A DNA stretch of 64,000 nt from an uncultured Bacillales bacterium. Its GTDB lineage: Bacteria; Bacillota_I; Bacilli_A; RF39; UBA660. The position numbers were made by a program, and so were the translations under genes. Below the pieces are notes generated by a model. It saw only the letters and a program-made list of their open reading frames with translations. It had not been told where the DNA came from and ran no database searches. Shown one piece after another: positions 1-64,000 of the stretch. The stretch is taken from contig CAMNEE010000001.1 in the NCBI GenBank assembly GCA_946536225.1, forward strand, positions 333,484 to 397,483, in the 5' to 3' direction. Every line of letters begins with the position of its first letter. The first letter of the stretch is position 1.

Positions 1-1560
1 ATGATGGTTACTTATATATTGTATATATTAAGAGATAGAAAAAAAACTAAGAATAAAGAAGTATATTATGGTGTTATGTTTGTAGTAATACTTCTAATAG
101 AAGCAATAGTTATTTCGGCGTTACCTAACGAATATCATATTAATGAATCTTTTATTGGATATGAAATATATGTAGATGGTGCAGGACCAACATTCTGTAG
201 TATTGTTTGTTATGTTGAAATAGTTATTGCACTTTTCTACATTGCTTTATGTAAAAATAAGAGTAAGAGATATGCATATATTTCTTGGTCAATACTAGCA
301 CTTGCATTTGGTATTGTAATACTTGCAAGATTTATTTATCCAGGTGTTACATTCCTTTTCTCGATTATTTCATATGGAACAATTATAATGTTCTTTATTG
401 TACAAAGTCCTGATGCTAGAAAAGTTAATCTTTTAAAAGATATAAAAGAGAATACTGATGAAATAAATAATAAAAAGATGGAATTCTTATCTAATATATC
501 TAAAGAGATGAGAACTGCATTACAACCTGTTGTAGTACTTAGTAATGATATTATTGATAATAGTTCTAATAAAGAATTAAAAGAAAACATGAATAATATT
601 CTTGAAGCAAGTTACTTACTTATGGATGTTACTAAGAATATACTTGATATAAACTTAATTGAAGATAGTTCTATAAAACTAAATGAAGTTCTATATGAGT
701 TTGAAAAAGAAATGCTTTTAACAACTAAAATGAGTTCTTCTTATATTAATAATAAACCAATTAATTTTATTATTGATATAGATAAAAATGTACCTTTTTA
801 TTTATATGGTGATGTAGTTAAAATAAAACAAATAATAAACAATTTATTATCAAATGCTTTTAAATATACTGAAAGTGGAAGTGTTACATTTACTGTTAGA
901 GCAAATACAGTTGATAATAAATGTACTTTAACTTTTGAAGTTAAAGATACTGGTATTGGTATTGAAGATACTTCAAGATTGTTTACTAAGTTTGATAGGA
1001 TGGATTTAGATAAGAATTCATCTATTAAAGGAACGGGATTAGGGTTAGTTATTACACGTAATTTAATTAATCAATTAGGTGGAGACTTAAAGGTTGAAAG
1101 TGTATATGGAAGTGGTTCTACATTTACATTTACAGTTACTCAAGGTGTAGGAAATTCATGTGAAGTATCTGATAATCCTAACTCAACAGTTAATCTTTTA
1201 GGTAAAAGAGCTATTATATGTGATAACAACAAGTTTAATTTAAATGCGTCTAAGAGATTCTTAGAAAAATATAATATAAGCCTAGTTACTTGCTTAAAAT
1301 CAGATATGATGTTTGATTTACTTGAAAAAGAAAAGTTTGATATTGTTTTTTATGAACCTTATTTAGATAGTAATGATCCTAAGTATGTCTTAAGAAAGGT
1401 TAAGAACTATGGAGATAATATTAAAGTTATTGCTTTAACTAGTGAAGTAATGAACCATGCTAGAGAAAAGTATTTATCTGAAGGTTTTGATGGTTATATA
1501 TTTAAACCTCTTATTAAAAATAATGTTAATAAAGAATTAAATGAAATATTTAAAGAATAG
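1..1560 (+). CDS. Hybrid sensor histidine kinase paralog, 5'-partial and degenerate (H-box His replaced by Lys; pseudo-receiver)
   Basis: The ORF runs from window position 1. Its TM segments and the 'MFFIVQSPD' motif align to residue ~205 of the two downstream kinases, so about 70 aa are missing upstream. The H-box reads 'FLSNISKEMRTALQP', with K where the paralogs have H ('SMSHEIRTPLNAI'). N, G1 and G2 boxes are intact ('NLLSNAFKYT', 'DTGIGI', 'GTGLGL'). The C-terminal receiver-like domain has 'IICDNN' and 'IVFYEPY', i.e. Glu in place of the phospho-Asp. Confidence 0.6.
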   Translation: MMVTYILYILRDRKKTKNKEVYYGVMFVVILLIEAIVISALPNEYHINESFIGYEIYVDGAGPTFCSIVCYVEIVIALFYIALCKNKSKRYAYISWSILALAFGIVILARFIYPGVTFLFSIISYGTIIMFFIVQSPDARKVNLLKDIKENTDEINNKKMEFLSNISKEMRTALQPVVVLSNDIIDNSSNKELKENMNNILEASYLLMDVTKNILDINLIEDSSIKLNEVLYEFEKEMLLTTKMSSSYINNKPINFIIDIDKNVPFYLYGDVVKIKQIINNLLSNAFKYTESGSVTFTVRANTVDNKCTLTFEVKDTGIGIEDTSRLFTKFDRMDLDKNSSIKGTGLGLVITRNLINQLGGDLKVESVYGSGSTFTFTVTQGVGNSCEVSDNPNSTVNLLGKRAIICDNNKFNLNASKRFLEKYNISLVTCLKSDMMFDLLEKEKFDIVFYEPYLDSNDPKYVLRKVKNYGDNIKVIALTSEVMNHAREKYLSEGFDGYIFKPLIKNNVNKELNEIFKE

Positions 1561-1578
1561 TTTTAACTATTCTTTTTA
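1555..1578 (+). terminator. Rho-independent terminator
   Basis: Stem gaatagtt / aactattc followed by a T-run, overlapping the stop codon. Confidence 0.5.
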
Positions 1579-1616
1579 TATTGATTTTTTTGTATAATTA
1601 ATTAAGGAGTGATAAT

Positions 1617-2714
1617 ATGGCAGATAACAGAGTTTTAGATTCAAAGTGTCCTAATTGTGGATCAGTAGTTAAATGGAATTCAGACCTTAATAAATTTAAA
1701 TGTGATTCATGTGGTTCTACTTTTGAATTAGATGACTTAAAGAAAAACAATAATGCAGCTAAGGATGAAAATAATAAAACAAGTGGCCCTGTTATTGAGG
1801 ACTTTAAAGATATAAAACTAGAGAAAATAAAAGAAGGAGAGATGGACTCTTACCATTGTGGTAATTGTGGTGCATCTATCATGACTACTCCTGAGACTGT
1901 AGCAACTAAGTGTCCTTATTGTAATAACACTGCTATATTAAAAGAAAAACTTGAAAGTGGAGTTTATCCAACTAAAGTTATACCTTTTAGTAAGAAAAAA
2001 GAAGATGCTGTTGAAGGTTTTTTAGAACTATCTAAAGGTAAATTATTTGCCCCTAAGAACTTTCATAATAGAGCACGTATTGCTGATGTATCAGCAGTTT
2101 ATGTTCCTTTTTGGTTATATGATATAGATGTTAATGGTAATATTACTTATGTTTCTAATGAAATACGTCATTGGTCTTCAGGTAATATTGCATATACTGA
2201 AACAAAAACATTTAATACCGTAGTAGGTGGTAATGTTTTATATAGTAAATTACCAGTTGATGGAAGTACTAAATTTGATGATGGTTTAATGGATTCAATT
2301 GAACCATTTAACTATGATCATATGGTTGATTATAATCATGCTTATTTATCTGGTTATTTAGCAGAGAAGTATGATGTAGAAGCAGAAGAAGCACTTAAAA
2401 GAGCGGTTACAAGAGTAAATAATACTACTGAAGATGAATTTAGAAAAAGAGTAAGACACGGAAGTGCTACAGTGGTTGCTAATAACTCTCATTATAGTAT
2501 TAAGAATTATAACTTTGTAATGTTACCTGTTTGGATGGTTAATATTGAGTTTGATGGTAAATTTTATACTTTTGCAATGAATGGAGACACTGGTAAAGTA
2601 GTTGGTAATATTCCTATTTCATGGGGTAGAGCAATTGGATTTTCTTTATTATTCTTTATAGTTGTTGCAGTGATAGTATTCTTAGTTTCATTCTTAATAG
2701 GAGGTGGAATTTAA
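1617..2714 (+). CDS. Zinc-ribbon protein with C-terminal transmembrane anchor
   Basis: Two pairs of CxxC...CxxC motifs ('CPNCGS...CDSCGS' and 'CGNCGAS...CPYCNN'). A C-terminal hydrophobic segment is present. An AGGAG RBS precedes the start. Confidence 0.5.
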   Translation: MADNRVLDSKCPNCGSVVKWNSDLNKFKCDSCGSTFELDDLKKNNNAAKDENNKTSGPVIEDFKDIKLEKIKEGEMDSYHCGNCGASIMTTPETVATKCPYCNNTAILKEKLESGVYPTKVIPFSKKKEDAVEGFLELSKGKLFAPKNFHNRARIADVSAVYVPFWLYDIDVNGNITYVSNEIRHWSSGNIAYTETKTFNTVVGGNVLYSKLPVDGSTKFDDGLMDSIEPFNYDHMVDYNHAYLSGYLAEKYDVEAEEALKRAVTRVNNTTEDEFRKRVRHGSATVVANNSHYSIKNYNFVMLPVWMVNIEFDGKFYTFAMNGDTGKVVGNIPISWGRAIGFSLLFFIVVAVIVFLVSFLIGGGI

Positions 2715-2715
2715 T

Positions 2716-3624
2716 ATGAAAAAAGTATTATTGTTTTTTATATGTTTAATTCTTCCTTTTAGTGTAAATGCTTCAGGTTATACATATCCAAGAACAGATG
2801 AAGACTTAAGAGTTAATAAAAATATACAAATTGATTATCAAATAATTGATGAGATTAAAAGAACACCATCTGTAAATGCAGATGAAAAAATATATGACTT
2901 TGCTGATCTTTTAACTGATGAAGAAGATAAAAAATTAGCAGAATTATTTAATAATTTTATTGATATATATCGTATGGATTTAGCACTTGTTACAATTAAT
3001 GAAAACCCTTATAGTATTCTTCCTAATTACTATACTAATCAAGACTATTATACAATGCGTTTTGCTGATGACTTCTATGACTATAATGACTTTGGTATAG
3101 GGGATACTTATGATGGTCTTGTTATAGTAGTAGATATGAGTAATAGATTTATTTGGATAAGTGGTACTGGAAGAGGTAAAGAAATATTTACTGATAGTAA
3201 AATAAATGGAATACTTGATTACTCTTATAAATATTTTAAAGGTGGAGACTATTATGGAGGAATATATGATACTGTTTTTCTTTTAAGTGAAGAGTTTGAT
3301 ATTTCATTAGAAGAACAACTTGGTATTAACTATGTTTCTTCAAGAGATAAAGCTAAGTATTATAGTTATTTAGCTATTACTTTAGTATTATCAATTATTT
3401 CAACAGTTATATTTACTTCTATAAATATAAGTAGATGTAAACAAGCTAAAATAGCTAGTAGTGCAAATAATTATTTGCATGTTAATGGAATTAATGTTAT
3501 AAATGACATTATGATTAATAAACGTGTTACTTCACATGTTATAAGTTCTTCTTCTGGAAGTGGTGGTGGAGGACACATTGGTGGAAGTGGAATTTCACAT
3601 TCAGGAGGAGGACATCATTTTTAA
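2716..3624 (+). CDS. TPM-domain (YgcG-like) membrane protein with Gly/His-rich C-terminal tail
   Basis: Signal peptide, then a TPM-like segment ('YDFADLLTDEEDKKLAELFNNFIDIYRMDLALVTIN'), a TM helix, and a tail 'SGSGGGGHIGGSGISHSGGGHHF'. The start is placed at ATG 2716, 8 nt after AGGAGGTGG; the ORF-track start at 2704 is GTG. Confidence 0.5.
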   Translation: MKKVLLFFICLILPFSVNASGYTYPRTDEDLRVNKNIQIDYQIIDEIKRTPSVNADEKIYDFADLLTDEEDKKLAELFNNFIDIYRMDLALVTINENPYSILPNYYTNQDYYTMRFADDFYDYNDFGIGDTYDGLVIVVDMSNRFIWISGTGRGKEIFTDSKINGILDYSYKYFKGGDYYGGIYDTVFLLSEEFDISLEEQLGINYVSSRDKAKYYSYLAITLVLSIISTVIFTSINISRCKQAKIASSANNYLHVNGINVINDIMINKRVTSHVISSSSGSGGGGHIGGSGISHSGGGHHF

Positions 3625-4271
3625 TGAGAAAAGTTATTCTATTTGATTGGGGCGGAGTAGTAGAGACATCTTATATGGAATACTCAACTATAAGAGATAT
3701 TATGTATTCTCTTGGATTTACAAATGTAGATGAAGAGTTAATATATGAAAAATTTCATGTTAATCCTGGTACTTCTTTGTTTGATACTTTAACTAATGAA
3801 GAAGATTATAATAAAACATTAAAGGAATTTTTGAAAGTTTTCTCAGGAGATATTGAAGTAACCGATGAGATAGTAGAAAAGTATAAAGAAATGTATATAT
3901 CTATTATGGTTAATAATCCTTATTATTCTGATGTGTCGGAGTTTGCTCAATCTTTAAAGGATAGATGTGAAGTAGGAATACTTTCTAATGTTCAATTAAT
4001 TGATAAAAAAAGACAAAATAAACATCTTAATTATGATAGTTTTAAATATGTATTCTTATCATGTGATCTTGGAATTGCTAAACCTGGTAAAGAAATTTTC
4101 CTTTACGCAAAAGAAAAAATCGGGGATGCAGATATTTTATTCTTAGATGATAATGAAATTAATTTAAAAGTTCCAAGAGAAATGGGATGGAAGACATACC
4201 TAGTTAATAAAGGTGGAGACATAGATAATATTAAAAGAGTTTGTAATGAGTTTTTAGGTGGTGAAGAATAA
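3624..4271 (+). CDS. HAD-superfamily hydrolase
   Basis: N-terminal 'ILFDWGGVV' is a HAD motif-I-like sequence. Size is 215 aa. Confidence 0.5.
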   Translation: MRKVILFDWGGVVETSYMEYSTIRDIMYSLGFTNVDEELIYEKFHVNPGTSLFDTLTNEEDYNKTLKEFLKVFSGDIEVTDEIVEKYKEMYISIMVNNPYYSDVSEFAQSLKDRCEVGILSNVQLIDKKRQNKHLNYDSFKYVFLSCDLGIAKPGKEIFLYAKEKIGDADILFLDDNEINLKVPREMGWKTYLVNKGGDIDNIKRVCNEFLGGEE

Positions 4272-5483
4272 ATGAAGAAAATAGTTATTATTGGAGGAGG
4301 TCCAGCTGGACTAACAGCTGCTATTAATGCATCGAGTGATAACAATGATGTAATAATACTTGAACGTAATAGTGAAGTGGGTAAAAAGTTACTTTTAACA
4401 GGAAATGGTAGATGTAATTATTTTAATGAAAATATTGATAGTAGTTATTATTACTCTAATAATGATGATATTCTTCCATCTATTTTTACAGAAAAAAATA
4501 TAATGTTAGTGCATAAATTCTTTAAAGAATTATGCATTGAAACAAAAGTAAAAAATGGATATATGTATCCATTTTCTAATAAAGCTTCTACTATTCGTAA
4601 TGCTCTTTTAGAAGAAGCAACAAGACGTGGAGTAGAAGTGCGTTATAACTATGATGTAAGAGAGATTAGTTATAAAGATAACAAATATATTATTAATAGA
4701 TCAATTGAATGTGATTATTTAGTAATTGCCTGCGGAGGTAAGAGTTTTCCAAGAACTGGTTCAACTGGAGATGGAGAGATTTTTGCGAATAATTTATCTC
4801 TTAATTTTGTACCTCTTTTTCCAAGTCTTGTTAAGATGCACTCTAAGTTAAAGACAGATGTGTGGGCTGGAGTTAGAAGTGATGCAGAAGTATCTTTATT
4901 TGTAGATAATAAATTGGTAAAAAAAGAAGCCGGGGAAGTGCAACTTACTAAAGATGGTATATCAGGTATATGTGTATTTAATATTTCAAGAGATGCTGTG
5001 ATTGGTTTATCTAGAAATAGAAGTGTAGTAGTATTTATTAACTTTTTACCATTTATTAACTTTGATGAATGTATTAGTTACTTAGATAATAAAGCAAAAC
5101 TAACTGATACTATTACAGTATCTAGTTTCTTAAGTCGTATATTAAATGAAAAATTAGTTAAAACTATATTAGTTGAGTCAAGCATTAAAGAAACTAAGAT
5201 ATATCAAGATTTGAGTTACGAAGAAAAAGTAAACTTAGCTCGTAACCTATGTAAGTTTAAACTTGTAATAACAAGTACAGATGATTTTGAAACAGCTGAA
5301 GTTACAAGTGGAGGTATATCTTTATTAGAAGTAGATACAAATACTTTTGAAATTAGCAGATACCCAGGTCTATATGTTGTAGGAGAAGCATTAGATGTAG
5401 ATGGCATATGTGGTGGATATAATTTAGGTTTTGCTTGGATTTCAGGTATACTTGCCGGAGAGAATATTAGGAGTAAATCGTGA
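4272..5483 (+). CDS. BaiN/HI0933 (YhiN)-family FAD-dependent flavoprotein
   Basis: Rossmann motif 'IVIIGGGPAGLTAAI'. Length 403 aa, and 'GRCNYFN' and 'GGKSFPRTGSTGDG' are typical of the family. Confidence 0.65.
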   Translation: MKKIVIIGGGPAGLTAAINASSDNNDVIILERNSEVGKKLLLTGNGRCNYFNENIDSSYYYSNNDDILPSIFTEKNIMLVHKFFKELCIETKVKNGYMYPFSNKASTIRNALLEEATRRGVEVRYNYDVREISYKDNKYIINRSIECDYLVIACGGKSFPRTGSTGDGEIFANNLSLNFVPLFPSLVKMHSKLKTDVWAGVRSDAEVSLFVDNKLVKKEAGEVQLTKDGISGICVFNISRDAVIGLSRNRSVVVFINFLPFINFDECISYLDNKAKLTDTITVSSFLSRILNEKLVKTILVESSIKETKIYQDLSYEEKVNLARNLCKFKLVITSTDDFETAEVTSGGISLLEVDTNTFEISRYPGLYVVGEALDVDGICGGYNLGFAWISGILAGENIRSKS

Positions 5484-7039
5484 TACGTATACGTAATATA
5501 AAAGTTGATATAACAACAAATAATTTAGAAAAAAGAATAGCTAAGTTACTTACTACTAATACTTTTAATTATAAAATAGTTAAAAAAAGTATAGATGCTA
5601 GACATAAGAATGATATTAAATATATTTATACTGTTGATGTAGATGTAGATATAAACCAAGTTAAAAGAAAAAGTGAAGATATAACTCTTACACCTCATGA
5701 AGAATACACTTATGAAGTATGTGGTAATACTAAACTTGGAAATAGACCAATTGTTGTTGGAATGGGTCCAGCTGGTTTATTTACGGCATATCTTCTTTCT
5801 TTAAATGGATTTAATCCAATTGTAATTGATCGTGGTGAAGAAGTAGAAAAACGTGTTAAAACTATTGAAGAGTTCTGGGAAAATAACGAATTAAATGAAA
5901 ACTCAAATGTTCAATTTGGTGAAGGTGGAGCAGGAACATTTTCAGATGGTAAACTTAATACTTTAGTAAATGATAAAGAATTTAGAAAAAAGTTTATTTT
6001 AGAAACTTTTGTTAAATTCGGGGCTAATGAGGATATATTATATGATTCACATCCTCATATAGGAACTGACGTTTTAAGAAAAGTTGTTAAGAATATGCGT
6101 CTTGCTATGATAGACATTGGTGCAGAGTTTAGATTTAATACTTTGCTTACTAATATAAATGTTAGTGATAATAAAATAACTTCTATTGAAGTAAATAATA
6201 AAGAGATAATACCTACTGATGTATTATTTTTACATATAGGACACTCAGCAAGAGATACATTTAAAATGCTTGAGTGTGTTGGTATAAAAATGATGCCAAA
6301 ACCATTTGCTGTTGGTGTAAGAGTAATACATAATGAAGAAGATATATCTAAAGCTATGTATGGAGATGCTTATAAACACTTAGAACCTGCAAGTTATAAA
6401 CTTACATATACTACTAAAGATGGAAGAGGAGTATATTCATTCTGTATGTGTCCAGGTGGATATGTAGTAAATGCTTCAAGTGAAAAAGGAAGACTTGCTA
6501 TAAATGGAATGAGTAATAATAAAAGAGACTCAGGTGCATCTAATTCAGCAGTTGTTGTAACTGTAGATAAACGTGACTTTGGAGAAAATTTATTTGGTGG
6601 TTTAGAGTTTCAAAGAAAACTAGAGAAAGTTGCATTTATTCATGGTAAAGGATTAATTCCTCTTCAAAGGTATGAAGACTTTGTTAATAATGAAGTAAGT
6701 ACAAGAATAGGTAGAATAAATGCTATAACAAAGGGAAAGTTTACTTTTGCTAATTTAAATCAAGTACTTCCTTCATTTATAAGTAACTCTATTAAAGAAG
6801 CAATGCCTTATTTTAATACTAAGATAAAAGGTTATAGTGATCCTGATACTTTAATGTTAGCTATAGAATCTAGAACAAGTTCTCCAATTAAAATGGAAAG
6901 AAATGAAGCACTTATTAGTAATATAGATGGTATATTTGTAGGTGGAGAAGGAGCAGGATATGCAGGAGGTATTACTACTGCAGCTATGGATGGTTTAAAG
7001 TGTGCAGAAAGCTTCTTAAAAATATATAAGAAAAATTAA
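5480..7039 (+). CDS. FAD-dependent oxidoreductase (COG2509-like NAD(FAD)-utilizing dehydrogenase)
   Basis: Dinucleotide-binding motif 'IVVGMGPAGLFTAYLL'. GTG start 6 nt after AGGAG, overlapping the upstream stop (GTGA). Confidence 0.55.
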   Translation: MIRIRNIKVDITTNNLEKRIAKLLTTNTFNYKIVKKSIDARHKNDIKYIYTVDVDVDINQVKRKSEDITLTPHEEYTYEVCGNTKLGNRPIVVGMGPAGLFTAYLLSLNGFNPIVIDRGEEVEKRVKTIEEFWENNELNENSNVQFGEGGAGTFSDGKLNTLVNDKEFRKKFILETFVKFGANEDILYDSHPHIGTDVLRKVVKNMRLAMIDIGAEFRFNTLLTNINVSDNKITSIEVNNKEIIPTDVLFLHIGHSARDTFKMLECVGIKMMPKPFAVGVRVIHNEEDISKAMYGDAYKHLEPASYKLTYTTKDGRGVYSFCMCPGGYVVNASSEKGRLAINGMSNNKRDSGASNSAVVVTVDKRDFGENLFGGLEFQRKLEKVAFIHGKGLIPLQRYEDFVNNEVSTRIGRINAITKGKFTFANLNQVLPSFISNSIKEAMPYFNTKIKGYSDPDTLMLAIESRTSSPIKMERNEALISNIDGIFVGGEGAGYAGGITTAAMDGLKCAESFLKIYKKN

Positions 7040-7070
7040 AAGAATAGATTTGTTAATCTATTCTTTTTTC
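7040..7070 (+). terminator. Rho-independent terminator
   Basis: aagaatagatt-tgtt-aatctattctt followed by a T-run. Confidence 0.6.
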
Positions 7071-7119
7071 TTTTCAAAAACAAAATAAATATACTATAAT
7101 GTTACTAGAGGGTGATGAT

Positions 7120-7497
7120 ATGGTAAATGGAACATTTTTATTCGTTGGATATAGACATTTTATAAAGAGTAATACTGTATCTAATAGTTATCTAAAACTT
7201 GATAATGAAGATACAACTGATATATATTTAATTTCTTCTGCTAAAGTAGAAGAGTTTGAAAAAAATAATAATGTAATAAAGTTAGATGAAGAAGTATTTA
7301 ATAGACTTCAAAGTACTAGAGTTATACAAAATAATAAAAAGGATATTTTACAAGTTCACATAGAACTTCCTGATAATATTAAACGTGGTATAAAATATGA
7401 TTATGATTATATGACTAAAGAATTTAGTTTAAGCGCAAAAGAAGCATCTAATTACATAAAAGACGATTATAAAGAAAGGAGTAAGAAAAGAATATGA
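7120..7497 (+). CDS. Hypothetical protein (first gene of a translationally coupled pair)
   Basis: ORF with RBS 'agagggtga' 5 nt upstream of ATG 7120. The track start at 7099 overlaps the -10 TATAAT (7095-7100). No recognisable motifs. Confidence 0.4.
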   Translation: MVNGTFLFVGYRHFIKSNTVSNSYLKLDNEDTTDIYLISSAKVEEFEKNNNVIKLDEEVFNRLQSTRVIQNNKKDILQVHIELPDNIKRGIKYDYDYMTKEFSLSAKEASNYIKDDYKERSKKRI

Positions 7498-8180
7498 AAG
7501 AATGGATTAGATTTAATAAGGGGAGTAACCCAATAGACTTACTTAATGTTGTTAAAGACAATAATGTATGGAATTTAACACGTGAGGAATTCTATAATGT
7601 ACTTGATAAGAATGATGTATTATTCTTCCTTGTAGACAAGGAAGTTAAATTAATGATCTATGTAAATGGTATTAAAGTAACTGGTGTATTTGGATTTGGA
7701 GAAAATGCAAATGTCGAGGATGAATATTTAAATGACTTAAAACAAAAGTTAATGAATTTTAAAGATAATAGAGAATATATGGAAAAAGTTAATAACTTAA
7801 TTAGCTTTGCTCCAATTTATAAAAAGTTTAAAAATGATGAAGAATTAACTAAGAGTGATTTAGAAATAGTTTATCAAGTTAAAAAAGAATTAAAAGCATT
7901 CACAGGTGTTACCGAAGAAAAGATGAATGAAATAATTGATGCAAGAAATGCTTATGGAGACTTAGCAGAAATATTTGGAGTTGAGGTAAGTGAAGTTGCA
8001 TTAAATATTGATGAAGTAAATGAAGATACAAAAGTACTTAAAGGTAATTTATCAGTATTCACTGATAATGTAGATGATTATAAATCAATAGAATATGTAA
8101 TTGGTCATGTTTATCTTGAAAGTAAAAAATTAAAAACAATTATTCATATTAAGTCTGCTTGGACTATTGAAGAATTATAA
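7494..8180 (+). CDS. Hypothetical protein
   Basis: ATGA overlap with the upstream ORF. 228 aa with no recognisable motif. Confidence 0.4.
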   Translation: MKEWIRFNKGSNPIDLLNVVKDNNVWNLTREEFYNVLDKNDVLFFLVDKEVKLMIYVNGIKVTGVFGFGENANVEDEYLNDLKQKLMNFKDNREYMEKVNNLISFAPIYKKFKNDEELTKSDLEIVYQVKKELKAFTGVTEEKMNEIIDARNAYGDLAEIFGVEVSEVALNIDEVNEDTKVLKGNLSVFTDNVDDYKSIEYVIGHVYLESKKLKTIIHIKSAWTIEEL

Positions 8181-8184
8181 TAAT

Positions 8185-8212
8185 AAAAGCAAAAATATTT
8201 TTGCTTTTTTAT
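8185..8212 (+). terminator. Rho-independent terminator
   Basis: aaaagcaaaaat / atttttgctttt hairpin followed by T-run. Confidence 0.6.
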
Positions 8213-8261
8213 TTTAATTTAATTTATTAATAGTTATAATAAATATAAAGGATGTGAACAT

Positions 8262-8801
8262 ATGAAAGCATTAAAGAATATTTGCTGTGTTTTATTATTA
8301 GTGTTTTTTCTTTTTCTTTCATATTTTATATCTGCTCATTATGACTTTTTATCTGATAAGTTTGTTTTCTATAATGAGAAAACAAATAAGATATCTAGTT
8401 TTGATATAAATAATCTTAATTCTAAATATGTTAGTAAAATAGATTTTATAATTGTTGATAAAGATCTAGTAGATGTACCTAAGATTAGATTTGGTAATAT
8501 ATTTAGTACTAGATATAAGTTTTATAGAATATGTGGTTATTTTGCATTTACATCCCTATTAATTGCTTATGTCATTATGTATTTAATATTATCTAAATTA
8601 AACAAACTCTCTGGTTATGAAGTATTCTCTAATAATGATACATTTGTAATATTTTTAATGACTTCTATTATAATTGCTTTCTTTATTACAGCTAGTCAAA
8701 TACATATATATGATGCTTTTTATTTAAATAACAATGATGTTTATCAATATAGAGTTCAAGTATATGATTCTTCTAAGTATTTACTAGATGAAGAAGAATA
8801 A
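8262..8801 (+). CDS. Hypothetical multi-pass membrane protein
   Basis: Several hydrophobic segments. RBS 'aaaggatgtga'. Confidence 0.4.
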   Translation: MKALKNICCVLLLVFFLFLSYFISAHYDFLSDKFVFYNEKTNKISSFDINNLNSKYVSKIDFIIVDKDLVDVPKIRFGNIFSTRYKFYRICGYFAFTSLLIAYVIMYLILSKLNKLSGYEVFSNNDTFVIFLMTSIIIAFFITASQIHIYDAFYLNNNDVYQYRVQVYDSSKYLLDEEE

Positions 8802-8867
8802 AAATAACTTGTAAAAGCGGGTACAATTTGTTATAATGTGTCTTGACGCAAAGGAGTGAAAAAACAA

Positions 8868-9017
8868 ATGAGAACTTATAAAAAGAATTTACCAGATGGA
8901 GTTAAATCTATGTTTGGATTTGATCGTGGAGTAAAAGTAAAATTCATAAACAAAAAAATGGCTGACGCAAAGAAGAAAAAAGAAGCAGCTAAAAAAGCAG
9001 CAAAAGCATCTAAGTAA
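8868..9017 (+). CDS. Small basic protein (49 aa) with Lys/Ala-rich C-terminal tail; not in ORF track
   Basis: Extended -10 TGnTATAAT at 8829-8837 and RBS AAGGAG at 8852-8857. ATG at 8868 and TAA at 9015-9017. Sequence 'MRTYKKNLPDGVKSMFGFDRGVKVKFINKKMADAKKKKEAAKKAAKASK'. Confidence 0.4.
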   Translation: MRTYKKNLPDGVKSMFGFDRGVKVKFINKKMADAKKKKEAAKKAAKASK

Positions 9018-9049
9018 TTAGGTGTTTTTATTGTTTATAAGGAGTATTT

Positions 9050-9610
9050 ATGTTAAATGAGAAAATGATTAGTTTATTACCTTTTGAAACTGAAAGACTT
9101 ATTATTAAACCTACATCTATTGATGATATAGAGTTGATACTTAAGATGGATAAACAAGAAGATACTCAAAGGTATTTAGGTGGTATTAAGAATAAGACTA
9201 GAGAAGAAAGAATTGCTTTTTTAGAAAAGAAAAATAGTAAGTTTAAAGATGGTCATGCTGGATCTTTAACAGTTTATTTGAAAGATGGTACACCAATAGG
9301 TTTTACTGGTTTATCAATTGATGAAGATAATAACAATGCATCAATATCTTATATCTTCGATAGTGATTATACAGGTAAAGGTTATGCAAGTGAAGCTTGT
9401 AGAAAACTACTAAGTATAGGGTTTGATGAGTTAGGCTTAAATAAAATATATGCTGATGTCATCAGTGATAATAATAGATCTAAAGTACTTTTAGAAAGAC
9501 TAGGGTTTACTCTTGAAGGAGTAAGAAGAGAAGCAGCTTATATTAAAAATACTAATGAATATAAAGACTTCCTAGATTATGGATTATTGAAAAAAGAATA
9601 TAAAAAGTAG
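9050..9610 (+). CDS. GNAT-family N-acetyltransferase (RimJ/RimL-like)
   Basis: Motif 'YTGKGYASEACRKLL' resembles the acetyl-CoA-binding signature. 186 aa. Terminator hairpin aggtca-tt-tgacct at 9607-9627. Confidence 0.6.
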   Translation: MLNEKMISLLPFETERLIIKPTSIDDIELILKMDKQEDTQRYLGGIKNKTREERIAFLEKKNSKFKDGHAGSLTVYLKDGTPIGFTGLSIDEDNNNASISYIFDSDYTGKGYASEACRKLLSIGFDELGLNKIYADVISDNNRSKVLLERLGFTLEGVRREAAYIKNTNEYKDFLDYGLLKKEYKK

Positions 9611-9706
9611 GTCATTTGACCTATTTTTTATGTGTTTTAGTAATTTTACAAAAATAATATACCTACAAGCCTAGGTGAAAACGCCATCTGTGAGAGCTTT
9701 GCATTT

Positions 9707-9735
9707 TTGACAATTAATTGCTTAAGTGATATGAT
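9707..9735 (+). promoter_or_regulatory. Near-consensus sigma-A promoter (TTGACA-17-TATGAT) for the AMP-binding enzyme gene
   Basis: TTGACA at 9707-9712, 17-nt spacer, TATGAT at 9730-9735. The leader to ATG 9808 is about 65 nt. Confidence 0.55.
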
Positions 9736-9807
9736 AATCGCAATTCAAGGAAAGATATTGAAGTAAAATATTGTAATTTATTTATATTAAAGAGGGGGAA
9801 TTATAAT

Positions 9808-11907
9808 ATGGAAAGTTCAATTAATAATGGTTTTTTACAAGCTAGTCTTGTTAATGATTTGAAATCTAATAATAAAAAATCTACATCAAGTGATTTATAT
9901 TTTAAAAATAAAAACCATTCTGAAGATTCGGAAATTATTTTAAATCTATCTAATTTAGATAAAGAGGTTAAAAGAATTAAAGATTTAATGGTGGAATGTG
10001 AAGATAAATATAAATACGGTAAAAGTTTGCCTTTAAAATCACAAAAAGCCTTAGACGAAATAGAAAAAAAACATAATACATCATGGGGTGTATTTATGTA
10101 TGAACATAATAAAGAATCTAATGCTATGGATAAGACTGCTATTTTATATCGTGGTCATAAGATTTCTTATGCTGAAATGTGGTCAAAAGTTTTTCAGTAT
10201 TGTAAATCATTAAAGGCTATGGGAGTAAAAAAAGGTGATCAAATACCTGTTTGTATTAACAATATTCCAGAATATGTTTATCTTTTTATTGCTAGTAGTT
10301 TAGTTGGAGCAAAACTTCATATTATTGGTGATTGGTTTGATGATGAGTTTTTACTTAAGATTATTAATGAAGCTCATTCTGATATAATGTTTATGTCTGA
10401 AGATAAATATGCTCATATTAAAGATGTTGTTGAAAAGTCAAATATTAAAAGTTGTGTTTTGGTTTCTTTAAGTGATTCATTACTAAAAGATAAAAATGGT
10501 AATTCTTATAATCCATTTTCAGAGATTGATGGATTACAACATGATTTTTCTTCTCATATTGAAGACTATAAAAAGAATTCTTCTAAGGTGTTATGTTCTC
10601 AAAAAGAATTTCTTGCACATGGTGTTTCATATGAAGGAGATGTTTTAGAAGAAGCAACACTAAATGATATTGCTACATATTCATACACAAGTGGTACAAC
10701 AGGAAAAGGACATCCAAAAGGGGTAAAACATAATAATAGAGCAATAATTACATCTTCAAGATTTAAACAAGCTGATGTTTCTAATTTCCCAGAAATGAAA
10801 GATTTAGTTGCCCAATATAATGTTCCGGTTTATTCATTTACTAACTTAAACAATGTGGCTGATACTTTATATTGTAATTGTACTTATGCATGTGAACCAT
10901 TTAATGAATTAGATTTTCATTTATATTCTTTAAAAATAAACAAAACTAATTATTTTCAAACTCCACTTGGAGCTGGTATGTATATGGCTAAAAAACTTGA
11001 TGAGCCTATGAATAAAAATGTTAAACTTAGAGATTTAATTATGTTTGATATCGTTGGTGAAGAATGTTCTATTGGTGAAGAAAAATATTTAAACAAGATT
11101 TCAAGAAAACATTCATTTGGAACAGCAAAACTTCCTTTTCCATTATCACCAGTTACTACTTCTTTTGGAGGTGGTTCTTGTGAAAGTGGAGGAATTTTTA
11201 CTACTTTATATCATTCTTTACAAGAAAAAGTTTTAGCTATATTTGGTAAAAAATATTCATTAGGTTTGATACCAATGACTATAGCAGAATATAAATTTGT
11301 AAATGAAGATGGTGAAGAATGTGGTTATAATGAGCCTGGTTTTCTAGTTACAAGATCTGCTGCTGAAATGGCTGGATATATTGAAGAGGAATTAAATGAG
11401 AACGCTTATTTTTATGATGCGGATGGAACTAGATGGATTAAAGTTGGTGCTATAGGTTACAAAGCTGATCCTATTTTCAAGAGTGTTAAATTAAAAGGAA
11501 GAGAAAAGGATTATACTTACTTAAGTAATGGTGAGTTATTTCCAACATATAAGATTGCTGAAGCTATTTCTTCTGATACTAAAAATATTATGTCTTGTAC
11601 AGTTATCAAAAATTTAGACTCTTCTTATGTATGCCATATTGAAAAGCAACCTGATTCTAAAAAAAGTATTGATTATATAATTAATTCTTGCTCAAGTAGA
11701 CTTTCTAAAAATATTCCTGAAGAAATATTGAGTAAAATATATTTTAGAATTCATTCTAATGAGGAAGGTTTCCCAATTTCACATAGTGGAAAAAGAAATA
11801 TTGCTTTATTAAAATCTGAAGATAATAAGGATATTTTAATACCTTTAATTTCAGATAAAAAGTTAGAAAAAGAGTCAGGAAAAAAACTTGTACTATTTAG
11901 AAAATAG
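9808..11907 (+). CDS. AMP-binding (adenylate-forming) enzyme, acyl-CoA synthetase-like, with ~100-aa N-terminal extension
   Basis: AMP-binding motif 'YTSGTTGKGHPKGVKH'. 699 aa. RBS GAGGGGG. Confidence 0.6.
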   Translation: MESSINNGFLQASLVNDLKSNNKKSTSSDLYFKNKNHSEDSEIILNLSNLDKEVKRIKDLMVECEDKYKYGKSLPLKSQKALDEIEKKHNTSWGVFMYEHNKESNAMDKTAILYRGHKISYAEMWSKVFQYCKSLKAMGVKKGDQIPVCINNIPEYVYLFIASSLVGAKLHIIGDWFDDEFLLKIINEAHSDIMFMSEDKYAHIKDVVEKSNIKSCVLVSLSDSLLKDKNGNSYNPFSEIDGLQHDFSSHIEDYKKNSSKVLCSQKEFLAHGVSYEGDVLEEATLNDIATYSYTSGTTGKGHPKGVKHNNRAIITSSRFKQADVSNFPEMKDLVAQYNVPVYSFTNLNNVADTLYCNCTYACEPFNELDFHLYSLKINKTNYFQTPLGAGMYMAKKLDEPMNKNVKLRDLIMFDIVGEECSIGEEKYLNKISRKHSFGTAKLPFPLSPVTTSFGGGSCESGGIFTTLYHSLQEKVLAIFGKKYSLGLIPMTIAEYKFVNEDGEECGYNEPGFLVTRSAAEMAGYIEEELNENAYFYDADGTRWIKVGAIGYKADPIFKSVKLKGREKDYTYLSNGELFPTYKIAEAISSDTKNIMSCTVIKNLDSSYVCHIEKQPDSKKSIDYIINSCSSRLSKNIPEEILSKIYFRIHSNEEGFPISHSGKRNIALLKSEDNKDILIPLISDKKLEKESGKKLVLFRK

Positions 11908-11911
11908 AAAA

Positions 11912-11942
11912 AAAGATTTATTAAATTAATAAATCTTTTTTT
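11912..11942 (+). terminator. Rho-independent terminator
   Basis: aaagatttatt-aaat-taataaatcttt followed by T-run. Confidence 0.6.
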
Positions 11943-12004
11943 ATGGATTTTGTAAAGTATCAATGCTATACTAATATATAGATATTAGAATAAAGAGTGA
12001 TGTT

Positions 12005-14464
12005 ATGAATTATATTTTTATGTTAGGTAGCTGCCTTGTTTTTTCAATTATTTTAATTATTATTTTTAGACTAAAAACTCAAAAGTATGATGGAGAAACG
12101 CTTATTTATTCGATTCTTGGATTTGCCAATTGTATTGGTATTTCTTTTGAAATGGAATCTATTTATTTAAGTATTTATGAACCTAGTTCAATATTTTGTA
12201 GAATAGTTTTAAGACTTTATTTTAGTTATATAGTAATTTTTAATACTCTGTTATTATGTTATGTTTTTGATATTTACAAAACAGAGTTTAATTCTAAAAA
12301 ATACAGTATATTAAAATATCTTGTTGTATTTTTTTCATTTGGATTTATAGTTTTTAATTGCTTTTTACCATATGAATGCTTCCCTGGTTATGCTACAGGA
12401 ACTGCAGTTAAAGCTATTTATATTTATTCAGTTTTTTGTTTTGGCGCGTTACTTGTATCTATGGTTGTTAACAGAAAAAACTTAAGAATAAAAAAGATTT
12501 TCCCAATTTTATTTATGTCTTTTATTAAAGGATTACTTAGCCTTTTACAAAGAAATTATCCAGATATGACAATTTCAACTGCTGTAGATTTCCTTGTTGT
12601 ATTCTTGATGTTTCATACAATTGAAAATCCTGATTTAAGAATTGCTGAATTAGAAAAGAAAGCTGCTAGTGCTGCGGACAAAGCAAATAGAGCTAAAAGT
12701 GAATTCTTAAGTTCTATGTCACATGAAATAAGAACACCACTTAATGCTATTATTGGTTTTAGTGAGTTTATTTTAGAAACTGATGATATTAATGAAGCTC
12801 ACAATCAAGCTAAAGATGTTATTAATGCCTCTCAAATATTACTTGAGACAGTAAATGGAATACTAGATATTAGTAAAGTAGAAGCAGGTAAATTAGAAAT
12901 AGTAGAAGATAATTATAACTTAATGGAATTACTCGATAATACTGTTAAAATGGCTAAGGCTAGACTAGGGGACAAACCTCTAGACTTCAGAGTTCATTTT
13001 GCTCCTGATTTACCAGATTCATTATATGGTGATAAAGGTAATATTCAAAAGGTTCTTATTAACTTACTTACAAATGCTATTAAATATACTAATGAAGGTT
13101 ATATTGATTATTCAGTACAATGTACTAAAACTGATAATCATTGTAGATTAATAATAACTGTTAAAGACTCTGGTATTGGTATTAAGAAAGAAAATATTGA
13201 TAAGCTATTTACTAGATTTCAAAGATTTGATGAAAAGAATAATGGTACTATAGAAGGTACAGGATTAGGACTTGCTATTACTAAGCAATTAGTTGAGATG
13301 ATGGGCGGTAATATTGTTGTATCATCTATATATGGGGAAGGTTCAAACTTTACTGTTGCTTTAGATCAAAAGTTAAGTTTAACTCATGTTGCTCCTAAGA
13401 CTACTATTACTGATAGTCCAGTTGGAATTGACTTTAGTAATAAGAAAGTATTAGTAGTTGATGATAATAATTTAAATCTAAAATTAGCAGAAAGATTATT
13501 CTTAAAATATAATTGTCATATTAAAACAGTAAAAAGTGGTTTTGAATGTTTAGATTTAATAACTGCAGGTAATAAGTTTGATCTTATCTTCTTGGATGAT
13601 GTAATGCCTAAGATGCTTGGTAGTGAAACACTTGTTAGATTAAAGAAAACAGAAGGATTTAATACTCCTGTTGTTGCCTTAACTGCTAATGCTGTATCAG
13701 GTATGAGAGAAAAATATTTATTACTTGGTTTTGATGATTATTTAGCTAAACCAATTGAAAGAAATGAACTTGATATAATTCTTAAAAAATACTTATTAGA
13801 GAATGCTAAAGCTAAAGGATTAGGTGCTGAAGCACTTACTTCTAGTAAACCAATCGCTGTTATTGATCAAGGTGTTAAAGATGCAATTCTTTCAAGTCCT
13901 TCATCAAAAGATGTTGTATTAGCTGAAAAAGAAACAGTAAAAACAGTTATTAAAGAAAAAGCAAAAGAAGATACTCCTGTTACACCAAGTGTAACATCAA
14001 CTGAGATATCTTCAGTTGCTATTGCTCCTTTAACTCCTGTTAATAATGCACAAGCAAGTGAAGGTGGAAATGAAACATTTACAGATTATTCAAATAGAAG
14101 AATACTTGTAGTTGATGATAATAAATTAAATTTAAAAGTTGCTTTAAAATTCTTAAGTAGATATAAATTCCAAACTGATGAAGCTTATTCAGGACAAGAA
14201 TGTATTGATAAAGTTAAAGCTGGAAATCACTATGACATTATATTCATGGATATAATGATGCCTAATATGAGTGGTGTTGAAACATTCCATGAATTACAAA
14301 GAATTGAGGGATTTAGTGTTCCAGTTGTAGTAGCTTTAACTGCTGATGCAGTTGATGGAGCTCAAGAAAGATATTTAGGTGAAGGTTTTGCTGAATATAT
14401 TTCTAAACCTATAGTCAGAGAAAGACTTGATAAAGTTATTCACGAAATATTAGATAAGAAATAA
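12005..14464 (+). CDS. Hybrid sensor histidine kinase: multi-TM sensor, HisKA, HATPase_c, two receiver domains
   Basis: About 8 TM helices. H-box 'SMSHEIRTPLNAI', N box 'LLTNAIKYT', 'DSGIGI' and 'GTGLGL'. Receiver 1 has 'DLIFLDDVMP', 'ALTANA' and 'YLAKP'. Receiver 2 has 'DIIFMDIMMP', 'ALTADA' and 'YISKP'. No HPt domain. Confidence 0.8.
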   Translation: MNYIFMLGSCLVFSIILIIIFRLKTQKYDGETLIYSILGFANCIGISFEMESIYLSIYEPSSIFCRIVLRLYFSYIVIFNTLLLCYVFDIYKTEFNSKKYSILKYLVVFFSFGFIVFNCFLPYECFPGYATGTAVKAIYIYSVFCFGALLVSMVVNRKNLRIKKIFPILFMSFIKGLLSLLQRNYPDMTISTAVDFLVVFLMFHTIENPDLRIAELEKKAASAADKANRAKSEFLSSMSHEIRTPLNAIIGFSEFILETDDINEAHNQAKDVINASQILLETVNGILDISKVEAGKLEIVEDNYNLMELLDNTVKMAKARLGDKPLDFRVHFAPDLPDSLYGDKGNIQKVLINLLTNAIKYTNEGYIDYSVQCTKTDNHCRLIITVKDSGIGIKKENIDKLFTRFQRFDEKNNGTIEGTGLGLAITKQLVEMMGGNIVVSSIYGEGSNFTVALDQKLSLTHVAPKTTITDSPVGIDFSNKKVLVVDDNNLNLKLAERLFLKYNCHIKTVKSGFECLDLITAGNKFDLIFLDDVMPKMLGSETLVRLKKTEGFNTPVVALTANAVSGMREKYLLLGFDDYLAKPIERNELDIILKKYLLENAKAKGLGAEALTSSKPIAVIDQGVKDAILSSPSSKDVVLAEKETVKTVIKEKAKEDTPVTPSVTSTEISSVAIAPLTPVNNAQASEGGNETFTDYSNRRILVVDDNKLNLKVALKFLSRYKFQTDEAYSGQECIDKVKAGNHYDIIFMDIMMPNMSGVETFHELQRIEGFSVPVVVALTADAVDGAQERYLGEGFAEYISKPIVRERLDKVIHEILDKK

Positions 14465-14496
14465 AATTATCTAATTGTGTAGAAAGAGATGATTAT

Positions 14497-16932
14497 ATGA
14501 TATTACCTAATATTTCTTTTCAAGTTCTTAGTTTTATATATTTAACAATGATTTCATTATTGTTTTTTACAAAGAAAAAAATTAGGAATAAAGATACAGA
14601 GATTTATACTTATTTAATTATTGTAAATCTTCTTATTTTAATAATTGATATATCATCTATATTTGCCTTAGTTTATAGTAATAATCAATTATTATTAGAT
14701 TTAACTTGTAAAGGTTATCTTGCAGGATTAATTATTTGGGTAGATATATTAACTGAATATGTTTGGTTAACAATTTGGAATAAGTCCAGAAAAAAAACTA
14801 GAGCAATATTTATAATATTATTAATGATTATTCAAAGTATTACTATATTTATGTTTCCACTTGAATATTATTGGGAAGGACCTGTTCTTTATATATCTAA
14901 AGGGGAAGCGATAATAGTTGCATATAGTATGTTTATATTATGTGCTCTTACGTGGGCAGTAAATGTAATTGTTATGCATAAGAAGGTATCAATAGAACTT
15001 ATTAAAGAAATAAATAAAAAAATCTATCCAGTGTTCTTATTTGTATTGTTTGGTATAGTAGGGGTTTTCTTACAGAAGATCTTTCCTCAATTAGTAATTA
15101 CTTCAAGTGTCTTAACACTTGTTACAATACTAATGTATCATACCATTGAAAACCCAGATGTTGATACAATCAAGATACTTGATAAAGCTAAAAAACAAGC
15201 CGAAGATAATAGTAAAGCTAAGAGTGACTTCTTAAGTAGTATGTCACATGAAATAAGAACACCTCTTAATGCTATTATTGGTTTTAGTAATTTTATAATT
15301 GACTGTGATAACTTAGAGGATGCTAAGGAAAATGCTCGCGATGTTGTTACTGCATCAACTACACTTCTTGAAACAGTAAATGGAATACTTGATATTAGTA
15401 AAGTTGAATCAGGTAAGATGGAAGTTGTTAATGATAACTATAACTTCTTTGATTTACTTGATGAAACAGTTAAACTTGCTAATGCAAGATTAGGAGACAA
15501 ACCATTAGAATTTGTTACTGATATTGATCAAAATATTCCTCATACTTTATATGGTGATAAATCAATAGTATATAAAATTATTATTAATATTCTTACTAAT
15601 GCCATTAAATATACTAATGAAGGAAGTGTTCATTATACTGTTAGTGGTATAAGTGAAGGAGATAAATGTAAAATAACAGTAAGTGTTAAAGATACTGGTA
15701 TTGGTATTAAAGAAGAAGACTTAAAAAGAATTTTTAATAAATTCCAAAGAGTTGATGAGAAAAAGACTAGTTCTATAGAAGGAACTGGTTTAGGTATGGC
15801 TATTACTAAAGAATTACTTGATTTAATAGGTGGTAGTATTGCTGTTGAATCAACATATGGTAAAGGTTCAACATTTACTGTTACTTTTGATCAAGTAATA
15901 AGTAATGTTACAATTGCTAATAAAAAGGTAGAAGTTGAAGAGGAAAGCAAATATAACTTTAGTGATAAAAATATCTTAGTTGTTGATGATAATAATTTAA
16001 ATCTAAAACTTGCAACTAAATTATTTGCTAGATATAATTGTGAGATTAAAACTGCTAAAAGTGGTTTTGAATGTTTAGATTTAATCGAAAAAGGTAATAA
16101 ATATGATATAATATTTTTGGATGATGTAATGCCTACTATGTTAGGAAGTGAAACACTAACAAGATTAAAGAGAATAGAGGGATTTAAAACTCCAGTTGTT
16201 TCTTTAACGGCAAATGCCATAGAAGGTGTTAAAGAAAAATATCTTAATTTAGGTTTTGATGATTATTTAGCAAAACCGATTGAGAAAAATAAATTAGAAG
16301 ATATTTTAGTTAAATTCTTAGTTAATAATACTGAAGCTAAGAGTATTTCTAATACAGTATTAAAATCTTCAAGTCCAGTTGAAGTAATAAACGAAACTGT
16401 TAAAGAAAGTATACTAAATAGTCCATCATCTAAGAATATAAGTATTAATGCAGGAGGTAATAAAATGGATGATAATATATTTGGTAATGCTGTTACCAAT
16501 AATGTAGGAATAGAGGTACAACCTACAAATCCAGATGAAGGAAAGGTTTTCTCGGATTATTCTGATAAACGTGTATTAGTTGTTGATGATAATAAACTAA
16601 ATTTAAAGGTCGCTATTAAATTCTTAGATAGATATCATTTCCAAACTGATGAAGCATATTCTGGTGAGGATTGTTTAAATAAAATTCAACAAGGTGAAAA
16701 ATACGATATTATATTCATGGATATAATGATGCCAACACTTAATGGTGTTGAAACATTCCATAGATTACAAGAAATAGAAGGTTTTGATGTACCTGTTGTT
16801 ATAGCTTTAACAGCTGATGCTGTTGAAGGTGCAAAAGAAAGATATTTAGCAGAAGGATTTGCTGAATATATATCAAAACCAATAGTAAGAGAACATTTAG
16901 ATCAAGTTCTTCATAAAATATTAGATAAATAG
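14497..16932 (+). CDS. Hybrid sensor histidine kinase paralog (same architecture, dual receiver)
   Basis: Paralog of the upstream kinase: 'SMSHEIRTPLNAIIGFS', 'DIIFLDDVMP' and 'DIIFMDIMMP'. 811 aa. Confidence 0.8.
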   Translation: MILPNISFQVLSFIYLTMISLLFFTKKKIRNKDTEIYTYLIIVNLLILIIDISSIFALVYSNNQLLLDLTCKGYLAGLIIWVDILTEYVWLTIWNKSRKKTRAIFIILLMIIQSITIFMFPLEYYWEGPVLYISKGEAIIVAYSMFILCALTWAVNVIVMHKKVSIELIKEINKKIYPVFLFVLFGIVGVFLQKIFPQLVITSSVLTLVTILMYHTIENPDVDTIKILDKAKKQAEDNSKAKSDFLSSMSHEIRTPLNAIIGFSNFIIDCDNLEDAKENARDVVTASTTLLETVNGILDISKVESGKMEVVNDNYNFFDLLDETVKLANARLGDKPLEFVTDIDQNIPHTLYGDKSIVYKIIINILTNAIKYTNEGSVHYTVSGISEGDKCKITVSVKDTGIGIKEEDLKRIFNKFQRVDEKKTSSIEGTGLGMAITKELLDLIGGSIAVESTYGKGSTFTVTFDQVISNVTIANKKVEVEEESKYNFSDKNILVVDDNNLNLKLATKLFARYNCEIKTAKSGFECLDLIEKGNKYDIIFLDDVMPTMLGSETLTRLKRIEGFKTPVVSLTANAIEGVKEKYLNLGFDDYLAKPIEKNKLEDILVKFLVNNTEAKSISNTVLKSSSPVEVINETVKESILNSPSSKNISINAGGNKMDDNIFGNAVTNNVGIEVQPTNPDEGKVFSDYSDKRVLVVDDNKLNLKVAIKFLDRYHFQTDEAYSGEDCLNKIQQGEKYDIIFMDIMMPTLNGVETFHRLQEIEGFDVPVVIALTADAVEGAKERYLAEGFAEYISKPIVREHLDQVLHKILDK

Positions 16933-17114
16933 TTTAAAAAGTACGTTTTTTCGTGCTTTTTTTATTGAAATAATAACCATAAATATGTTAATATACTATT
17001 GGTTTTGTATATTCAAAACTAATAGACACATTTACCCAGAAGTAATTGGCACGTGGCCATATAGGTTGCTGATACTTAGGTAAGTGGATGAATTAACAAA
17101 AGGAGAGTGAAATT

Positions 17115-18065
17115 ATGGCAGTTGTTTCTATGAGTTATTTATTAGAAGCAGGTGTTCAATTTGGACACCAAACTAAAAGATGGAACCCTAAAATGAAGGA
17201 ATACATCTTTACTACAAGAGACGATATTTATATTATCGACCTTGAAAAGACTGTTGCATGCATCGAAAATGCTTATGCAAAAGTAAAAGAAATAGCTGAA
17301 AATGGTGGAAATTTCTTATACGTTGGTACTAAGAAACAAGCTATTGAAGCAAGCGTAGAAGAAGCTCAAAGAGGAGAATCTTTCTATGTAACATCTAGAT
17401 GGTTAGGTGGAACTTTAACTAACTTCAGAACTATCAGAAGAAGAGTTAAAAGATTAGATGAAATCGAAGCTATGGAAAAAGATGGTACTTTTGAAAAATT
17501 ACCTAAAAAAGAAGTTATCGGTTTAAGAAAAGAATATGAAAAATTAAACAAAGTATTATGTGGTATCAGAGGAATGGATAAATTACCTAACGCTTTAATC
17601 ATTACTGATCCTTCTAAGGAAATTAATGCTATTAAAGAAGCTAGAATTTTAAATATTCCAGTATTTGGTATCGTTGATACTAATTGTGATCCTGATTTAG
17701 TTGATTATGTTATTCCTGGTAATGACGACGCTGTTAGATCAGTAAAAGTTATTTTAGGAGTATTAACTAACGCTATTTGTGAAGCTAAAGGTCTTCCAGT
17801 AGTTGATTATATTACTGAAGTAGAAAAACCAAAAACTCAAAAAGAATCTTTAGAAGAAGAAAAAGTTGAAAAAGTAGAAGCTAAAGAAGAAATTAAAAAA
17901 GAAGCTAAAAAAGCTACTAAGAAAGAAGAAGTAAAAGAAGAAGAAAAGTCAGAAAATGATTTATCTTCTAAGAATGTTACTGAACTTAGAACTATGGCTA
18001 AAGAAGCTGGAATTAAAGGTTATTCTACAATGAAGAAAGATGAATTAATCGCTTCATTAAACTAA
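17115..18065 (+). CDS. rpsB: 30S ribosomal protein S2 with KE-rich and Rho_N-like C-terminal extension
   Basis: '[19 protein letters not shown]' is the S2 signature. The last ~35 aa, '[30 protein letters not shown]', match the Rho termination factor N-terminal helical motif. Confidence 0.9.
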
Positions 18066-18097
18066 TTAAAACAAACTAAAATAAAGGAGAATATATT

Positions 18098-18973
18098 ATG
18101 ATATCTGCAAAAGATGTAAATGAATTAAGACAACAAACTGGTGCAGGAATGATGGACTGCAAAAAAGCTTTAACTGAATGCAATGGTGACATTGAAGCTG
18201 CTATTGATTGGTTAAGAGAAAAGGGTATTTCTAAAGCTGCTAAGAAAGCTGACAGAATTGCTGCTGAAGGTCTTGCAAATATTTATATAAATGGTAACAA
18301 AGCTGCTATCCTAGAAGTAAACTGTGAAACAGATTTCGTTACTAGAAATGCTGATTTCGTTAAAATGGTTGAAACTATTGGAAATACAGTTGTTAATAGT
18401 GATGCAAAAACTTTAGAAGAAGTTTTAGCATTACCAGTTGAAGGAACTGAAGGAGATGTATCTGCATTAATTGCTGCTAATACAGCTGTTATTGGAGAAA
18501 AATTATCTCTAAGAAGAATTGAAGTAGTTGATAAGAAAGATACTGACAATTTTGGTTCTTACATTCATATGGGTGGAAAGATTGCTGCTTTAATCGTAAC
18601 TGAAAATGCTAACGAAGATGTTGCTAAAGATGTTGCAATGCAAGCTGCTGCTATGAAACCTGCATATTTAAATGCTGAAGAAGTTCCTGCAGAAGTAATT
18701 GAAAAGGAAAAAGAAATTCTTAAAGAACAAGCTATTAATGAAGGAAAACCTGCTGATATAGCTGAAAAGATGGTTAATGGTAGAATTTCTAAATACTACA
18801 AGGAAAATTGCTTAGTTGATCAAGAATTCGTTAAAGATTCATCTATGGACATTAAGACTTATGTTAAAAATGCTGGTGGATCTGTAATTAAGATGATCAG
18901 ATATGAAGTTGGTGAAGGTATGGAAAAGAGAAGCGAAAACCTTGCTGACGAAGTTGCAAAACAATTAGCTTAA
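18098..18973 (+). CDS. tsf: Elongation factor Ts
   Basis: N-terminal UBA-like 'ISAKDVNELRQQTGAGMMDCKKAL'. 291 aa, immediately after rpsB. Confidence 0.9.
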   Translation: MISAKDVNELRQQTGAGMMDCKKALTECNGDIEAAIDWLREKGISKAAKKADRIAAEGLANIYINGNKAAILEVNCETDFVTRNADFVKMVETIGNTVVNSDAKTLEEVLALPVEGTEGDVSALIAANTAVIGEKLSLRRIEVVDKKDTDNFGSYIHMGGKIAALIVTENANEDVAKDVAMQAAAMKPAYLNAEEVPAEVIEKEKEILKEQAINEGKPADIAEKMVNGRISKYYKENCLVDQEFVKDSSMDIKTYVKNAGGSVIKMIRYEVGEGMEKRSENLADEVAKQLA

Positions 18974-18984
18974 TATATTAATCA

Positions 18985-19012
18985 AAAGACTTATTTTTAT
19001 AAGTCTTTTTTT
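18985..19012 (+). terminator. Rho-independent terminator after tsf
   Basis: aaagacttat-tttt-ataagtcttt followed by T-run. Confidence 0.7.
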
Positions 19013-19074
19013 GTTATTTATTGTAGTATAATTAATCTAAATATATGTGTATTATGCGCCTTAGGAGGAAGAAA

Positions 19075-19545
19075 ATGGATGTTAAATTAGAAGTGGTAAA
19101 GAATAAAGTTAAACTATCTAGATTATTACAATTATATCTACATAATATTAGTAGTGATTTTCCAATTGATATGGATTAAAGAACTGGTTTATATATTTAT
19201 GATGACCTACCTTTATACCTAACAAATTCAAAAGAACATGTTGCATATTTTATTATTGCTGATAAAAGGCTAGCAGGTTTTATATTAGCTGACTTTGGAA
19301 GTATTAATATTGTTCAAGAAATATTCGTACTAAATAATTTTAAAAGACAAGGAATAGGGGAAAAGGCTGTGAATATTTTATTTGATGAACATAAAGGTAA
19401 CTGGAAAATAAAAGCAGTACCATGTTCTAAGAGAGCAGAAGAGTTCTGGACTAATGTTGTTAATAAATATACTTCTGGTAATTTTAATAAGGAACTAGTC
19501 GGTAAGTATAATAGAGCAGTTATAACATTTAATAATTCTAAATAG
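19075..19545 (+). pseudogene. GNAT-family acetyltransferase interrupted by a single in-frame TAA (19177-19179)
   Basis: AGGAGG RBS at 19063-19068 and ATG at 19075. 34 codons are followed by TAA, then the same frame continues for 121 codons with a GNAT motif A 'QEIFVLNNFKRQGIGEKAV', ending at TAG 19543-19545. There is no in-frame ATG after the stop. Confidence 0.6.
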
Positions 19546-19591
19546 ATGAGTTTATTTTACTAGTTATGTTATAATCTAATTAGGAGGATAT

Positions 19592-21220
19592 ATGAAGAAA
19601 ATATATTTAATAGGATTTTTAATTGAACTATTAGTAATGAGTATTTTATATTATATGGCATTACCTGCAATGAATTTACATTCAACTGGTTTTTGGGCAT
19701 TTACTATATTTGCTTTATTACTATGGGGTTTTATTTGGACATTTATAAGATTAAGTCTAAATTTAGAAACATGTTTTGTTAAGAAAGGACGTAATTATAC
19801 TTTTAGAAAAACATCTAAAGGCAATAAATCATTTATACCATTTCTATTAGTTATAGTAATTGTAGCAGGTATATTGATTGTTAATTTATTCTGTTCACCA
19901 TTCTTTAATGCTAAATCTTACTCAAAGAGAATCGTGATAGATGAAACTGGAGACTTTATTAAAGACATTAAAGAAGTAGACTTTAATAGCCTACCTTTAC
20001 TTGACCGTGATTCAAGTGAGAAATTAGGAGACAGAGTAATGGGACAAATGAGTGATTTTGTATCTCAATACTATGTATCTAATCAATATACTCAAATAAA
20101 TTATAAAAACGATATTGTTAGAGTTACGCCTTTAGAATATGCTGACTTTATTAAATGGATATTTAATAGAAATGAAGGTGTAAAAGGATATATTAAAGTT
20201 AATTCAGTAAATGGTAATACTGAGTTAGTAAAACTAGAAAAGGGTATGAAATATATGCCATCTGCATACTTTAATGATAATCTTTATAGAAAGTTAAGAT
20301 TTAAATATCCAACTAAGATATTTGGAGAAGCTAAATTTGAAATTGATAATGAAGGAAAACCTTTCTGGATTGTTCCTACATATGGTTATATAGGTGTTGA
20401 ATGTAAGACTAAAGTAACAGGAGTTGTAATAATGGATCCAGTTACTGGAGAGTCTAAACTATATAAAATTGATAAAGTTCCTTCATGGGTAGATAATGCT
20501 TATAATGCTGAATTATTAATTGAACAAATTAATAACTGGGGTACTTATAGAGATGGATTCTTAAATAGTATATTTGGTCAAAAGAATGTTGTTAATACAA
20601 CAACTGGATATAACTATTTAGCAATGGATGATGATGTATATCTTTATACAGGTATTACATCTGTATTAAGTGATGAATCTAATCTTGGATTTATTCTTTC
20701 TAATATGAGAACAGGTAAGACTGTATTCTATTCAGTTCCTGGTGCTGAAGAGTATTCAGCTATGGCTTCTGCTGAGGGACAAGTTCAACAAATGAGTTAT
20801 GTTTCTACATTCCCATTATTAATTAATTTAAACAATAAACCAACATACCTTGTAAGCTTAAAAGATGCTGCTGGTTTAGTTAAAATGTATGGTTTTATAG
20901 ATGTAGCTGATTATCAAAAAGTAGTTGTTACAGACGCTTCTAGTGGCATTATAAAGGCATCTCAAAATTATTTAAACAAGTATGCTGATGAGATATCAGA
21001 AAGTCTACTTGTAACTAAGACTATTAAAGTTAAGAGAATTAGTAATGCTATTATAAATGGTAATACTTATTATTATATTACTGATAGTGATGATCATAGA
21101 TATAAGTTATCAATTGAATTAAGTGATACATTAGCATTTATAAGTGTTAATGATGAAATTAATATTGGTTACTATGAAACTGATAGTAGCATTATTGATG
21201 TAGTAAAAGTAATTAAATAA
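19592..21220 (+). CDS. Hypothetical membrane-anchored protein (N-terminal TM helices, large extracytoplasmic domain)
   Basis: AGGAGG RBS. N-terminal hydrophobic helices. 542 aa with no recognised motif. Confidence 0.45.
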   Translation: MKKIYLIGFLIELLVMSILYYMALPAMNLHSTGFWAFTIFALLLWGFIWTFIRLSLNLETCFVKKGRNYTFRKTSKGNKSFIPFLLVIVIVAGILIVNLFCSPFFNAKSYSKRIVIDETGDFIKDIKEVDFNSLPLLDRDSSEKLGDRVMGQMSDFVSQYYVSNQYTQINYKNDIVRVTPLEYADFIKWIFNRNEGVKGYIKVNSVNGNTELVKLEKGMKYMPSAYFNDNLYRKLRFKYPTKIFGEAKFEIDNEGKPFWIVPTYGYIGVECKTKVTGVVIMDPVTGESKLYKIDKVPSWVDNAYNAELLIEQINNWGTYRDGFLNSIFGQKNVVNTTTGYNYLAMDDDVYLYTGITSVLSDESNLGFILSNMRTGKTVFYSVPGAEEYSAMASAEGQVQQMSYVSTFPLLINLNNKPTYLVSLKDAAGLVKMYGFIDVADYQKVVVTDASSGIIKASQNYLNKYADEISESLLVTKTIKVKRISNAIINGNTYYYITDSDDHRYKLSIELSDTLAFISVNDEINIGYYETDSSIIDVVKVIK

Positions 21221-21221
21221 A

Positions 21222-21246
21222 AGTGAATCAAAAGATTCACTTTTTT
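21222..21246 (+). terminator. Rho-independent terminator
   Basis: agtgaatc-aaaa-gattcact followed by T-run. Confidence 0.6.
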
Positions 21247-21264
21247 AATGAATTAATAATTTGT

Positions 21265-21296
21265 TCAAAAAAAAGAATAGTTATGAACTATTCTTA
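21265..21296 (-). terminator. Terminator for pilB (convergent)
   Basis: Hairpin aagaatagtt / aactattctt. On the minus strand it is followed by a T-run (an A-run at 21265-21272 on plus). Confidence 0.5.
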
Positions 21297-23285
21297 TATT
21301 TTTGTTTCATTTTGAATTGTTTCTGCTGCTTTATCAAATATGCTTGCCATGTTATTAACTGGAGCACTTGGAGTTACTGGTGTAACTGGAGTAACCGGTT
21401 TAGCAGGAGTACTAGGAGTCACAGGAGTAACTGGATTAACTGGAGTACTTGGAGTCACAGGAGTAACTGGATTAACTGGAGTACTTGGAGTCACAGGAGT
21501 AACTGGATTAACTGGAGTAGCAGCAGGAGTACTTGGTGTTACAGGTTTAATTGGTGTAACTGGAGTACTAGGTGTACTTGGAGTACTCATAAGAGGAGAA
21601 CTACTTAAGAAATCTGGTAATTTATTTGCTTCTTTAGTAATTACATCTTCTTTCTTTTCTTCAACTGGTTTTGTGTTAGCAGGAGGAGCGGCTACTGGAG
21701 GAGTTGGAACTTTTGGTTCTTCCTTTTTTACTTCAGTAACAGGAGTTTTAACTTCTTCCTTCTTTTCAGAAATAGAGTTTATTTCAGCTGCTTCAAGTTG
21801 TTCTTGTAATCCAAGTTGAGTATCTGCTCCCAAGTCATCATCTAAGTCTATTAGTTTTAATACTTCATCGAATGATGTATCTCCGTGAAGACATTTTTCA
21901 AGTCCATCTTCAAGCATCGTTTTAGTTCCACCTTCACCATATACTATTTTTCTTAGTTCATGTTTACCAACATTACCTGTTATAGCATCTCTTACGGCTT
22001 GGTTAAGTAAAAGAACTTCATGTACTGCGATACGTCCTCGATAACCTTTAGAACATTCTTTACATCCAACTGGTTCGTATATTTCATTTACATCTTTACC
22101 AATTGTTTTCTTAAACATTTCTTTTTCATATTCTGTTGTTGGTCTTAGTTTTTTACATTTACTACATAGACGTCTTGCAAGTTTTTGTGAAACGATACCA
22201 GATAGAGCAGAACCTAATAGATATCTTTCAACATTCATATCTGTTAAACGTTCAATTGTATTAAGCGCGTTGTTTGTATGTATTGTACTTAATACTAAGT
22301 GACCAGTTATGGCTGATCTAACAGCTATACGTGCAGTTTCTTCATCACGAATCTCACCAATCATGATAATATCAGGGTCTTGACGTAAGATAGAACGTAG
22401 TACTGTTGCAAATGTAAGTCCTATATCAGAGTTAACCATTACTTGGTTAATACCTTCAATATTCATTTCTACTGGGTCTTCTACAGTGATTATATTAGTT
22501 TCTTCAGTATTAAGAGCTTGTAGTATAGAATATACTGTAGTAGATTTACCTGAACCAGTAGCACCTGTTACTAAGATGATACCATTTGGTAGGGACATCA
22601 TTCTCTTAATTTTTTCGATATTGTAATCTGATATATCTATATGTTCAATACCTTGATCTGACATTGTATAATCCATGATACGCATAACGACTTTTTCGCC
22701 AAGGTTAGTAGGTAAGACAGATACACGGATATCAATAGGTTGATCATTAATAGTTGTTCTTATGGCACCATCTTGAGGTACACGTGATTCAGTAATATTC
22801 ATACCTGAAATAATTTTTACACGTGTTACAAGATTTCTTTTAACATATAAAGGTACAATAGAGTAGTCATGTAATTTACCATCTATTCTTATTCTTATTT
22901 TTATACCTTCTTCAAATGGGTCCATATGAATATCGGAAACACCTTTATCAATTGCATCTAGTATTATTGAGTTTACTATATCAGTTATTGGGGTATTATT
23001 GTAATCAAAGGTAACCATGCCTGTTAATCCTGCTTCTTTAGTAGCAGCACCAGCACCAGCTGTAGCATTTGATAAATCTAATTCTTGTGCTTTAGGTTCA
23101 TCTCCAGGAAGAGCAGGAGCGTCTCCAGGTAGTTTTTGAGTAACTTCATTTCCAGGTAAAGCTGTGTTGTTAACTGGTTTTACTTCTTCAGGATTTCCTG
23201 GTAAACTAGCTGCATGTGCTTCTGTTGATGGTGCAACAGGTGTTACTGGAATATTTGTATTTTCTTTATTATCCATGATTATCAA
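21294..23285 (-). CDS. pilB: Type IV pilus / type II secretion assembly ATPase (PilB/GspE/ComGA family) with Pro/Thr-repeat C-terminal tail
   Basis: Walker A '[11 protein letters not shown]', Walker B '[13 protein letters not shown]', His box '[13 protein letters not shown]' and a tetracysteine motif 'CSKCKK...CKECSKG'. The C-terminal ~200 aa are low-complexity with ([12 protein letters not shown])n. Confidence 0.85.
21361..21590. repeat. Tandem 36-bp coding repeats (3 perfect plus degenerate flanking copies) encoding the [12 protein letters not shown] repeat of the PilB tail
   Basis: ggagtcacaggagtaactggattaactggagtactt repeats exactly at 21415, 21451 and 21487, with degenerate copies on either side. 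Confidence 0.8.
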
Positions 23286-23358
23286 CCCAATCTTATTTAT
23301 TCTATAAAAATTATATTAAATATAACAATAATAGTCAACAAACCTAAGGGTAAAAAAA

Positions 23359-23386
23359 CAAAATAAAAAGGAGTAATTATTTACTC
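23359..23386 (-). terminator. Terminator downstream of ponA (minus strand)
   Basis: aaaggagtaa-ttat-ttactccttt hairpin with a T-run on the minus strand. Confidence 0.5.
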
Positions 23387-23389
23387 CTT

Positions 23390-26300
23390 TTAGCATGTAC
23401 TTGCAATTTTTATTGTAGTTGTTGCTAGTATTGAATTATTATTTGATCTAAGTGCAAATTTTACTGTGTATGTTTTATTATCATCTTTTAATTGTGTTGT
23501 GTTTCCTGACTCATCATATACTGTTGCAGTAACACCATAGTTTGAGTCACCTGATATATCAGCACCATTTCTAGTAATATTTACTTTAGATGAAACATTT
23601 GAGCTTCCTATGTTTCTATAAGTTATATAGTTAACACATGAGTTTCCTTTAAAACTAATTGCATAGGAATCTTGAGGTCCAGATACTTTTGCAGTTATAC
23701 CAGATGATTGGTTACATCCAAATCTTTCGTATGAAGATTTAACTGTATAAGTAACTTCACCTGAGTCAACATTAACAGTCATCGAGTTATCAGTAGTAAA
23801 TCCAATTTCTGTTGTTCCCATCGAAGTAGTCTTATAAACTCTATAACCAAATTGTCCAAATACATTATTATTATAATCTATTCTTTGTTGTAAGTATTTA
23901 TCAGCCCAAGGTTTATAAATCTTTGAATCATTGAAGTATTTAGTTAACCAATCTACACTTATAGCATTAGGTGTATCTGCTTTATTCCATGAAAGATGAA
24001 CTTTATCACCACTCTTAGTAGCTGTTAAGTTAGATGGATTCTTTAAAGTAGCAAATCTTTCTGATTCTTCACTTGGAGCAGTACCATCTTTAAAGTAAGA
24101 TGTTTCTTTTAATTCACCAGGCGTACAAGCAGATGCTAATTTAACTGGCTCACTTTGTAATTCTATTGTAGCAGTTTCCACTGTATCAGGTTTCTTAAAT
24201 TTCTTAACAAGAGGATATTTATCAGTATCATATGATCTCATTATACCTTTAGTTAATGCTTTAGTAATTTCACGTCTTGCTTGACCACCTTCAGAGTTAG
24301 ATAACCAATATTCTTTAGTAATATTATCATAACCATACCAAGTTGAAATAGAGTAGTCAGGTGAATAAGCATTAGTCCATGAGTCACCTATGATATCTCC
24401 TTTAATACCTTTTGCTCTTACTTGAGCTTCATCAACTGTTGAAGTACCAGTTTTACCAGCTATATCAACACCACTGACTCTTCCTGTTGTAACATTACCA
24501 GAAGAAACAGCATACATTAATATATCATTTATTATGAAAGCAGTGTCTTCTGACATAACTTGTACTTTCTTAGGATTTACTTGGTATTTTTCACCAGTAT
24601 CTGTAAATTCTAGTGAAGTGAATGAATGAGGTTCAATATAAGTTCCACCTCTTGCAAAAGCAGCATAAGCAGCTGATGACATAAGTGGATTTGCACCATC
24701 CCAACCACCGATAGAAGTAGTCTCTAAGATTTTTCCTCCATCTTCAATTGGATACCATCCTAAGTTATTAGCAAATTCTTTCTTTTGTTCATTTGTTGTT
24801 TGTTGGAAAGTAAGTAGAGCAGGAATATTTCTTGATTGAGCAAGTGCTTCTTTAATAGTCATTATTCCTTTTAACTTATTATCCCAGTTTTTAATATGAC
24901 CACCTACAGTATAACCATAAGTATCATCTATTATTGTTTGGGAAGATCCCCAACCAAGATACTCAATTGCAGGACCATAGTCTAGTATTGGTTTTGCAGT
25001 AGAACCAGGGTGACGTTTAATTTGAGTAGCATAGTTAAGTGTACTTGCACTCTTCTTATTACGTCCAGCACCAATAGCTACTATTGAACCATCTCTAACA
25101 CTGGTAATTGCAATACCAGCTTGTACTACATCATTTTTCCATTTATAGGTAACTCCGTTTTCAACATCGTTAACTACATCTTGTCTAACCGGATCCATTG
25201 TTGTATAGATATTCATTGATACAGCATATGGATTTTGTTTTGTTCTATCTTTTACTTCTTGTACTACAGTATCTATAAATGGAATATATCTATTTATTCC
25301 ACTTGAAGTACCTTCAACTAGTAAATCTTTAATATTTACTTTTTTAGCTTCTTCGCATTCTTCTTTAGTTATATATCCATGTCTTTCCATAAGGTTTAGA
25401 ACTATATTTTTTCTTTGATCAGCTTTTTCTGGATAACTAAAAGGATTATAAGCACTAGGTGCTTGGAATAAACCAGCTATTAAAGCAGCTTCAGGTAGAG
25501 TAAGTTCTGATGTACTCTTACCAAAGTAAACTTTAGATGCTTGTTCAACACCATGTGCTGCACCTAGAAGAGGAATATTTACATAAAACTCTAATATTTC
25601 TTCTTTAGTATATTGTTTTTCAAGTACGAATACTGAAAGGTAAATATCAGTAAACTTTCTTATAATACCTGCAATACCACTATCAACTGTACTTGTTGCA
25701 GTAAGTTTTGAAACTTGCATGGTAAGGGTAGAACCACCACCAGCATCAGAGTGACCAACAAGTTGACCAAGAACAGCTTTAGTAAATCTCGCTAAGTCTA
25801 GTCCATTATGTTGGAAGAATCTTGAGTCTTCTGTTGCAACTATAGCATCAATTAATACTTCAGGTAATTCATCATAAGAAATAACCTCTCTGTTTTCAGC
25901 ACCAAGTCTTGCAAATTCATTACCATATATATCATACAGTACTGTAGAACTTGATGAATAAAGTTTTTCTTTTGATACTTCAGGAGCATGTATTACTACA
26001 TATCCTACAAATAGAATACCTAGAATACATCCTAGTATTAGAAGAATCATTATTATAATTAATAATTTATCTCTAAAAGTTCCATACTTTAATCTTTTCT
26101 TTAATCTTGTCATATCGAAAATCATCACCTTAAATCTATTTATTAAAAATATAAGTGGCCATAAATAAAACTTGCTCTTTTCGTATTTAAGTTTTGTATT
26201 AATCATTTCTGAATAATCATCATGACGCACAATTTCTTTTCGTTCTTGTTTATTATATCTTTTTTTCGTATCCTTTTTAAGAGTAGAAGCCTTTACTTTA

Positions 26301-26539
26301 CATTTTTTCGTATCCTCTTTATAAGGTTTCTTTTTTTGATTACCTTCAAGTACAACTAGTGTTTCTTTTTTAGGTAAAACAAATTGTTCTTGTTTTTTAA
26401 CTTTTGTTTTAATTTTTCTTTTTGTAGTAGAAGTAGTAGTTTTCTTTTTAGTACTTACTTTTACCTCTTTTACATTTTTTATATTAGATGTAGTCTTTGT
26501 TGTTTTTTTCTTTCTTCTTCGTCTCTTTGTTGTTGCCAT
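23390..26539 (-). CDS. ponA: Class A penicillin-binding protein 1A (transglycosylase/transpeptidase) with ~150-aa polybasic cytoplasmic N-terminal tail and C-terminal beta-domain extension
   Basis: GT51 motif 'EDSRFFQHNGLD', transpeptidase SxxK 'GSTAKP', and a TM helix 'LLIIIMILLILGCILGILFV'. The N-terminus is K/T/R-rich ('MATTKRRRRKKKTTK...'). Directly downstream of recU, as in Bacillus. Confidence 0.85.
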   Translation of the reverse strand: MATTKRRRRKKKTTKTTSNIKNVKEVKVSTKKKTTTSTTKRKIKTKVKKQEQFVLPKKETLVVLEGNQKKKPYKEDTKKCKVKASTLKKDTKKRYNKQERKEIVRHDDYSEMINTKLKYEKSKFYLWPLIFLINRFKVMIFDMTRLKKRLKYGTFRDKLLIIIMILLILGCILGILFVGYVVIHAPEVSKEKLYSSSSTVLYDIYGNEFARLGAENREVISYDELPEVLIDAIVATEDSRFFQHNGLDLARFTKAVLGQLVGHSDAGGGSTLTMQVSKLTATSTVDSGIAGIIRKFTDIYLSVFVLEKQYTKEEILEFYVNIPLLGAAHGVEQASKVYFGKSTSELTLPEAALIAGLFQAPSAYNPFSYPEKADQRKNIVLNLMERHGYITKEECEEAKKVNIKDLLVEGTSSGINRYIPFIDTVVQEVKDRTKQNPYAVSMNIYTTMDPVRQDVVNDVENGVTYKWKNDVVQAGIAITSVRDGSIVAIGAGRNKKSASTLNYATQIKRHPGSTAKPILDYGPAIEYLGWGSSQTIIDDTYGYTVGGHIKNWDNKLKGIMTIKEALAQSRNIPALLTFQQTTNEQKKEFANNLGWYPIEDGGKILETTSIGGWDGANPLMSSAAYAAFARGGTYIEPHSFTSLEFTDTGEKYQVNPKKVQVMSEDTAFIINDILMYAVSSGNVTTGRVSGVDIAGKTGTSTVDEAQVRAKGIKGDIIGDSWTNAYSPDYSISTWYGYDNITKEYWLSNSEGGQARREITKALTKGIMRSYDTDKYPLVKKFKKPDTVETATIELQSEPVKLASACTPGELKETSYFKDGTAPSEESERFATLKNPSNLTATKSGDKVHLSWNKADTPNAISVDWLTKYFNDSKIYKPWADKYLQQRIDYNNNVFGQFGYRVYKTTSMGTTEIGFTTDNSMTVNVDSGEVTYTVKSSYERFGCNQSSGITAKVSGPQDSYAISFKGNSCVNYITYRNIGSSNVSSKVNITRNGADISGDSNYGVTATVYDESGNTTQLKDDNKTYTVKFALRSNNNSILATTTIKIASTC

Positions 26540-26545
26540 ATAGTT

Positions 26546-27106
26546 TTACTCCTTAAAATATATGTTATCTAATACTTCTAAGTAGTCTAATCTTGGATTG
26601 ATTTTTTTAGTAACTATATATCCATGTTCTTTAATATATTCAAATGGAATACTTTTTCTTTCAAAATTATCAATAAAATTTATAATTACATTTCCATCTA
26701 GATAATAAACTTCATTATTCATACTTATTAATAAAAAGGTAATTCCTCCATGTTTTAATATACTTCTCATATGTTTAATTTGATGATCATGTATATTAGA
26801 AAGAGGAAACCTGGATTTTTCTTTAGTTTCTTTAGCATCAAAATCAATATATCTACCTTTATAAATACCATTGTAGTCTAGGGTAGAAGGAGATTCGAAA
26901 TAAGCTTCTGTTATTTTTCTTCCTTTTGATGTAAAACATGCATTAACTATTTTTATTGGTGTAGGTTTTTTATGGATATTAGCTTTATCAATTTCTAAGT
27001 AATAATTATTAGATAAATTAATTAGATTTTCTAAATCCATTCCACGATTAGCGTGTGTTGTATTTACTTTTGTATATTCTTTTTTTATATTACTGGGATA
27101 ACGCAT
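26546..27106 (-). CDS. recU: Holliday junction resolvase RecU
   Basis: Strong match to B. subtilis RecU ('KKPTPIKIVN', 'DYNGIYKGRYIDFDAKETK', 'HDHQIKHM'). recU-ponA synteny. Confidence 0.9.
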   Translation of the reverse strand: MRYPSNIKKEYTKVNTTHANRGMDLENLINLSNNYYLEIDKANIHKKPTPIKIVNACFTSKGRKITEAYFESPSTLDYNGIYKGRYIDFDAKETKEKSRFPLSNIHDHQIKHMRSILKHGGITFLLISMNNEVYYLDGNVIINFIDNFERKSIPFEYIKEHGYIVTKKINPRLDYLEVLDNIYFKE

Positions 27107-27228
27107 ATTCTCACCAATATAATTATAATATATGTTAGTAGTTTTTTCTATATCAAAAGATACTTTTATGCTATTTGCAAATAAGAGGTAATCATTATAT
27201 AATATCTTAAAGACGAAGGGATGAAACT

Positions 27229-27816
27229 ATGAAAATAACTAGTTCTAATTTAGAAACAATTGCTGTTAGAATGAGTCAATATCCAACTGATCATAGAGAT
27301 GAGTTTATGCTATGCGGAAGAAGTAATGTAGGTAAGAGTAGTTTTATTAATACCATATTAGGTAGAAAAAACTATGCTCATACTTCTGCAAAACCAGGTA
27401 AAACACAATCACTTAATTTCTATTTAATTAATGATGATTTTTATTTAGTAGATGTACCTGGATATGGATATGCTGATGTATCTAAAGAAAAACAACAAAA
27501 GTTTGGTTTAATGATAGAAGAATATATTAAAACTAGATCTAATCTAAGATGTGTATTCTTACTTGTAGATTTTAGACATAAACCTGATGAAAATGATTGT
27601 TTAATGTATAATTTCTTAAAATACTATGAAATACCAACCGTTGTAGTTGCAACTAAATTTGATAAAGTAAAACCATCTGTTAGAGATAAACAAGAAAAAA
27701 TATTAAAAGATACATTAAAACTACTACCTGATGATAAGCTTGTATTATTCTCAAGTGTTACTAAAAAAGGTAGAGAAGATGTATATGGCATATTGTCAAA
27801 TTATTTAAAGAAATAA
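27229..27816 (+). CDS. engB: Ribosome biogenesis GTPase EngB (YsxC/YihA)
   Basis: G1 'GRSNVGKSSFIN', 'DVPGYGY', and 195 aa. Confidence 0.85.
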   Translation: MKITSSNLETIAVRMSQYPTDHRDEFMLCGRSNVGKSSFINTILGRKNYAHTSAKPGKTQSLNFYLINDDFYLVDVPGYGYADVSKEKQQKFGLMIEEYIKTRSNLRCVFLLVDFRHKPDENDCLMYNFLKYYEIPTVVVATKFDKVKPSVRDKQEKILKDTLKLLPDDKLVLFSSVTKKGREDVYGILSNYLKK

Positions 27817-27817
27817 A

Positions 27818-27843
27818 GATAATAGTTTATATTATCTTTTTTT
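27818..27843 (+). terminator. Rho-independent terminator after engB
   Basis: agataat / attatct hairpin followed by T-run. Confidence 0.55.
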
Positions 27844-27869
27844 GTGTTAATATTAAGTTAGGTGATAGT

Positions 27870-28391
27870 ATGAAAAAGAATGGTTTTACATTAGTAGAAT
27901 TACTTGCTGTTTTAGTTATTTTAGGATTATTAATTACACTTGCAGTGCCTAATATATTAGGTGTATCTAAGAATGTTAAAGAAAAGAGTTATCAAACTAA
28001 GATTGAAATAATTGAAAATGCTGCAATTACATATACAAGTGATACAGTTAAAAAGAGTCTTCAAAATCTAAACGATACTGCTATGGTTGGATATTATTGG
28101 ATAAATGTTAGTAAAGATAGTGATGATAATAAGACTGTTAATGCTAAAGCTACAAAGGATGCAACACATATTTATCCAGCTAAAGTTTTTACTGTTCAAG
28201 AACTTGCTGATGCTCGTGAAATTGATTATGATGATGAAGATAACAAAAGTGTAATTAATCCAGTTAATAATAAATCTATTAATGCATGTAATGTTTATGT
28301 TTATTTAAAAAACAATCGTGTATATTCTGTATTTGATAGAGTAAATTGTAATAGTAAAGTTAAGAGTACAGCTGTTAGGCTAGAAAAATAA
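27870..28391 (+). CDS. Type IV prepilin / pseudopilin (class III signal peptide)
   Basis: N-terminus 'MKKNG|FTLVELLAVLVILGLLITLAV' has F+1, E+5 and a hydrophobic helix. 173 aa. Extended -10 TGTTAATAT at 27845-27853. Confidence 0.8.
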   Translation: MKKNGFTLVELLAVLVILGLLITLAVPNILGVSKNVKEKSYQTKIEIIENAAITYTSDTVKKSLQNLNDTAMVGYYWINVSKDSDDNKTVNAKATKDATHIYPAKVFTVQELADAREIDYDDEDNKSVINPVNNKSINACNVYVYLKNNRVYSVFDRVNCNSKVKSTAVRLEK

Positions 28392-28487
28392 TTTTGAATT
28401 TTATAAACACGCTTCCAAAGGGTCTAAATGTTGATATTTAGGCTCTTTTATGTTATCATAAATTGACTTAATGAAGGGGTGAAGAAC

Positions 28488-29798
28488 ATGAGAAAAACTG
28501 TTTGTTTAGTTGGAAGACCTAACACTGGAAAATCTTCTTTATTTAATAGAATGGTTATGCAAAATAAAGCTATTATTTCTGATATAGCTGGTACTACTCG
28601 TGATAGACTATATGGTATTTGTTATCATAAAGATAAATCTTTTAATGTTATTGATACAGGTGGTATAGATTTAGAACATGCAGACTTTAATACTAATATT
28701 AAAATGCAAGCTCAACTTGCTATAGATGAAGCTGATGTAATAGTATTTGTTGTTGATGGTAAAGAAGACTTAACTCAAAATGACTTTGCTGTTCGTAATA
28801 TGCTTTTAAGAACTGATAAAAAGGTAGTAGTAGCTATTAATAAAATAGATAATCCTGAAAGAGAAGATAATATTTATAACTTCTATGAATTAGGATTTGA
28901 ACATATGGTTACCATCTCAGTTGAACATAAAAGACATATTGAAGAATTACTTGATATGATTACTGAAGACTTTGGTCCTTATACTACAGAACCAAGAGAT
29001 GAAGTATGTAGATTCTCGCTTATTGGTAGACCTAATGTTGGTAAGTCTTCACTTGTTAATGCTATTCTTGGTGAAGATAGACAAATTGTAAGTGATGTTG
29101 AAGGTACTACAAGAGATGCAAGTGATTCTAAGTTTACTTATAATAAACAAGACTATGTTGTTGTTGATACAGCAGGTATGAGAAAACGTGGAAAGATATA
29201 TGAAGACTTAGAGAAGTATTCTATTATAAGAGGACTAAGAGCAATTGAAAGAAGTGACGTTTGTTGCGTTTTAATAGATGCGTCTGTTGGTATTATTGAA
29301 CAAGATAAACATATCGTACAAATTGCTTTGGAAAATAATAAAGCCATAGTACTTGTTGTTAATAAATGGGATACCGTTAAGAATAAAGATCAAGCTTTAA
29401 AAGAATGGAAACAAAAAATAGAAAAAGAATTTCAATTTATTCCATATGTTAGAACAGTATTCTTAAGTGCTAAAGAAAGAACTAAGATAAATGATTTAAT
29501 GGAAGCTATTATTAAAGCATATGAATCATATACTAAAGAAGTTAAAACTAGTACTTTAAATGATATTGTTAATGATGCTTATGCTCTTCATATGGCTCCA
29601 AGTTATAAGAAGAGAAGACTTAAAATATACTTTGTAACTCAAACTGATATTTGCCCTCCAAGATTTACTTTTAATGTAAATAGTAAAGGATTAGTACATT
29701 TTAGTTATAAGAGATATTTAGAAAATCAAATAAGAGCTAATATAGATTTAGAAGGAACACCTATCGTTATACAATTTAAGAATAAAGGTGATGAATAA
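28488..29798 (+). CDS. der: Ribosome-associated GTPase Der (EngA), double GTPase
   Basis: Two G domains, 'VGRPNTGKSSLFN' and 'IGRPNVGKSSLVN', plus a KH-like C-terminus. ATG 28488 lies 5 nt after GAAGGGGTGA; the track start at 28479 is GTG. Confidence 0.9.
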   Translation: MRKTVCLVGRPNTGKSSLFNRMVMQNKAIISDIAGTTRDRLYGICYHKDKSFNVIDTGGIDLEHADFNTNIKMQAQLAIDEADVIVFVVDGKEDLTQNDFAVRNMLLRTDKKVVVAINKIDNPEREDNIYNFYELGFEHMVTISVEHKRHIEELLDMITEDFGPYTTEPRDEVCRFSLIGRPNVGKSSLVNAILGEDRQIVSDVEGTTRDASDSKFTYNKQDYVVVDTAGMRKRGKIYEDLEKYSIIRGLRAIERSDVCCVLIDASVGIIEQDKHIVQIALENNKAIVLVVNKWDTVKNKDQALKEWKQKIEKEFQFIPYVRTVFLSAKERTKINDLMEAIIKAYESYTKEVKTSTLNDIVNDAYALHMAPSYKKRRLKIYFVTQTDICPPRFTFNVNSKGLVHFSYKRYLENQIRANIDLEGTPIVIQFKNKGDE

Positions 29799-30724
29799 TG
29801 AAAAAAGAAAATAATTTAATATTTACTATTAAAGTATTATCAGTATTTGTTGTATTATTAGTTTTTACTCTTGTAGTAGTATTAGTTAATAATCATGATA
29901 AGAATCAAGTTGAAGAAACTACTAAAAGGACAGTACTTGCTAAAGTACTTGAAACTTATGATGACTTTTTATTAGTAGAAGATGAAGATACTAATAAAAA
30001 ATATACTATATCTACTAAAGATAAATATAATGAAGGTGATTATATTTATGTGACTTATAGTAAAGATATAGAAAAACCAGATAATATAGAAGTAATTATT
30101 ACTAATAAAGAAACTAAGGATAAAATGGTTGTAGAAGATGAAGTTACTACTGCTACAACTTCTAAAACAAATGTTAATAATGAAAAAAAGGAAGTAGCTC
30201 CAACAAGAACTACAAAAACTACAGTTTTCCAAGAAAACAAGAGTATTGATGAAATAGTAGTAGATTATGCTAAAAAAGCAAAAGATACTATAGATACTTA
30301 TGTATTAAATGATACAAATAAAGAAAAAGCAAAGACTAGTTTTTGTACTTTAGTAGACTTTATATTCTATGATGGAACTATTAAAGGTCATACATTTAAA
30401 GAGTTATCAGCAAGTGCTAAAGCAAAAGTAATTTATTATACTTTATTAATTGATGGCAAGATAGATGAAAAATGGCCTGGTTATAAAGATACAATTAATA
30501 GTAAATATAATGATGTTAAATTAAAGCTTGTGGCTAAATATTTAGAAATTTGTGACTATGTAAGAGAAAATCAACCTGAGTTATATGAGAACTTAAAAAG
30601 TGACTTTGCTCTTTTAAAGAAAAGTGTAAGTATTACTTGGGATTTTGTAAAATCTGCTCTTACTTCTGCAGGTAAATTTACTACAAGTAAGTTAAAGAAT
30701 TGGTATGAAACTTTCAGAGGATAA
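29798..30724 (+). CDS. Hypothetical membrane-anchored protein (N-terminal TM; Lys/Glu/Thr-rich)
   Basis: TAATG overlap with der. One N-terminal TM helix. No recognised motif. Confidence 0.4.
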   Translation: MKKENNLIFTIKVLSVFVVLLVFTLVVVLVNNHDKNQVEETTKRTVLAKVLETYDDFLLVEDEDTNKKYTISTKDKYNEGDYIYVTYSKDIEKPDNIEVIITNKETKDKMVVEDEVTTATTSKTNVNNEKKEVAPTRTTKTTVFQENKSIDEIVVDYAKKAKDTIDTYVLNDTNKEKAKTSFCTLVDFIFYDGTIKGHTFKELSASAKAKVIYYTLLIDGKIDEKWPGYKDTINSKYNDVKLKLVAKYLEICDYVRENQPELYENLKSDFALLKKSVSITWDFVKSALTSAGKFTTSKLKNWYETFRG

Positions 30725-30727
30725 TGT

Positions 30728-31342
30728 ATGGAACTTGATGGAAGATGGTACAACATTGTTATTGAAAGAAAGAAAATAAAGAATATTATATTTAGAATAA
30801 AAGGTAATGATTTAGTTATCTCTTGCAATAGACTTGTTCCTGAACGTGAAATAAAAAGACTTTTAATTAAAAATGAGAAGTCTTTAAGCAAAATGGCTAT
30901 GAAAGAGGCTAATCGTCATGCAGATGATGATAAAGTTTTATTTCTTGGTTATAAGTTGAAGTATCAATATGATACAAAAGTACATTTTGATGAAAAAGTT
31001 GCATATGGACCAAGTGTAGATAAGGTAAATGAATCATTAGAAAAACATGCTTTAAAATATTTCCAAGATAGAATGGATATATACTTACCTGAGTTTAAGA
31101 ATCTTCCTAAGTTTAAACTTAGAACAAGAAAGATGAAAACAAGATGGGGAGTATGTAATAAAAGCAGTATGAGTGTTACCCTAAATACTCTTTTAATCCA
31201 TAAAAGAGTGGATTTAATTGATTATGTTATATGTCATGAATTAAGTCACTTTGAACATATGGATCACTCAAAAGCTTTCTGGGAAGAAGTAGGAAGACAT
31301 TTTAAAGATTATAAAGCTGCTAGAAAGGAATTGAACTCATGA
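30728..31342 (+). CDS. YgjP/DUF45-like metal-dependent hydrolase (HEXXH)
   Basis: 'WGVC...' and 'CHELSHFEHMDHSKAFW' fit the zincin-like YgjP family. 204 aa. Confidence 0.55.
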   Translation: MELDGRWYNIVIERKKIKNIIFRIKGNDLVISCNRLVPEREIKRLLIKNEKSLSKMAMKEANRHADDDKVLFLGYKLKYQYDTKVHFDEKVAYGPSVDKVNESLEKHALKYFQDRMDIYLPEFKNLPKFKLRTRKMKTRWGVCNKSSMSVTLNTLLIHKRVDLIDYVICHELSHFEHMDHSKAFWEEVGRHFKDYKAARKELNS

Positions 31343-32040
31343 TTGAATCGGTTAATAATGAAAGAATTAAAGAATATGCAAAACTTAATTCTAAAAAGTA
31401 TAGAGATGAAGCTGGACTATTTATAGTTGAAGGTGAACACTTAGTTGAAGAAGCTTTAAAGAAAACAAGTGCCGTTGATATATTTTCATTAGACGATAGT
31501 TATACTAAAGTAAGTGAAGCAGTCATGAGAAAACTATCTAGTCTAAATACTTTACCTAATGTTTTAGCTATTTGTAAGAAACCTGAGGAAGAAGAGATAA
31601 AGGGAAATGTATTAATACTTGATGGAGTACAAGATCCAGGTAACTTAGGTACTATTATTAGAAGTGCTGTTGCATTTGGAATAGATACTATTATTACAAG
31701 TGAAGATACAGTAGACTATTTAAATAGTAAAGTATTAAGAGCAAGTGAAGGAATGGTATTTCATATAAATATTTTAGAAAAGAATTTATTTGAAGAATTA
31801 CCAGTACTAAAGAATAAATATAAGATATATACTACTAATGTAGTAAATGGTAGTGATGTATCTAAAATAGAAGTAGATAAACCTTATGCAATTATCATGG
31901 GTAATGAAGGAAATGGTGTAAAAAAGAAAAACGCTGAATATGCAAGTGATACTATTTATATACCAATGAATGAAACCTGTGAAAGCTTAAATGTAGCAAT
32001 TGCTACAAGTATTATTCTTTATGAATTTAGCAAGAAATAA
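31339..32040 (+). CDS. TrmH/SpoU-family RNA 2'-O-methyltransferase
   Basis: 'LDGVQDPGNLGTIIRSAVAFGIDTII' and 'IIMGNEGNGV' are SpoU motifs. 233 aa. Confidence 0.75.
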   Translation: MIESVNNERIKEYAKLNSKKYRDEAGLFIVEGEHLVEEALKKTSAVDIFSLDDSYTKVSEAVMRKLSSLNTLPNVLAICKKPEEEEIKGNVLILDGVQDPGNLGTIIRSAVAFGIDTIITSEDTVDYLNSKVLRASEGMVFHINILEKNLFEELPVLKNKYKIYTTNVVNGSDVSKIEVDKPYAIIMGNEGNGVKKKNAEYASDTIYIPMNETCESLNVAIATSIILYEFSKK

Positions 32041-32056
32041 TTTCTTGCTTTTTTTT
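32030..32056 (+). terminator. Rho-independent terminator
   Basis: gcaagaaa-taa-tttcttgc followed by T8. Confidence 0.7.
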
Positions 32057-32099
32057 ATAAATATTCTAGTGTATAATTAAATCAGAATAGGTGAATAGT

Positions 32100-32996
32100 A
32101 TGAAAAAGAATGTATTTTATGTATTACTTTTGTTTGTTGCAGCAATAGTAATTGCTGGAAGTAGTTATATATATAGTTCTTACTCTCTTGATAGTTATCC
32201 TATTAATAAAGAAGGAAACTATTATATAACAGGAGGGAAGGGAGTAATACTTAATGGTATTAGTTGTTATTTATCTGACTATTCATCTAATAACTATGAT
32301 AGATCAACTTCTCTAATTAATAGTTATAGTAATCCAAATCATAAAGATACATATTTATTTAAAGTTAATAAATCCTCTAATGGATATAACTGTGATATGT
32401 TTCCTTATAAAGCAGGTACAGTTACTATCCAATGTAACAAAAATTATATAAATACTGGTGAGAGTACAAGTTGTACTGCTAAAAGTGTTACTTCAAGTGA
32501 TGGAGTAAAGTCTGTTAGTTTTAAAGTGTCTACAGATAAGTTAGTACTAAAGAACTTTTCTTCTAATTATTTTGAAGTAGTAGATAATAATGATAAAACT
32601 TATACTTTTGTTGCTAAGAGAAATAATCTACTTTCTAACACTGAATATCTACTTGCTGCTTTTGATATTGTTAATAATGGTGAGTATGATGGACATGATA
32701 ATAGTATTAGTTTTAATAATATTACTTATGTAGATAATATAGTGTCTTTAGATGTTGGTAGTTCAACTCTTGTATTTACTGAAGGAAAAGGTAGGGAAGA
32801 AGAGAATACAACTTCAAGTGGAACTACTACAACTACTGTTACACATGCAGTTACTGAAGGAATAGGTAATATGCCTAAGACAGGAGAGTCTCATGGTATT
32901 AGTGGAGTAGTTGCAGTTTTGTTAACTGTATTTATTGCAACTATGTCTATTGCACTTGGAATATTAATTACTACTATTTTTAAGAAAAAGAATTAA
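32100..32996 (+). CDS. Cell-surface protein with LPXTG-like sorting signal (MPKTG)
   Basis: Signal peptide. C-terminal 'NMPKTGESHG', then a hydrophobic stretch, then 'KKKN'. Confidence 0.55.
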   Translation: MKKNVFYVLLLFVAAIVIAGSSYIYSSYSLDSYPINKEGNYYITGGKGVILNGISCYLSDYSSNNYDRSTSLINSYSNPNHKDTYLFKVNKSSNGYNCDMFPYKAGTVTIQCNKNYINTGESTSCTAKSVTSSDGVKSVSFKVSTDKLVLKNFSSNYFEVVDNNDKTYTFVAKRNNLLSNTEYLLAAFDIVNNGEYDGHDNSISFNNITYVDNIVSLDVGSSTLVFTEGKGREEENTTSSGTTTTTVTHAVTEGIGNMPKTGESHGISGVVAVLLTVFIATMSIALGILITTIFKKKN

Positions 32997-33022
32997 GAAC
33001 TTCTATTTAGAAGTTTTTTTAT
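32997..33022 (+). terminator. Rho-independent terminator
   Basis: gaacttcta-ttt-agaagtt followed by T7. Confidence 0.6.
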
Positions 33023-33059
33023 TCTCTTAATTATTATTATTTGTTATAATTTATTTGTG

Positions 33060-33746
33060 ATGAATAATATGAAAAAATTAACATTTTTAAATAATAAAAA
33101 AATCGCCCATTCAGGCGTTTATGATAATAAAAAAATATATGAAAATTCACTTGAAGCAATAGTTAAAGCCTTGAAAAAAGACTTTATTATTTCTTTAGAT
33201 GTAAAAATGCTTAAAGATGGATCATTAGTTCTTTTTAGTGACGAAACTTTGGAAAGACTATTACATGTGGATCAAAAAATATCTAAAGTTAAAAGAGATG
33301 ATTTAGATTATATATCTAAATATAAAATACCTACTTTAGATGAAGCCTTATTAGTAATAAATGGAAGAGTACCTGTTATTATTAATATTAAGTGTTCATC
33401 TCGTAAGCATGCAGTAGAAAATAGTATTTTAAATTTACTTAAGGATTATCCTGGACAATATACAATACAATCTAATAATACTGGTCAATTAAAATATATT
33501 CATAAAAAGAATAAAGATATAATAATTGGTCATGTAATAAATAAGAAGAATTATTATAATTTTATATTCTTCCATGATTTTGATTATGTATGTATAGATG
33601 CTTTACTTGTAAGTGAAAAACAAGCCAAGAAGTTAAAGGAAGATTATTTCCTAGTAGGATATGGAGTAAAAACTCAAGAACAATATGATAAGCGAAAAAA
33701 TGGTTATGATGCTTTGATGTGTGATAATATTCTTGATATCAAATAA
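33060..33746 (+). CDS. Glycerophosphodiester phosphodiesterase (GDPD)-family protein
   Basis: 'KKIAHSGV...ENSLEAI...SLDVKMLKDGSLVLFSDETLERL' follows the GDPD N-terminal pattern (AH[RS]G...EN[ST]L...E.D..L.KDG..V..HD). Confidence 0.55.
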   Translation: MNNMKKLTFLNNKKIAHSGVYDNKKIYENSLEAIVKALKKDFIISLDVKMLKDGSLVLFSDETLERLLHVDQKISKVKRDDLDYISKYKIPTLDEALLVINGRVPVIINIKCSSRKHAVENSILNLLKDYPGQYTIQSNNTGQLKYIHKKNKDIIIGHVINKKNYYNFIFFHDFDYVCIDALLVSEKQAKKLKEDYFLVGYGVKTQEQYDKRKNGYDALMCDNILDIK

Positions 33747-33788
33747 TAAAAGAATTATAATAAAAAGCAAAACATTGAGAGGTTAGTT

Positions 33789-34277
33789 ATGGACGAAGTA
33801 TATGTTGGAAAATTAGTAAACACTCGTGGTCTTAAGGGTGAAGTAAAAGTAATAAGTGATTTTGAACTTAAAAAGGAAGCTTTTAAACCTGGTAAAACTG
33901 TTTATATAAACGGAAGAGGATATATTATTAAGCATTATAGTACTTTTAAACAATTTGATTTGCTTCAATTTGAAGGAATAGATGATATTAATCGTGTTGA
34001 AGTACTTAAGGGTGCAGATATATATGTTGATAGACCTTCTTTAGGTTTAGGTGAAGATGATTACTTATTAAGTGATCTATTTGATATGAGTGTAATTTGT
34101 GATGGAGAAGAAATAGGAATAATAGAAGACTATACAACTGGTGTTAATCCATTACTAGAAGTTAAATATAACAATAAGACATATTATATTCCTCTTAATT
34201 CTAATTACATTGATCATGTTAGTTTAGAAGAAGGGCGTGTTTATGTAATAAGTGAAACAAAAGGATTAGTACTATGA
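33789..34277 (+). CDS. rimM: 16S rRNA processing protein RimM
   Basis: 'VGKLVNTRGLKGEVKV' N-terminus, 162 aa, immediately upstream of trmD. Confidence 0.8.
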   Translation: MDEVYVGKLVNTRGLKGEVKVISDFELKKEAFKPGKTVYINGRGYIIKHYSTFKQFDLLQFEGIDDINRVEVLKGADIYVDRPSLGLGEDDYLLSDLFDMSVICDGEEIGIIEDYTTGVNPLLEVKYNNKTYYIPLNSNYIDHVSLEEGRVYVISETKGLVL

Positions 34278-34936
34278 AAATAAGTATATTAACATTATTT
34301 CCTAATCTTTTTGATAATTTTAAAAATGAATCTATTATTAAAAGAGCAATAGATAAAGGATTAGTTGAAATAGAAGTAATTAATATTAGAGATTTTTCTA
34401 CTTTAAATAATCATCAAGTAGATGATACTCCATATGGTGGAGGAGCAGGAATGGTTATGAGAGTAGATATAGTAGTTGATGCTATCGAGTCTGTTAAGAC
34501 GGAAGACTCAAAAGTATATTTAATGACACCTGCTGGTAAGACTTTTAATCAAAATATGGCATATGACTTAAGTCATGAAAAACATATTATATTAGTATGT
34601 GGTCATTATGAAGGAATAGATGAGAGAATTACAAACTTTATAGATGGAGAAATTTCTATTGGAGACTTCGTGTTAACAGGTGGTGAAATACCAGCTATGG
34701 TTATTACAGATGCTGTAGCTAGACTTGTAGATGGAGTTATTACTAAGGACTCTTTAAGTGATGAATCTTTTACAGGTGACTTACTAGATTATCCAACATA
34801 CACAAGACCTCCAGAGTTTAGAGGTTTAAGTGTTCCAGATGTTTTATTAAGCGGACATCATGAAAATATTGACAAATGGAGAATGAGTGAGAGAATAAAA
34901 AGAACTGAGGAGAGAAGACCAGACTTAAATAAATAA
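34274..34936 (+). CDS. trmD: tRNA (m1G37) methyltransferase TrmD
   Basis: 'ILTLFPNLF', 'GGGAGMVM', 'LVCGHYEGIDERI'. 220 aa. Confidence 0.9.
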   Translation: MKISILTLFPNLFDNFKNESIIKRAIDKGLVEIEVINIRDFSTLNNHQVDDTPYGGGAGMVMRVDIVVDAIESVKTEDSKVYLMTPAGKTFNQNMAYDLSHEKHIILVCGHYEGIDERITNFIDGEISIGDFVLTGGEIPAMVITDAVARLVDGVITKDSLSDESFTGDLLDYPTYTRPPEFRGLSVPDVLLSGHHENIDKWRMSERIKRTEERRPDLNK

Positions 34937-34956
34937 TTTATATTGGGGGTAAAAGT

Positions 34957-35403
34957 ATGAGTTATATAGTTTTAAAAAATAAAAATGTATATGATATCAA
35001 TTATATGGAATATGACTTAGATGGTATGGTTATGCATCCTAAATTAAAGGGAAGTGCTTATATTCATGTAAGTGAAGCAAGATTCTATGATCAAGATATA
35101 ATAAAGAATATATGTCTTACTAAATTAAAAAAACAATTTGGTAGTTTAGTAAAAATAGTATTTAATTATTTAACTCAAGATGATGAAACTGCTGATGGAG
35201 GAGATTATATTATTCTTCTTGATGAAGTAGCTCATTTAAAAGCCCAATTAGAAATTAAGTATAAACGTTTCTTAGATAATGAAATGTATAGAGAATATAT
35301 GGATAAACTATACTTTTTAGATATAAATTTGAAAAATAAACTAGCTAGAGTTAACCTATATAGCCAAATAAGTGAACAACTTGGCGGAAAATTTACAAGA
35401 TAA
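34957..35403 (+). CDS. Hypothetical protein
   Basis: RBS GGGGGTAA. 148 aa. No motif. Confidence 0.4.
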   Translation: MSYIVLKNKNVYDINYMEYDLDGMVMHPKLKGSAYIHVSEARFYDQDIIKNICLTKLKKQFGSLVKIVFNYLTQDDETADGGDYIILLDEVAHLKAQLEIKYKRFLDNEMYREYMDKLYFLDINLKNKLARVNLYSQISEQLGGKFTR

Positions 35404-35404
35404 T

Positions 35405-35433
35405 AAACATTTTTTAAAAAAATGTTTATTTTT
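35405..35433 (+). terminator. Rho-independent terminator
   Basis: aaacatttttt / aaaaaatgttt hairpin followed by T-run. Confidence 0.55.
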
Positions 35434-35478
35434 TCTCTTTTGTGTGCTATAGTACAAGTAACAAAGGAGTGGTGTTTA

Positions 35479-35622
35479 TGAAGATAATTAAGTGGATAGT
35501 TGCCATTTTGATTGTATTGGGCATTGGATTTGCTATTTATGACTTCATTAGTTCTCAACATTTTGAGATAAATTCTGCTCAAATAATTGTTATCCTATTA
35601 ATGTATATCTTATTAAGTTAAT
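35479..35622 (+). CDS. Small membrane protein (47 aa), not in ORF track
   Basis: RBS AAAGGAGTGG 6 nt before ATG 35479. 'MKIIKWIVAILIVLGIGFAIYDFISS...' has one TM helix. Followed by the terminator at 35644-35668. Confidence 0.35.
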
Positions 35623-35643
35623 AGGTGATATAACACTTTAAAA

Positions 35644-35668
35644 GACATACCAAAAGGTATGTTTTTTA
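35644..35668 (+). terminator. Rho-independent terminator
   Basis: gacatacc-aaaa-ggtatgtt followed by T-run. Confidence 0.6.
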
Positions 35669-35704
35669 TTTTTTTAAAAAAATTTAATTTTTTAAAAAAA
35701 GTAG

Positions 35705-35743
35705 TTGACTTTTTTCTTTGTTATTAATAAAATGTTAATAACA
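35705..35743 (+). promoter_or_regulatory. Sigma-A-type promoter (TTGACT-17-TAAAAT) overlapped by a perfect 9-bp inverted repeat TGTTATTAA-N7-TTAATAACA; candidate NrtR operator 1
   Basis: -35 at 35705-35710 and -10 at 35728-35733. Inverted-repeat arms at 35719-35727 and 35735-35743, with the spacer covering the -10. Confidence 0.5.
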
Positions 35744-35772
35744 GATGAGGAAAACATTTGATTTATTTAAAT

Positions 35773-35789
35773 ATTTGTTATTAACAAAT
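35773..35789 (+). promoter_or_regulatory. Perfect 17-bp palindrome ATTTGTTA-T-TAACAAAT in the 5' leader; candidate operator 2
   Basis: Shares the TTGTTATTAA half-site with the promoter inverted repeat. Lies about 35-50 nt downstream of the predicted TSS. Confidence 0.45.
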
Positions 35790-35815
35790 TGATAATAAGA
35801 AAGAAGGAAGAAAAA

Positions 35816-36178
35816 ATGAAATTAACTTTAAATGAAAATCAAACTAAAGAATTAATCCAAAAATACTATAAGGAAGTAGAAGGGGTTGAAGTTAAAGTAC
35901 ATTTTGATACATATGAAGATTGCCAAAGTACATATGTTCAACCAGTTATATCTAAAGATATAGTAATAGCTGATATTAAAGTAACAGCTACTGAAGAAGT
36001 ATCAAACATGAAGATGACGGAAATATTTAATTTTTATTTACCAGCTGATTATAATTTTAAAAAATCATCTTTCAGTACCTACAGAGATTATGAAAGAATG
36101 GGTGACTATATAGAACGTGTAACTGCTTCAATAGAACTTGAACCTGTTGATCAAAAAACAAGAGGAAAACACATTTAA
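35816..36178 (+). CDS. Hypothetical protein, first gene of the NAD salvage operon
   Basis: RBS AGAAGGAAG 7 nt before ATG 35816. The track start at 35789 is a TTG inside the palindrome. 120 aa. Confidence 0.45.
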   Translation: MKLTLNENQTKELIQKYYKEVEGVEVKVHFDTYEDCQSTYVQPVISKDIVIADIKVTATEEVSNMKMTEIFNFYLPADYNFKKSSFSTYRDYERMGDYIERVTASIELEPVDQKTRGKHI

Positions 36179-36191
36179 TTTTTTATTTAAT

Positions 36192-36208
36192 ATTTGATAT
36201 TAACAAAA
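36192..36208 (+). promoter_or_regulatory. Imperfect copy of the palindrome (ATTTGATA-T-TAACAAAA) within a duplicated ~45-bp leader; candidate operator 3
   Basis: The 36183-36235 segment nearly repeats 35765-35815, including the RBS context ataataagaaagaaggaa. Confidence 0.35.
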
Positions 36209-36235
36209 TGATAATAAGAAAAAGAAGGAATAGTT

Positions 36236-36757
36236 ATGACAGAGGAATTCAAACAAGAAATTATAAAAGCAACAGAGTTTGCATTTGAAGAATCTTATAG
36301 AAAATCTTATGAAAATAGTAAAGCACTTTTAAGACCATATAAATTATTAGTTTTAGAAGCAATAAAAAGCTATAACTTTTTCACTGAAGAGTACGAAACT
36401 GAAACATTATTACAAAAGAAAGAGTTAGTCGGAACTCCAAGAGAAATAAAAATCTATAATGACACTTATGCTGAATTCAATAATCATTATGGAAAGATAT
36501 TTCTAAATTACAATTTAGGGTTTACTAATAGAGAAAGAATAGAACCTGACTTTATAGCAAATAGAACTTTTAAAGGAACAGTAATGAAACTATTCCTTGA
36601 AGAAGAAGGTATTAAAGTAGATTTTAAAGAACACAGTGATGAAGAATATGGTACTGATGAACAAGTTACTATTACATTTGATAATACAATACTACTAGAT
36701 TTAATAAAAAATACAGATGAAGCCGTAAAAAAGAAAAATAAAACTCAAAAGAAATAA
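36236..36757 (+). CDS. Hypothetical protein, second gene of the NAD salvage operon
   Basis: ATG after the duplicated leader. 173 aa. Confidence 0.45.
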   Translation: MTEEFKQEIIKATEFAFEESYRKSYENSKALLRPYKLLVLEAIKSYNFFTEEYETETLLQKKELVGTPREIKIYNDTYAEFNNHYGKIFLNYNLGFTNRERIEPDFIANRTFKGTVMKLFLEEEGIKVDFKEHSDEEYGTDEQVTITFDNTILLDLIKNTDEAVKKKNKTQKK

Positions 36758-36777
36758 TAAGAAAGAAGGAAGTAAAA

Positions 36778-37389
36778 ATGAAAAGAGAAGAAAAATTAAA
36801 AAACTTAAAAGAAATTAAAAATATGTTAGTCGTAATAGACATGGTAAAAGGATTTGTAGATGAAGGAACTTTAGCAGCACCTTCAATTAAAAGAGCAATA
36901 CCTAGACAAATAGAATTACTTGAAGAATATGGTAATGATCAAAATGGTTTAAATGTATTTGTTAGAGATACACATGATGAAGATAGTATTGAATTTAAAA
37001 CATTCCCACCTCATTGTTTAAGAGGTACAGCTGAAGTAGAAGTAACTGAAGAATTAAAACCTTATACAGAAGATGCAGTTGATTTTGAAAAGAATTCAAC
37101 AAACTTTATGTTAGCACCTAAAGTATTAGATTTCTTTAATGAATGTGAAAATCTAGAAAAGTTAGCATTCGTTGGATGCTTATCAGAAGTATGTGTTAAG
37201 AATGCAGCAATAACTGCTAGAAACTACTTCGATCAAGTGAATAGAGATGTAGAAGTTGGAGTATATACTGATGCAATTGATACATTTAATGCACCTGGAC
37301 ATGATGCAGATCTAGTAACAGAACAAGCTATTAAAGATATGGCTGCAAATGGAGTAAAAATTTATGAAAGAAAAAGAGGTAATAAATAA
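36778..37389 (+). CDS. pncA: Nicotinamidase (isochorismatase-family cysteine hydrolase)
   Basis: 'MLVVIDMVKGFVDEG' is the isochorismatase/PncA N-terminal motif. Cys is present in 'FVGCLSEVCV'. Adjacent to pncB. Confidence 0.7.
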   Translation: MKREEKLKNLKEIKNMLVVIDMVKGFVDEGTLAAPSIKRAIPRQIELLEEYGNDQNGLNVFVRDTHDEDSIEFKTFPPHCLRGTAEVEVTEELKPYTEDAVDFEKNSTNFMLAPKVLDFFNECENLEKLAFVGCLSEVCVKNAAITARNYFDQVNRDVEVGVYTDAIDTFNAPGHDADLVTEQAIKDMAANGVKIYERKRGNK

Positions 37390-38855
37390 TGATAACATTT
37401 AATGGACATGAAAGATTAAGTAGAAACTACACACTTATGAGTGATGAATATGAATTTACCATGGCAAATGGTTATTTAAATAACCATAAGGAAAATGAAG
37501 AAGCAGTATTTGATATCTTCTTTAGAAAGGTACCAAATCAAGGTGGATATGCTATCATGGCAGGACTTGATAAGGTAATTCCTTATATTGAAAATTTAAA
37601 ATTTGGTGAACAAGAATTAGATTACTTTAGAAGAAAAGGTTATCCAGAAGATTTTATTAATTACTTAAGAGATTTTAAATTTCATGGAGATATCTATGCA
37701 GTACCTGATGGAACACCAGTATTCCCAAATGAACCAATTGTTACTATTAAAGCTCCTTTAATTGAAGCTCAAATTGTTGAAACAGCACTTCTATCAATAG
37801 TAAACGGTGCTATGGAACATGCTACTGGTGCAAGAAGAATAATTGAAGCTGTACCTGAAGGTGTTGGTGTTATGGAATTTGGTGCAAGAAGAGCAGACGG
37901 AACTGAAGCAGCAATAGATGCATCTATATACGGAATCATGGCTGGATGTGTAGGAACAAGTAATATGTTAGCAGCTGATATGTTAAATATGAAAGGAATG
38001 GGTACTCAAGCTCATAGTTGGATTGAATCATATGAAACTGAGCTTGATGCATTTAAAGCATATGCTAGAACTTATCCAAATAACTGCATCTTACTAGTAG
38101 ATACAATTGATACTTTAAGAAGTGGTATTCCAAATGCAATTAAAACATTTAAATATATGAAAGAAATTGGATTACCTGTTGATCACATTGGTATAAGAAT
38201 TGATTCTGGTGATCTTGCTTATTTATCTAAAGAAACAAGAAAGATGTTAGATGAAGCAGGATTCCCACAAGCAAAAATTTGCTTAAGTAATGGTCTTACT
38301 GCTGAAACAATTGAAACACTTATCAACCAAGGTGCTAAATTTGATAGTTTAGGTGTAGGTGATAATATTTCTAAGCCAGAAGGAAGAATGGGATGTGTTT
38401 ATAAAGAAGTAGCACTTAATACAAATGGTACTTGGGAACCTAAAATTAAACTTAGTAACGATACTATTAAAATTGTTAATCCAGGATTTAAAAAACTTTA
38501 TAGAGCCTATGATAAAGAAACTGGATATGCAATTGCAGATATCATGGATTTATATGATAAAGATATTAAGAAACATGATTTAAATATAGTATCTGTAACA
38601 GATTATTTAAAACAAACTACAATTAATGATTTTGATTTAGTAGAGTTACAAAAACCAATCTTTAAAGATGGAGAACTTGTATATGATGATCCTGATATCA
38701 TGGGAAAAAGAGCATATTGCAATGAGCAAATGAAAACTTTATATCCAGAAGTTAAAAGAACAAATATGCCAAGTGAATACTATGTAGATGGCACAGAAGA
38801 ATATGTTAATTTCAAAAATGATTTAATTCAAAAAACAAGAAAAAGAGTTAAATAG
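37389..38855 (+). CDS. pncB: Nicotinate phosphoribosyltransferase
   Basis: 'YTLMSDEYEFTMANGYL' and 'GTQAHSWIESY'. 488 aa. ATGA overlap with pncA. Confidence 0.8.
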   Translation: MITFNGHERLSRNYTLMSDEYEFTMANGYLNNHKENEEAVFDIFFRKVPNQGGYAIMAGLDKVIPYIENLKFGEQELDYFRRKGYPEDFINYLRDFKFHGDIYAVPDGTPVFPNEPIVTIKAPLIEAQIVETALLSIVNGAMEHATGARRIIEAVPEGVGVMEFGARRADGTEAAIDASIYGIMAGCVGTSNMLAADMLNMKGMGTQAHSWIESYETELDAFKAYARTYPNNCILLVDTIDTLRSGIPNAIKTFKYMKEIGLPVDHIGIRIDSGDLAYLSKETRKMLDEAGFPQAKICLSNGLTAETIETLINQGAKFDSLGVGDNISKPEGRMGCVYKEVALNTNGTWEPKIKLSNDTIKIVNPGFKKLYRAYDKETGYAIADIMDLYDKDIKKHDLNIVSVTDYLKQTTINDFDLVELQKPIFKDGELVYDDPDIMGKRAYCNEQMKTLYPEVKRTNMPSEYYVDGTEEYVNFKNDLIQKTRKRVK

Positions 38856-38867
38856 GAGTGAATATAT

Positions 38868-39512
38868 ATGAGAGCAAAGATAATAGACACATATAATTAT
38901 TGTTCATCAACTAATAATAGAACTAATCTTTATAAGAAAGATACTTATACAGATAATGAACTATTAAAAACATTTGCTATAAGAAATAGATTACTAAACT
39001 TTATTCAAGTAGTAGAACATAGCATTGGACCAATACCATTACTTGAATCAACTGAAATATATGATTATATCGATAGAGATGCTTATCTAGGAATATTCTA
39101 TCTAGAAGGTATAGGTTATATTTCTAAAGGAAACTATGACAGAGATATTGTTGATGTATATCTATATGGTAAGTCTGAAGAAGAAGCATTTAAAACAGCA
39201 ATATATGAATATGTAATGAATGAATCTCATTACTACGAATTGTGGAATAGAGAAGAATTAAATAAAGAGTTTAGTAATAGATTCTTAAATGTTGAAGTTA
39301 ATGAAAATGATTATTTTGGACCTTTTATCTTTGCTGAACATTCACTTCAATTATTAAGAAACTTCTATGGTAATAATATACCAGAAGAATTTATAAATGA
39401 ATTTGAAGAATATGTAAAAGACATAACTCAAATGAATGTTAAGTTTAGTTATGAAACAAATAGATTTGAAAGTATAGAAAAAAATAAAGAAAGGAGAAAA
39501 ATAAATGGATAA
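38868..39512 (+). CDS. Hypothetical protein inside the NAD operon
   Basis: RBS AGGAGTGA. 214 aa. No P-loop or other recognisable motif. Confidence 0.45.
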   Translation: MRAKIIDTYNYCSSTNNRTNLYKKDTYTDNELLKTFAIRNRLLNFIQVVEHSIGPIPLLESTEIYDYIDRDAYLGIFYLEGIGYISKGNYDRDIVDVYLYGKSEEEAFKTAIYEYVMNESHYYELWNREELNKEFSNRFLNVEVNENDYFGPFIFAEHSLQLLRNFYGNNIPEEFINEFEEYVKDITQMNVKFSYETNRFESIEKNKERRKING

Positions 39513-40086
39513 TAAAAAGAAAGAATTAATAGATAAAATAATAGAAGAGTATAAACCTGTTAAAAGAGAAGAAGTTGAACCATCTTTCGTTAAAATAAAA
39601 GCTTATAACTATACTCTTAATAATGGGATGGTTCAAAAAAGAGAACAAATAATAAAAGGATCAAAAGATGGTTCTGCAGTAATAATAGTTCCTTATGTGG
39701 GTAATAACTTACTATTAGTAATTGAACCAAGAGTATTTACTAAAAAGGGTGTATGTGTAGGGTTTCCTGCAGGTTACATAGAAAAAGATGAAGATCCTAA
39801 AGATGCAGCTTTAAGAGAACTAAAAGAAGAAACTGGACTTGTTCCTGAAAGTATTGTTGAAGTAGATGCTTTTTATCAAGATGAAGGATGTTCAAGTGCA
39901 TATAATCATATCTTTATTGCTCATAATTGTAAAAAAGAATATGAACAAGATTTAGATCCAGGAGAATATATTAAATACATGGAATTCACATTAGAAGAAG
40001 CAGAAGAATTAGAGAGTGAAGGATATATTAATAGCTCTAACTGTAAGCTAGCACTAGTTAGAGCTAAAGAGCATAAAAGAAAATGA
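39505..40086 (+). CDS. NUDIX hydrolase (ADP-ribose / NAD-related pyrophosphatase candidate)
   Basis: Nudix box 'GYIEKDEDPKDAALRELKEETGL'. RBS AAAGGAG. Confidence 0.7.
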   Translation: MDNKKKELIDKIIEEYKPVKREEVEPSFVKIKAYNYTLNNGMVQKREQIIKGSKDGSAVIIVPYVGNNLLLVIEPRVFTKKGVCVGFPAGYIEKDEDPKDAALRELKEETGLVPESIVEVDAFYQDEGCSSAYNHIFIAHNCKKEYEQDLDPGEYIKYMEFTLEEAEELESEGYINSSNCKLALVRAKEHKRK

Positions 40087-40574
40087 AATATAAAATAGGC
40101 TTTTATGGAGGTAAGTTTATGCCTTTTCATAAAGGGCATAGATACTGTGTTGAAACAGCAGCAAGTGAATGCGAAAAAGTATATGTAATATTATTCTATG
40201 GTGGTAATGATGAAATAGAAATATTAAAGTATAATCATTCAAAATATTTATCTGTTGAGGAAAGAAAAAAGAAAGTAGTTGAACTAGCAAGTAATTATCC
40301 AAATGCTATACCTGTTTTTATAGATGTAACTGATTGTAAATTAAGTGACGGAAGTGAAGACTGGGATGCAGAAACACCATTAGTAAGAAATGTAGTAGGA
40401 CCTAAGTTAGATGCAGTATATTCAAGTGAAGAGAACTATGGAGAGTATTTCTCTAGAGCATATCCTGAAGCAATACATAGACTTGTGGATGTTAAAAGAA
40501 AACATTATCCAATAAGTGGAACAATGATAAGAAATATGAAAAGAAAAGAGGAAAGAGAAGAATGGATGGTCTAA
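40083..40574 (+). CDS. Stand-alone NadR/NadM-type NMN adenylyltransferase domain (no ribosylnicotinamide kinase domain)
   Basis: 'GFYGGKFMPFHKGH' is the (H/T)xGH nucleotidyltransferase motif in a NadR-like arrangement. 163 aa. ATGA overlap with the Nudix gene and overlap with pnuC. Confidence 0.6.
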   Translation: MKYKIGFYGGKFMPFHKGHRYCVETAASECEKVYVILFYGGNDEIEILKYNHSKYLSVEERKKKVVELASNYPNAIPVFIDVTDCKLSDGSEDWDAETPLVRNVVGPKLDAVYSSEENYGEYFSRAYPEAIHRLVDVKRKHYPISGTMIRNMKRKEEREEWMV

Positions 40575-41320
40575 AATTAAGATTTAATAAAAGAATAGAC
40601 AGTATAAAGAATTTAAAAAATAGTTTTAAAGAATTAAAGTGGTATGAAATTATAATGATAGTAATAATGGTATTTATAGCAGGACTTGCTGTATATAAAG
40701 CAATAACTAATCCAGCAAGTACTACTAATCCATTATGGTTAACAATAGTAAATTTTATTAGTGCGGTATGTGGTATTATTTGTATCTTCTTCTGTGCTAA
40801 AGCAAACGTATCTAATTTTATATTTGGACTTATAAATACAGTGGTATATGCTATATATTTATTGTATTATAAGATATATGGGACATTCTGCTTAGAAGTA
40901 TTATTTTACTTACCTATGAATGTTGCATCATGGATTAACTGGGCAAGACATAGAGATAAAGGATTACCAGAAAAAACAATGGCTAAAAAGTTAACTTTAA
41001 AACAAAGATTAATAAGTGTTGGAGTAGTTGCTATAACTACACTTGTAACTTATAAAATACTTTTATATGTAGGTGGAACAGTAGCATTCTTAGATGCTCT
41101 TACAGTAGCCATTGGTATTGTTGCAACTATATTAGAATTATATAGATATGCTGAACAATATATCTGGTGGATTATTACAGATGTAATTGCCGTTATCATG
41201 TATATAGTTCATTTTGATACAGTATATTTAACAAAGAAAACAATTTATTTAATCATGGCTATAATTGGTTTAAGAAATTGGATGAAGTTAAATAAAGAAA
41301 GGAATAAGAAAAATGTATAA
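40562..41320 (+). CDS. pnuC: Nicotinamide riboside transporter PnuC
   Basis: 252 aa with about 7 TM helices. 'WLTIVNFISAVCGIICIFFCAKANVSNFIFG' and a terminal 'LRNWMK' are PnuC-like. Confidence 0.65.
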   Translation: MDGLKLRFNKRIDSIKNLKNSFKELKWYEIIMIVIMVFIAGLAVYKAITNPASTTNPLWLTIVNFISAVCGIICIFFCAKANVSNFIFGLINTVVYAIYLLYYKIYGTFCLEVLFYLPMNVASWINWARHRDKGLPEKTMAKKLTLKQRLISVGVVAITTLVTYKILLYVGGTVAFLDALTVAIGIVATILELYRYAEQYIWWIITDVIAVIMYIVHFDTVYLTKKTIYLIMAIIGLRNWMKLNKERNKKNV

Positions 41321-42083
41321 TTTTGATGTTAAAAAAGTAAAAGAGGATTTAGTTAAATGGATCCAAGATTGGTTTTACAAAAACGGAGATGGATGTAATG
41401 CTGTAATTGGTATTTCAGGTGGAAAAGACTCAACTGTTACAGCAGCTCTTCTAGTAGAAGCATTAGGTAAAGAAAGAGTAGTTGGAGTATTAATGCCAAA
41501 TGGAGTACAAGCTGACATTGGAGACTCTAAAAAAGTAGTAGAATTTTTAGATATTAAAAATATTACTGTTAATATTAAAGATGCAGTAGAAGCAGAAAAG
41601 AAAAATGTAATTGAAGCATTAAAAACAATTGGTAAGGATGCTTTAACTGATCAAACAATTATTAATTTACCTCCAAGAATTAGAATGACTACTTTATATG
41701 CTGTAAGTCAAACAGTAAATGGAAGAGTAATTAATACATGTAATTTATCAGAAGATTGGGTAGGTTATTCAACTAGATATGGTGATTCAGCAGGAGATGT
41801 ATCTCCACTTGCTAAATTAACTGTTGATGAAGTTAAACAACTTGGTATAGAACTAGGTCTTCCTAGAGAATTAGTTTATAAAACTCCAAGTGATGGTTTA
41901 TGTGGTAAAACTGATGAAGATAATTTAGGATTTACATATGCTACTTTAGATAACTATTTAAGAACTGGTGTATGTGAAGATGAAAATATTAAAAATATAA
42001 TTAATAGAAAACATAAGATTAATAAGTTTAAATTAGAACTTATGCCTTCATTTGAATATGGTGAGGTAAAAGCAAAAGAATAG
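41313..42083 (+). CDS. nadE: NH3-dependent NAD+ synthetase
   Basis: PP-loop 'GISGGKDSTV'. 256 aa. Confidence 0.85.
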   Translation: MYNFDVKKVKEDLVKWIQDWFYKNGDGCNAVIGISGGKDSTVTAALLVEALGKERVVGVLMPNGVQADIGDSKKVVEFLDIKNITVNIKDAVEAEKKNVIEALKTIGKDALTDQTIINLPPRIRMTTLYAVSQTVNGRVINTCNLSEDWVGYSTRYGDSAGDVSPLAKLTVDEVKQLGIELGLPRELVYKTPSDGLCGKTDEDNLGFTYATLDNYLRTGVCEDENIKNIINRKHKINKFKLELMPSFEYGEVKAKE

Positions 42084-42092
42084 GTGATTAAT

Positions 42093-42644
42093 ATGAGATT
42101 AGGAGTTTATATTGGTTCTTTTAATCCAGTTCATAAAGGACATATAAAACTAGTAAACTATTTATTAGAAAATAATTATATAGATAAAGCACTAATAGTA
42201 CCTACATCAGGTTACTGGGATAAAACAAGTTTAGTAGATGTTGAAAAAAGAATTGATATGTTAAGTATTTTTGAAAACGAAACAATAGAAATTGATAGAA
42301 AACATAATAGTATTCTATATACTTATGAACTAATGAGAGAGTTATCAAAAGAATATACTGATGAGTTATATTTAATAATTGGTGCAGATAATATAATTAA
42401 CTTTGATAAATGGAAAAACTATGAAGAATTATTAAAATATAAAATAATAGTAATGAATAGAAATAGTATTGATATTGATTCATATATAACTAAATATAAT
42501 ACTCCTAATTTTATAGTTATTAATGACTTTGATTTTATAGATGTATCATCTACAGAAATTCGTAATAATTTAGATAATGAATATTTAGATAAAAGAGTAT
42601 TAGAATATATTAAAAATAATAATTTATATGAAAAGGAAGACTAA
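42093..42644 (+). CDS. nadD: Nicotinate-nucleotide adenylyltransferase
   Basis: 'GVYIGSFNPVHKGH'. ATG 42093 follows TAGGTGA; the track start at 42084 is GTG. Confidence 0.8.
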   Translation: MRLGVYIGSFNPVHKGHIKLVNYLLENNYIDKALIVPTSGYWDKTSLVDVEKRIDMLSIFENETIEIDRKHNSILYTYELMRELSKEYTDELYLIIGADNIINFDKWKNYEELLKYKIIVMNRNSIDIDSYITKYNTPNFIVINDFDFIDVSSTEIRNNLDNEYLDKRVLEYIKNNNLYEKED

Positions 42645-42645
42645 A

Positions 42646-43113
42646 ATGAAAGATGTTGTAAAAAAATTAAAAGAAAAAGGATTATATATAGCTACTATGG
42701 AATCTTGTACAGGTGGAGGTGTTGCAAATGCAATTACTAATATTCCAGGTGCAAGTGAAGTACTTTTATTTAGTGCTGTAACTTATTCTAATGAATATAA
42801 AATTAAAATGGGTGTTAGTAGTGAGACTATTGATAAATATAGTGTTTACTCTATTGAAGTAGCAAGAGAAATGAGTAAGAGCATAAGTGATTTTGCTCAC
42901 TCTGATATTGGAGTTGGAGTAACTGGAAAAATGGGTGTAGTGGATCCAGCTAATCCATATGGTGATGATAATACTATTTATGTAAGTATTTATGAGAAAA
43001 AGAATAAGCAATATCATGAAATAAAAATGCATACTAAATATGAAGATAGAAAAGATAATAAAGAACTTATTATTAAAAGAATCGAGGAAGAATTATTATC
43101 AATATTAAATTAG
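42646..43113 (+). CDS. pncC: NMN amidohydrolase PncC (CinA C-terminal domain)
   Basis: 'LYIATMESCTGGGVANAITNIPGAS' is the CinA_C/PncC signature. ATG 42646 is 7 nt after AAAGGAAG. Confidence 0.75.
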   Translation: MKDVVKKLKEKGLYIATMESCTGGGVANAITNIPGASEVLLFSAVTYSNEYKIKMGVSSETIDKYSVYSIEVAREMSKSISDFAHSDIGVGVTGKMGVVDPANPYGDDNTIYVSIYEKKNKQYHEIKMHTKYEDRKDNKELIIKRIEEELLSILN

Positions 43114-43148
43114 GACTAGTATGTTATAATTAGAATAGAGGTGTAGTT

Positions 43149-43976
43149 ATGAAAGAATATAAAAGTGAAGAAGAATTCTTAAAAGATTATAATCCTGATG
43201 AATTTAAAAAAGTATCTTTAACAACTGATATTTTAGTTTTAAGTGTATCAAGTAATGATTCAAATAATTATCGTAAAACTGATGATAAGAGTATGAGTGT
43301 ATTACTAGTTAAGAGAGATAATTATCCATTTAAAGATATGTGGTGTTTACCTGGAGGATTTGTTGGATATGATGAAGATTTAGATGAAGCACCTAAAAGA
43401 ATTTTAAAAAGAGAAACCAATTTAGATAATATTTATTTAGAACAATTATATACATTTGGTAATCCAAAAAGAGATCCAAGAATGCGTATTATTTCTACAT
43501 CATATATGTCTTTAATAGATAAGAATATGTTAACTGAGGTTTTAAATAAAAATGCTTCTTGGTTTGATATTACTCTTTTTGAAGAAAAGGATAATATAGT
43601 TACTATTGTCTTAGATAATGGATCTGATACTTTAAAATTTAGTATAAAGAAAGTATTAAAAGAAGAGACAACTGATAGATATTCGTTTGAAGTTGTTGAT
43701 AATAAATCAATAGCATTTGACCACCCACTTGTAATTCTTTCTGGTCTAGAACGTTTAAAAAATAAATTAGAATACACTGATATTGTATTTAATATGATGC
43801 CTAAGTATTTTACTTTAGGAGAACTTCAAAAAGTATATGAAGTAATACTAGGTAAAAAATTACTTGATCCAGCTTTTAGAAGAATTATTAAAGATAAGGT
43901 AAGTAAAACTAATAAAATGAAAACGGGTGAAGGACATAGACCATCTGTATTATTTGAATATAAAAACAATAAGTAG
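43149..43976 (+). CDS. nrtR: NrtR: Nudix-related transcriptional regulator of NAD metabolism (degenerate Nudix domain plus C-terminal winged helix)
   Basis: Nudix box 'GGFVGYDEDLDEAPKRILKRETNL' with the catalytic REx2EE degraded. The C-terminus 'FTLGELQKVYEVILGKKLLDPAFRRII...GHRPSVLFEY' matches the NrtR wHTH pattern. It sits inside the NAD cluster. Confidence 0.7.
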   Translation: MKEYKSEEEFLKDYNPDEFKKVSLTTDILVLSVSSNDSNNYRKTDDKSMSVLLVKRDNYPFKDMWCLPGGFVGYDEDLDEAPKRILKRETNLDNIYLEQLYTFGNPKRDPRMRIISTSYMSLIDKNMLTEVLNKNASWFDITLFEEKDNIVTIVLDNGSDTLKFSIKKVLKEETTDRYSFEVVDNKSIAFDHPLVILSGLERLKNKLEYTDIVFNMMPKYFTLGELQKVYEVILGKKLLDPAFRRIIKDKVSKTNKMKTGEGHRPSVLFEYKNNK

Positions 43977-43983
43977 GTAATAT

Positions 43984-45060
43984 ATGGAAAACTTAAAATT
44001 AATAGTTCTTGATAATATTCAAGAATTTGGTGAAAAAGTAGATAAGCATTTAATGAAGATGCATAAAACTGATAAGAGTTTTATTATTCCTATTACTAGA
44101 GATCGTTTTAATAATGGTGAAGGAAAAATTAAAATAAATGGTACTGTAAGAGATAAAGAAATATATATTCTAAGTGATGTAGGTAACTATGATATTACTT
44201 ATGAAATGCATGGATTTACTCATCATATGGCACCAGATGAACACTTTCAAGATATTAAAAGAGTTATATCTGCTATAAGTGGATATGCATCTAAAATAAC
44301 TTTAGTAATGCCTCTTTTATATGAAGCAAGACAACATAAGAGAAAAGGTAAAGAGTCTCTTGACTGTGCAATTGCTCTTCAAGAGTTAGAAAGATTAGGA
44401 GTAAATCATATTATTACATTTGATGCACATGATCCTAATGTATCTAATTCAATTCCTAATTTACCTTTTGAAAATTTCTATGTTGCTCATGATATATTAG
44501 AGTCTATTGTAAATACTGAAGAAATAGATAATTTACTTGTAATTAGTCCTGATATGGGAGCAATGGAGAGAGCAAGATACTATGCTGATATACTGGGAAC
44601 AGACGTTGGAGTATTTTATAAAAGACGTGATTTATCAAAAGTAGTAAATGGTAAAAATCCAATTGTAGAACATGTTTATTTAGGAAGAGATGTAAAGGGT
44701 ATGAACTGTTTAGTAGTAGATGATATGATTGCCAGTGGTTCATCAATGATAGAAACAGCATCTTACTTAAAAGAAAAGGGTGCAAATAAAGTATATTTGG
44801 TTTCTACATTTGCTCTTTTAACTGAAGGACCTGATAAGTTTATTAAAGCATATGATGAAGGAATATTTGATAAACTATATTCAACTAATCTATCTTATGT
44901 ATCAAATGATATTAAAGAAAAGAACTGGTATGTGGATGTAGATTGTTCAAAGAGGCTTGCAAATATTATTAATAAACTTAATAAAAAAGAATCATTAAAA
45001 ACTATTTTTGATGATGCAAAAGAAGTTTTAAAATTGATTAGTAAAAAGGAAGAAAAATAA
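43984..45060 (+). CDS. prs: Ribose-phosphate pyrophosphokinase (PRPP synthetase)
   Basis: PRPP-binding 'LVVDDMIASGSSM'. 358 aa. Last gene before the terminator. Confidence 0.75.
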   Translation: MENLKLIVLDNIQEFGEKVDKHLMKMHKTDKSFIIPITRDRFNNGEGKIKINGTVRDKEIYILSDVGNYDITYEMHGFTHHMAPDEHFQDIKRVISAISGYASKITLVMPLLYEARQHKRKGKESLDCAIALQELERLGVNHIITFDAHDPNVSNSIPNLPFENFYVAHDILESIVNTEEIDNLLVISPDMGAMERARYYADILGTDVGVFYKRRDLSKVVNGKNPIVEHVYLGRDVKGMNCLVVDDMIASGSSMIETASYLKEKGANKVYLVSTFALLTEGPDKFIKAYDEGIFDKLYSTNLSYVSNDIKEKNWYVDVDCSKRLANIINKLNKKESLKTIFDDAKEVLKLISKKEEK

Positions 45061-45062
45061 AA

Positions 45063-45085
45063 ATACACGATTGTGTATTTTTTTC
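45063..45085 (+). terminator. Rho-independent terminator ending the NAD operon
   Basis: atacac-gatt-gtgtat followed by T7. Confidence 0.7.
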
Positions 45086-45141
45086 TTTACAAAATCTAAA
45101 GTTGTACATATAATAAACCTCAATTGAAGGAGGAAGATGTA

Positions 45142-47430
45142 ATGACTGAAAAGTTACCGGTTCTTATTTTAAGTAAACATGTTTTGCTTCCTTATCAAGA
45201 TCTTAAACTTGATTTAACTATGGATACTTCTAAGGAAGTAGTAGATAAAGCATGTGAAGAATACAACAAAAAAATTCTTGTTATTTTTAGTGGAGAATCT
45301 CAAGGTAAAAGAGATGTTTCAAAATTATCAGAAGTTGGTGTTATTGCTAAGATTACAAGAAAAATGCTTTTATCAAATGGTAATTTAAGAGTTATTTTAT
45401 CAGGACTTAATAGAGTTAAAGCAAAAGAATATTTTTATGAAGATGATAATTTATTTGCTAATGTAAAAAGAATTTATATTAGTTATCCTCCAACTGTTGA
45501 AGAAGAAGCTAATACTAAGAAAATAAAAGAATTTGCTCATAAATATATGGAAGAAACTCCAGGAGCAAGTAATTCAATTGAATCTTTAATTGATAATAGT
45601 AATGATCTAGATTATATAACTGACTTAGTTACTAATTTATGTGATTTAGATTTAGAAAAAAAGAAAAAATACATGGAAGAGTTTGATTATAATCAAAGAG
45701 CGGAAGATTTAATTAAAGATGTTTATAATGAACTAAGAGCAACTGAACTATTAAATAAGATTGATGATGATTTAAGAGATTCATTTGAAAAAGAACAAAG
45801 AGATTATATTATTAAACAAAAGATTTCTAAACTTTCTAAAGAAATAGGTGTTTCATTAGATAAGAATGAAGAAGTTTTATTATATGAAGAAAAGATTAAT
45901 AATCTTGAAATAAGTGAAAAGAGTAGAGTTAAACTTTTAAATGAAGTTAAGAAGTATTCGTTTACAAGTGAAACTAATCCAGATTCATCCGTTATTAGAA
46001 ACTACCTTGATACTGTAATAAGTCTACCTTGGAATAGTTTTTCTAAAGATGAAACTGATTTAAAAAGAATTAGAAAAGCATTAGATGCTAGTCACTATGG
46101 ACTAGAAGAAGTAAAGCAAAGAATTATAGAGTTTATTGCAATTAAGAAACAAAGTAGTAAACTTAGTTCTCCAATTATTTGTTTAGTTGGTCCTCCTGGA
46201 ACTGGTAAAACAACACTTGGTGCATCTATTGCAAATGCTTTAAATAGAGAGTTCTTAAAGATAAGCGTAGGTGGACTTAATGACTCAACTGAGTTAACAG
46301 GACACAAACGAACTTATCTTGGATCAAGTCCTGGTGTAATTATGCAAGGTATTAAGAAATGTGGATACTCTAACCCTGTTATCTTAATTGATGAAGTTGA
46401 TAAGATGGTTAAAGACTATCAAGGAGACCCTGCAGCTGTATTACTAGATATATTAGATCCAAAACAAAATACTAGCTTTGTAGACTTTTATATTGAAGAA
46501 CCTTTTGATTTATCGAAAGTAATGTTTATATTAACTGCTAATGATATTAAAGATATTCCTCCTATGTTAAGAGATAGACTTGAAGTTATTGAAGTATCTT
46601 CTTATACAGAAGAAGAAAAAATAGATATAGCTAAGAAATACTTACTTCCTAATATATTTGAAGAATATAATATGAAGAAAATAAAACTTACTGATGATGC
46701 TTTAAGACTTGTAATTGATGGATATACTAAAGAATCAGGAGTACGTAATTTAGATAGAACATTAAAGAAAATAGTTAGAAATATGCTTGTTAATGATAAA
46801 CAAGGTAAAACTTTAACTGTTGATTTAGTAGGAGAAATACTTGGACCAATTAAATATAATTATTCAATGGTTAAAAAGATTCATCCAGGTATTGCATCTA
46901 CTTTAGGAGTTACTCCTTATGGTGGTGTTATTATTAATTTTGAAGCAATTGATTTACCAGGGAACGGAAAACTTATTATGACTGGTAATGTTGTTTCTTC
47001 AGTTGAGGAGTCTGCAAGAGTTGCGCTTAATTATATAATTAGAAATGCTAAAACATTTGGACTTAAACAAGAAACAATTATGTCTAAGAATATTCATATT
47101 AATTCACTAGTATATTCAATAAAGAAATCTGGTACATCTGGAGGAATGGCACTTGCTAGTGCAATACTTTCACTTTTACTTGATAAAGAAATAAGCGCAG
47201 ATGTAGCATTTACTGGTGAAATAGATTTACATGGAGATATATTAAAAGTAGGTGGAATCAAAGAAAAAATAATTGGTGCCTACAATAATAATTATAAAAA
47301 AGTTTTTATTCCTGAAGATAATAGAAGTGACTTGATAAGAGTACCTGAAAATGTTAAAGAACAAGTAGAAATAGTATGTGTTGAAACATTTGAAGATGTT
47401 TATAAAGATTTATTTAAAAAGCATAAGTAA
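45142..47430 (+). CDS. lon: ATP-dependent Lon protease
   Basis: LON N-domain, Walker A 'GPPGTGKTT', and S16 site 'KKSGTSGGMALASAILS'. ATG 45142 follows GAAGGAGGAAG; the track start at 45124 is TTG. Confidence 0.9.
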   Translation: MTEKLPVLILSKHVLLPYQDLKLDLTMDTSKEVVDKACEEYNKKILVIFSGESQGKRDVSKLSEVGVIAKITRKMLLSNGNLRVILSGLNRVKAKEYFYEDDNLFANVKRIYISYPPTVEEEANTKKIKEFAHKYMEETPGASNSIESLIDNSNDLDYITDLVTNLCDLDLEKKKKYMEEFDYNQRAEDLIKDVYNELRATELLNKIDDDLRDSFEKEQRDYIIKQKISKLSKEIGVSLDKNEEVLLYEEKINNLEISEKSRVKLLNEVKKYSFTSETNPDSSVIRNYLDTVISLPWNSFSKDETDLKRIRKALDASHYGLEEVKQRIIEFIAIKKQSSKLSSPIICLVGPPGTGKTTLGASIANALNREFLKISVGGLNDSTELTGHKRTYLGSSPGVIMQGIKKCGYSNPVILIDEVDKMVKDYQGDPAAVLLDILDPKQNTSFVDFYIEEPFDLSKVMFILTANDIKDIPPMLRDRLEVIEVSSYTEEEKIDIAKKYLLPNIFEEYNMKKIKLTDDALRLVIDGYTKESGVRNLDRTLKKIVRNMLVNDKQGKTLTVDLVGEILGPIKYNYSMVKKIHPGIASTLGVTPYGGVIINFEAIDLPGNGKLIMTGNVVSSVEESARVALNYIIRNAKTFGLKQETIMSKNIHINSLVYSIKKSGTSGGMALASAILSLLLDKEISADVAFTGEIDLHGDILKVGGIKEKIIGAYNNNYKKVFIPEDNRSDLIRVPENVKEQVEIVCVETFEDVYKDLFKKHK

Positions 47431-47443
47431 TTATGCTTTTTTT
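47417..47443 (+). terminator. Rho-independent terminator after lon
   Basis: aaaagcataa-gtaa-ttatgctttt followed by T-run. Confidence 0.7.
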
Positions 47444-47456
47444 GTTGTCTATCGTA

Positions 47457-47485
47457 TTGTTATATTAAACTTCTTAATTTATAAT
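47457..47485 (+). promoter_or_regulatory. Putative promoter of the giant-pilin operon (TTGTTA-17-TATAAT)
   Basis: -35 at 47457-47462 and -10 at 47480-47485. Confidence 0.4.
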
Positions 47486-47511
47486 ATTGTATAGAATAGG
47501 TGTGATATAGA

Positions 47512-48675
47512 ATGAAGGATAAAAACGGATTTATTGCTACATCAGTTTTGTATGCTTTTTTACTTTGTTTCCTTACTTTATTCTTAGCTTATATGGCTAA
47601 CTATATTCAAAATAAATTATTGATTGATAGGGTTGCTGATTTAGCAAAAGAAGATTTATCAAAATATAATAATACTTATGTTACAGATCTTGCTTTAGGA
47701 GATTATGTAATTTTCGATACAATTGATCCTGAAGGAGCAGATGCTTTATCAGGAGTTAAAGTGTATGATTCTCCAATTAGTCCAGATGCTAGATGGATTC
47801 TATTTAAAATAGAAGGTGGAGATTTAATAGATAAAAATGAGGGTAAGTATGAAGACTCAGTATACTATTTTGTATCTGATTCAACTGCTCAAAAATATCA
47901 ACCTTTAGTTAATTCACTTGCACTTGATAATAGTGGAGCTTATGCACCTATTACAGATAATACTAATTTAAATACTAATACATACAGTCCAAATTTAAAA
48001 AATATTGAAAGAGTTTTAAACAGTCATATATATTATTCATCAAGAAAGTATTGGTCTTCAGCAGAAGCGGATGAAACTGCAAAAACTGCGTATAAATATG
48101 CATTCCCATATACTGCAAATGGTGGAATAACAGATATTAGATATTTAAATGATGATGACTTAAATGAAATATTAAGTTTAAATGATAATGTTGTTGATGC
48201 AATTATGGATCAAGGAGATAAGTTTGTATTCTGGAACACTGGTACTTATTTTGACAGTACAAGACGTGGATTTACGGTTTATAAAAGAGAATATTTAGAA
48301 TTCCTTGGACCAACTGATACTAATAGTGGTACTAATCCAGCCGAAGTTAACAGAATATGTCATACAAGTGGTGCTTCTTCTAATGGAGGTATTATAGACT
48401 TTAGCAATAATAGTGGTAATGACTTAAGTTATGGGCATTTATATTCAGGTATAATTGGACAAAACTTTGTTGATTATTGCTATTATGTAACAAATGATAC
48501 TTTAGGAGATTGCCAAGATAGTAGTAATTATATTTGTAGAAGCAGTAATGGAGAGTATCCTCCTAGATTTGTTGTGGTATTAACTGTTAATAAAGGTAAT
48601 CTTGTTAGAAATGGTAGAGCGGACTCTGGAAATGGAACAGCTACATTACCATATTTATTTACAACGGGGGCATAG
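47512..48675 (+). CDS. Pilin-like protein lacking Glu+5 (PilX/ComGG/GspK-like minor pseudopilin), 387 aa
   Basis: 'MKDKNG|FIATSVLYAFLLCFLTLFLAYMA' is a class III signal-like N-terminus with Ser at +5. First of three co-oriented, tightly spaced genes. Confidence 0.55.
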   Translation: MKDKNGFIATSVLYAFLLCFLTLFLAYMANYIQNKLLIDRVADLAKEDLSKYNNTYVTDLALGDYVIFDTIDPEGADALSGVKVYDSPISPDARWILFKIEGGDLIDKNEGKYEDSVYYFVSDSTAQKYQPLVNSLALDNSGAYAPITDNTNLNTNTYSPNLKNIERVLNSHIYYSSRKYWSSAEADETAKTAYKYAFPYTANGGITDIRYLNDDDLNEILSLNDNVVDAIMDQGDKFVFWNTGTYFDSTRRGFTVYKREYLEFLGPTDTNSGTNPAEVNRICHTSGASSNGGIIDFSNNSGNDLSYGHLYSGIIGQNFVDYCYYVTNDTLGDCQDSSNYICRSSNGEYPPRFVVVLTVNKGNLVRNGRADSGNGTATLPYLFTTGA

Positions 48676-48677
48676 AT

Positions 48678-51464
48678 ATGAGAAAGAAAAATGGATTTGT
48701 TTTAATCGAAACATTAATTGTAGTTTTATTATTAACAGTTACTTTGATGTCACTTTATTCTTCTTTTGCATATTTAGTTAATAAATCAAAAGAAAGAAAT
48801 AATCATGATTCAATAGAAACAATATATAAAACTTACTATGTTAAAAGTTTAATTGATGCAACTTATGCTACAGCTGCAACATCTCGTTTTAAAGAATCAT
48901 TTAGATATTATGCAAGTACATATTCTACAAATGATACTGGATTAAACCCAATATGTAAGGCATTCGATTATGCAGGTAATAAACTTTCTTATTCCAATTA
49001 TATAAGTAATTATGATTCAAGCGATAAGATAGCAAGTTTTATAGTTTGCTCATATGATGAATATAAAACTATTGCATCATATACAGAAGAAGAATTAAAT
49101 GCTAATCCTTCTTTAAAAGAAAAAGCAAAAATTATCAAGAATGATCCATTGTTTAATGCGATTGCTACATATGGAATTGAAAAAATGTATTATATAAATA
49201 CTAATAGATTACAAAAGAGCCAAGGTATGGCTAAAGAAGCTTTAAATGCTGCATTTGATGCATCATCTATTAATTATGTAAATACACTAGATAGTAATGA
49301 AAATAATGACAAACTTATTATTAAATATGAAAAACCATTTGTTTATCCAGCAGGTTTTGATACTACTGATTTAGAGCTACTTATAAGTAAAGAAGCCTCT
49401 CATTCATCTGTATCTATGACAGATGTAAGTAAAAAAGAAGGCTCTTATCCAGTTTTCTTCTATCCTAAAGAAGGAGAAAGAGGAGAAGCGTTCTCGGGTG
49501 GAGATGTCTTCAATGGTGAGTCATTTACAGTTAGCGCCGGATTATTTACAGATTTAGAGGAATTTGGTGGTAAAACAATTATTGGATGGTCAACTAAGTC
49601 AGGTCTTACAGCTGATGAATTAAATACTTGCGTTGAGAGTACAAATAATGGTACTGCAACTGAAGTTCTATGTTATTATGCTAATACAAGTGTAAAAGCA
49701 ACAGATAATAATAGAACACTTTATGCTGTTTGGTGTGGTGATAATACTATTGATGGTATTATGAAATGTAATTCAGGAGTACTTGATAATTTAAAAGAAA
49801 CTGTTGTTGATGGTGTTACAACTTATTATTATGATGGAAAAAATAGTAATAAACCATTAGGAAACTATTATGTTTATACAGAAAGCAAAGTTAATGGTGA
49901 ACCAAAGCTTGTTGGTCAACCATGCTTCCAATTAATGAGTAATTTTGGATCTTCAACAGGGTTTAAAGCTATATATGCTGGTTTATATGATTCTGCCACG
50001 GGATGTGATGTTACAAATAAATCTATAAATAATTCAAGTTATGCTTTTTCTAATGCTACTGGTATTGCAGGTGCTGGATATACATATTATAGAGATAGTA
50101 AAAGAATAGAAGCACCAATGGATTATTGGTCATTTTTAAGATCGTTCAATATTTATAAATATACTGGTAGTATGTATGCTAATTCTTCAGATGCTCCTTT
50201 AAAACTTGGCGAATATGTATATTTATCCAAAGGTTATAAAAATAAGAATGGAGTTTTTTCGTTAGATGATACTGCCGTTAGGGTATTATTTGATGATTAC
50301 TTAACAAATGATTATAAAGATTTAATTAATATGATTTCGTCTCAAGGTTTAAAATATTTTTGCATGGATTCGTCTAAAACTGAGTGTGGTAATGAAATTG
50401 CTCGATTAAATGGTTCTATTACAACCCAATCTACTGGTGGTAAACTAATTATAAAATATAATTATGACTCATTTAAACAACCTTTTGATCCTAACAGCAT
50501 GTCAAAATATAAAAGTCAGTTTTCATCAGAAATAAGATATGATAGTGAAAAAGGACAATATTACTTGCCAGCGGAAACTAGTGTAATATATTCTATGACC
50601 GATGCTCAAACACCAAGTAAAATGTTTAAAAATAGGTATTATTGTACTGGTAAATTAGTATCAGATGATGCTGGTGTTACTAATTTATATTGTAATAATG
50701 GTTATACGTTTATTTTTGGTATGTCTAGTAGTGGTACTGGAACTTCATACTATAGAATAATTTACAGTAATAGTGACTCTCCTGAGTCTACTCCTCCAAA
50801 TTTATTTAATTATACATTTGGTTCGGTTGAACAAAGAACAAAGGATTCAAATGCAAAAGCAGCTATTGATAAATGGTTTGAAAAATATTTTTCTCATTAT
50901 GACGAAATACTTGATACAAAGGCTGTTTATTGTAATGACTTTTCACCTAAAGTATATTCATATGGCAATTCAGAATATAGTTGGTATAATGGTTTTACTA
51001 ATAGTTATTTCTACTATAATGGTTCGACTGATATTTATTCTCCACAAAATTCCGATAAATTTTACTATGGCGCTAATAATGAGAAGAGGTTTAGTCAGTT
51101 TACTGCGTGTGATACTCAATATGCCTATAGTTATAAGGATAGTGATAATCTAGGTAATCATTTGCTTAAATATCCTGTTGGTATGCTTACTGGGCAAGAA
51201 TATTTTGCTGTTGGAGCTTCTACTAAGAATTATTTGAGTGACTCATCAACGTATTTTTTAATGAATCCTTACCGTTATGGTTCGTCAAGTGGTTCTATTT
51301 ATGGACATTTAACTCTTGATAGTCGCGAATATAGTTTAGGTATTGATTATTGGAACACAAATAGTTCTTATTGGTTAAGACCAGTTATATCTATAAAAAT
51401 TGATGCTCCAATTTCAGGTGGTGCAGGAACTGTTAAAGATCCATTTATTTTATATGGTAAATAG
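48678..51464 (+). CDS. Giant modular type IV prepilin-like protein (928 aa)
   Basis: 'MRKKNG|FVLIETLIVVLLLTVTLM' has F+1 and E+5, a canonical prepilin peptidase site. A Ser/Thr/Tyr-rich beta-type extracellular region follows. Confidence 0.7.
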   Translation: MRKKNGFVLIETLIVVLLLTVTLMSLYSSFAYLVNKSKERNNHDSIETIYKTYYVKSLIDATYATAATSRFKESFRYYASTYSTNDTGLNPICKAFDYAGNKLSYSNYISNYDSSDKIASFIVCSYDEYKTIASYTEEELNANPSLKEKAKIIKNDPLFNAIATYGIEKMYYINTNRLQKSQGMAKEALNAAFDASSINYVNTLDSNENNDKLIIKYEKPFVYPAGFDTTDLELLISKEASHSSVSMTDVSKKEGSYPVFFYPKEGERGEAFSGGDVFNGESFTVSAGLFTDLEEFGGKTIIGWSTKSGLTADELNTCVESTNNGTATEVLCYYANTSVKATDNNRTLYAVWCGDNTIDGIMKCNSGVLDNLKETVVDGVTTYYYDGKNSNKPLGNYYVYTESKVNGEPKLVGQPCFQLMSNFGSSTGFKAIYAGLYDSATGCDVTNKSINNSSYAFSNATGIAGAGYTYYRDSKRIEAPMDYWSFLRSFNIYKYTGSMYANSSDAPLKLGEYVYLSKGYKNKNGVFSLDDTAVRVLFDDYLTNDYKDLINMISSQGLKYFCMDSSKTECGNEIARLNGSITTQSTGGKLIIKYNYDSFKQPFDPNSMSKYKSQFSSEIRYDSEKGQYYLPAETSVIYSMTDAQTPSKMFKNRYYCTGKLVSDDAGVTNLYCNNGYTFIFGMSSSGTGTSYYRIIYSNSDSPESTPPNLFNYTFGSVEQRTKDSNAKAAIDKWFEKYFSHYDEILDTKAVYCNDFSPKVYSYGNSEYSWYNGFTNSYFYYNGSTDIYSPQNSDKFYYGANNEKRFSQFTACDTQYAYSYKDSDNLGNHLLKYPVGMLTGQEYFAVGASTKNYLSDSSTYFLMNPYRYGSSSGSIYGHLTLDSREYSLGIDYWNTNSSYWLRPVISIKIDAPISGGAGTVKDPFILYGK

Positions 51465-51478
51465 AAAGGACAAATAAT

Positions 51479-54400
51479 ATGAAAAGAAATTATAATCAAT
51501 CTGGTATGACTATTATTGAAGTATTAGTAAGTGTAATAATTATTTCATTTGTAATGAGCTTATTATTTGTTCTTCTATTACAAGTACAAAATGCTAATAG
51601 TGCTGCTAAGAAGAAATCAAATCTTTTGATTTCTCAAGCAGTAATTACTAAAGCAATTGAGCAAGATATGATTGAAATAGGTGTTAGTGCTGTTTCAGCA
51701 TGTACATATGATGATTTTAATATGTTTAGTAATCAGATTGATGAAAGCGAACCATATGCTTGTGCTAGGTTAGAGTTTAATAAATCATATGATATTAATG
51801 ATTTGGGTTACATCATGGTTTATAAGCAAAATGAAAATGCTTATGATAATGCCACTTGGGTAGTTAAATATGCAAGAGGTTATTATGATAACTGTGTTAT
51901 GGGAAATTCACCAAGTGATGGTAGTTCTTGGATTGAGTCATATAGTGTTGTTCAAAAACTTAATAATGATGTAACACTTGGTAGTTTTGTTGATAGAGTT
52001 ACAGGTAAAACTAGATATGTTTCTCTTAATTATTCAGCAGAATATGATCCTACTGAAAAGTATAGTAGACAAAAAGTTAATTCTGCTAATATAGTTATTC
52101 CTATTGTTGATAGTAATAATTATCACTATGATATAGATTTATCTTTCTCATTTAGATTATATTACCCAGATGAGACTGATCCTTCTAAAGCAAAACAAAG
52201 AATAGATTTTGTTTGCGATGACGAGGGAGTTGATTGTGTATGTACTTCTTCTAAGGATGAAAATTGTAATAAAACATATTCATCAAATCTTCCTGGAAGA
52301 ACAAAAAGTGAAACAGATAAGACATATAATTACACTTGTACTGCAACTAAGAAGTCTGTTTCTACTTCAATGGGAATTAACAAAGATTTCTTGACATTAA
52401 GTAATGTTAATAAGGCAGGTATTGTGCCAGATAATGTTAGAAAAATTACGTTTAGTAATTCGTTGGACTCTAATGGGTTTGGTGGATATGGTATAGATGT
52501 ATCTCTTGCTCAAAACAAGACATCTATTTTATATTACGAATTTGACGATAATACAGATACATACGATATAATGATTGGTCAATCTGGTGGCGTTACTGTT
52601 GCTGGTAAGAGCATGGCTAACATGTTTGCTGATTGTATAAGGTTAGAATCCATTAATTTTAAAAATTTTAGTTCCAATGGAATTGAAGATATGAAGAATT
52701 TATTTAAAAATTGTGAAAAACTTACTAATGATGGTATAGACGGATTTTTAAATCTAAATTTCGATGGTGTAAGAAAAATGTCTGCTATGTTTAAGGGATG
52801 TAAACGTATTACTGTATCTCCATTTAGACAATCATCTGGTGATGCATTTAATTTAAGTAGTTTAGTGGATGCTTTTGAAATGTTTTCTAATAGTGGATTA
52901 ACTGAGTTTATTTATTATAAGGATTTGTGGTGTGATAATGTTACATCATTCTTACGTTTGCTTAGTGATTCAAATATACAAACTGTTGTAATTGGAGATA
53001 TTTCTCGTAGTGTTTCTATGAATAATTTGAATTCTATGGCGCATATGCTTGATAATTGTAATAGTTTGACAACATTTAAACTTATTAATTGTAATTTTCC
53101 AGCTTTAAATACTATTGAAAGAATTTGTTTTCATGTAAGCTCATCCAATGTTTCGGTTATGAGTGCCTTAGGAACATATAATTCTGAAACACATGTATAT
53201 TCTGGTGGTGGAATGCAATTTGTAAATTTATACACTCCTAATTTGGAAAATCTTTCTTATGCATTTTACTATGAAAAAATTAATTCAAGTTTGAATATTA
53301 GTAATTGGACGATTGTAAATAATTATAATGCTGACCATATGTTTTTTGGAGCAGGTTTAACAGCGTTTTCATTTGGCGATGATGCGTTTGGAACAGAAGG
53401 ATATGGTGGTCCATACAATGGCTCTTATATGTTTTATAATTGTAGTATAAAGAAATTAATTAATAATGATACAAGAGAATCGGTATTAATTCATGCTAAT
53501 TATATGTTTTATTATAATTATTTGGATACTATTGATGGTGGTTTTTATTTACCAAATGTAGTTGATTGCACTTCTATGTTTAGTACAGCAGGACCTTCTT
53601 CCAAGGCTGTATTTAACTATATTAAAGAAGGATCTTTATCCAAGTGTGAAAAGTTTACTAATATGTTTTTGGCTACACGTTATCAGGTTATTTATTTAGA
53701 CAATATTAATAGTGAAGTAACCGAAGGTACTGTTTCATGTGTTAATATGTTTGCTGCTGGTAGTTCGAGTGGTAAAAACACTTTGAAAAATGTTTATATG
53801 AGAAATGCTAATTTTAAAACGAGAGTTTCTATGTCTTCAATGTTTGCATATAATTGGTCACTTAGATTTGTTGACTTTGACTATGTTAAAGGGGACTGGG
53901 ATAATAACAAGTATTATGACGGAACATATACATATTATGGAATGGATACTCCTGATACTAGTGATGATACAAATATTGATCATATAGGAAATTTTGAAAA
54001 TTTCTTTGATAAAGATTCCTCGGCGGCTATACCGGGTTCTATGGAAAAAATGTTTTTTAACTGTTCTTCTTTAAGGGGACTTCCAGACAATTTCTTTAGC
54101 ACGATGAATATAAAGAGTGTATCTAACTGTACCGCCATGTTTGAATATGCTGGTGTTGAAGCAATTTTAGGTGGTATAAGAAATAAATTTGGAGTATTAT
54201 TAGATTTTGATTTTAATTCAAATCCTGTTTTACCTTATATGTTTCATGGTGTTGATAATTTCTCTTATATTAAATTACCAAAATTAACTAAGTCTACTAA
54301 TCTCGTAGATATGTTTAATAATGTTGGAGGTAATAGTGATCGTATAACAGATTTAACCATTGATTTATCTTCTTTAACAACTAATCTTGATACTTTTATT

Positions 54401-54562
54401 TCTACAGGATTTAGTGGAAAAGGACAAGTACCAATTAAGATTATTACTAAAGCAAATCAAACAGTAGCTTGTAGCGTTTATAATACTCTTAAGAGTAAAT
54501 ATCCAAGTGTAACTGTTACATATACAGATGGTGTTACTGTCTTAGATCCAACAAAATGCTAA
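51479..54562 (+). CDS. Giant modular type IV prepilin-like protein (1027 aa) with C-terminal DUF285-like 'MF..C..L' repeat domain
   Basis: 'MKRNYNQSG|MTIIEVLVSVIIISF' has M+1 and E+5. From aa ~380 there are ≥8 repeats of the form 'MFADCIRLESINF', 'MFKGCKRIT', 'MLDNCNSLTTF', 'MFYNCSIKKL', 'MFFNCSSLRGL' and 'MFEYAGVEA'. Confidence 0.7.
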   Translation: MKRNYNQSGMTIIEVLVSVIIISFVMSLLFVLLLQVQNANSAAKKKSNLLISQAVITKAIEQDMIEIGVSAVSACTYDDFNMFSNQIDESEPYACARLEFNKSYDINDLGYIMVYKQNENAYDNATWVVKYARGYYDNCVMGNSPSDGSSWIESYSVVQKLNNDVTLGSFVDRVTGKTRYVSLNYSAEYDPTEKYSRQKVNSANIVIPIVDSNNYHYDIDLSFSFRLYYPDETDPSKAKQRIDFVCDDEGVDCVCTSSKDENCNKTYSSNLPGRTKSETDKTYNYTCTATKKSVSTSMGINKDFLTLSNVNKAGIVPDNVRKITFSNSLDSNGFGGYGIDVSLAQNKTSILYYEFDDNTDTYDIMIGQSGGVTVAGKSMANMFADCIRLESINFKNFSSNGIEDMKNLFKNCEKLTNDGIDGFLNLNFDGVRKMSAMFKGCKRITVSPFRQSSGDAFNLSSLVDAFEMFSNSGLTEFIYYKDLWCDNVTSFLRLLSDSNIQTVVIGDISRSVSMNNLNSMAHMLDNCNSLTTFKLINCNFPALNTIERICFHVSSSNVSVMSALGTYNSETHVYSGGGMQFVNLYTPNLENLSYAFYYEKINSSLNISNWTIVNNYNADHMFFGAGLTAFSFGDDAFGTEGYGGPYNGSYMFYNCSIKKLINNDTRESVLIHANYMFYYNYLDTIDGGFYLPNVVDCTSMFSTAGPSSKAVFNYIKEGSLSKCEKFTNMFLATRYQVIYLDNINSEVTEGTVSCVNMFAAGSSSGKNTLKNVYMRNANFKTRVSMSSMFAYNWSLRFVDFDYVKGDWDNNKYYDGTYTYYGMDTPDTSDDTNIDHIGNFENFFDKDSSAAIPGSMEKMFFNCSSLRGLPDNFFSTMNIKSVSNCTAMFEYAGVEAILGGIRNKFGVLLDFDFNSNPVLPYMFHGVDNFSYIKLPKLTKSTNLVDMFNNVGGNSDRITDLTIDLSSLTTNLDTFISTGFSGKGQVPIKIITKANQTVACSVYNTLKSKYPSVTVTYTDGVTVLDPTKC

Positions 54563-54581
54563 TTTATATTAGCATTTTTTT
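54554..54581 (+). terminator. Rho-independent terminator after pilin operon
   Basis: aaatgctaat-ttat-attagcattt followed by T-run. Confidence 0.7.
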
Positions 54582-54610
54582 ATGTTATAATTCTTTTTAT
54601 GGTGAGGAAG

Positions 54611-55612
54611 ATGAAAGTATTTATTAATTACTTATTAAATATATTTAAGAAGAATTTTATTAGTATTATTTTTCTTATATTTATTATATGTGTTATATAT
54701 ATAAAAGTACCTTATACAGTATATTGTCCAGGTGGAACTATTAATATAGAAGAACGCCTTAGTAATCCTGTTTATAAGAGTAAAGGTTCTATTAATTTAA
54801 CATATGTTAGTACTTTAGATGGAAATTTAGTTACATACCTTTTAGGTTTAATTTTACCTAATTGGGATTTAGTTAAAAATGAAGAAAGACTTATGATAGA
54901 TGAAGATATGGAAGAGTTAACTTTAAGAGAAACTATATCTTTATATGAGTCTATTTCTAATGCTACATATAATGCTTATGGTGCTGCTGGAATAGATGTA
55001 AATATAACAAGTAAAAATTTTTATGTTTATTATATTTTAAAAGAAAGGGCCGAAACTACTTTAAAAATAGGAGATAGAATTATTAGTTATGATGGCGTTA
55101 ACTATGATGAACAAACTAATCTTTTAGAATACATTAGTAAAAAGAATGTTGGAGATAAAATAAACTTTAAAGTAGATAGATTTGGTAAGAACGTAGATAC
55201 ATATGCTGTTGTTAAAGAAATAGAAGGTAGAAAAATAATAGGTATAGTAATTGATACTATATTTAATTATGATAATAAACCTGATGTTAAATATAGTTAT
55301 CATGAAAGTGAAATAGGTTCTTCTGGTGGGTTAATGCTTTCTTTATCAATTTATAATGCTTTAGTAGAGAAAGACATTACAAAAGGACGTAAGATAAGTG
55401 GAACAGGTACAATTGATTTAGATGGTAATGTTGGTCCAATTGGAGGAGTAACTTATAAAATAAAAGGAGCTGTAGATGGTAAAAGTGATATATTTATAGT
55501 TCCAAGTGAAAACTTCAAGGAAGCAAAAGACTATATAAAGAAGAAAAAATATAAAATTAAATTAATAAAAGCAGAAAACTTTAAACAAGTGTTAGATAGT
55601 CTTGATAAGTAG
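54611..55612 (+). CDS. YlbL-like membrane-anchored PDZ/Lon-S16 peptidase
   Basis: N-terminal TM helix. Lon proteolytic-domain motifs 'SGGLMLSLSIYNAL' (catalytic Ser) and 'GTGTIDLDGNVGPIGGVTYKIKGA...IFIVPSEN'. ATG 54611 follows GGTGAGGAAG. Confidence 0.7.
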   Translation: MKVFINYLLNIFKKNFISIIFLIFIICVIYIKVPYTVYCPGGTINIEERLSNPVYKSKGSINLTYVSTLDGNLVTYLLGLILPNWDLVKNEERLMIDEDMEELTLRETISLYESISNATYNAYGAAGIDVNITSKNFYVYYILKERAETTLKIGDRIISYDGVNYDEQTNLLEYISKKNVGDKINFKVDRFGKNVDTYAVVKEIEGRKIIGIVIDTIFNYDNKPDVKYSYHESEIGSSGGLMLSLSIYNALVEKDITKGRKISGTGTIDLDGNVGPIGGVTYKIKGAVDGKSDIFIVPSENFKEAKDYIKKKKYKIKLIKAENFKQVLDSLDK

Positions 55613-55621
55613 GAGGGTATT

Positions 55622-55822
55622 ATGAATAAAGAAAATAAAAGTGGTAATTTAGATTTATCTAAAATAAATGCCGAAGATTTTCAAAAGGAAATTGAAGATA
55701 TAAGAAAAAAGTTAGACTTTAGTAATATTATAAATGATATAGATAAATATTTAACTAAGTTAGAAATAGAACAAGGTATAAAAGATAAAGATGGTAATAT
55801 TATAAAGAAAGAGGAAAAGTAA
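55622..55822 (+). CDS. Small hypothetical protein (66 aa)
   Basis: Strong RBS AGGAGGG 6 nt upstream. Charged, helical composition. Confidence 0.4.
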   Translation: MNKENKSGNLDLSKINAEDFQKEIEDIRKKLDFSNIINDIDKYLTKLEIEQGIKDKDGNIIKKEEK

Positions 55823-55879
55823 ACTTTTCCTTTTTTGATTTTTAAAAAAATTGTATAATAGTTAATACAGGTGATAAAA

Positions 55880-58426
55880 GTGAATAGAAAAGATGTAAAT
55901 AGAAGTGAACTATCTCCAATGATGCAACAATTATTAGAGATTCATGATAGATATGATGATTGCATATTGTTTTCAAGAATTGGAGACTTTTATGAAGTAT
56001 TTTTTGAGGAAGCAGAATTAGTATCTCGTGAATGTGAACTTACTTTAACTGGTAAGAATGCAGGATTAAAAGAGAGAATTCCTATGTGTGGTGTTCCTCA
56101 TCATGCTGTTAAAACTTATATAGAAAAACTTGTTAATAAAGGTTATAAGGTTGCTATATGTGAGCAGTTAGAAGACCCTAAGCAAGCTAAAGGTATGGTT
56201 AAAAGAGATGTAATTGAAGTAGTTACTAAAGGCACTATGGTAGATCTTGAATACTTAAATGAAAGAGACTTTAACTATATAGGTGGCTTAATAGATTATA
56301 ATTATATTTATTTACTTACTTATATAGATTTATCTACTGGAGAAGTTAATTCACTTTATATTAATCACGATAATGATTCACTTACTAAAGAACTTATTAA
56401 TTTAAATATTAAAGAAGTAATAGTACAAAAAGAGTTTCCTTTAGAAATACTTAATACACTTATAAATAACTATGGTCTTAATTTATCTATAAGTGAAGAT
56501 GTGTTAGAAGATGATTATAAGAGTATATATGAAGATGTAGAAGATGATAGAGTAATATATGGTATTAAACATATTCTTTATTATTTAAGAGTTAAAGAAT
56601 TAAAAGAATTAAGTCATCTAGGACATGTTAATGAAATTAAGAAAGATGATTATATGGACATGGATGTCCATACAATAAGAAACTTAGAGTTAATAGAAAC
56701 TTTAAGACTAAAGGACAGAAAATATTCTCTTATATGGTTACTTGATAAAACTAAAACTGCCATGGGTGCAAGAACTTTAAAGAATTGGTTAATGAATCCA
56801 TTAAAAGATATTGATCAAATTAATAAGAGATATGAAAAAATAGAAAAACTAAATAATGAATTCTTACTAAGAGAAGAGTTATCAAGAGATCTTTATGAAA
56901 TATATGACCTTGAAAGATTATGTGGTAAAGTTTCTTGTGGTGGCTTAAATGCAAGAGATGTATTACAAATTAAAAGAAGTTTAAAAGTATTACCAGATAT
57001 TAATAGGATATTAAAAGAATTAGGATTTGAATACACGATTGATGAACATGGAGAACTATATAGTTTACTTGAAAAAAGTATATATGAAGAACCACCTATT
57101 ACTATTAAAGAAGGATATTTAATTAAAGAAGGATATAATAAAGAATTAGATGAACTTAAGACAATAAGAAAAGGTGGAAAAGATTTTATTTCTGCAATCG
57201 AAAAAGAAGAAAAAGAAAGAACAGGAATAAATAACTTAAAAGTAGGTTATAACAAGGTATTTGGTTACTATATAGAAGTAACAAAAGGACAAATTGCTAA
57301 TATACCAGAGGATGCACATTGGGAGAGAAGACAAACTTTAACTGGTGCAGAAAGATTTATTACTCCTGAATTAAAAGAAAAAGAAGCTTTAGTATTAAAT
57401 GCTGAAGAAAGAATAGTAGAGTTAGAATATAACTTATTTAATGAAATAAGAGATATTCTTAAAAACAATGTAGCTAAACTTAAAAACACTGCAAAGATAA
57501 TTGCAGAAGTGGATGTATATGTTTCTTTATCTAGAGTAAGTGAAGAATATCATTTAGTAAGACCTACACTAACTAAAGAAAGATCTCTTGATATTGTTGA
57601 AGGACGTCATCCTGTTGTTGAGGTTGTAAGTGGTAATGGTTATGTTAAGAATGATTGTAAGATGGATAGTAATATTAATACACTTCTTATAACTGGTCCT
57701 AATATGTCAGGTAAGAGTACTTATATGAGACAGTTAGCTATTATTGTTATTATGGCTCAAATGGGTTCTTTTGTACCTGCAACAAGTGCAACACTTCCTA
57801 TTTTTGATAAGATATTTACAAGAATTGGGGCATCAGATGACTTAGTAAGTGGAGAGTCTACTTTCATGGTAGAAATGCTTGAAGCTAATAATGCTATTAA
57901 GAATGCTACAAGTGAATCATTAATATTATTTGATGAACTAGGAAGAGGAACAAGTACTTATGATGGTATGAGTCTTGCAAGAGCTATCTTAGAGTATGTT
58001 ACAACAAAGATTAAATGTAAGACACTTTTCTCAACACATTATCATGAATTAACTGATCTAGATCAAAAGATAAGTGCTATTAAGAATGTACATGTTGAAG
58101 CAAGTGAACATGATGGTAATGTAGTATTCTTACATAAGTTAAGTGATGGTGCTGCAGATAAATCCTATGGTATACATGTAGCTAGGTTAGCAGGACTTCC
58201 AAGTGATTTATTAAAGTCAGCTGAAGAAATACTTAAAAAGTATGAAATAGGTGCTAAAAAGAATAAAGGTAATGTTTTAATAGAACAAATTGCAATGGAT
58301 TTTTCTCAAAGTGAAGGAAACAATGAATTAGAAGAATATATAAAAACAATTGATCCTATTAAAACAACACCAATGGAAGCAATTAATATATTATTTAAAA
58401 TTAAAGATATTTCTAATAAAAAATAG
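55880..58426 (+). CDS. mutS: DNA mismatch repair protein MutS
   Basis: 'PMMQQLLEIHDRYDDCILFSRIGDFYEVFF' is the mismatch-binding N-terminus. Walker A 'GPNMSGKST'. 851 aa. GTG 55880 lies 6 nt after AGGTGA. Confidence 0.9.
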   Translation: MNRKDVNRSELSPMMQQLLEIHDRYDDCILFSRIGDFYEVFFEEAELVSRECELTLTGKNAGLKERIPMCGVPHHAVKTYIEKLVNKGYKVAICEQLEDPKQAKGMVKRDVIEVVTKGTMVDLEYLNERDFNYIGGLIDYNYIYLLTYIDLSTGEVNSLYINHDNDSLTKELINLNIKEVIVQKEFPLEILNTLINNYGLNLSISEDVLEDDYKSIYEDVEDDRVIYGIKHILYYLRVKELKELSHLGHVNEIKKDDYMDMDVHTIRNLELIETLRLKDRKYSLIWLLDKTKTAMGARTLKNWLMNPLKDIDQINKRYEKIEKLNNEFLLREELSRDLYEIYDLERLCGKVSCGGLNARDVLQIKRSLKVLPDINRILKELGFEYTIDEHGELYSLLEKSIYEEPPITIKEGYLIKEGYNKELDELKTIRKGGKDFISAIEKEEKERTGINNLKVGYNKVFGYYIEVTKGQIANIPEDAHWERRQTLTGAERFITPELKEKEALVLNAEERIVELEYNLFNEIRDILKNNVAKLKNTAKIIAEVDVYVSLSRVSEEYHLVRPTLTKERSLDIVEGRHPVVEVVSGNGYVKNDCKMDSNINTLLITGPNMSGKSTYMRQLAIIVIMAQMGSFVPATSATLPIFDKIFTRIGASDDLVSGESTFMVEMLEANNAIKNATSESLILFDELGRGTSTYDGMSLARAILEYVTTKIKCKTLFSTHYHELTDLDQKISAIKNVHVEASEHDGNVVFLHKLSDGAADKSYGIHVARLAGLPSDLLKSAEEILKKYEIGAKKNKGNVLIEQIAMDFSQSEGNNELEEYIKTIDPIKTTPMEAINILFKIKDISNKK

Positions 58427-58465
58427 AAATATCTTTTTATTTATTATTAAACAAACGTGTGATAT

Positions 58466-58618
58466 ATGAATATTTTTAAAGATAATGTACTTAGTGAAAA
58501 AAGTAATATGCAAAAAATGCATATTGCAAATTCAGATAAACCTGTTGAATATTATAATCTAGATGTAATTTTAGCTGTTGGTTATAGAGTTAATTCTAGG
58601 AAAAGTATTATGTTTTAG
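58466..58618 (+). pseudogene. Remnant of a RhuM-family gene (50 codons only)
   Basis: Encodes '...KPVEYYNLDVILAVGYRVNSRKSIMF*'. The signature 'YNLD(V/I)I.SVGYRVNS' of RhuM-family (~330 aa) proteins is present, but only as a short fragment. Confidence 0.5.
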
Positions 58619-58678
58619 ATATAGATTTCAAGTAAAACGAACTTTTACCGCTAATAATAATATTAAGGAGAAGTTTAT

Positions 58679-59569
58679 ATGAATTATTATAATGCGATAA
58701 AAAATAAATTAATTGATAATGAAATATATTCAAAAGTAAAGGATTATTCAAAAGAAAGGCATAAAGTAATCACATATTTTGAAATAGGAAGATTATTAAA
58801 TGAAGCTGGTGGCAAGTATGGAGATAATATTATAGATGAATACTCTAAAAAATTAGTTGCAGAGGTTGGTAAAAAATATAATAGAAGGACTTTATTTAGA
58901 ATGAAGAAATTCTATAATGTATTTTGCAATGAGAAAGTGACAACAATGTTGACACAATTAACTTGGTCACATTATTTACTATTATTATCGATAAGTGATT
59001 ATGAGGAAATAATATATTATATAAATATATCTAAAAATAATAATTTAACTCAAAGACAATTACAAGAAAAAATAAAGAGTAATGAATATAAAAGAATACC
59101 TATTGAATCAAGAAACAAATTAAACAAAAATGAAATACTTAGGCCGAACGATTTAATTCCTAATCTAATAAGAATTAAAAAAAGTAATAATTATGAAAAT
59201 ATATCAGAAAAAGTATTGCAAAGACTAATACTTGAGGACATTGCGTCTTTTTTGAAAGAACTTGGAAATGGATTTACATTTATAGATAATGAATATCCAA
59301 TTAAATTTGGTAATAGATATAATTATATAGATTTGCTTCTTTATAATATTAAATACAAGTGTTATGTAGTAGTAGAATTAAAAGTAACAGAATTAAAGAA
59401 AGAACATACAGGACAGATACAAATATATATGAATTACATTGATAAAAATATTAAAACTATCGAAGAAAATGATACAGTCGGGATAATTATTTGTAAACAA
59501 AATAATGAATATGTAATTAAATATTGTTCGGATGATAGAATAATCTCTAGAGAATATGCACTTGTTTGA
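58679..59569 (+). CDS. YhcG/DUF1016-family PD-(D/E)XK nuclease-fold protein
   Basis: N-terminal 'YFEIGRLLNEAGGKYGDNIID...RRTLFRMKKFY' and 'LTWSHYLLLLSI' are YhcG_N-like. C-terminal 'IDLLLYN...VVVELKV' fits D...ExK. RBS AAGGAG. Confidence 0.6.
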   Translation: MNYYNAIKNKLIDNEIYSKVKDYSKERHKVITYFEIGRLLNEAGGKYGDNIIDEYSKKLVAEVGKKYNRRTLFRMKKFYNVFCNEKVTTMLTQLTWSHYLLLLSISDYEEIIYYINISKNNNLTQRQLQEKIKSNEYKRIPIESRNKLNKNEILRPNDLIPNLIRIKKSNNYENISEKVLQRLILEDIASFLKELGNGFTFIDNEYPIKFGNRYNYIDLLLYNIKYKCYVVVELKVTELKKEHTGQIQIYMNYIDKNIKTIEENDTVGIIICKQNNEYVIKYCSDDRIISREYALV

Positions 59570-59684
59570 TATAAAACTTATTTGTATGTATGCTTTGTTG
59601 ATAATTATAAATGGAATAAAGTATTATGAAAAATTATGATTTAATAACGAATTTCTTGAATTAGCCTAATTCAACGTATTTTCG

Positions 59685-59713
59685 TTGACAAATTGACAAC
59701 TTTTTGGTATTAT
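59685..59713 (+). promoter_or_regulatory. Consensus sigma-A promoter (TTGACA-17-TATTAT) of the rplU-prp-rpmA operon
   Basis: -35 at 59685-59690 and -10 at 59708-59713. Confidence 0.55.
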
Positions 59714-59719
59714 CTTCTT

Positions 59720-59816
59720 GTTTGTAAGTCTTTCTTACGAACCGCACAGAGAAGGTTATAAGTACTTTATGTCACCTTAATGGCGAGTCTTCAAAATTTT
59801 ATAAGGAGGTAAAAGT
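59720..59816 (+). ncRNA. Candidate ribosomal protein L21 leader (autoregulatory 5' UTR)
   Basis: A ~97-nt structured leader lies between the promoter and the rplU RBS. An L21-leader element is known at this position in Firmicutes. Not folded here. Confidence 0.3.
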
Positions 59817-60116
59817 ATGAAAGCTATATTCGTAACTGGTGGAAAACAATACTATGTTGAAGAAGGATCAGAAATCTTTGTTGAAAGATTAGAAGCTGAA
59901 GAAGGTTCTAAAGTTGATTTCGATACTGTAGTAAGCGTAGGAGACAAAGTTGGAACTCCATATGTAAAAGGAGCTAAAGTTACTTGTGAAGTTGTTAAAC
60001 ATGGAAAACAAAAGAAAATTAGAGTTTTCAAATATGTTTCAAAGAGTAACTATAGAAGAACTCAAGGTCATAGACAACCATATACTAAATTAAAAGTAGT
60101 TAAAATTGCAGGTTAA
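59817..60116 (+). CDS. rplU: 50S ribosomal protein L21
   Basis: '[17 protein letters not shown]'. 99 aa. Confidence 0.9.
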
Positions 60117-60118
60117 TT

Positions 60119-60415
60119 ATGATTAAGATTAAACTTAAGGAAAATCTGATAACTATTGAAGGTCATGCTAATTATAGTGAGACTGAAGATATTGTATGTG
60201 CTAGTGTTTCATCAATCATGTATACAACAGTAAATGGTATTTTAGAATTAAATCATGATGCTATTACTTATACAGATGAAAAAGGATTAGTTACAATTAG
60301 GATTAATAGTGATGATAATGTTACTAAAAAATTAATAGACAATATGATTTCTTTATTTAAAGAACTAGAAACAGATTATCCTAAAAACGTAAAAATTTAT
60401 AAGGAGGAAATGTAA
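60119..60415 (+). CDS. prp: Ribosomal-processing cysteine protease Prp (YsxB)
   Basis: Located between rplU and rpmA. His/Cys dyad 'GHANYS' and 'IVCASVS'. 98 aa. Confidence 0.8.
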
Positions 60416-60416
60416 T

Positions 60417-60707
60417 ATGTTATTTAATAGAATTTCATTAAACATCCAACGTTTTGCCCACGTTAAAGCTCAAGGTTCTACTCAAAACGGTAGAGATTCA
60501 GCTGGTAGAAGATTAGGAGCTAAACTTGCTGATGGTCAAACTGCTACTGCTGGAGCAATTATCTATAGACAAAGAGGAACTAAGATTTATCCTGGTACTA
60601 ATGTTGGTATGGGTAAAGATAATACTTTATTTGCTAAAGTTGCTGGTGTTGTAAAATACGAACAATTTGGTAGAGATAAGAAAAAAGTAAGCGTTTACGA
60701 AAAGTAA
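60417..60707 (+). CDS. rpmA: 50S ribosomal protein L27 with N-terminal propeptide
   Basis: '...NIQRFAH|[26 protein letters not shown]' is an L27 core preceded by a ~14-aa extension typical of Prp-processed L27. Confidence 0.85.
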
Positions 60708-60737
60708 TCGCTTTTTTATTTAAATAGTTATGAAGTA

Positions 60738-60767
60738 GGGGTAAACTTTAAAAAGTTTACCTTTTTT
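60738..60767 (+). terminator. Rho-independent terminator after rpmA
   Basis: gggtaaactt-taaaa-agtttacc followed by T6. Confidence 0.7.
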
Positions 60768-60804
60768 GTGCTTAATTATGCTATAATAAGGCAAGGTGAT
60801 TAAA

Positions 60805-63309
60805 ATGACAAAGGTAGAAAAACCTGAAGTAATTGAAAAAATCCATAATTATGCTTTAGAAGAAATCATGGGAGATCGTTTTGGAAGATATTCTAAGTAT
60901 ATTATCCAAGATAGAGCAATTCCTGATGTTAGAGATGGTTTAAAACCTGTACAAAGAAGAATTATATATGCCATGTGGCAAGATAAGAATACTCATGATA
61001 AACCATTTAAGAAGTGTGCTAATGCTGTTGGTTTAGTATTAGGTAGATATCATCCACATGGAGATACATCAGTATATGATGCATTAATTCACTTATCCCA
61101 AAAGTGGAAACAAAACTTAAATTTAGTAGAAGTTGATGGTAATAATGGTTCTATAGATGGAGATCCACCTGCAGCAATGCGTTATACTGAAACAAGACTT
61201 TCTAAAGTTTCAGAAGAAATGCTTAAAGATATTAATAAAGGTACTGTAGCAATGGCTCTTAACTATTCTGATACTATGTTAGAGCCAACTGTACTTCCTG
61301 CTAAGTATCCTAACTTACTTGTAAATGGTACAACTGGTATATCTGCTGGTTATGCAACAAATATTCCTCCTCATAATTTAGGTGAAATAATTGATGCAAC
61401 TATTAAGAGAATAGATAGTCCTAATTGTAAACTTGATACTATTTTAGAAATAGTAAAAGGACCTGACTTTCCAACAGGTGGTACTGTAGAAGGTAAGGAA
61501 CAAATTAGACAAGCACTTGAAACTGGTAAAGGTAAAGTAGTTGTTAAAGCTAAATATGAGTTTGTTAAAGAAAAAGGTAAAGAACAAATTATTATTTCAG
61601 AGATTCCTTTTGATGTTAATAAACAATTATTAGTTAAGAAAATAGATGATATTAGAATTAATAATTCAGTATTTGGTATGGCTGAAGTAAGAGACGAATC
61701 TGATAAAGATGCATTTGTAAGAATTGCTATTGATTTAAAACCAGGTGCTGATAAAGAATTAATAATGAAGTATTTATTTAAAAATACTGATTTACAAACT
61801 AATTTTTCATATAACATGGTAACTATTGTTAATAGAAGACCTAGATTACTTGGTATTTTAGGAATAATAGATGCCTATATTGCTTTTGATAGAGAAATAG
61901 TAAGAAAGAAAAGTGAATATGATTTAGAAGTAGCTAGAAGAGAAGCACATATATGTGAAGGTTTAATTAAAGCTATTTCTATACTAGATGAAGTAATTGC
62001 AACTATTAGAAAATCTAAGAATAAAAGTGATGCCGAAGATAACTTAGTAGAAAAGTTTGGTTTTACTAAAGATCAAGCAGTTGCAATTGTTACATTACAA
62101 CTTTATAGATTAACTAATACAGATATAGTTGATTTAGAAGAAAGACTTGCTAACTTACAAAAGATTATTGCTTCTTTAGAAGAAATACTTAATAATCCTG
62201 AGAAGTTAGATTCTTATATAAAAGCAGAATTAAGACAAATAAAGAAACAATATGATGTTCCTAGAAGAACAAATATTATAGATGAAGTACAAAATATAGT
62301 AATTAATCAAGATGATTTAATTCAAAAAGAAAATGTCATGGTTGTTACCACTAAACTTGGATATGTTAAGAGAGTATCCATGAAGAGTTATGCAGCAACA
62401 CCTGATGATGAAACTGGATTAAAACCAGGAGACTATGTAATTAATTTATATGAAACAAATACATTAACAAGATTACTTGCTATTACTAAGATGGGTTACT
62501 ATTTATATGTACCTGTTAATGATTTACCAAATTCTAAATGGAAAGATTTAGGTAAACATATATCTAATATTGTTACATTAGATCCAAATGATGAAATAGT
62601 AGCATCTTATATAATTGATGAAAATAATGATAATCCAAATATTATTATTGCATCTTCAAAAGGTATGGTTAAAAAGACTGCTTTAAAAGACTTCATTGTT
62701 CAAAGATATAGTAAAGTATATACAGCAATGAAATTAAAAGAAGGAGACTATTTAGTAAGTGCTGCCTTAGAAGATGATAAGATATTAATAGTATCAAGAG
62801 ATGGATATTATTTAAGTTACTTTAGTAAAGAAATACCTTTTGCTGGTGTAAAAGCAAGTGGTGTAAAAGGTATTGCACTTCATGATGATGATATTGTTGT
62901 ATCTTGCATGGGTTATAAAGAAACTGATGAATATTTAGATATATTCACTAGTCAAAAGACTGCTAAACGTATTAAGATAAGTGACCTTCAAACTCTTAGT
63001 AGAGCTAAAAGAGGAGGAACTTTGATTAAGAAAGTTAAGACTACAAAATATGATATTGTTACAGCATTTATTTCTGATGCTAAAGATAAGATTGGTTTAC
63101 AATTATTAGAAGATGTTGAAGTATTAAAAAATTCTGCAATTTCTATTATGGATCTTGCCTCTACTGGTTCAACAATTTCAAAGAAAAACTATCTATGTGC
63201 ATTTGTATTTGCAACACCAATTAAGATAGAAGAAAGTATAAAACCAAATAAGAAAAAAGAAGAAATTGTAGAAGAACAACAATCATTTATAGAAGAGTTT
63301 AAGATATAA
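60805..63309 (+). CDS. parC: DNA topoisomerase IV subunit A (ParC-type)
   Basis: 'GDRFGRYSKYIIQDRAIPDVRDGLKPVQRRIIYAM' matches the ParC N-terminus. Active-site region 'AAMRYTE'. No parE/gyrB is adjacent. Confidence 0.7.
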   Translation: MTKVEKPEVIEKIHNYALEEIMGDRFGRYSKYIIQDRAIPDVRDGLKPVQRRIIYAMWQDKNTHDKPFKKCANAVGLVLGRYHPHGDTSVYDALIHLSQKWKQNLNLVEVDGNNGSIDGDPPAAMRYTETRLSKVSEEMLKDINKGTVAMALNYSDTMLEPTVLPAKYPNLLVNGTTGISAGYATNIPPHNLGEIIDATIKRIDSPNCKLDTILEIVKGPDFPTGGTVEGKEQIRQALETGKGKVVVKAKYEFVKEKGKEQIIISEIPFDVNKQLLVKKIDDIRINNSVFGMAEVRDESDKDAFVRIAIDLKPGADKELIMKYLFKNTDLQTNFSYNMVTIVNRRPRLLGILGIIDAYIAFDREIVRKKSEYDLEVARREAHICEGLIKAISILDEVIATIRKSKNKSDAEDNLVEKFGFTKDQAVAIVTLQLYRLTNTDIVDLEERLANLQKIIASLEEILNNPEKLDSYIKAELRQIKKQYDVPRRTNIIDEVQNIVINQDDLIQKENVMVVTTKLGYVKRVSMKSYAATPDDETGLKPGDYVINLYETNTLTRLLAITKMGYYLYVPVNDLPNSKWKDLGKHISNIVTLDPNDEIVASYIIDENNDNPNIIIASSKGMVKKTALKDFIVQRYSKVYTAMKLKEGDYLVSAALEDDKILIVSRDGYYLSYFSKEIPFAGVKASGVKGIALHDDDIVVSCMGYKETDEYLDIFTSQKTAKRIKISDLQTLSRAKRGGTLIKKVKTTKYDIVTAFISDAKDKIGLQLLEDVEVLKNSAISIMDLASTGSTISKKNYLCAFVFATPIKIEESIKPNKKKEEIVEEQQSFIEEFKI

Positions 63310-63382
63310 TTCTTAAATTCTTCTTTTTTGTTGAAAAAGATTCCTAAATTCTTTATAATTTATCTAGAATTAAGGTGAAGAT

Positions 63383-63928
63383 ATGAAAAAGTATTTAATT
63401 ATTCTTTTGATTGCATTTTTATTTGTTTTTTCTGGGGGAGTAACTACTTACAAGACAACTATTAACAGTTTACAATCTAATTATTTTCGTCTAGTTGATT
63501 ATGAAAATGCTAAGAGTAATTTTTATTTAGATTCTGTTTATGTAATGGATGGAAAACTTGAACCTGAGTTTAATGATGATACATATAACTATAAAGTATA
63601 TGTTCCTTCAAATACTAAAAAGTTAACAATGTCTTTTAGACCTCAGTCTAAGTATTGTACTGGTGAGATTGAAGGAAATGAAAATCTAACTAATGGATCT
63701 GTTGTTAAAATTAATACTGTAGATGGGACAGGAGCAACATTTACATATACTTTTACTGTGGTTTACTCGAATTCAAAAGTTTTAATAGTTATATTAATAA
63801 TATTTATATCTTTAATTGTATTAGGTGGAATAACAGTTTTAGTTTTATATATATTACAAAAGAAAGGTTATATACATCTAAACTTTAAGAAAAAAGAAGA
63901 AGTAGAAAATGGAAATTATGTAAATTAA
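63383..63928 (+). CDS. Hypothetical type I membrane protein (signal peptide, beta-rich ectodomain, C-terminal TM)
   Basis: N-terminal signal-like helix. C-terminal 'VLIVILIIFISLIVLGGITVLVLYIL' TM followed by a basic tail. Confidence 0.4.
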   Translation: MKKYLIILLIAFLFVFSGGVTTYKTTINSLQSNYFRLVDYENAKSNFYLDSVYVMDGKLEPEFNDDTYNYKVYVPSNTKKLTMSFRPQSKYCTGEIEGNENLTNGSVVKINTVDGTGATFTYTFTVVYSNSKVLIVILIIFISLIVLGGITVLVLYILQKKGYIHLNFKKKEEVENGNYVN

Positions 63929-64000
63929 TTTCCTTTTATATTGAAAAAATAATTATAAAAATTTATAATTTATAATAGAAAGGAAGATGAAAATGAAAAA

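Follow-up and report, generated by a model that had tools for sequence, protein, structure and literature searches.

What does a long array of DUF285 repeats do on a type IV pilin? The question is raised by a gene of an uncultured rumen bacterium, located at 51479..54562 on the forward strand of the window (the whole stretch of DNA analysed, 64 kb in length). The gene is preceded by AAGGA, a Shine-Dalgarno-like sequence 5' of its ATG, and encodes a protein of 1027 aa, for which no source name or accession is on record. DUF285 is a widespread repeat without established molecular function, seen in mycoplasma lipoproteins, Gram-positive surface proteins, algae, and giant viruses. The original prediction, that DUF285-like repeats are fused here to a pilin N-terminus, is borne out: Pfam DUF285 (31.2 bits) and N_methyl (24 bits) each match the protein above their own cut-offs. 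Among its 15 full-length homologues of ~1000 aa, precomputed PF03382 (DUF285) is found in most, and PF07963 (N_methyl) also in several. The fusion is real, and the gene is probably that of a pilus subunit with a long DUF285 solenoid grafted on.

The N-terminus is a class III signal. The leader peptide (51479..51505, forward strand) is MKRNYNQSG, 9 residues with Gly last. Cleavage is predicted after Gly9, and the mature protein starts with MTIIEVLVSVIIISFVMSLLFVLLL. The residue at +1 is Met, in place of the usual Phe. All 16 homologues, some of which are only 33% identical, keep Gly9 (−1) and Glu14 (+5 of the mature protein). The N_methyl match covers aa 6–30 with a cut-off of 21.2 bits; the stricter prepilin model of NCBIfam, TIGR02532, is missed marginally (15.1 vs 16.3 bits). 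The hydrophobic N-terminal helix alpha1 (aa 10–67; 51506..51679, forward strand) is the most conserved region of the protein, with 64–76% identity in distant homologues. The pilin module continues with a globular beta-sheet part (aa 68–258; 51680..52252, forward strand), which contains a Cys cluster (C246/C253/C255). In the AF2 model, a helix at aa 12–67 is followed by five strands at aa 69–74, 94–100, 109–117, 127–136, and 151–161; pLDDT is ~50–84, a moderate confidence. The linker to the cargo (aa 259–299; 52253..52375, forward strand) contains the invariant C263 and C287. Its identity in distant homologues is 22–34%, and pLDDT is below 50 over most of aa 259–297 (segments 259–283 and 291–297). 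The pilin module as predicted is ~250–280 aa, a long alpha1 helix and a beta-sheet.

The boundary of the module can be seen in a related locus, L004. Here aa 9–283 align with a stand-alone pilin of 260 aa (30% identity, E 3e-35), which terminates at the equivalent of aa 283. An exhaustive HMMER search with aa 1–340 returned 117 clusters, most of them 190–280 aa long, including ~90 stand-alone pilin modules. Six clusters of ~1000 aa carry DUF285, while others carry DUF6273, ALK_LTK_GRD, or a cadherin-like domain. A sequence profile of the pilin module matched only pilin N-termini in PDB, all non-significantly (E >0.05), and a family profile searched against PDB sequences found no relative.

The cargo starts with an N-terminal cap (aa 300–372; 52376..52594, forward strand), delimited by AF2 strands and conservation. 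The DUF285 / BspA-like LRR repeat array follows at aa 373–960 (52595..54358, forward strand), and the C-terminal cap at aa 961–1027 (54359..54559, forward strand). Positions 52620–54330, to which the repeats had been assigned, correspond to aa 381–951, the stretch bounded by the outermost MF anchors. The five motifs quoted originally are all found in the ORF: MFADCIRLESINF starts at aa 382, MFKGCKRITV at 437, MLDNCNSLTTF at 523, MFYNCSIKKL at 651, and MFFNCSSLRGL at 858. The signature 'MF..C..L' is of the DUF285 type. At least eight repeats had been predicted; they are present, but the count was too low. Fourteen exact MF anchors and three degenerate ones (LF at 408, ML at 523, and YA at 594) give ~17 units. 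Their spacing is mostly 24–34 aa, with three wider gaps of 55–71 aa.

Pfam recognises only the first ~4 of these repeats (PF03382, aa 378–472, E 2e-7, against a gathering threshold of 25 bits). The later repeats score 12.5 and 10.7 bits and are too diverged for the model. Four homologues (P0005, P0006, P0012, and P0013) score 45–94 bits for DUF285 over 2–5 matched stretches. Pfam LRR_5 (PF13306) has no match in the window protein, and homologue P0006 reaches 16.3 bits against a gathering threshold of 27.7; the tie to BspA-type LRR_5 is at the fold or clan level only. Tandem Repeats Finder detected no tandem repeat in the array DNA, which discards tandem or PARCEL-like repeats at the DNA level; the repetition is at the protein level only. 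Two other origins were considered and rejected. No PHROGs match was found for a phage tail-fibre origin, and for a defence system there was only a sub-threshold PADLOC match of 14.7 bits.

For the array, an LRR-type solenoid is predicted, the fold of the DUF285 / LRR clan. In the LRR-like fold comparison proposed originally, Foldseek against PDB gave nothing significant (TLR1 and InlA on top, E 0.02–0.15). The closest solved folds for the cargo of ~730 aa are BspA-type leucine-rich repeat surface proteins. Strands are modelled in the N-terminal cap at aa 320–326, 349–356, and 361–368 (pLDDT 62–90). The C-terminal cap has helices at aa 970–977 and 994–1005 as well as strands (pLDDT 82–87). It contains Cys998 and the terminal Cys1027; Cys1027 is invariant among homologues, and the consensus also has a Cys near 998. 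Identity is 33–49% in the N-terminal cap vs 22–29% in the repeats. Among close homologues, the pilin module is 92–100% identical, whereas the LRR array is 71–73% identical. To judge from these alignments, the carrier is conserved and the cargo is variable.

The gene is the last of a trio on the forward strand. The first gene (47512..48675) encodes a pilin-like protein of 387 aa with a degenerate class III signal, MKDKNG followed by FIATS..., lacking Glu5. Its N-terminus, KNGFIATS.LYAF with Ser at +5, is invariant in four loci, and Pfam assigned no family to it. The second gene (48678..51464) encodes a modular pilin of 928 aa with the leader MRKKNG followed by FVLIE.... Its N_methyl score is under the cut-off (13.1 vs 21.2), and 14 homologues all share its G6, F7, and E11. 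Within the trio, neighbouring genes are 2 and 14 nt apart; the first terminator-like site beyond them comes at 55807. In L001 and L003, the order Lon, trio, S16 protease, and MutS is kept; in L004, the order from the trio to the protease is kept with one gene in between. The trio is a tightly packed, syntenically conserved operon.

Carriers and cargo are combined differently at other loci. In L004, both modular pilins have stand-alone counterparts (183 and 260 aa) in the same gene order; the 183-aa pilin aligns with aa 1–221 of the 928-aa protein (E 9e-22). In L007, a pilin module of the type seen in the 1027-aa protein carries the C-terminal module found in the 928-aa protein: aa 690–925 of the latter resemble the DUF6273-bearing C-terminus of a 1001-aa pilin (E 4e-9). 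Such swapping of carrier and cargo within one lineage supports the view of modular pilins as 'evolutionary tinkering'.

Filament machinery is also found in the window, where the pilus genes are scattered. A canonical pilin of 173 aa (27870..28391, forward strand) has the signal MKKNG followed by FTLVE..., with 29.2 bits for N_methyl and 29.5 bits for TIGR02532 (cut-off 16.3). It scores 43.2 bits for ComGC and 41.6 bits for GspG, both under the cut-offs, and is a candidate for the major pilin in the filament system of the trio. A PilB/GspE-class filament assembly ATPase of 663 aa lies at 21294..23285 on the reverse strand (Pfam T2SSE 409 bits). With NCBIfam models it scores 472 bits for GspE, 465 for PilB, and 264 for ComGA, all under the equivalog cut-offs. 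Neither a prepilin peptidase (Peptidase_A24, PilD) nor a platform protein (PilC/T2SSF) was found among ORFs of at least 120 aa in the window, based on Pfam scans, precomputed Pfam calls for 37.4–60.8 kb, and reading of the translations for the rest. A T2SSE ATPase gene and a pair of T2SSF genes are found in L007, ~1.3 kb 5' of a related modular pilin.

The DUF285 solenoid is most likely a pilus-borne binding module. Taken as a whole, the explanation that the 1027-aa protein is a modular minor type IV pilin, a subunit of a tip complex with an adhesive LRR array, is rather probable. The following scheme can be proposed. The leader would be cut by a prepilin peptidase. The three pilin modules of the trio would form a priming complex, with the Glu5-less 387-aa subunit incorporated first, and this complex would finally sit at the tip of a type IV filament. 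For the filament itself, the PilB-like ATPase may polymerise a small major pilin, of which the 173-aa pilin is an example. Both bulky cargo modules would project as 'wings', and the fast-evolving LRR array would serve in adhesion: its ligand might be a protein or glycoprotein on some surface in the rumen, be it host epithelium, another microbe, or a feed particle. Complex formation, the place at the tip, the ligand, and the adhesive role are inferred by analogy. A more specific reading is tentative and has somewhat less than an even chance: the trio could be a PilABC-like tip complex of a rumen Bacilli lineage, in which cargo modules (DUF285 LRR, DUF6273-like) have been swapped between two different pilin carriers and DUF285 serves as a rapidly diversifying ligand-binding wing.

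Three other explanations can be considered. One, in which the repeats are no more than an artefact of composition in an AT-rich coding sequence, with a spurious DUF285 match, has a negligible probability. The window is indeed 25–30% G+C, and the Pfam threshold is passed only by aa 378–472, with later repeats at 10–12 bits. However, aa 370–1027 contain MF 14 times, against 2.1±1.4 (maximum 8) in 5000 shuffles, and its frequency is 21.3 per 1000 aa there against 0.84 over 24 further ORFs from this AT-rich window. The artefact, which the original prediction had named as its own refutation, is ruled out because of this excess. It is also improbable that the prepilin-like N-terminus is solely a membrane anchor or export signal of a tethered surface LRR protein that is never polymerised. 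The shortness of the N_methyl motif, the TIGR02532 score under its cut-off, and a window with no peptidase or platform gene would fit such a protein. So would a cargo of ~80 kDa, very large for a filament subunit, and the usual state of DUF285 proteins at the surface as lipoproteins or wall-anchored proteins. Against this, Gly at −1 and Glu at +5 stay invariant down to 33%-identical homologues, and the homology to small stand-alone pilins extends beyond the helix over the entire module of 250–280 aa, for which AF2 predicts a pilin fold. The gene is, besides, in a conserved operon with two further pilin-like genes, one of them Glu5-less, and published modular pilins with a comparable kind of cargo do enter pili (PMC8179133, PMC9934059).

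The other unlikely explanation accepts polymerisation but takes the trio as minor pseudopilins of a short competence (Com) or secretion pseudopilus, with the cargo used for DNA or substrate capture or for wall penetration. In NCBIfam, the N-termini indeed match ComGD, ComGE, ComGF, and PilV weakly. The best ComG scores are 16.6 (ComGE) and 13.0 (ComGF) for the 1027-aa protein and 21.4 (ComGD) for the 928-aa protein. These cover only the generic N-terminal helix, and none reaches the equivalog cut-offs of ComGD, ComGE, ComGF, and ComGG, 49–80 bits; for the H, I, J, K, and ComG families, the pilin modules are far under all cut-offs. The 173-aa pilin matches ComGC and GspG, and the ATPase lacks N-terminal GspII domains and scores 264 bits for ComGA against a cut-off of 300; its GspE and PilB scores are nevertheless higher, and no Com or Gsp equivalog cut-off is reached. 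It also counts in favour of a pseudopilus that the window has few pilus genes, which are scattered, and that no PilT was seen there. Gene order indicates otherwise. In comGD-GG, ComGG, which lacks Glu5, is the last. In the trio, the Glu5-less gene is the first, as in pilABC of Streptococcus sanguinis. Furthermore, the reported binding of BspA/DUF285 LRRs is to protein or mucin, not to DNA (PMC5071367, PMC8707762).

The binding of a ligand from a filament tip stays the preferred reading, and binding is the most reasonable function on a pilus for the 1027-aa protein. This part of the original prediction stands, but a binding role of DUF285 had already been proposed elsewhere, from experiments on a DUF285/MucBP/Big_3 protein of Lactococcus lactis (PMC5071367) and on MbovP0145 of Mycoplasma bovis (PMC8707762). 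The claim of novelty fails because Dataset S1 of Raynaud et al. 2021 (PNAS; PMC8179133), the paper that introduced 'modular pilins', already holds pilins with DUF285 and with BspA-type LRRs, and data on DUF285 adhesion are published. Architectures combining IPR012902 (N_methyl) with IPR005046 (DUF285/PF03382) amount there to 22 proteins in all. Those with IPR026906 (BspA-type LRR) amount to 29, and the single-domain form is the 7th most frequent architecture. As architecture and concept are both published, no new class of pilus tip adhesins is opened. The 1027-aa protein is an uncharacterised addition to the published architecture. In the literature search for a study of BspA/DUF285 pilins, no dedicated paper was found, and the architecture appears only as the counts in Dataset S1.

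The locus is of value in other respects. What DUF285 binds could be asked cleanly here, where it is carried by a pilin whose neighbours are another pilin with cargo and a partner lacking Glu5. The arrangement is also relevant to the question of how monoderm type IV filaments make room for very large cargo. If the tip-complex reading is true, DUF285 would for the first time have a defined context of presentation, with a tractable route to its ligand, and the array would be the largest pilin cargo proposed so far.

Compared with the modular pilins (PMC8179133), the 1027-aa protein has the same arrangement, a class III signal and pilin module, then a linker and a non-pilus domain, and it shares both InterPro signatures of the DUF285 pilins. 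The DUF285 and BspA-LRR pilins of Dataset S1 are mere counts in a supplementary table, none of them studied. In some, a Rib domain (PF08428) separates the pilin from DUF285; the 1027-aa protein has no such domain, and its family has an unusually long array, ~17 units over 730 aa. BspA-type LRR surface proteins (Pfam LRR_5) include PDB 4fs7, 4fdw, 4gt6, and 4h09, Tannerella BspA, pneumococcal PcpA (4cp6), and TpLRR (6mlx). These BspA-type proteins are anchored by a lipobox, choline-binding repeats, a type IX secretion signal, or LPXTG, whereas the pilin module takes this place here. By HMM, the repeat family is that of the DUF285/PARCEL lipoproteins of the Mycoplasma mycoides cluster, M. agalactiae, and M. 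bovis (PMC2996958, PMC8707762). Together with Gram-positive surface proteins (PMC5071367), these are variable surface proteins, with binding or adhesion reported for two members. Known DUF285 proteins are lipoproteins or wall-anchored, in contrast to the pilin-borne array. For PARCELs a repeat structure at the DNA level was emphasised, in contrast to the array DNA here.

Operon-encoded priming or tip complexes with one subunit lacking Glu5 are also seen in the HIJK complexes with the PilY1/PilC adhesin of diderm type IV pili and in GspHIJK of type II secretion. The trio has three genes, not four, and reaches no H, I, J, or K cut-off. Its putative adhesin is fused to pilins, whereas PilY1 is a separate protein; the adhesin is presented at the tip in the HIJK/PilY1 systems, and tip display in the trio is inferred.

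PilA-PilB-PilC of S. sanguinis (PMC8179133, PMC9934059) differ from the trio in showing no detectable sequence homology to it, and the trio is outside any pil locus. The cargo of S. sanguinis is vWA and a concanavalin-like lectin, while that of the trio is the DUF285 LRR and a module of ~700 aa with a DUF6273-like end, ~2x the size of the PilB/PilC cargo. The Glu5-less subunit has 387 aa in the trio vs ~16 kDa for PilA; PilA and GspK likewise lack Glu5 (PMC9934059). The resemblance is in the organisation. In both, three minor pilins are encoded together in an operon, the first with a degenerate signal and without Glu5, and the other two are modular pilins with bulky C-terminal modules, which in the trio are putative binding modules. 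Both hosts are monoderm.

The flagged segment 52620-54330 corresponds to aa 381-951 of a 1027-aa protein (51479..54562, +). All five motifs quoted in the original prediction are found in it (aa 382, 437, 523, 651, and 858), and with "MF" as the anchor, 14 exact and three degenerate repeat units are counted between aa 373 and 960. The spacing is 24-34 residues for most units; the three gaps that are longer (55-71 residues) mostly fall at low-confidence loops in the structure model. The array contains 14 MF dipeptides versus 2.1±1.4 (maximum 8) expected from 5000 shuffles. Its MF density is 21.3 per 1000 aa versus 0.84 in 24 other ORFs of the window, where G+C is 25-30%. These shuffles and control ORFs refute a compositional artefact of the AT-rich sequence. 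No repeat is detectable in the array at the DNA level. Pfam identifies DUF285 (PF03382) at aa 378-472 with 31.2 bits (cut-off 25) and N_methyl (PF07963) at aa 6-30 with 24 bits (cut-off 21.2). Both the DUF285 assignment and the pilin N-terminus are thus confirmed, and neither a missing PF03382 match nor compositional repeats, together named beforehand as grounds for dropping the idea, was found. Later repeats have diverged too far for the Pfam DUF285 model to recognise; the scores of full-length homologues are 45-94 bits, and as many as five stretches match. The protein joins a pilin module (the carrier) to a DUF285 array (the cargo).

Gly9 and Glu14 do not vary among the 16 aligned family members (16/16). 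They are residues -1 and +5 of a class III signal, with the leader MKRNYNQSG and the mature N-terminus MTIIE. The first ~370 aa contain many further invariant residues, including eight Cys. The AlphaFold2 model (mean pLDDT 73.5) shows a helix at aa 12-67, a beta-sheet region to about aa 255, a mostly low-confidence stretch at aa 259-297, and a confident solenoid at aa 300-1027 with one short strand per repeat (pLDDT mostly 85-95). All 16 homologues share the final residue, Cys1027, and the consensus near position 998 is also Cys (aa 998-1027, 54470..54559). A disulfide between these two probably closes the solenoid's C-terminal cap. The last part of the pilin module (aa 246-287, 52214..52339) has an invariant cluster, C246-x6-C253-x-C255-x7-C263 plus C287, which is also present in a stand-alone 260-aa pilin of the homologous locus L004 (2609..3391). 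The cluster, modelled with low confidence, may form a disulfide knot or bind a metal, and is notable given the strict-anaerobe habitat.

The gene is the last of a trio, preceded by genes for a 387-aa pilin-like protein (47512..48675; leader MKDKNG, mature FIATS) and a 928-aa modular pilin (48678..51464; leader MRKKNG, mature FVLIE). The gaps between them are 2 and 14 nt, a Shine-Dalgarno-like sequence precedes each gene, a promoter-like site is seen at 47457-47485, and the next terminator-like site is seen at 55807. The N-terminus KNGFIATS.LYAF of the 387-aa protein is invariant in four loci, and its +5 residue is always Ser instead of Glu. The order Lon, trio, S16/PDZ protease, and MutS is kept in L001 and L003, from goat-rumen and other gut Bacilli MAGs, and an identical copy of the region is seen on a 696-kb metagenome scaffold. 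Each of the loci examined, even where the pilins are short, encodes 3' of the pilin genes a SepM/YlbL-like membrane protease with S16 (Lon_C) and PDZ domains (54599..55612, +, in the window; L001 13079..14095; L003 13091..14098; L004 4259..5257; L008 10714..11712; L009 11619..12647). One oppositely oriented ORF intervenes in L004 and L009. This adjacency could reflect backbone synteny or a functional connection, for example in processing the pilins or their cargo.

Carrier and cargo are separable among homologues. L004 has the gene order of the trio but encodes short proteins of 364 aa (without Glu5), 183 aa, and 260 aa. The 260-aa protein aligns to aa 9-283 of the 1027-aa protein (E 3e-35), and the 183-aa protein to aa 1-221 of the 928-aa protein (E 9e-22). 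In L009, too, the versions are short and paired, and the S16/PDZ protease comes after them; in L008, a short pilin of the type found in the 1027-aa protein lies in the same Lon-to-MutS neighbourhood. An exhaustive HMMER search with aa 1-340 against 1.84 billion representatives retrieved 117 clusters, most of 190-280 aa, and six of ~1000 aa with DUF285. Ten other long members were scanned: six contain DUF6273, one an ALK/LTK glycine-rich domain, and one a cadherin-like domain. In L007, DUF6273 is linked to a pilin module of the type in the 1027-aa protein, and the C-terminus of this protein resembles that of the 928-aa protein (E 4e-9). Sequence identity is far higher in the carrier than in the cargo: 92-100% versus 71-73% for the LRR array in close homologues, and 42-76% versus 22-29% in distant ones. 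Such comparisons provide clear evidence for cargo swapping.

The 387-aa and 928-aa proteins both end with a "G.GT...P(Y/F)(L/I)" motif (48600..48672 and 51390..51461), resembling the DUF6273-type end of the L007 pilin (7125..10130), GTGTSDDPFVV. BLAST gave no link between them at E of 1e-3 or better. Based on the shared end, the Glu5-less 387-aa protein may also carry a DUF6273-like module.

The original prediction held that DUF285 on a pilin scaffold was unknown, which is wrong. Dataset S1 of Raynaud et al. 2021 (PMC8179133) already lists nine architectures combining IPR012902 with IPR005046 (DUF285/PF03382), in 22 proteins (9+4+2+2+1+1+1+1+1); in some, a Rib domain separates the two. The single-domain combination of IPR012902 with IPR026906 (BspA-type LRR) is the seventh most frequent architecture there, and IPR026906 is named among the 15 most frequent in their Fig. 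8. The literature search found no paper devoted to any pilin+DUF285 or pilin+BspA-LRR protein, so the family belongs to a known kind and is itself uncharacterised. What sets it apart is its restriction to a narrow range of Bacilli from gut and rumen, the great length of the array, the second giant modular pilin as partner, and the clear evidence of swapped cargo.

Type IV filament genes are scattered over the chromosome. A PilB/GspE-class assembly ATPase (21294..23285, -; T2SSE 409 bits) stands alone, adjoined by neither a platform nor a prepilin peptidase gene, and neither of these was found among the ORFs of at least 120 aa in the 64-kb window. Its low-complexity extensions are long and include a tract of Pro/Thr-rich repeats at the C-terminus, an unusual feature in a cytoplasmic assembly ATPase. 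Two ORFs on the opposite strand, 21261..21608 and 21340..21819, probably arise as artefacts of that tract. A canonical 173-aa pilin gene (27870..28391, +) is alone between GTPase genes, engB-like (27229..27816) and der/engA-like (28479..29798). L007, an Erysipelotrichaceae MAG locus, has a Tad-like set (2111..5868: a ParA-like gene, a 441-aa T2SSE ATPase, and two T2SSF genes), then an FtsW/RodA-like gene, and, about 1.3 kb downstream of the set, the 1001-aa N_methyl and DUF6273 pilin, which contains an internal duplication. Different lineages may therefore use different types of machinery for this pilin family.

The protein is most likely a modular minor type IV pilin. Weak NCBIfam matches to ComG, PilV, and Gsp families could point instead to a Com- or secretion-type pseudopilus, but none reaches the cut-off and all are confined to the N-terminal helix, making this reading unlikely. 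It is similarly improbable that the prepilin-like N-terminus is merely a membrane anchor, given the invariant Gly-1 and Glu+5, the homology to small pilins across the whole module, and the operon shared with a Glu5-less partner. A phage or defence-system origin is unsupported.

As a minor pilin, the protein would be cleaved by prepilin peptidase after Gly9. The three pilin modules would form a priming complex, with the Glu5-less 387-aa protein entering first. This complex would end at the filament tip and display two binding modules for a putative ligand: the DUF285 solenoid and the cargo that the 928-aa protein carries.

The window encodes a 301-aa protein (32091..32996, +) that ends in an LPXTG-like sortase signal (MPKTGE, then hydrophobic residues and a basic tail), as well as a class A penicillin-binding protein (23390..26539, -). 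The organism thus has a wall, in contrast to the wall-less Mollicutes from which the closest DUF285 lore comes. Some BspA-type LRR proteins are adhesins. By analogy with these and with the two proteins described next, the array may have a binding role; the architecture originally predicted holds, its adhesive role is suggested by such comparisons, and its novelty is lost. A DUF285-containing protein of L. lactis aids adhesion to mucin and polystyrene (PMC5071367), and M. bovis MbovP0145 binds beta-actin (PMC8707762). The proposed tip complex is modelled on S. sanguinis PilA (without Glu5), PilB (vWA), and PilC (lectin) and on HIJK complexes, for which such a model has experimental support (PMC8179133, PMC9934059).
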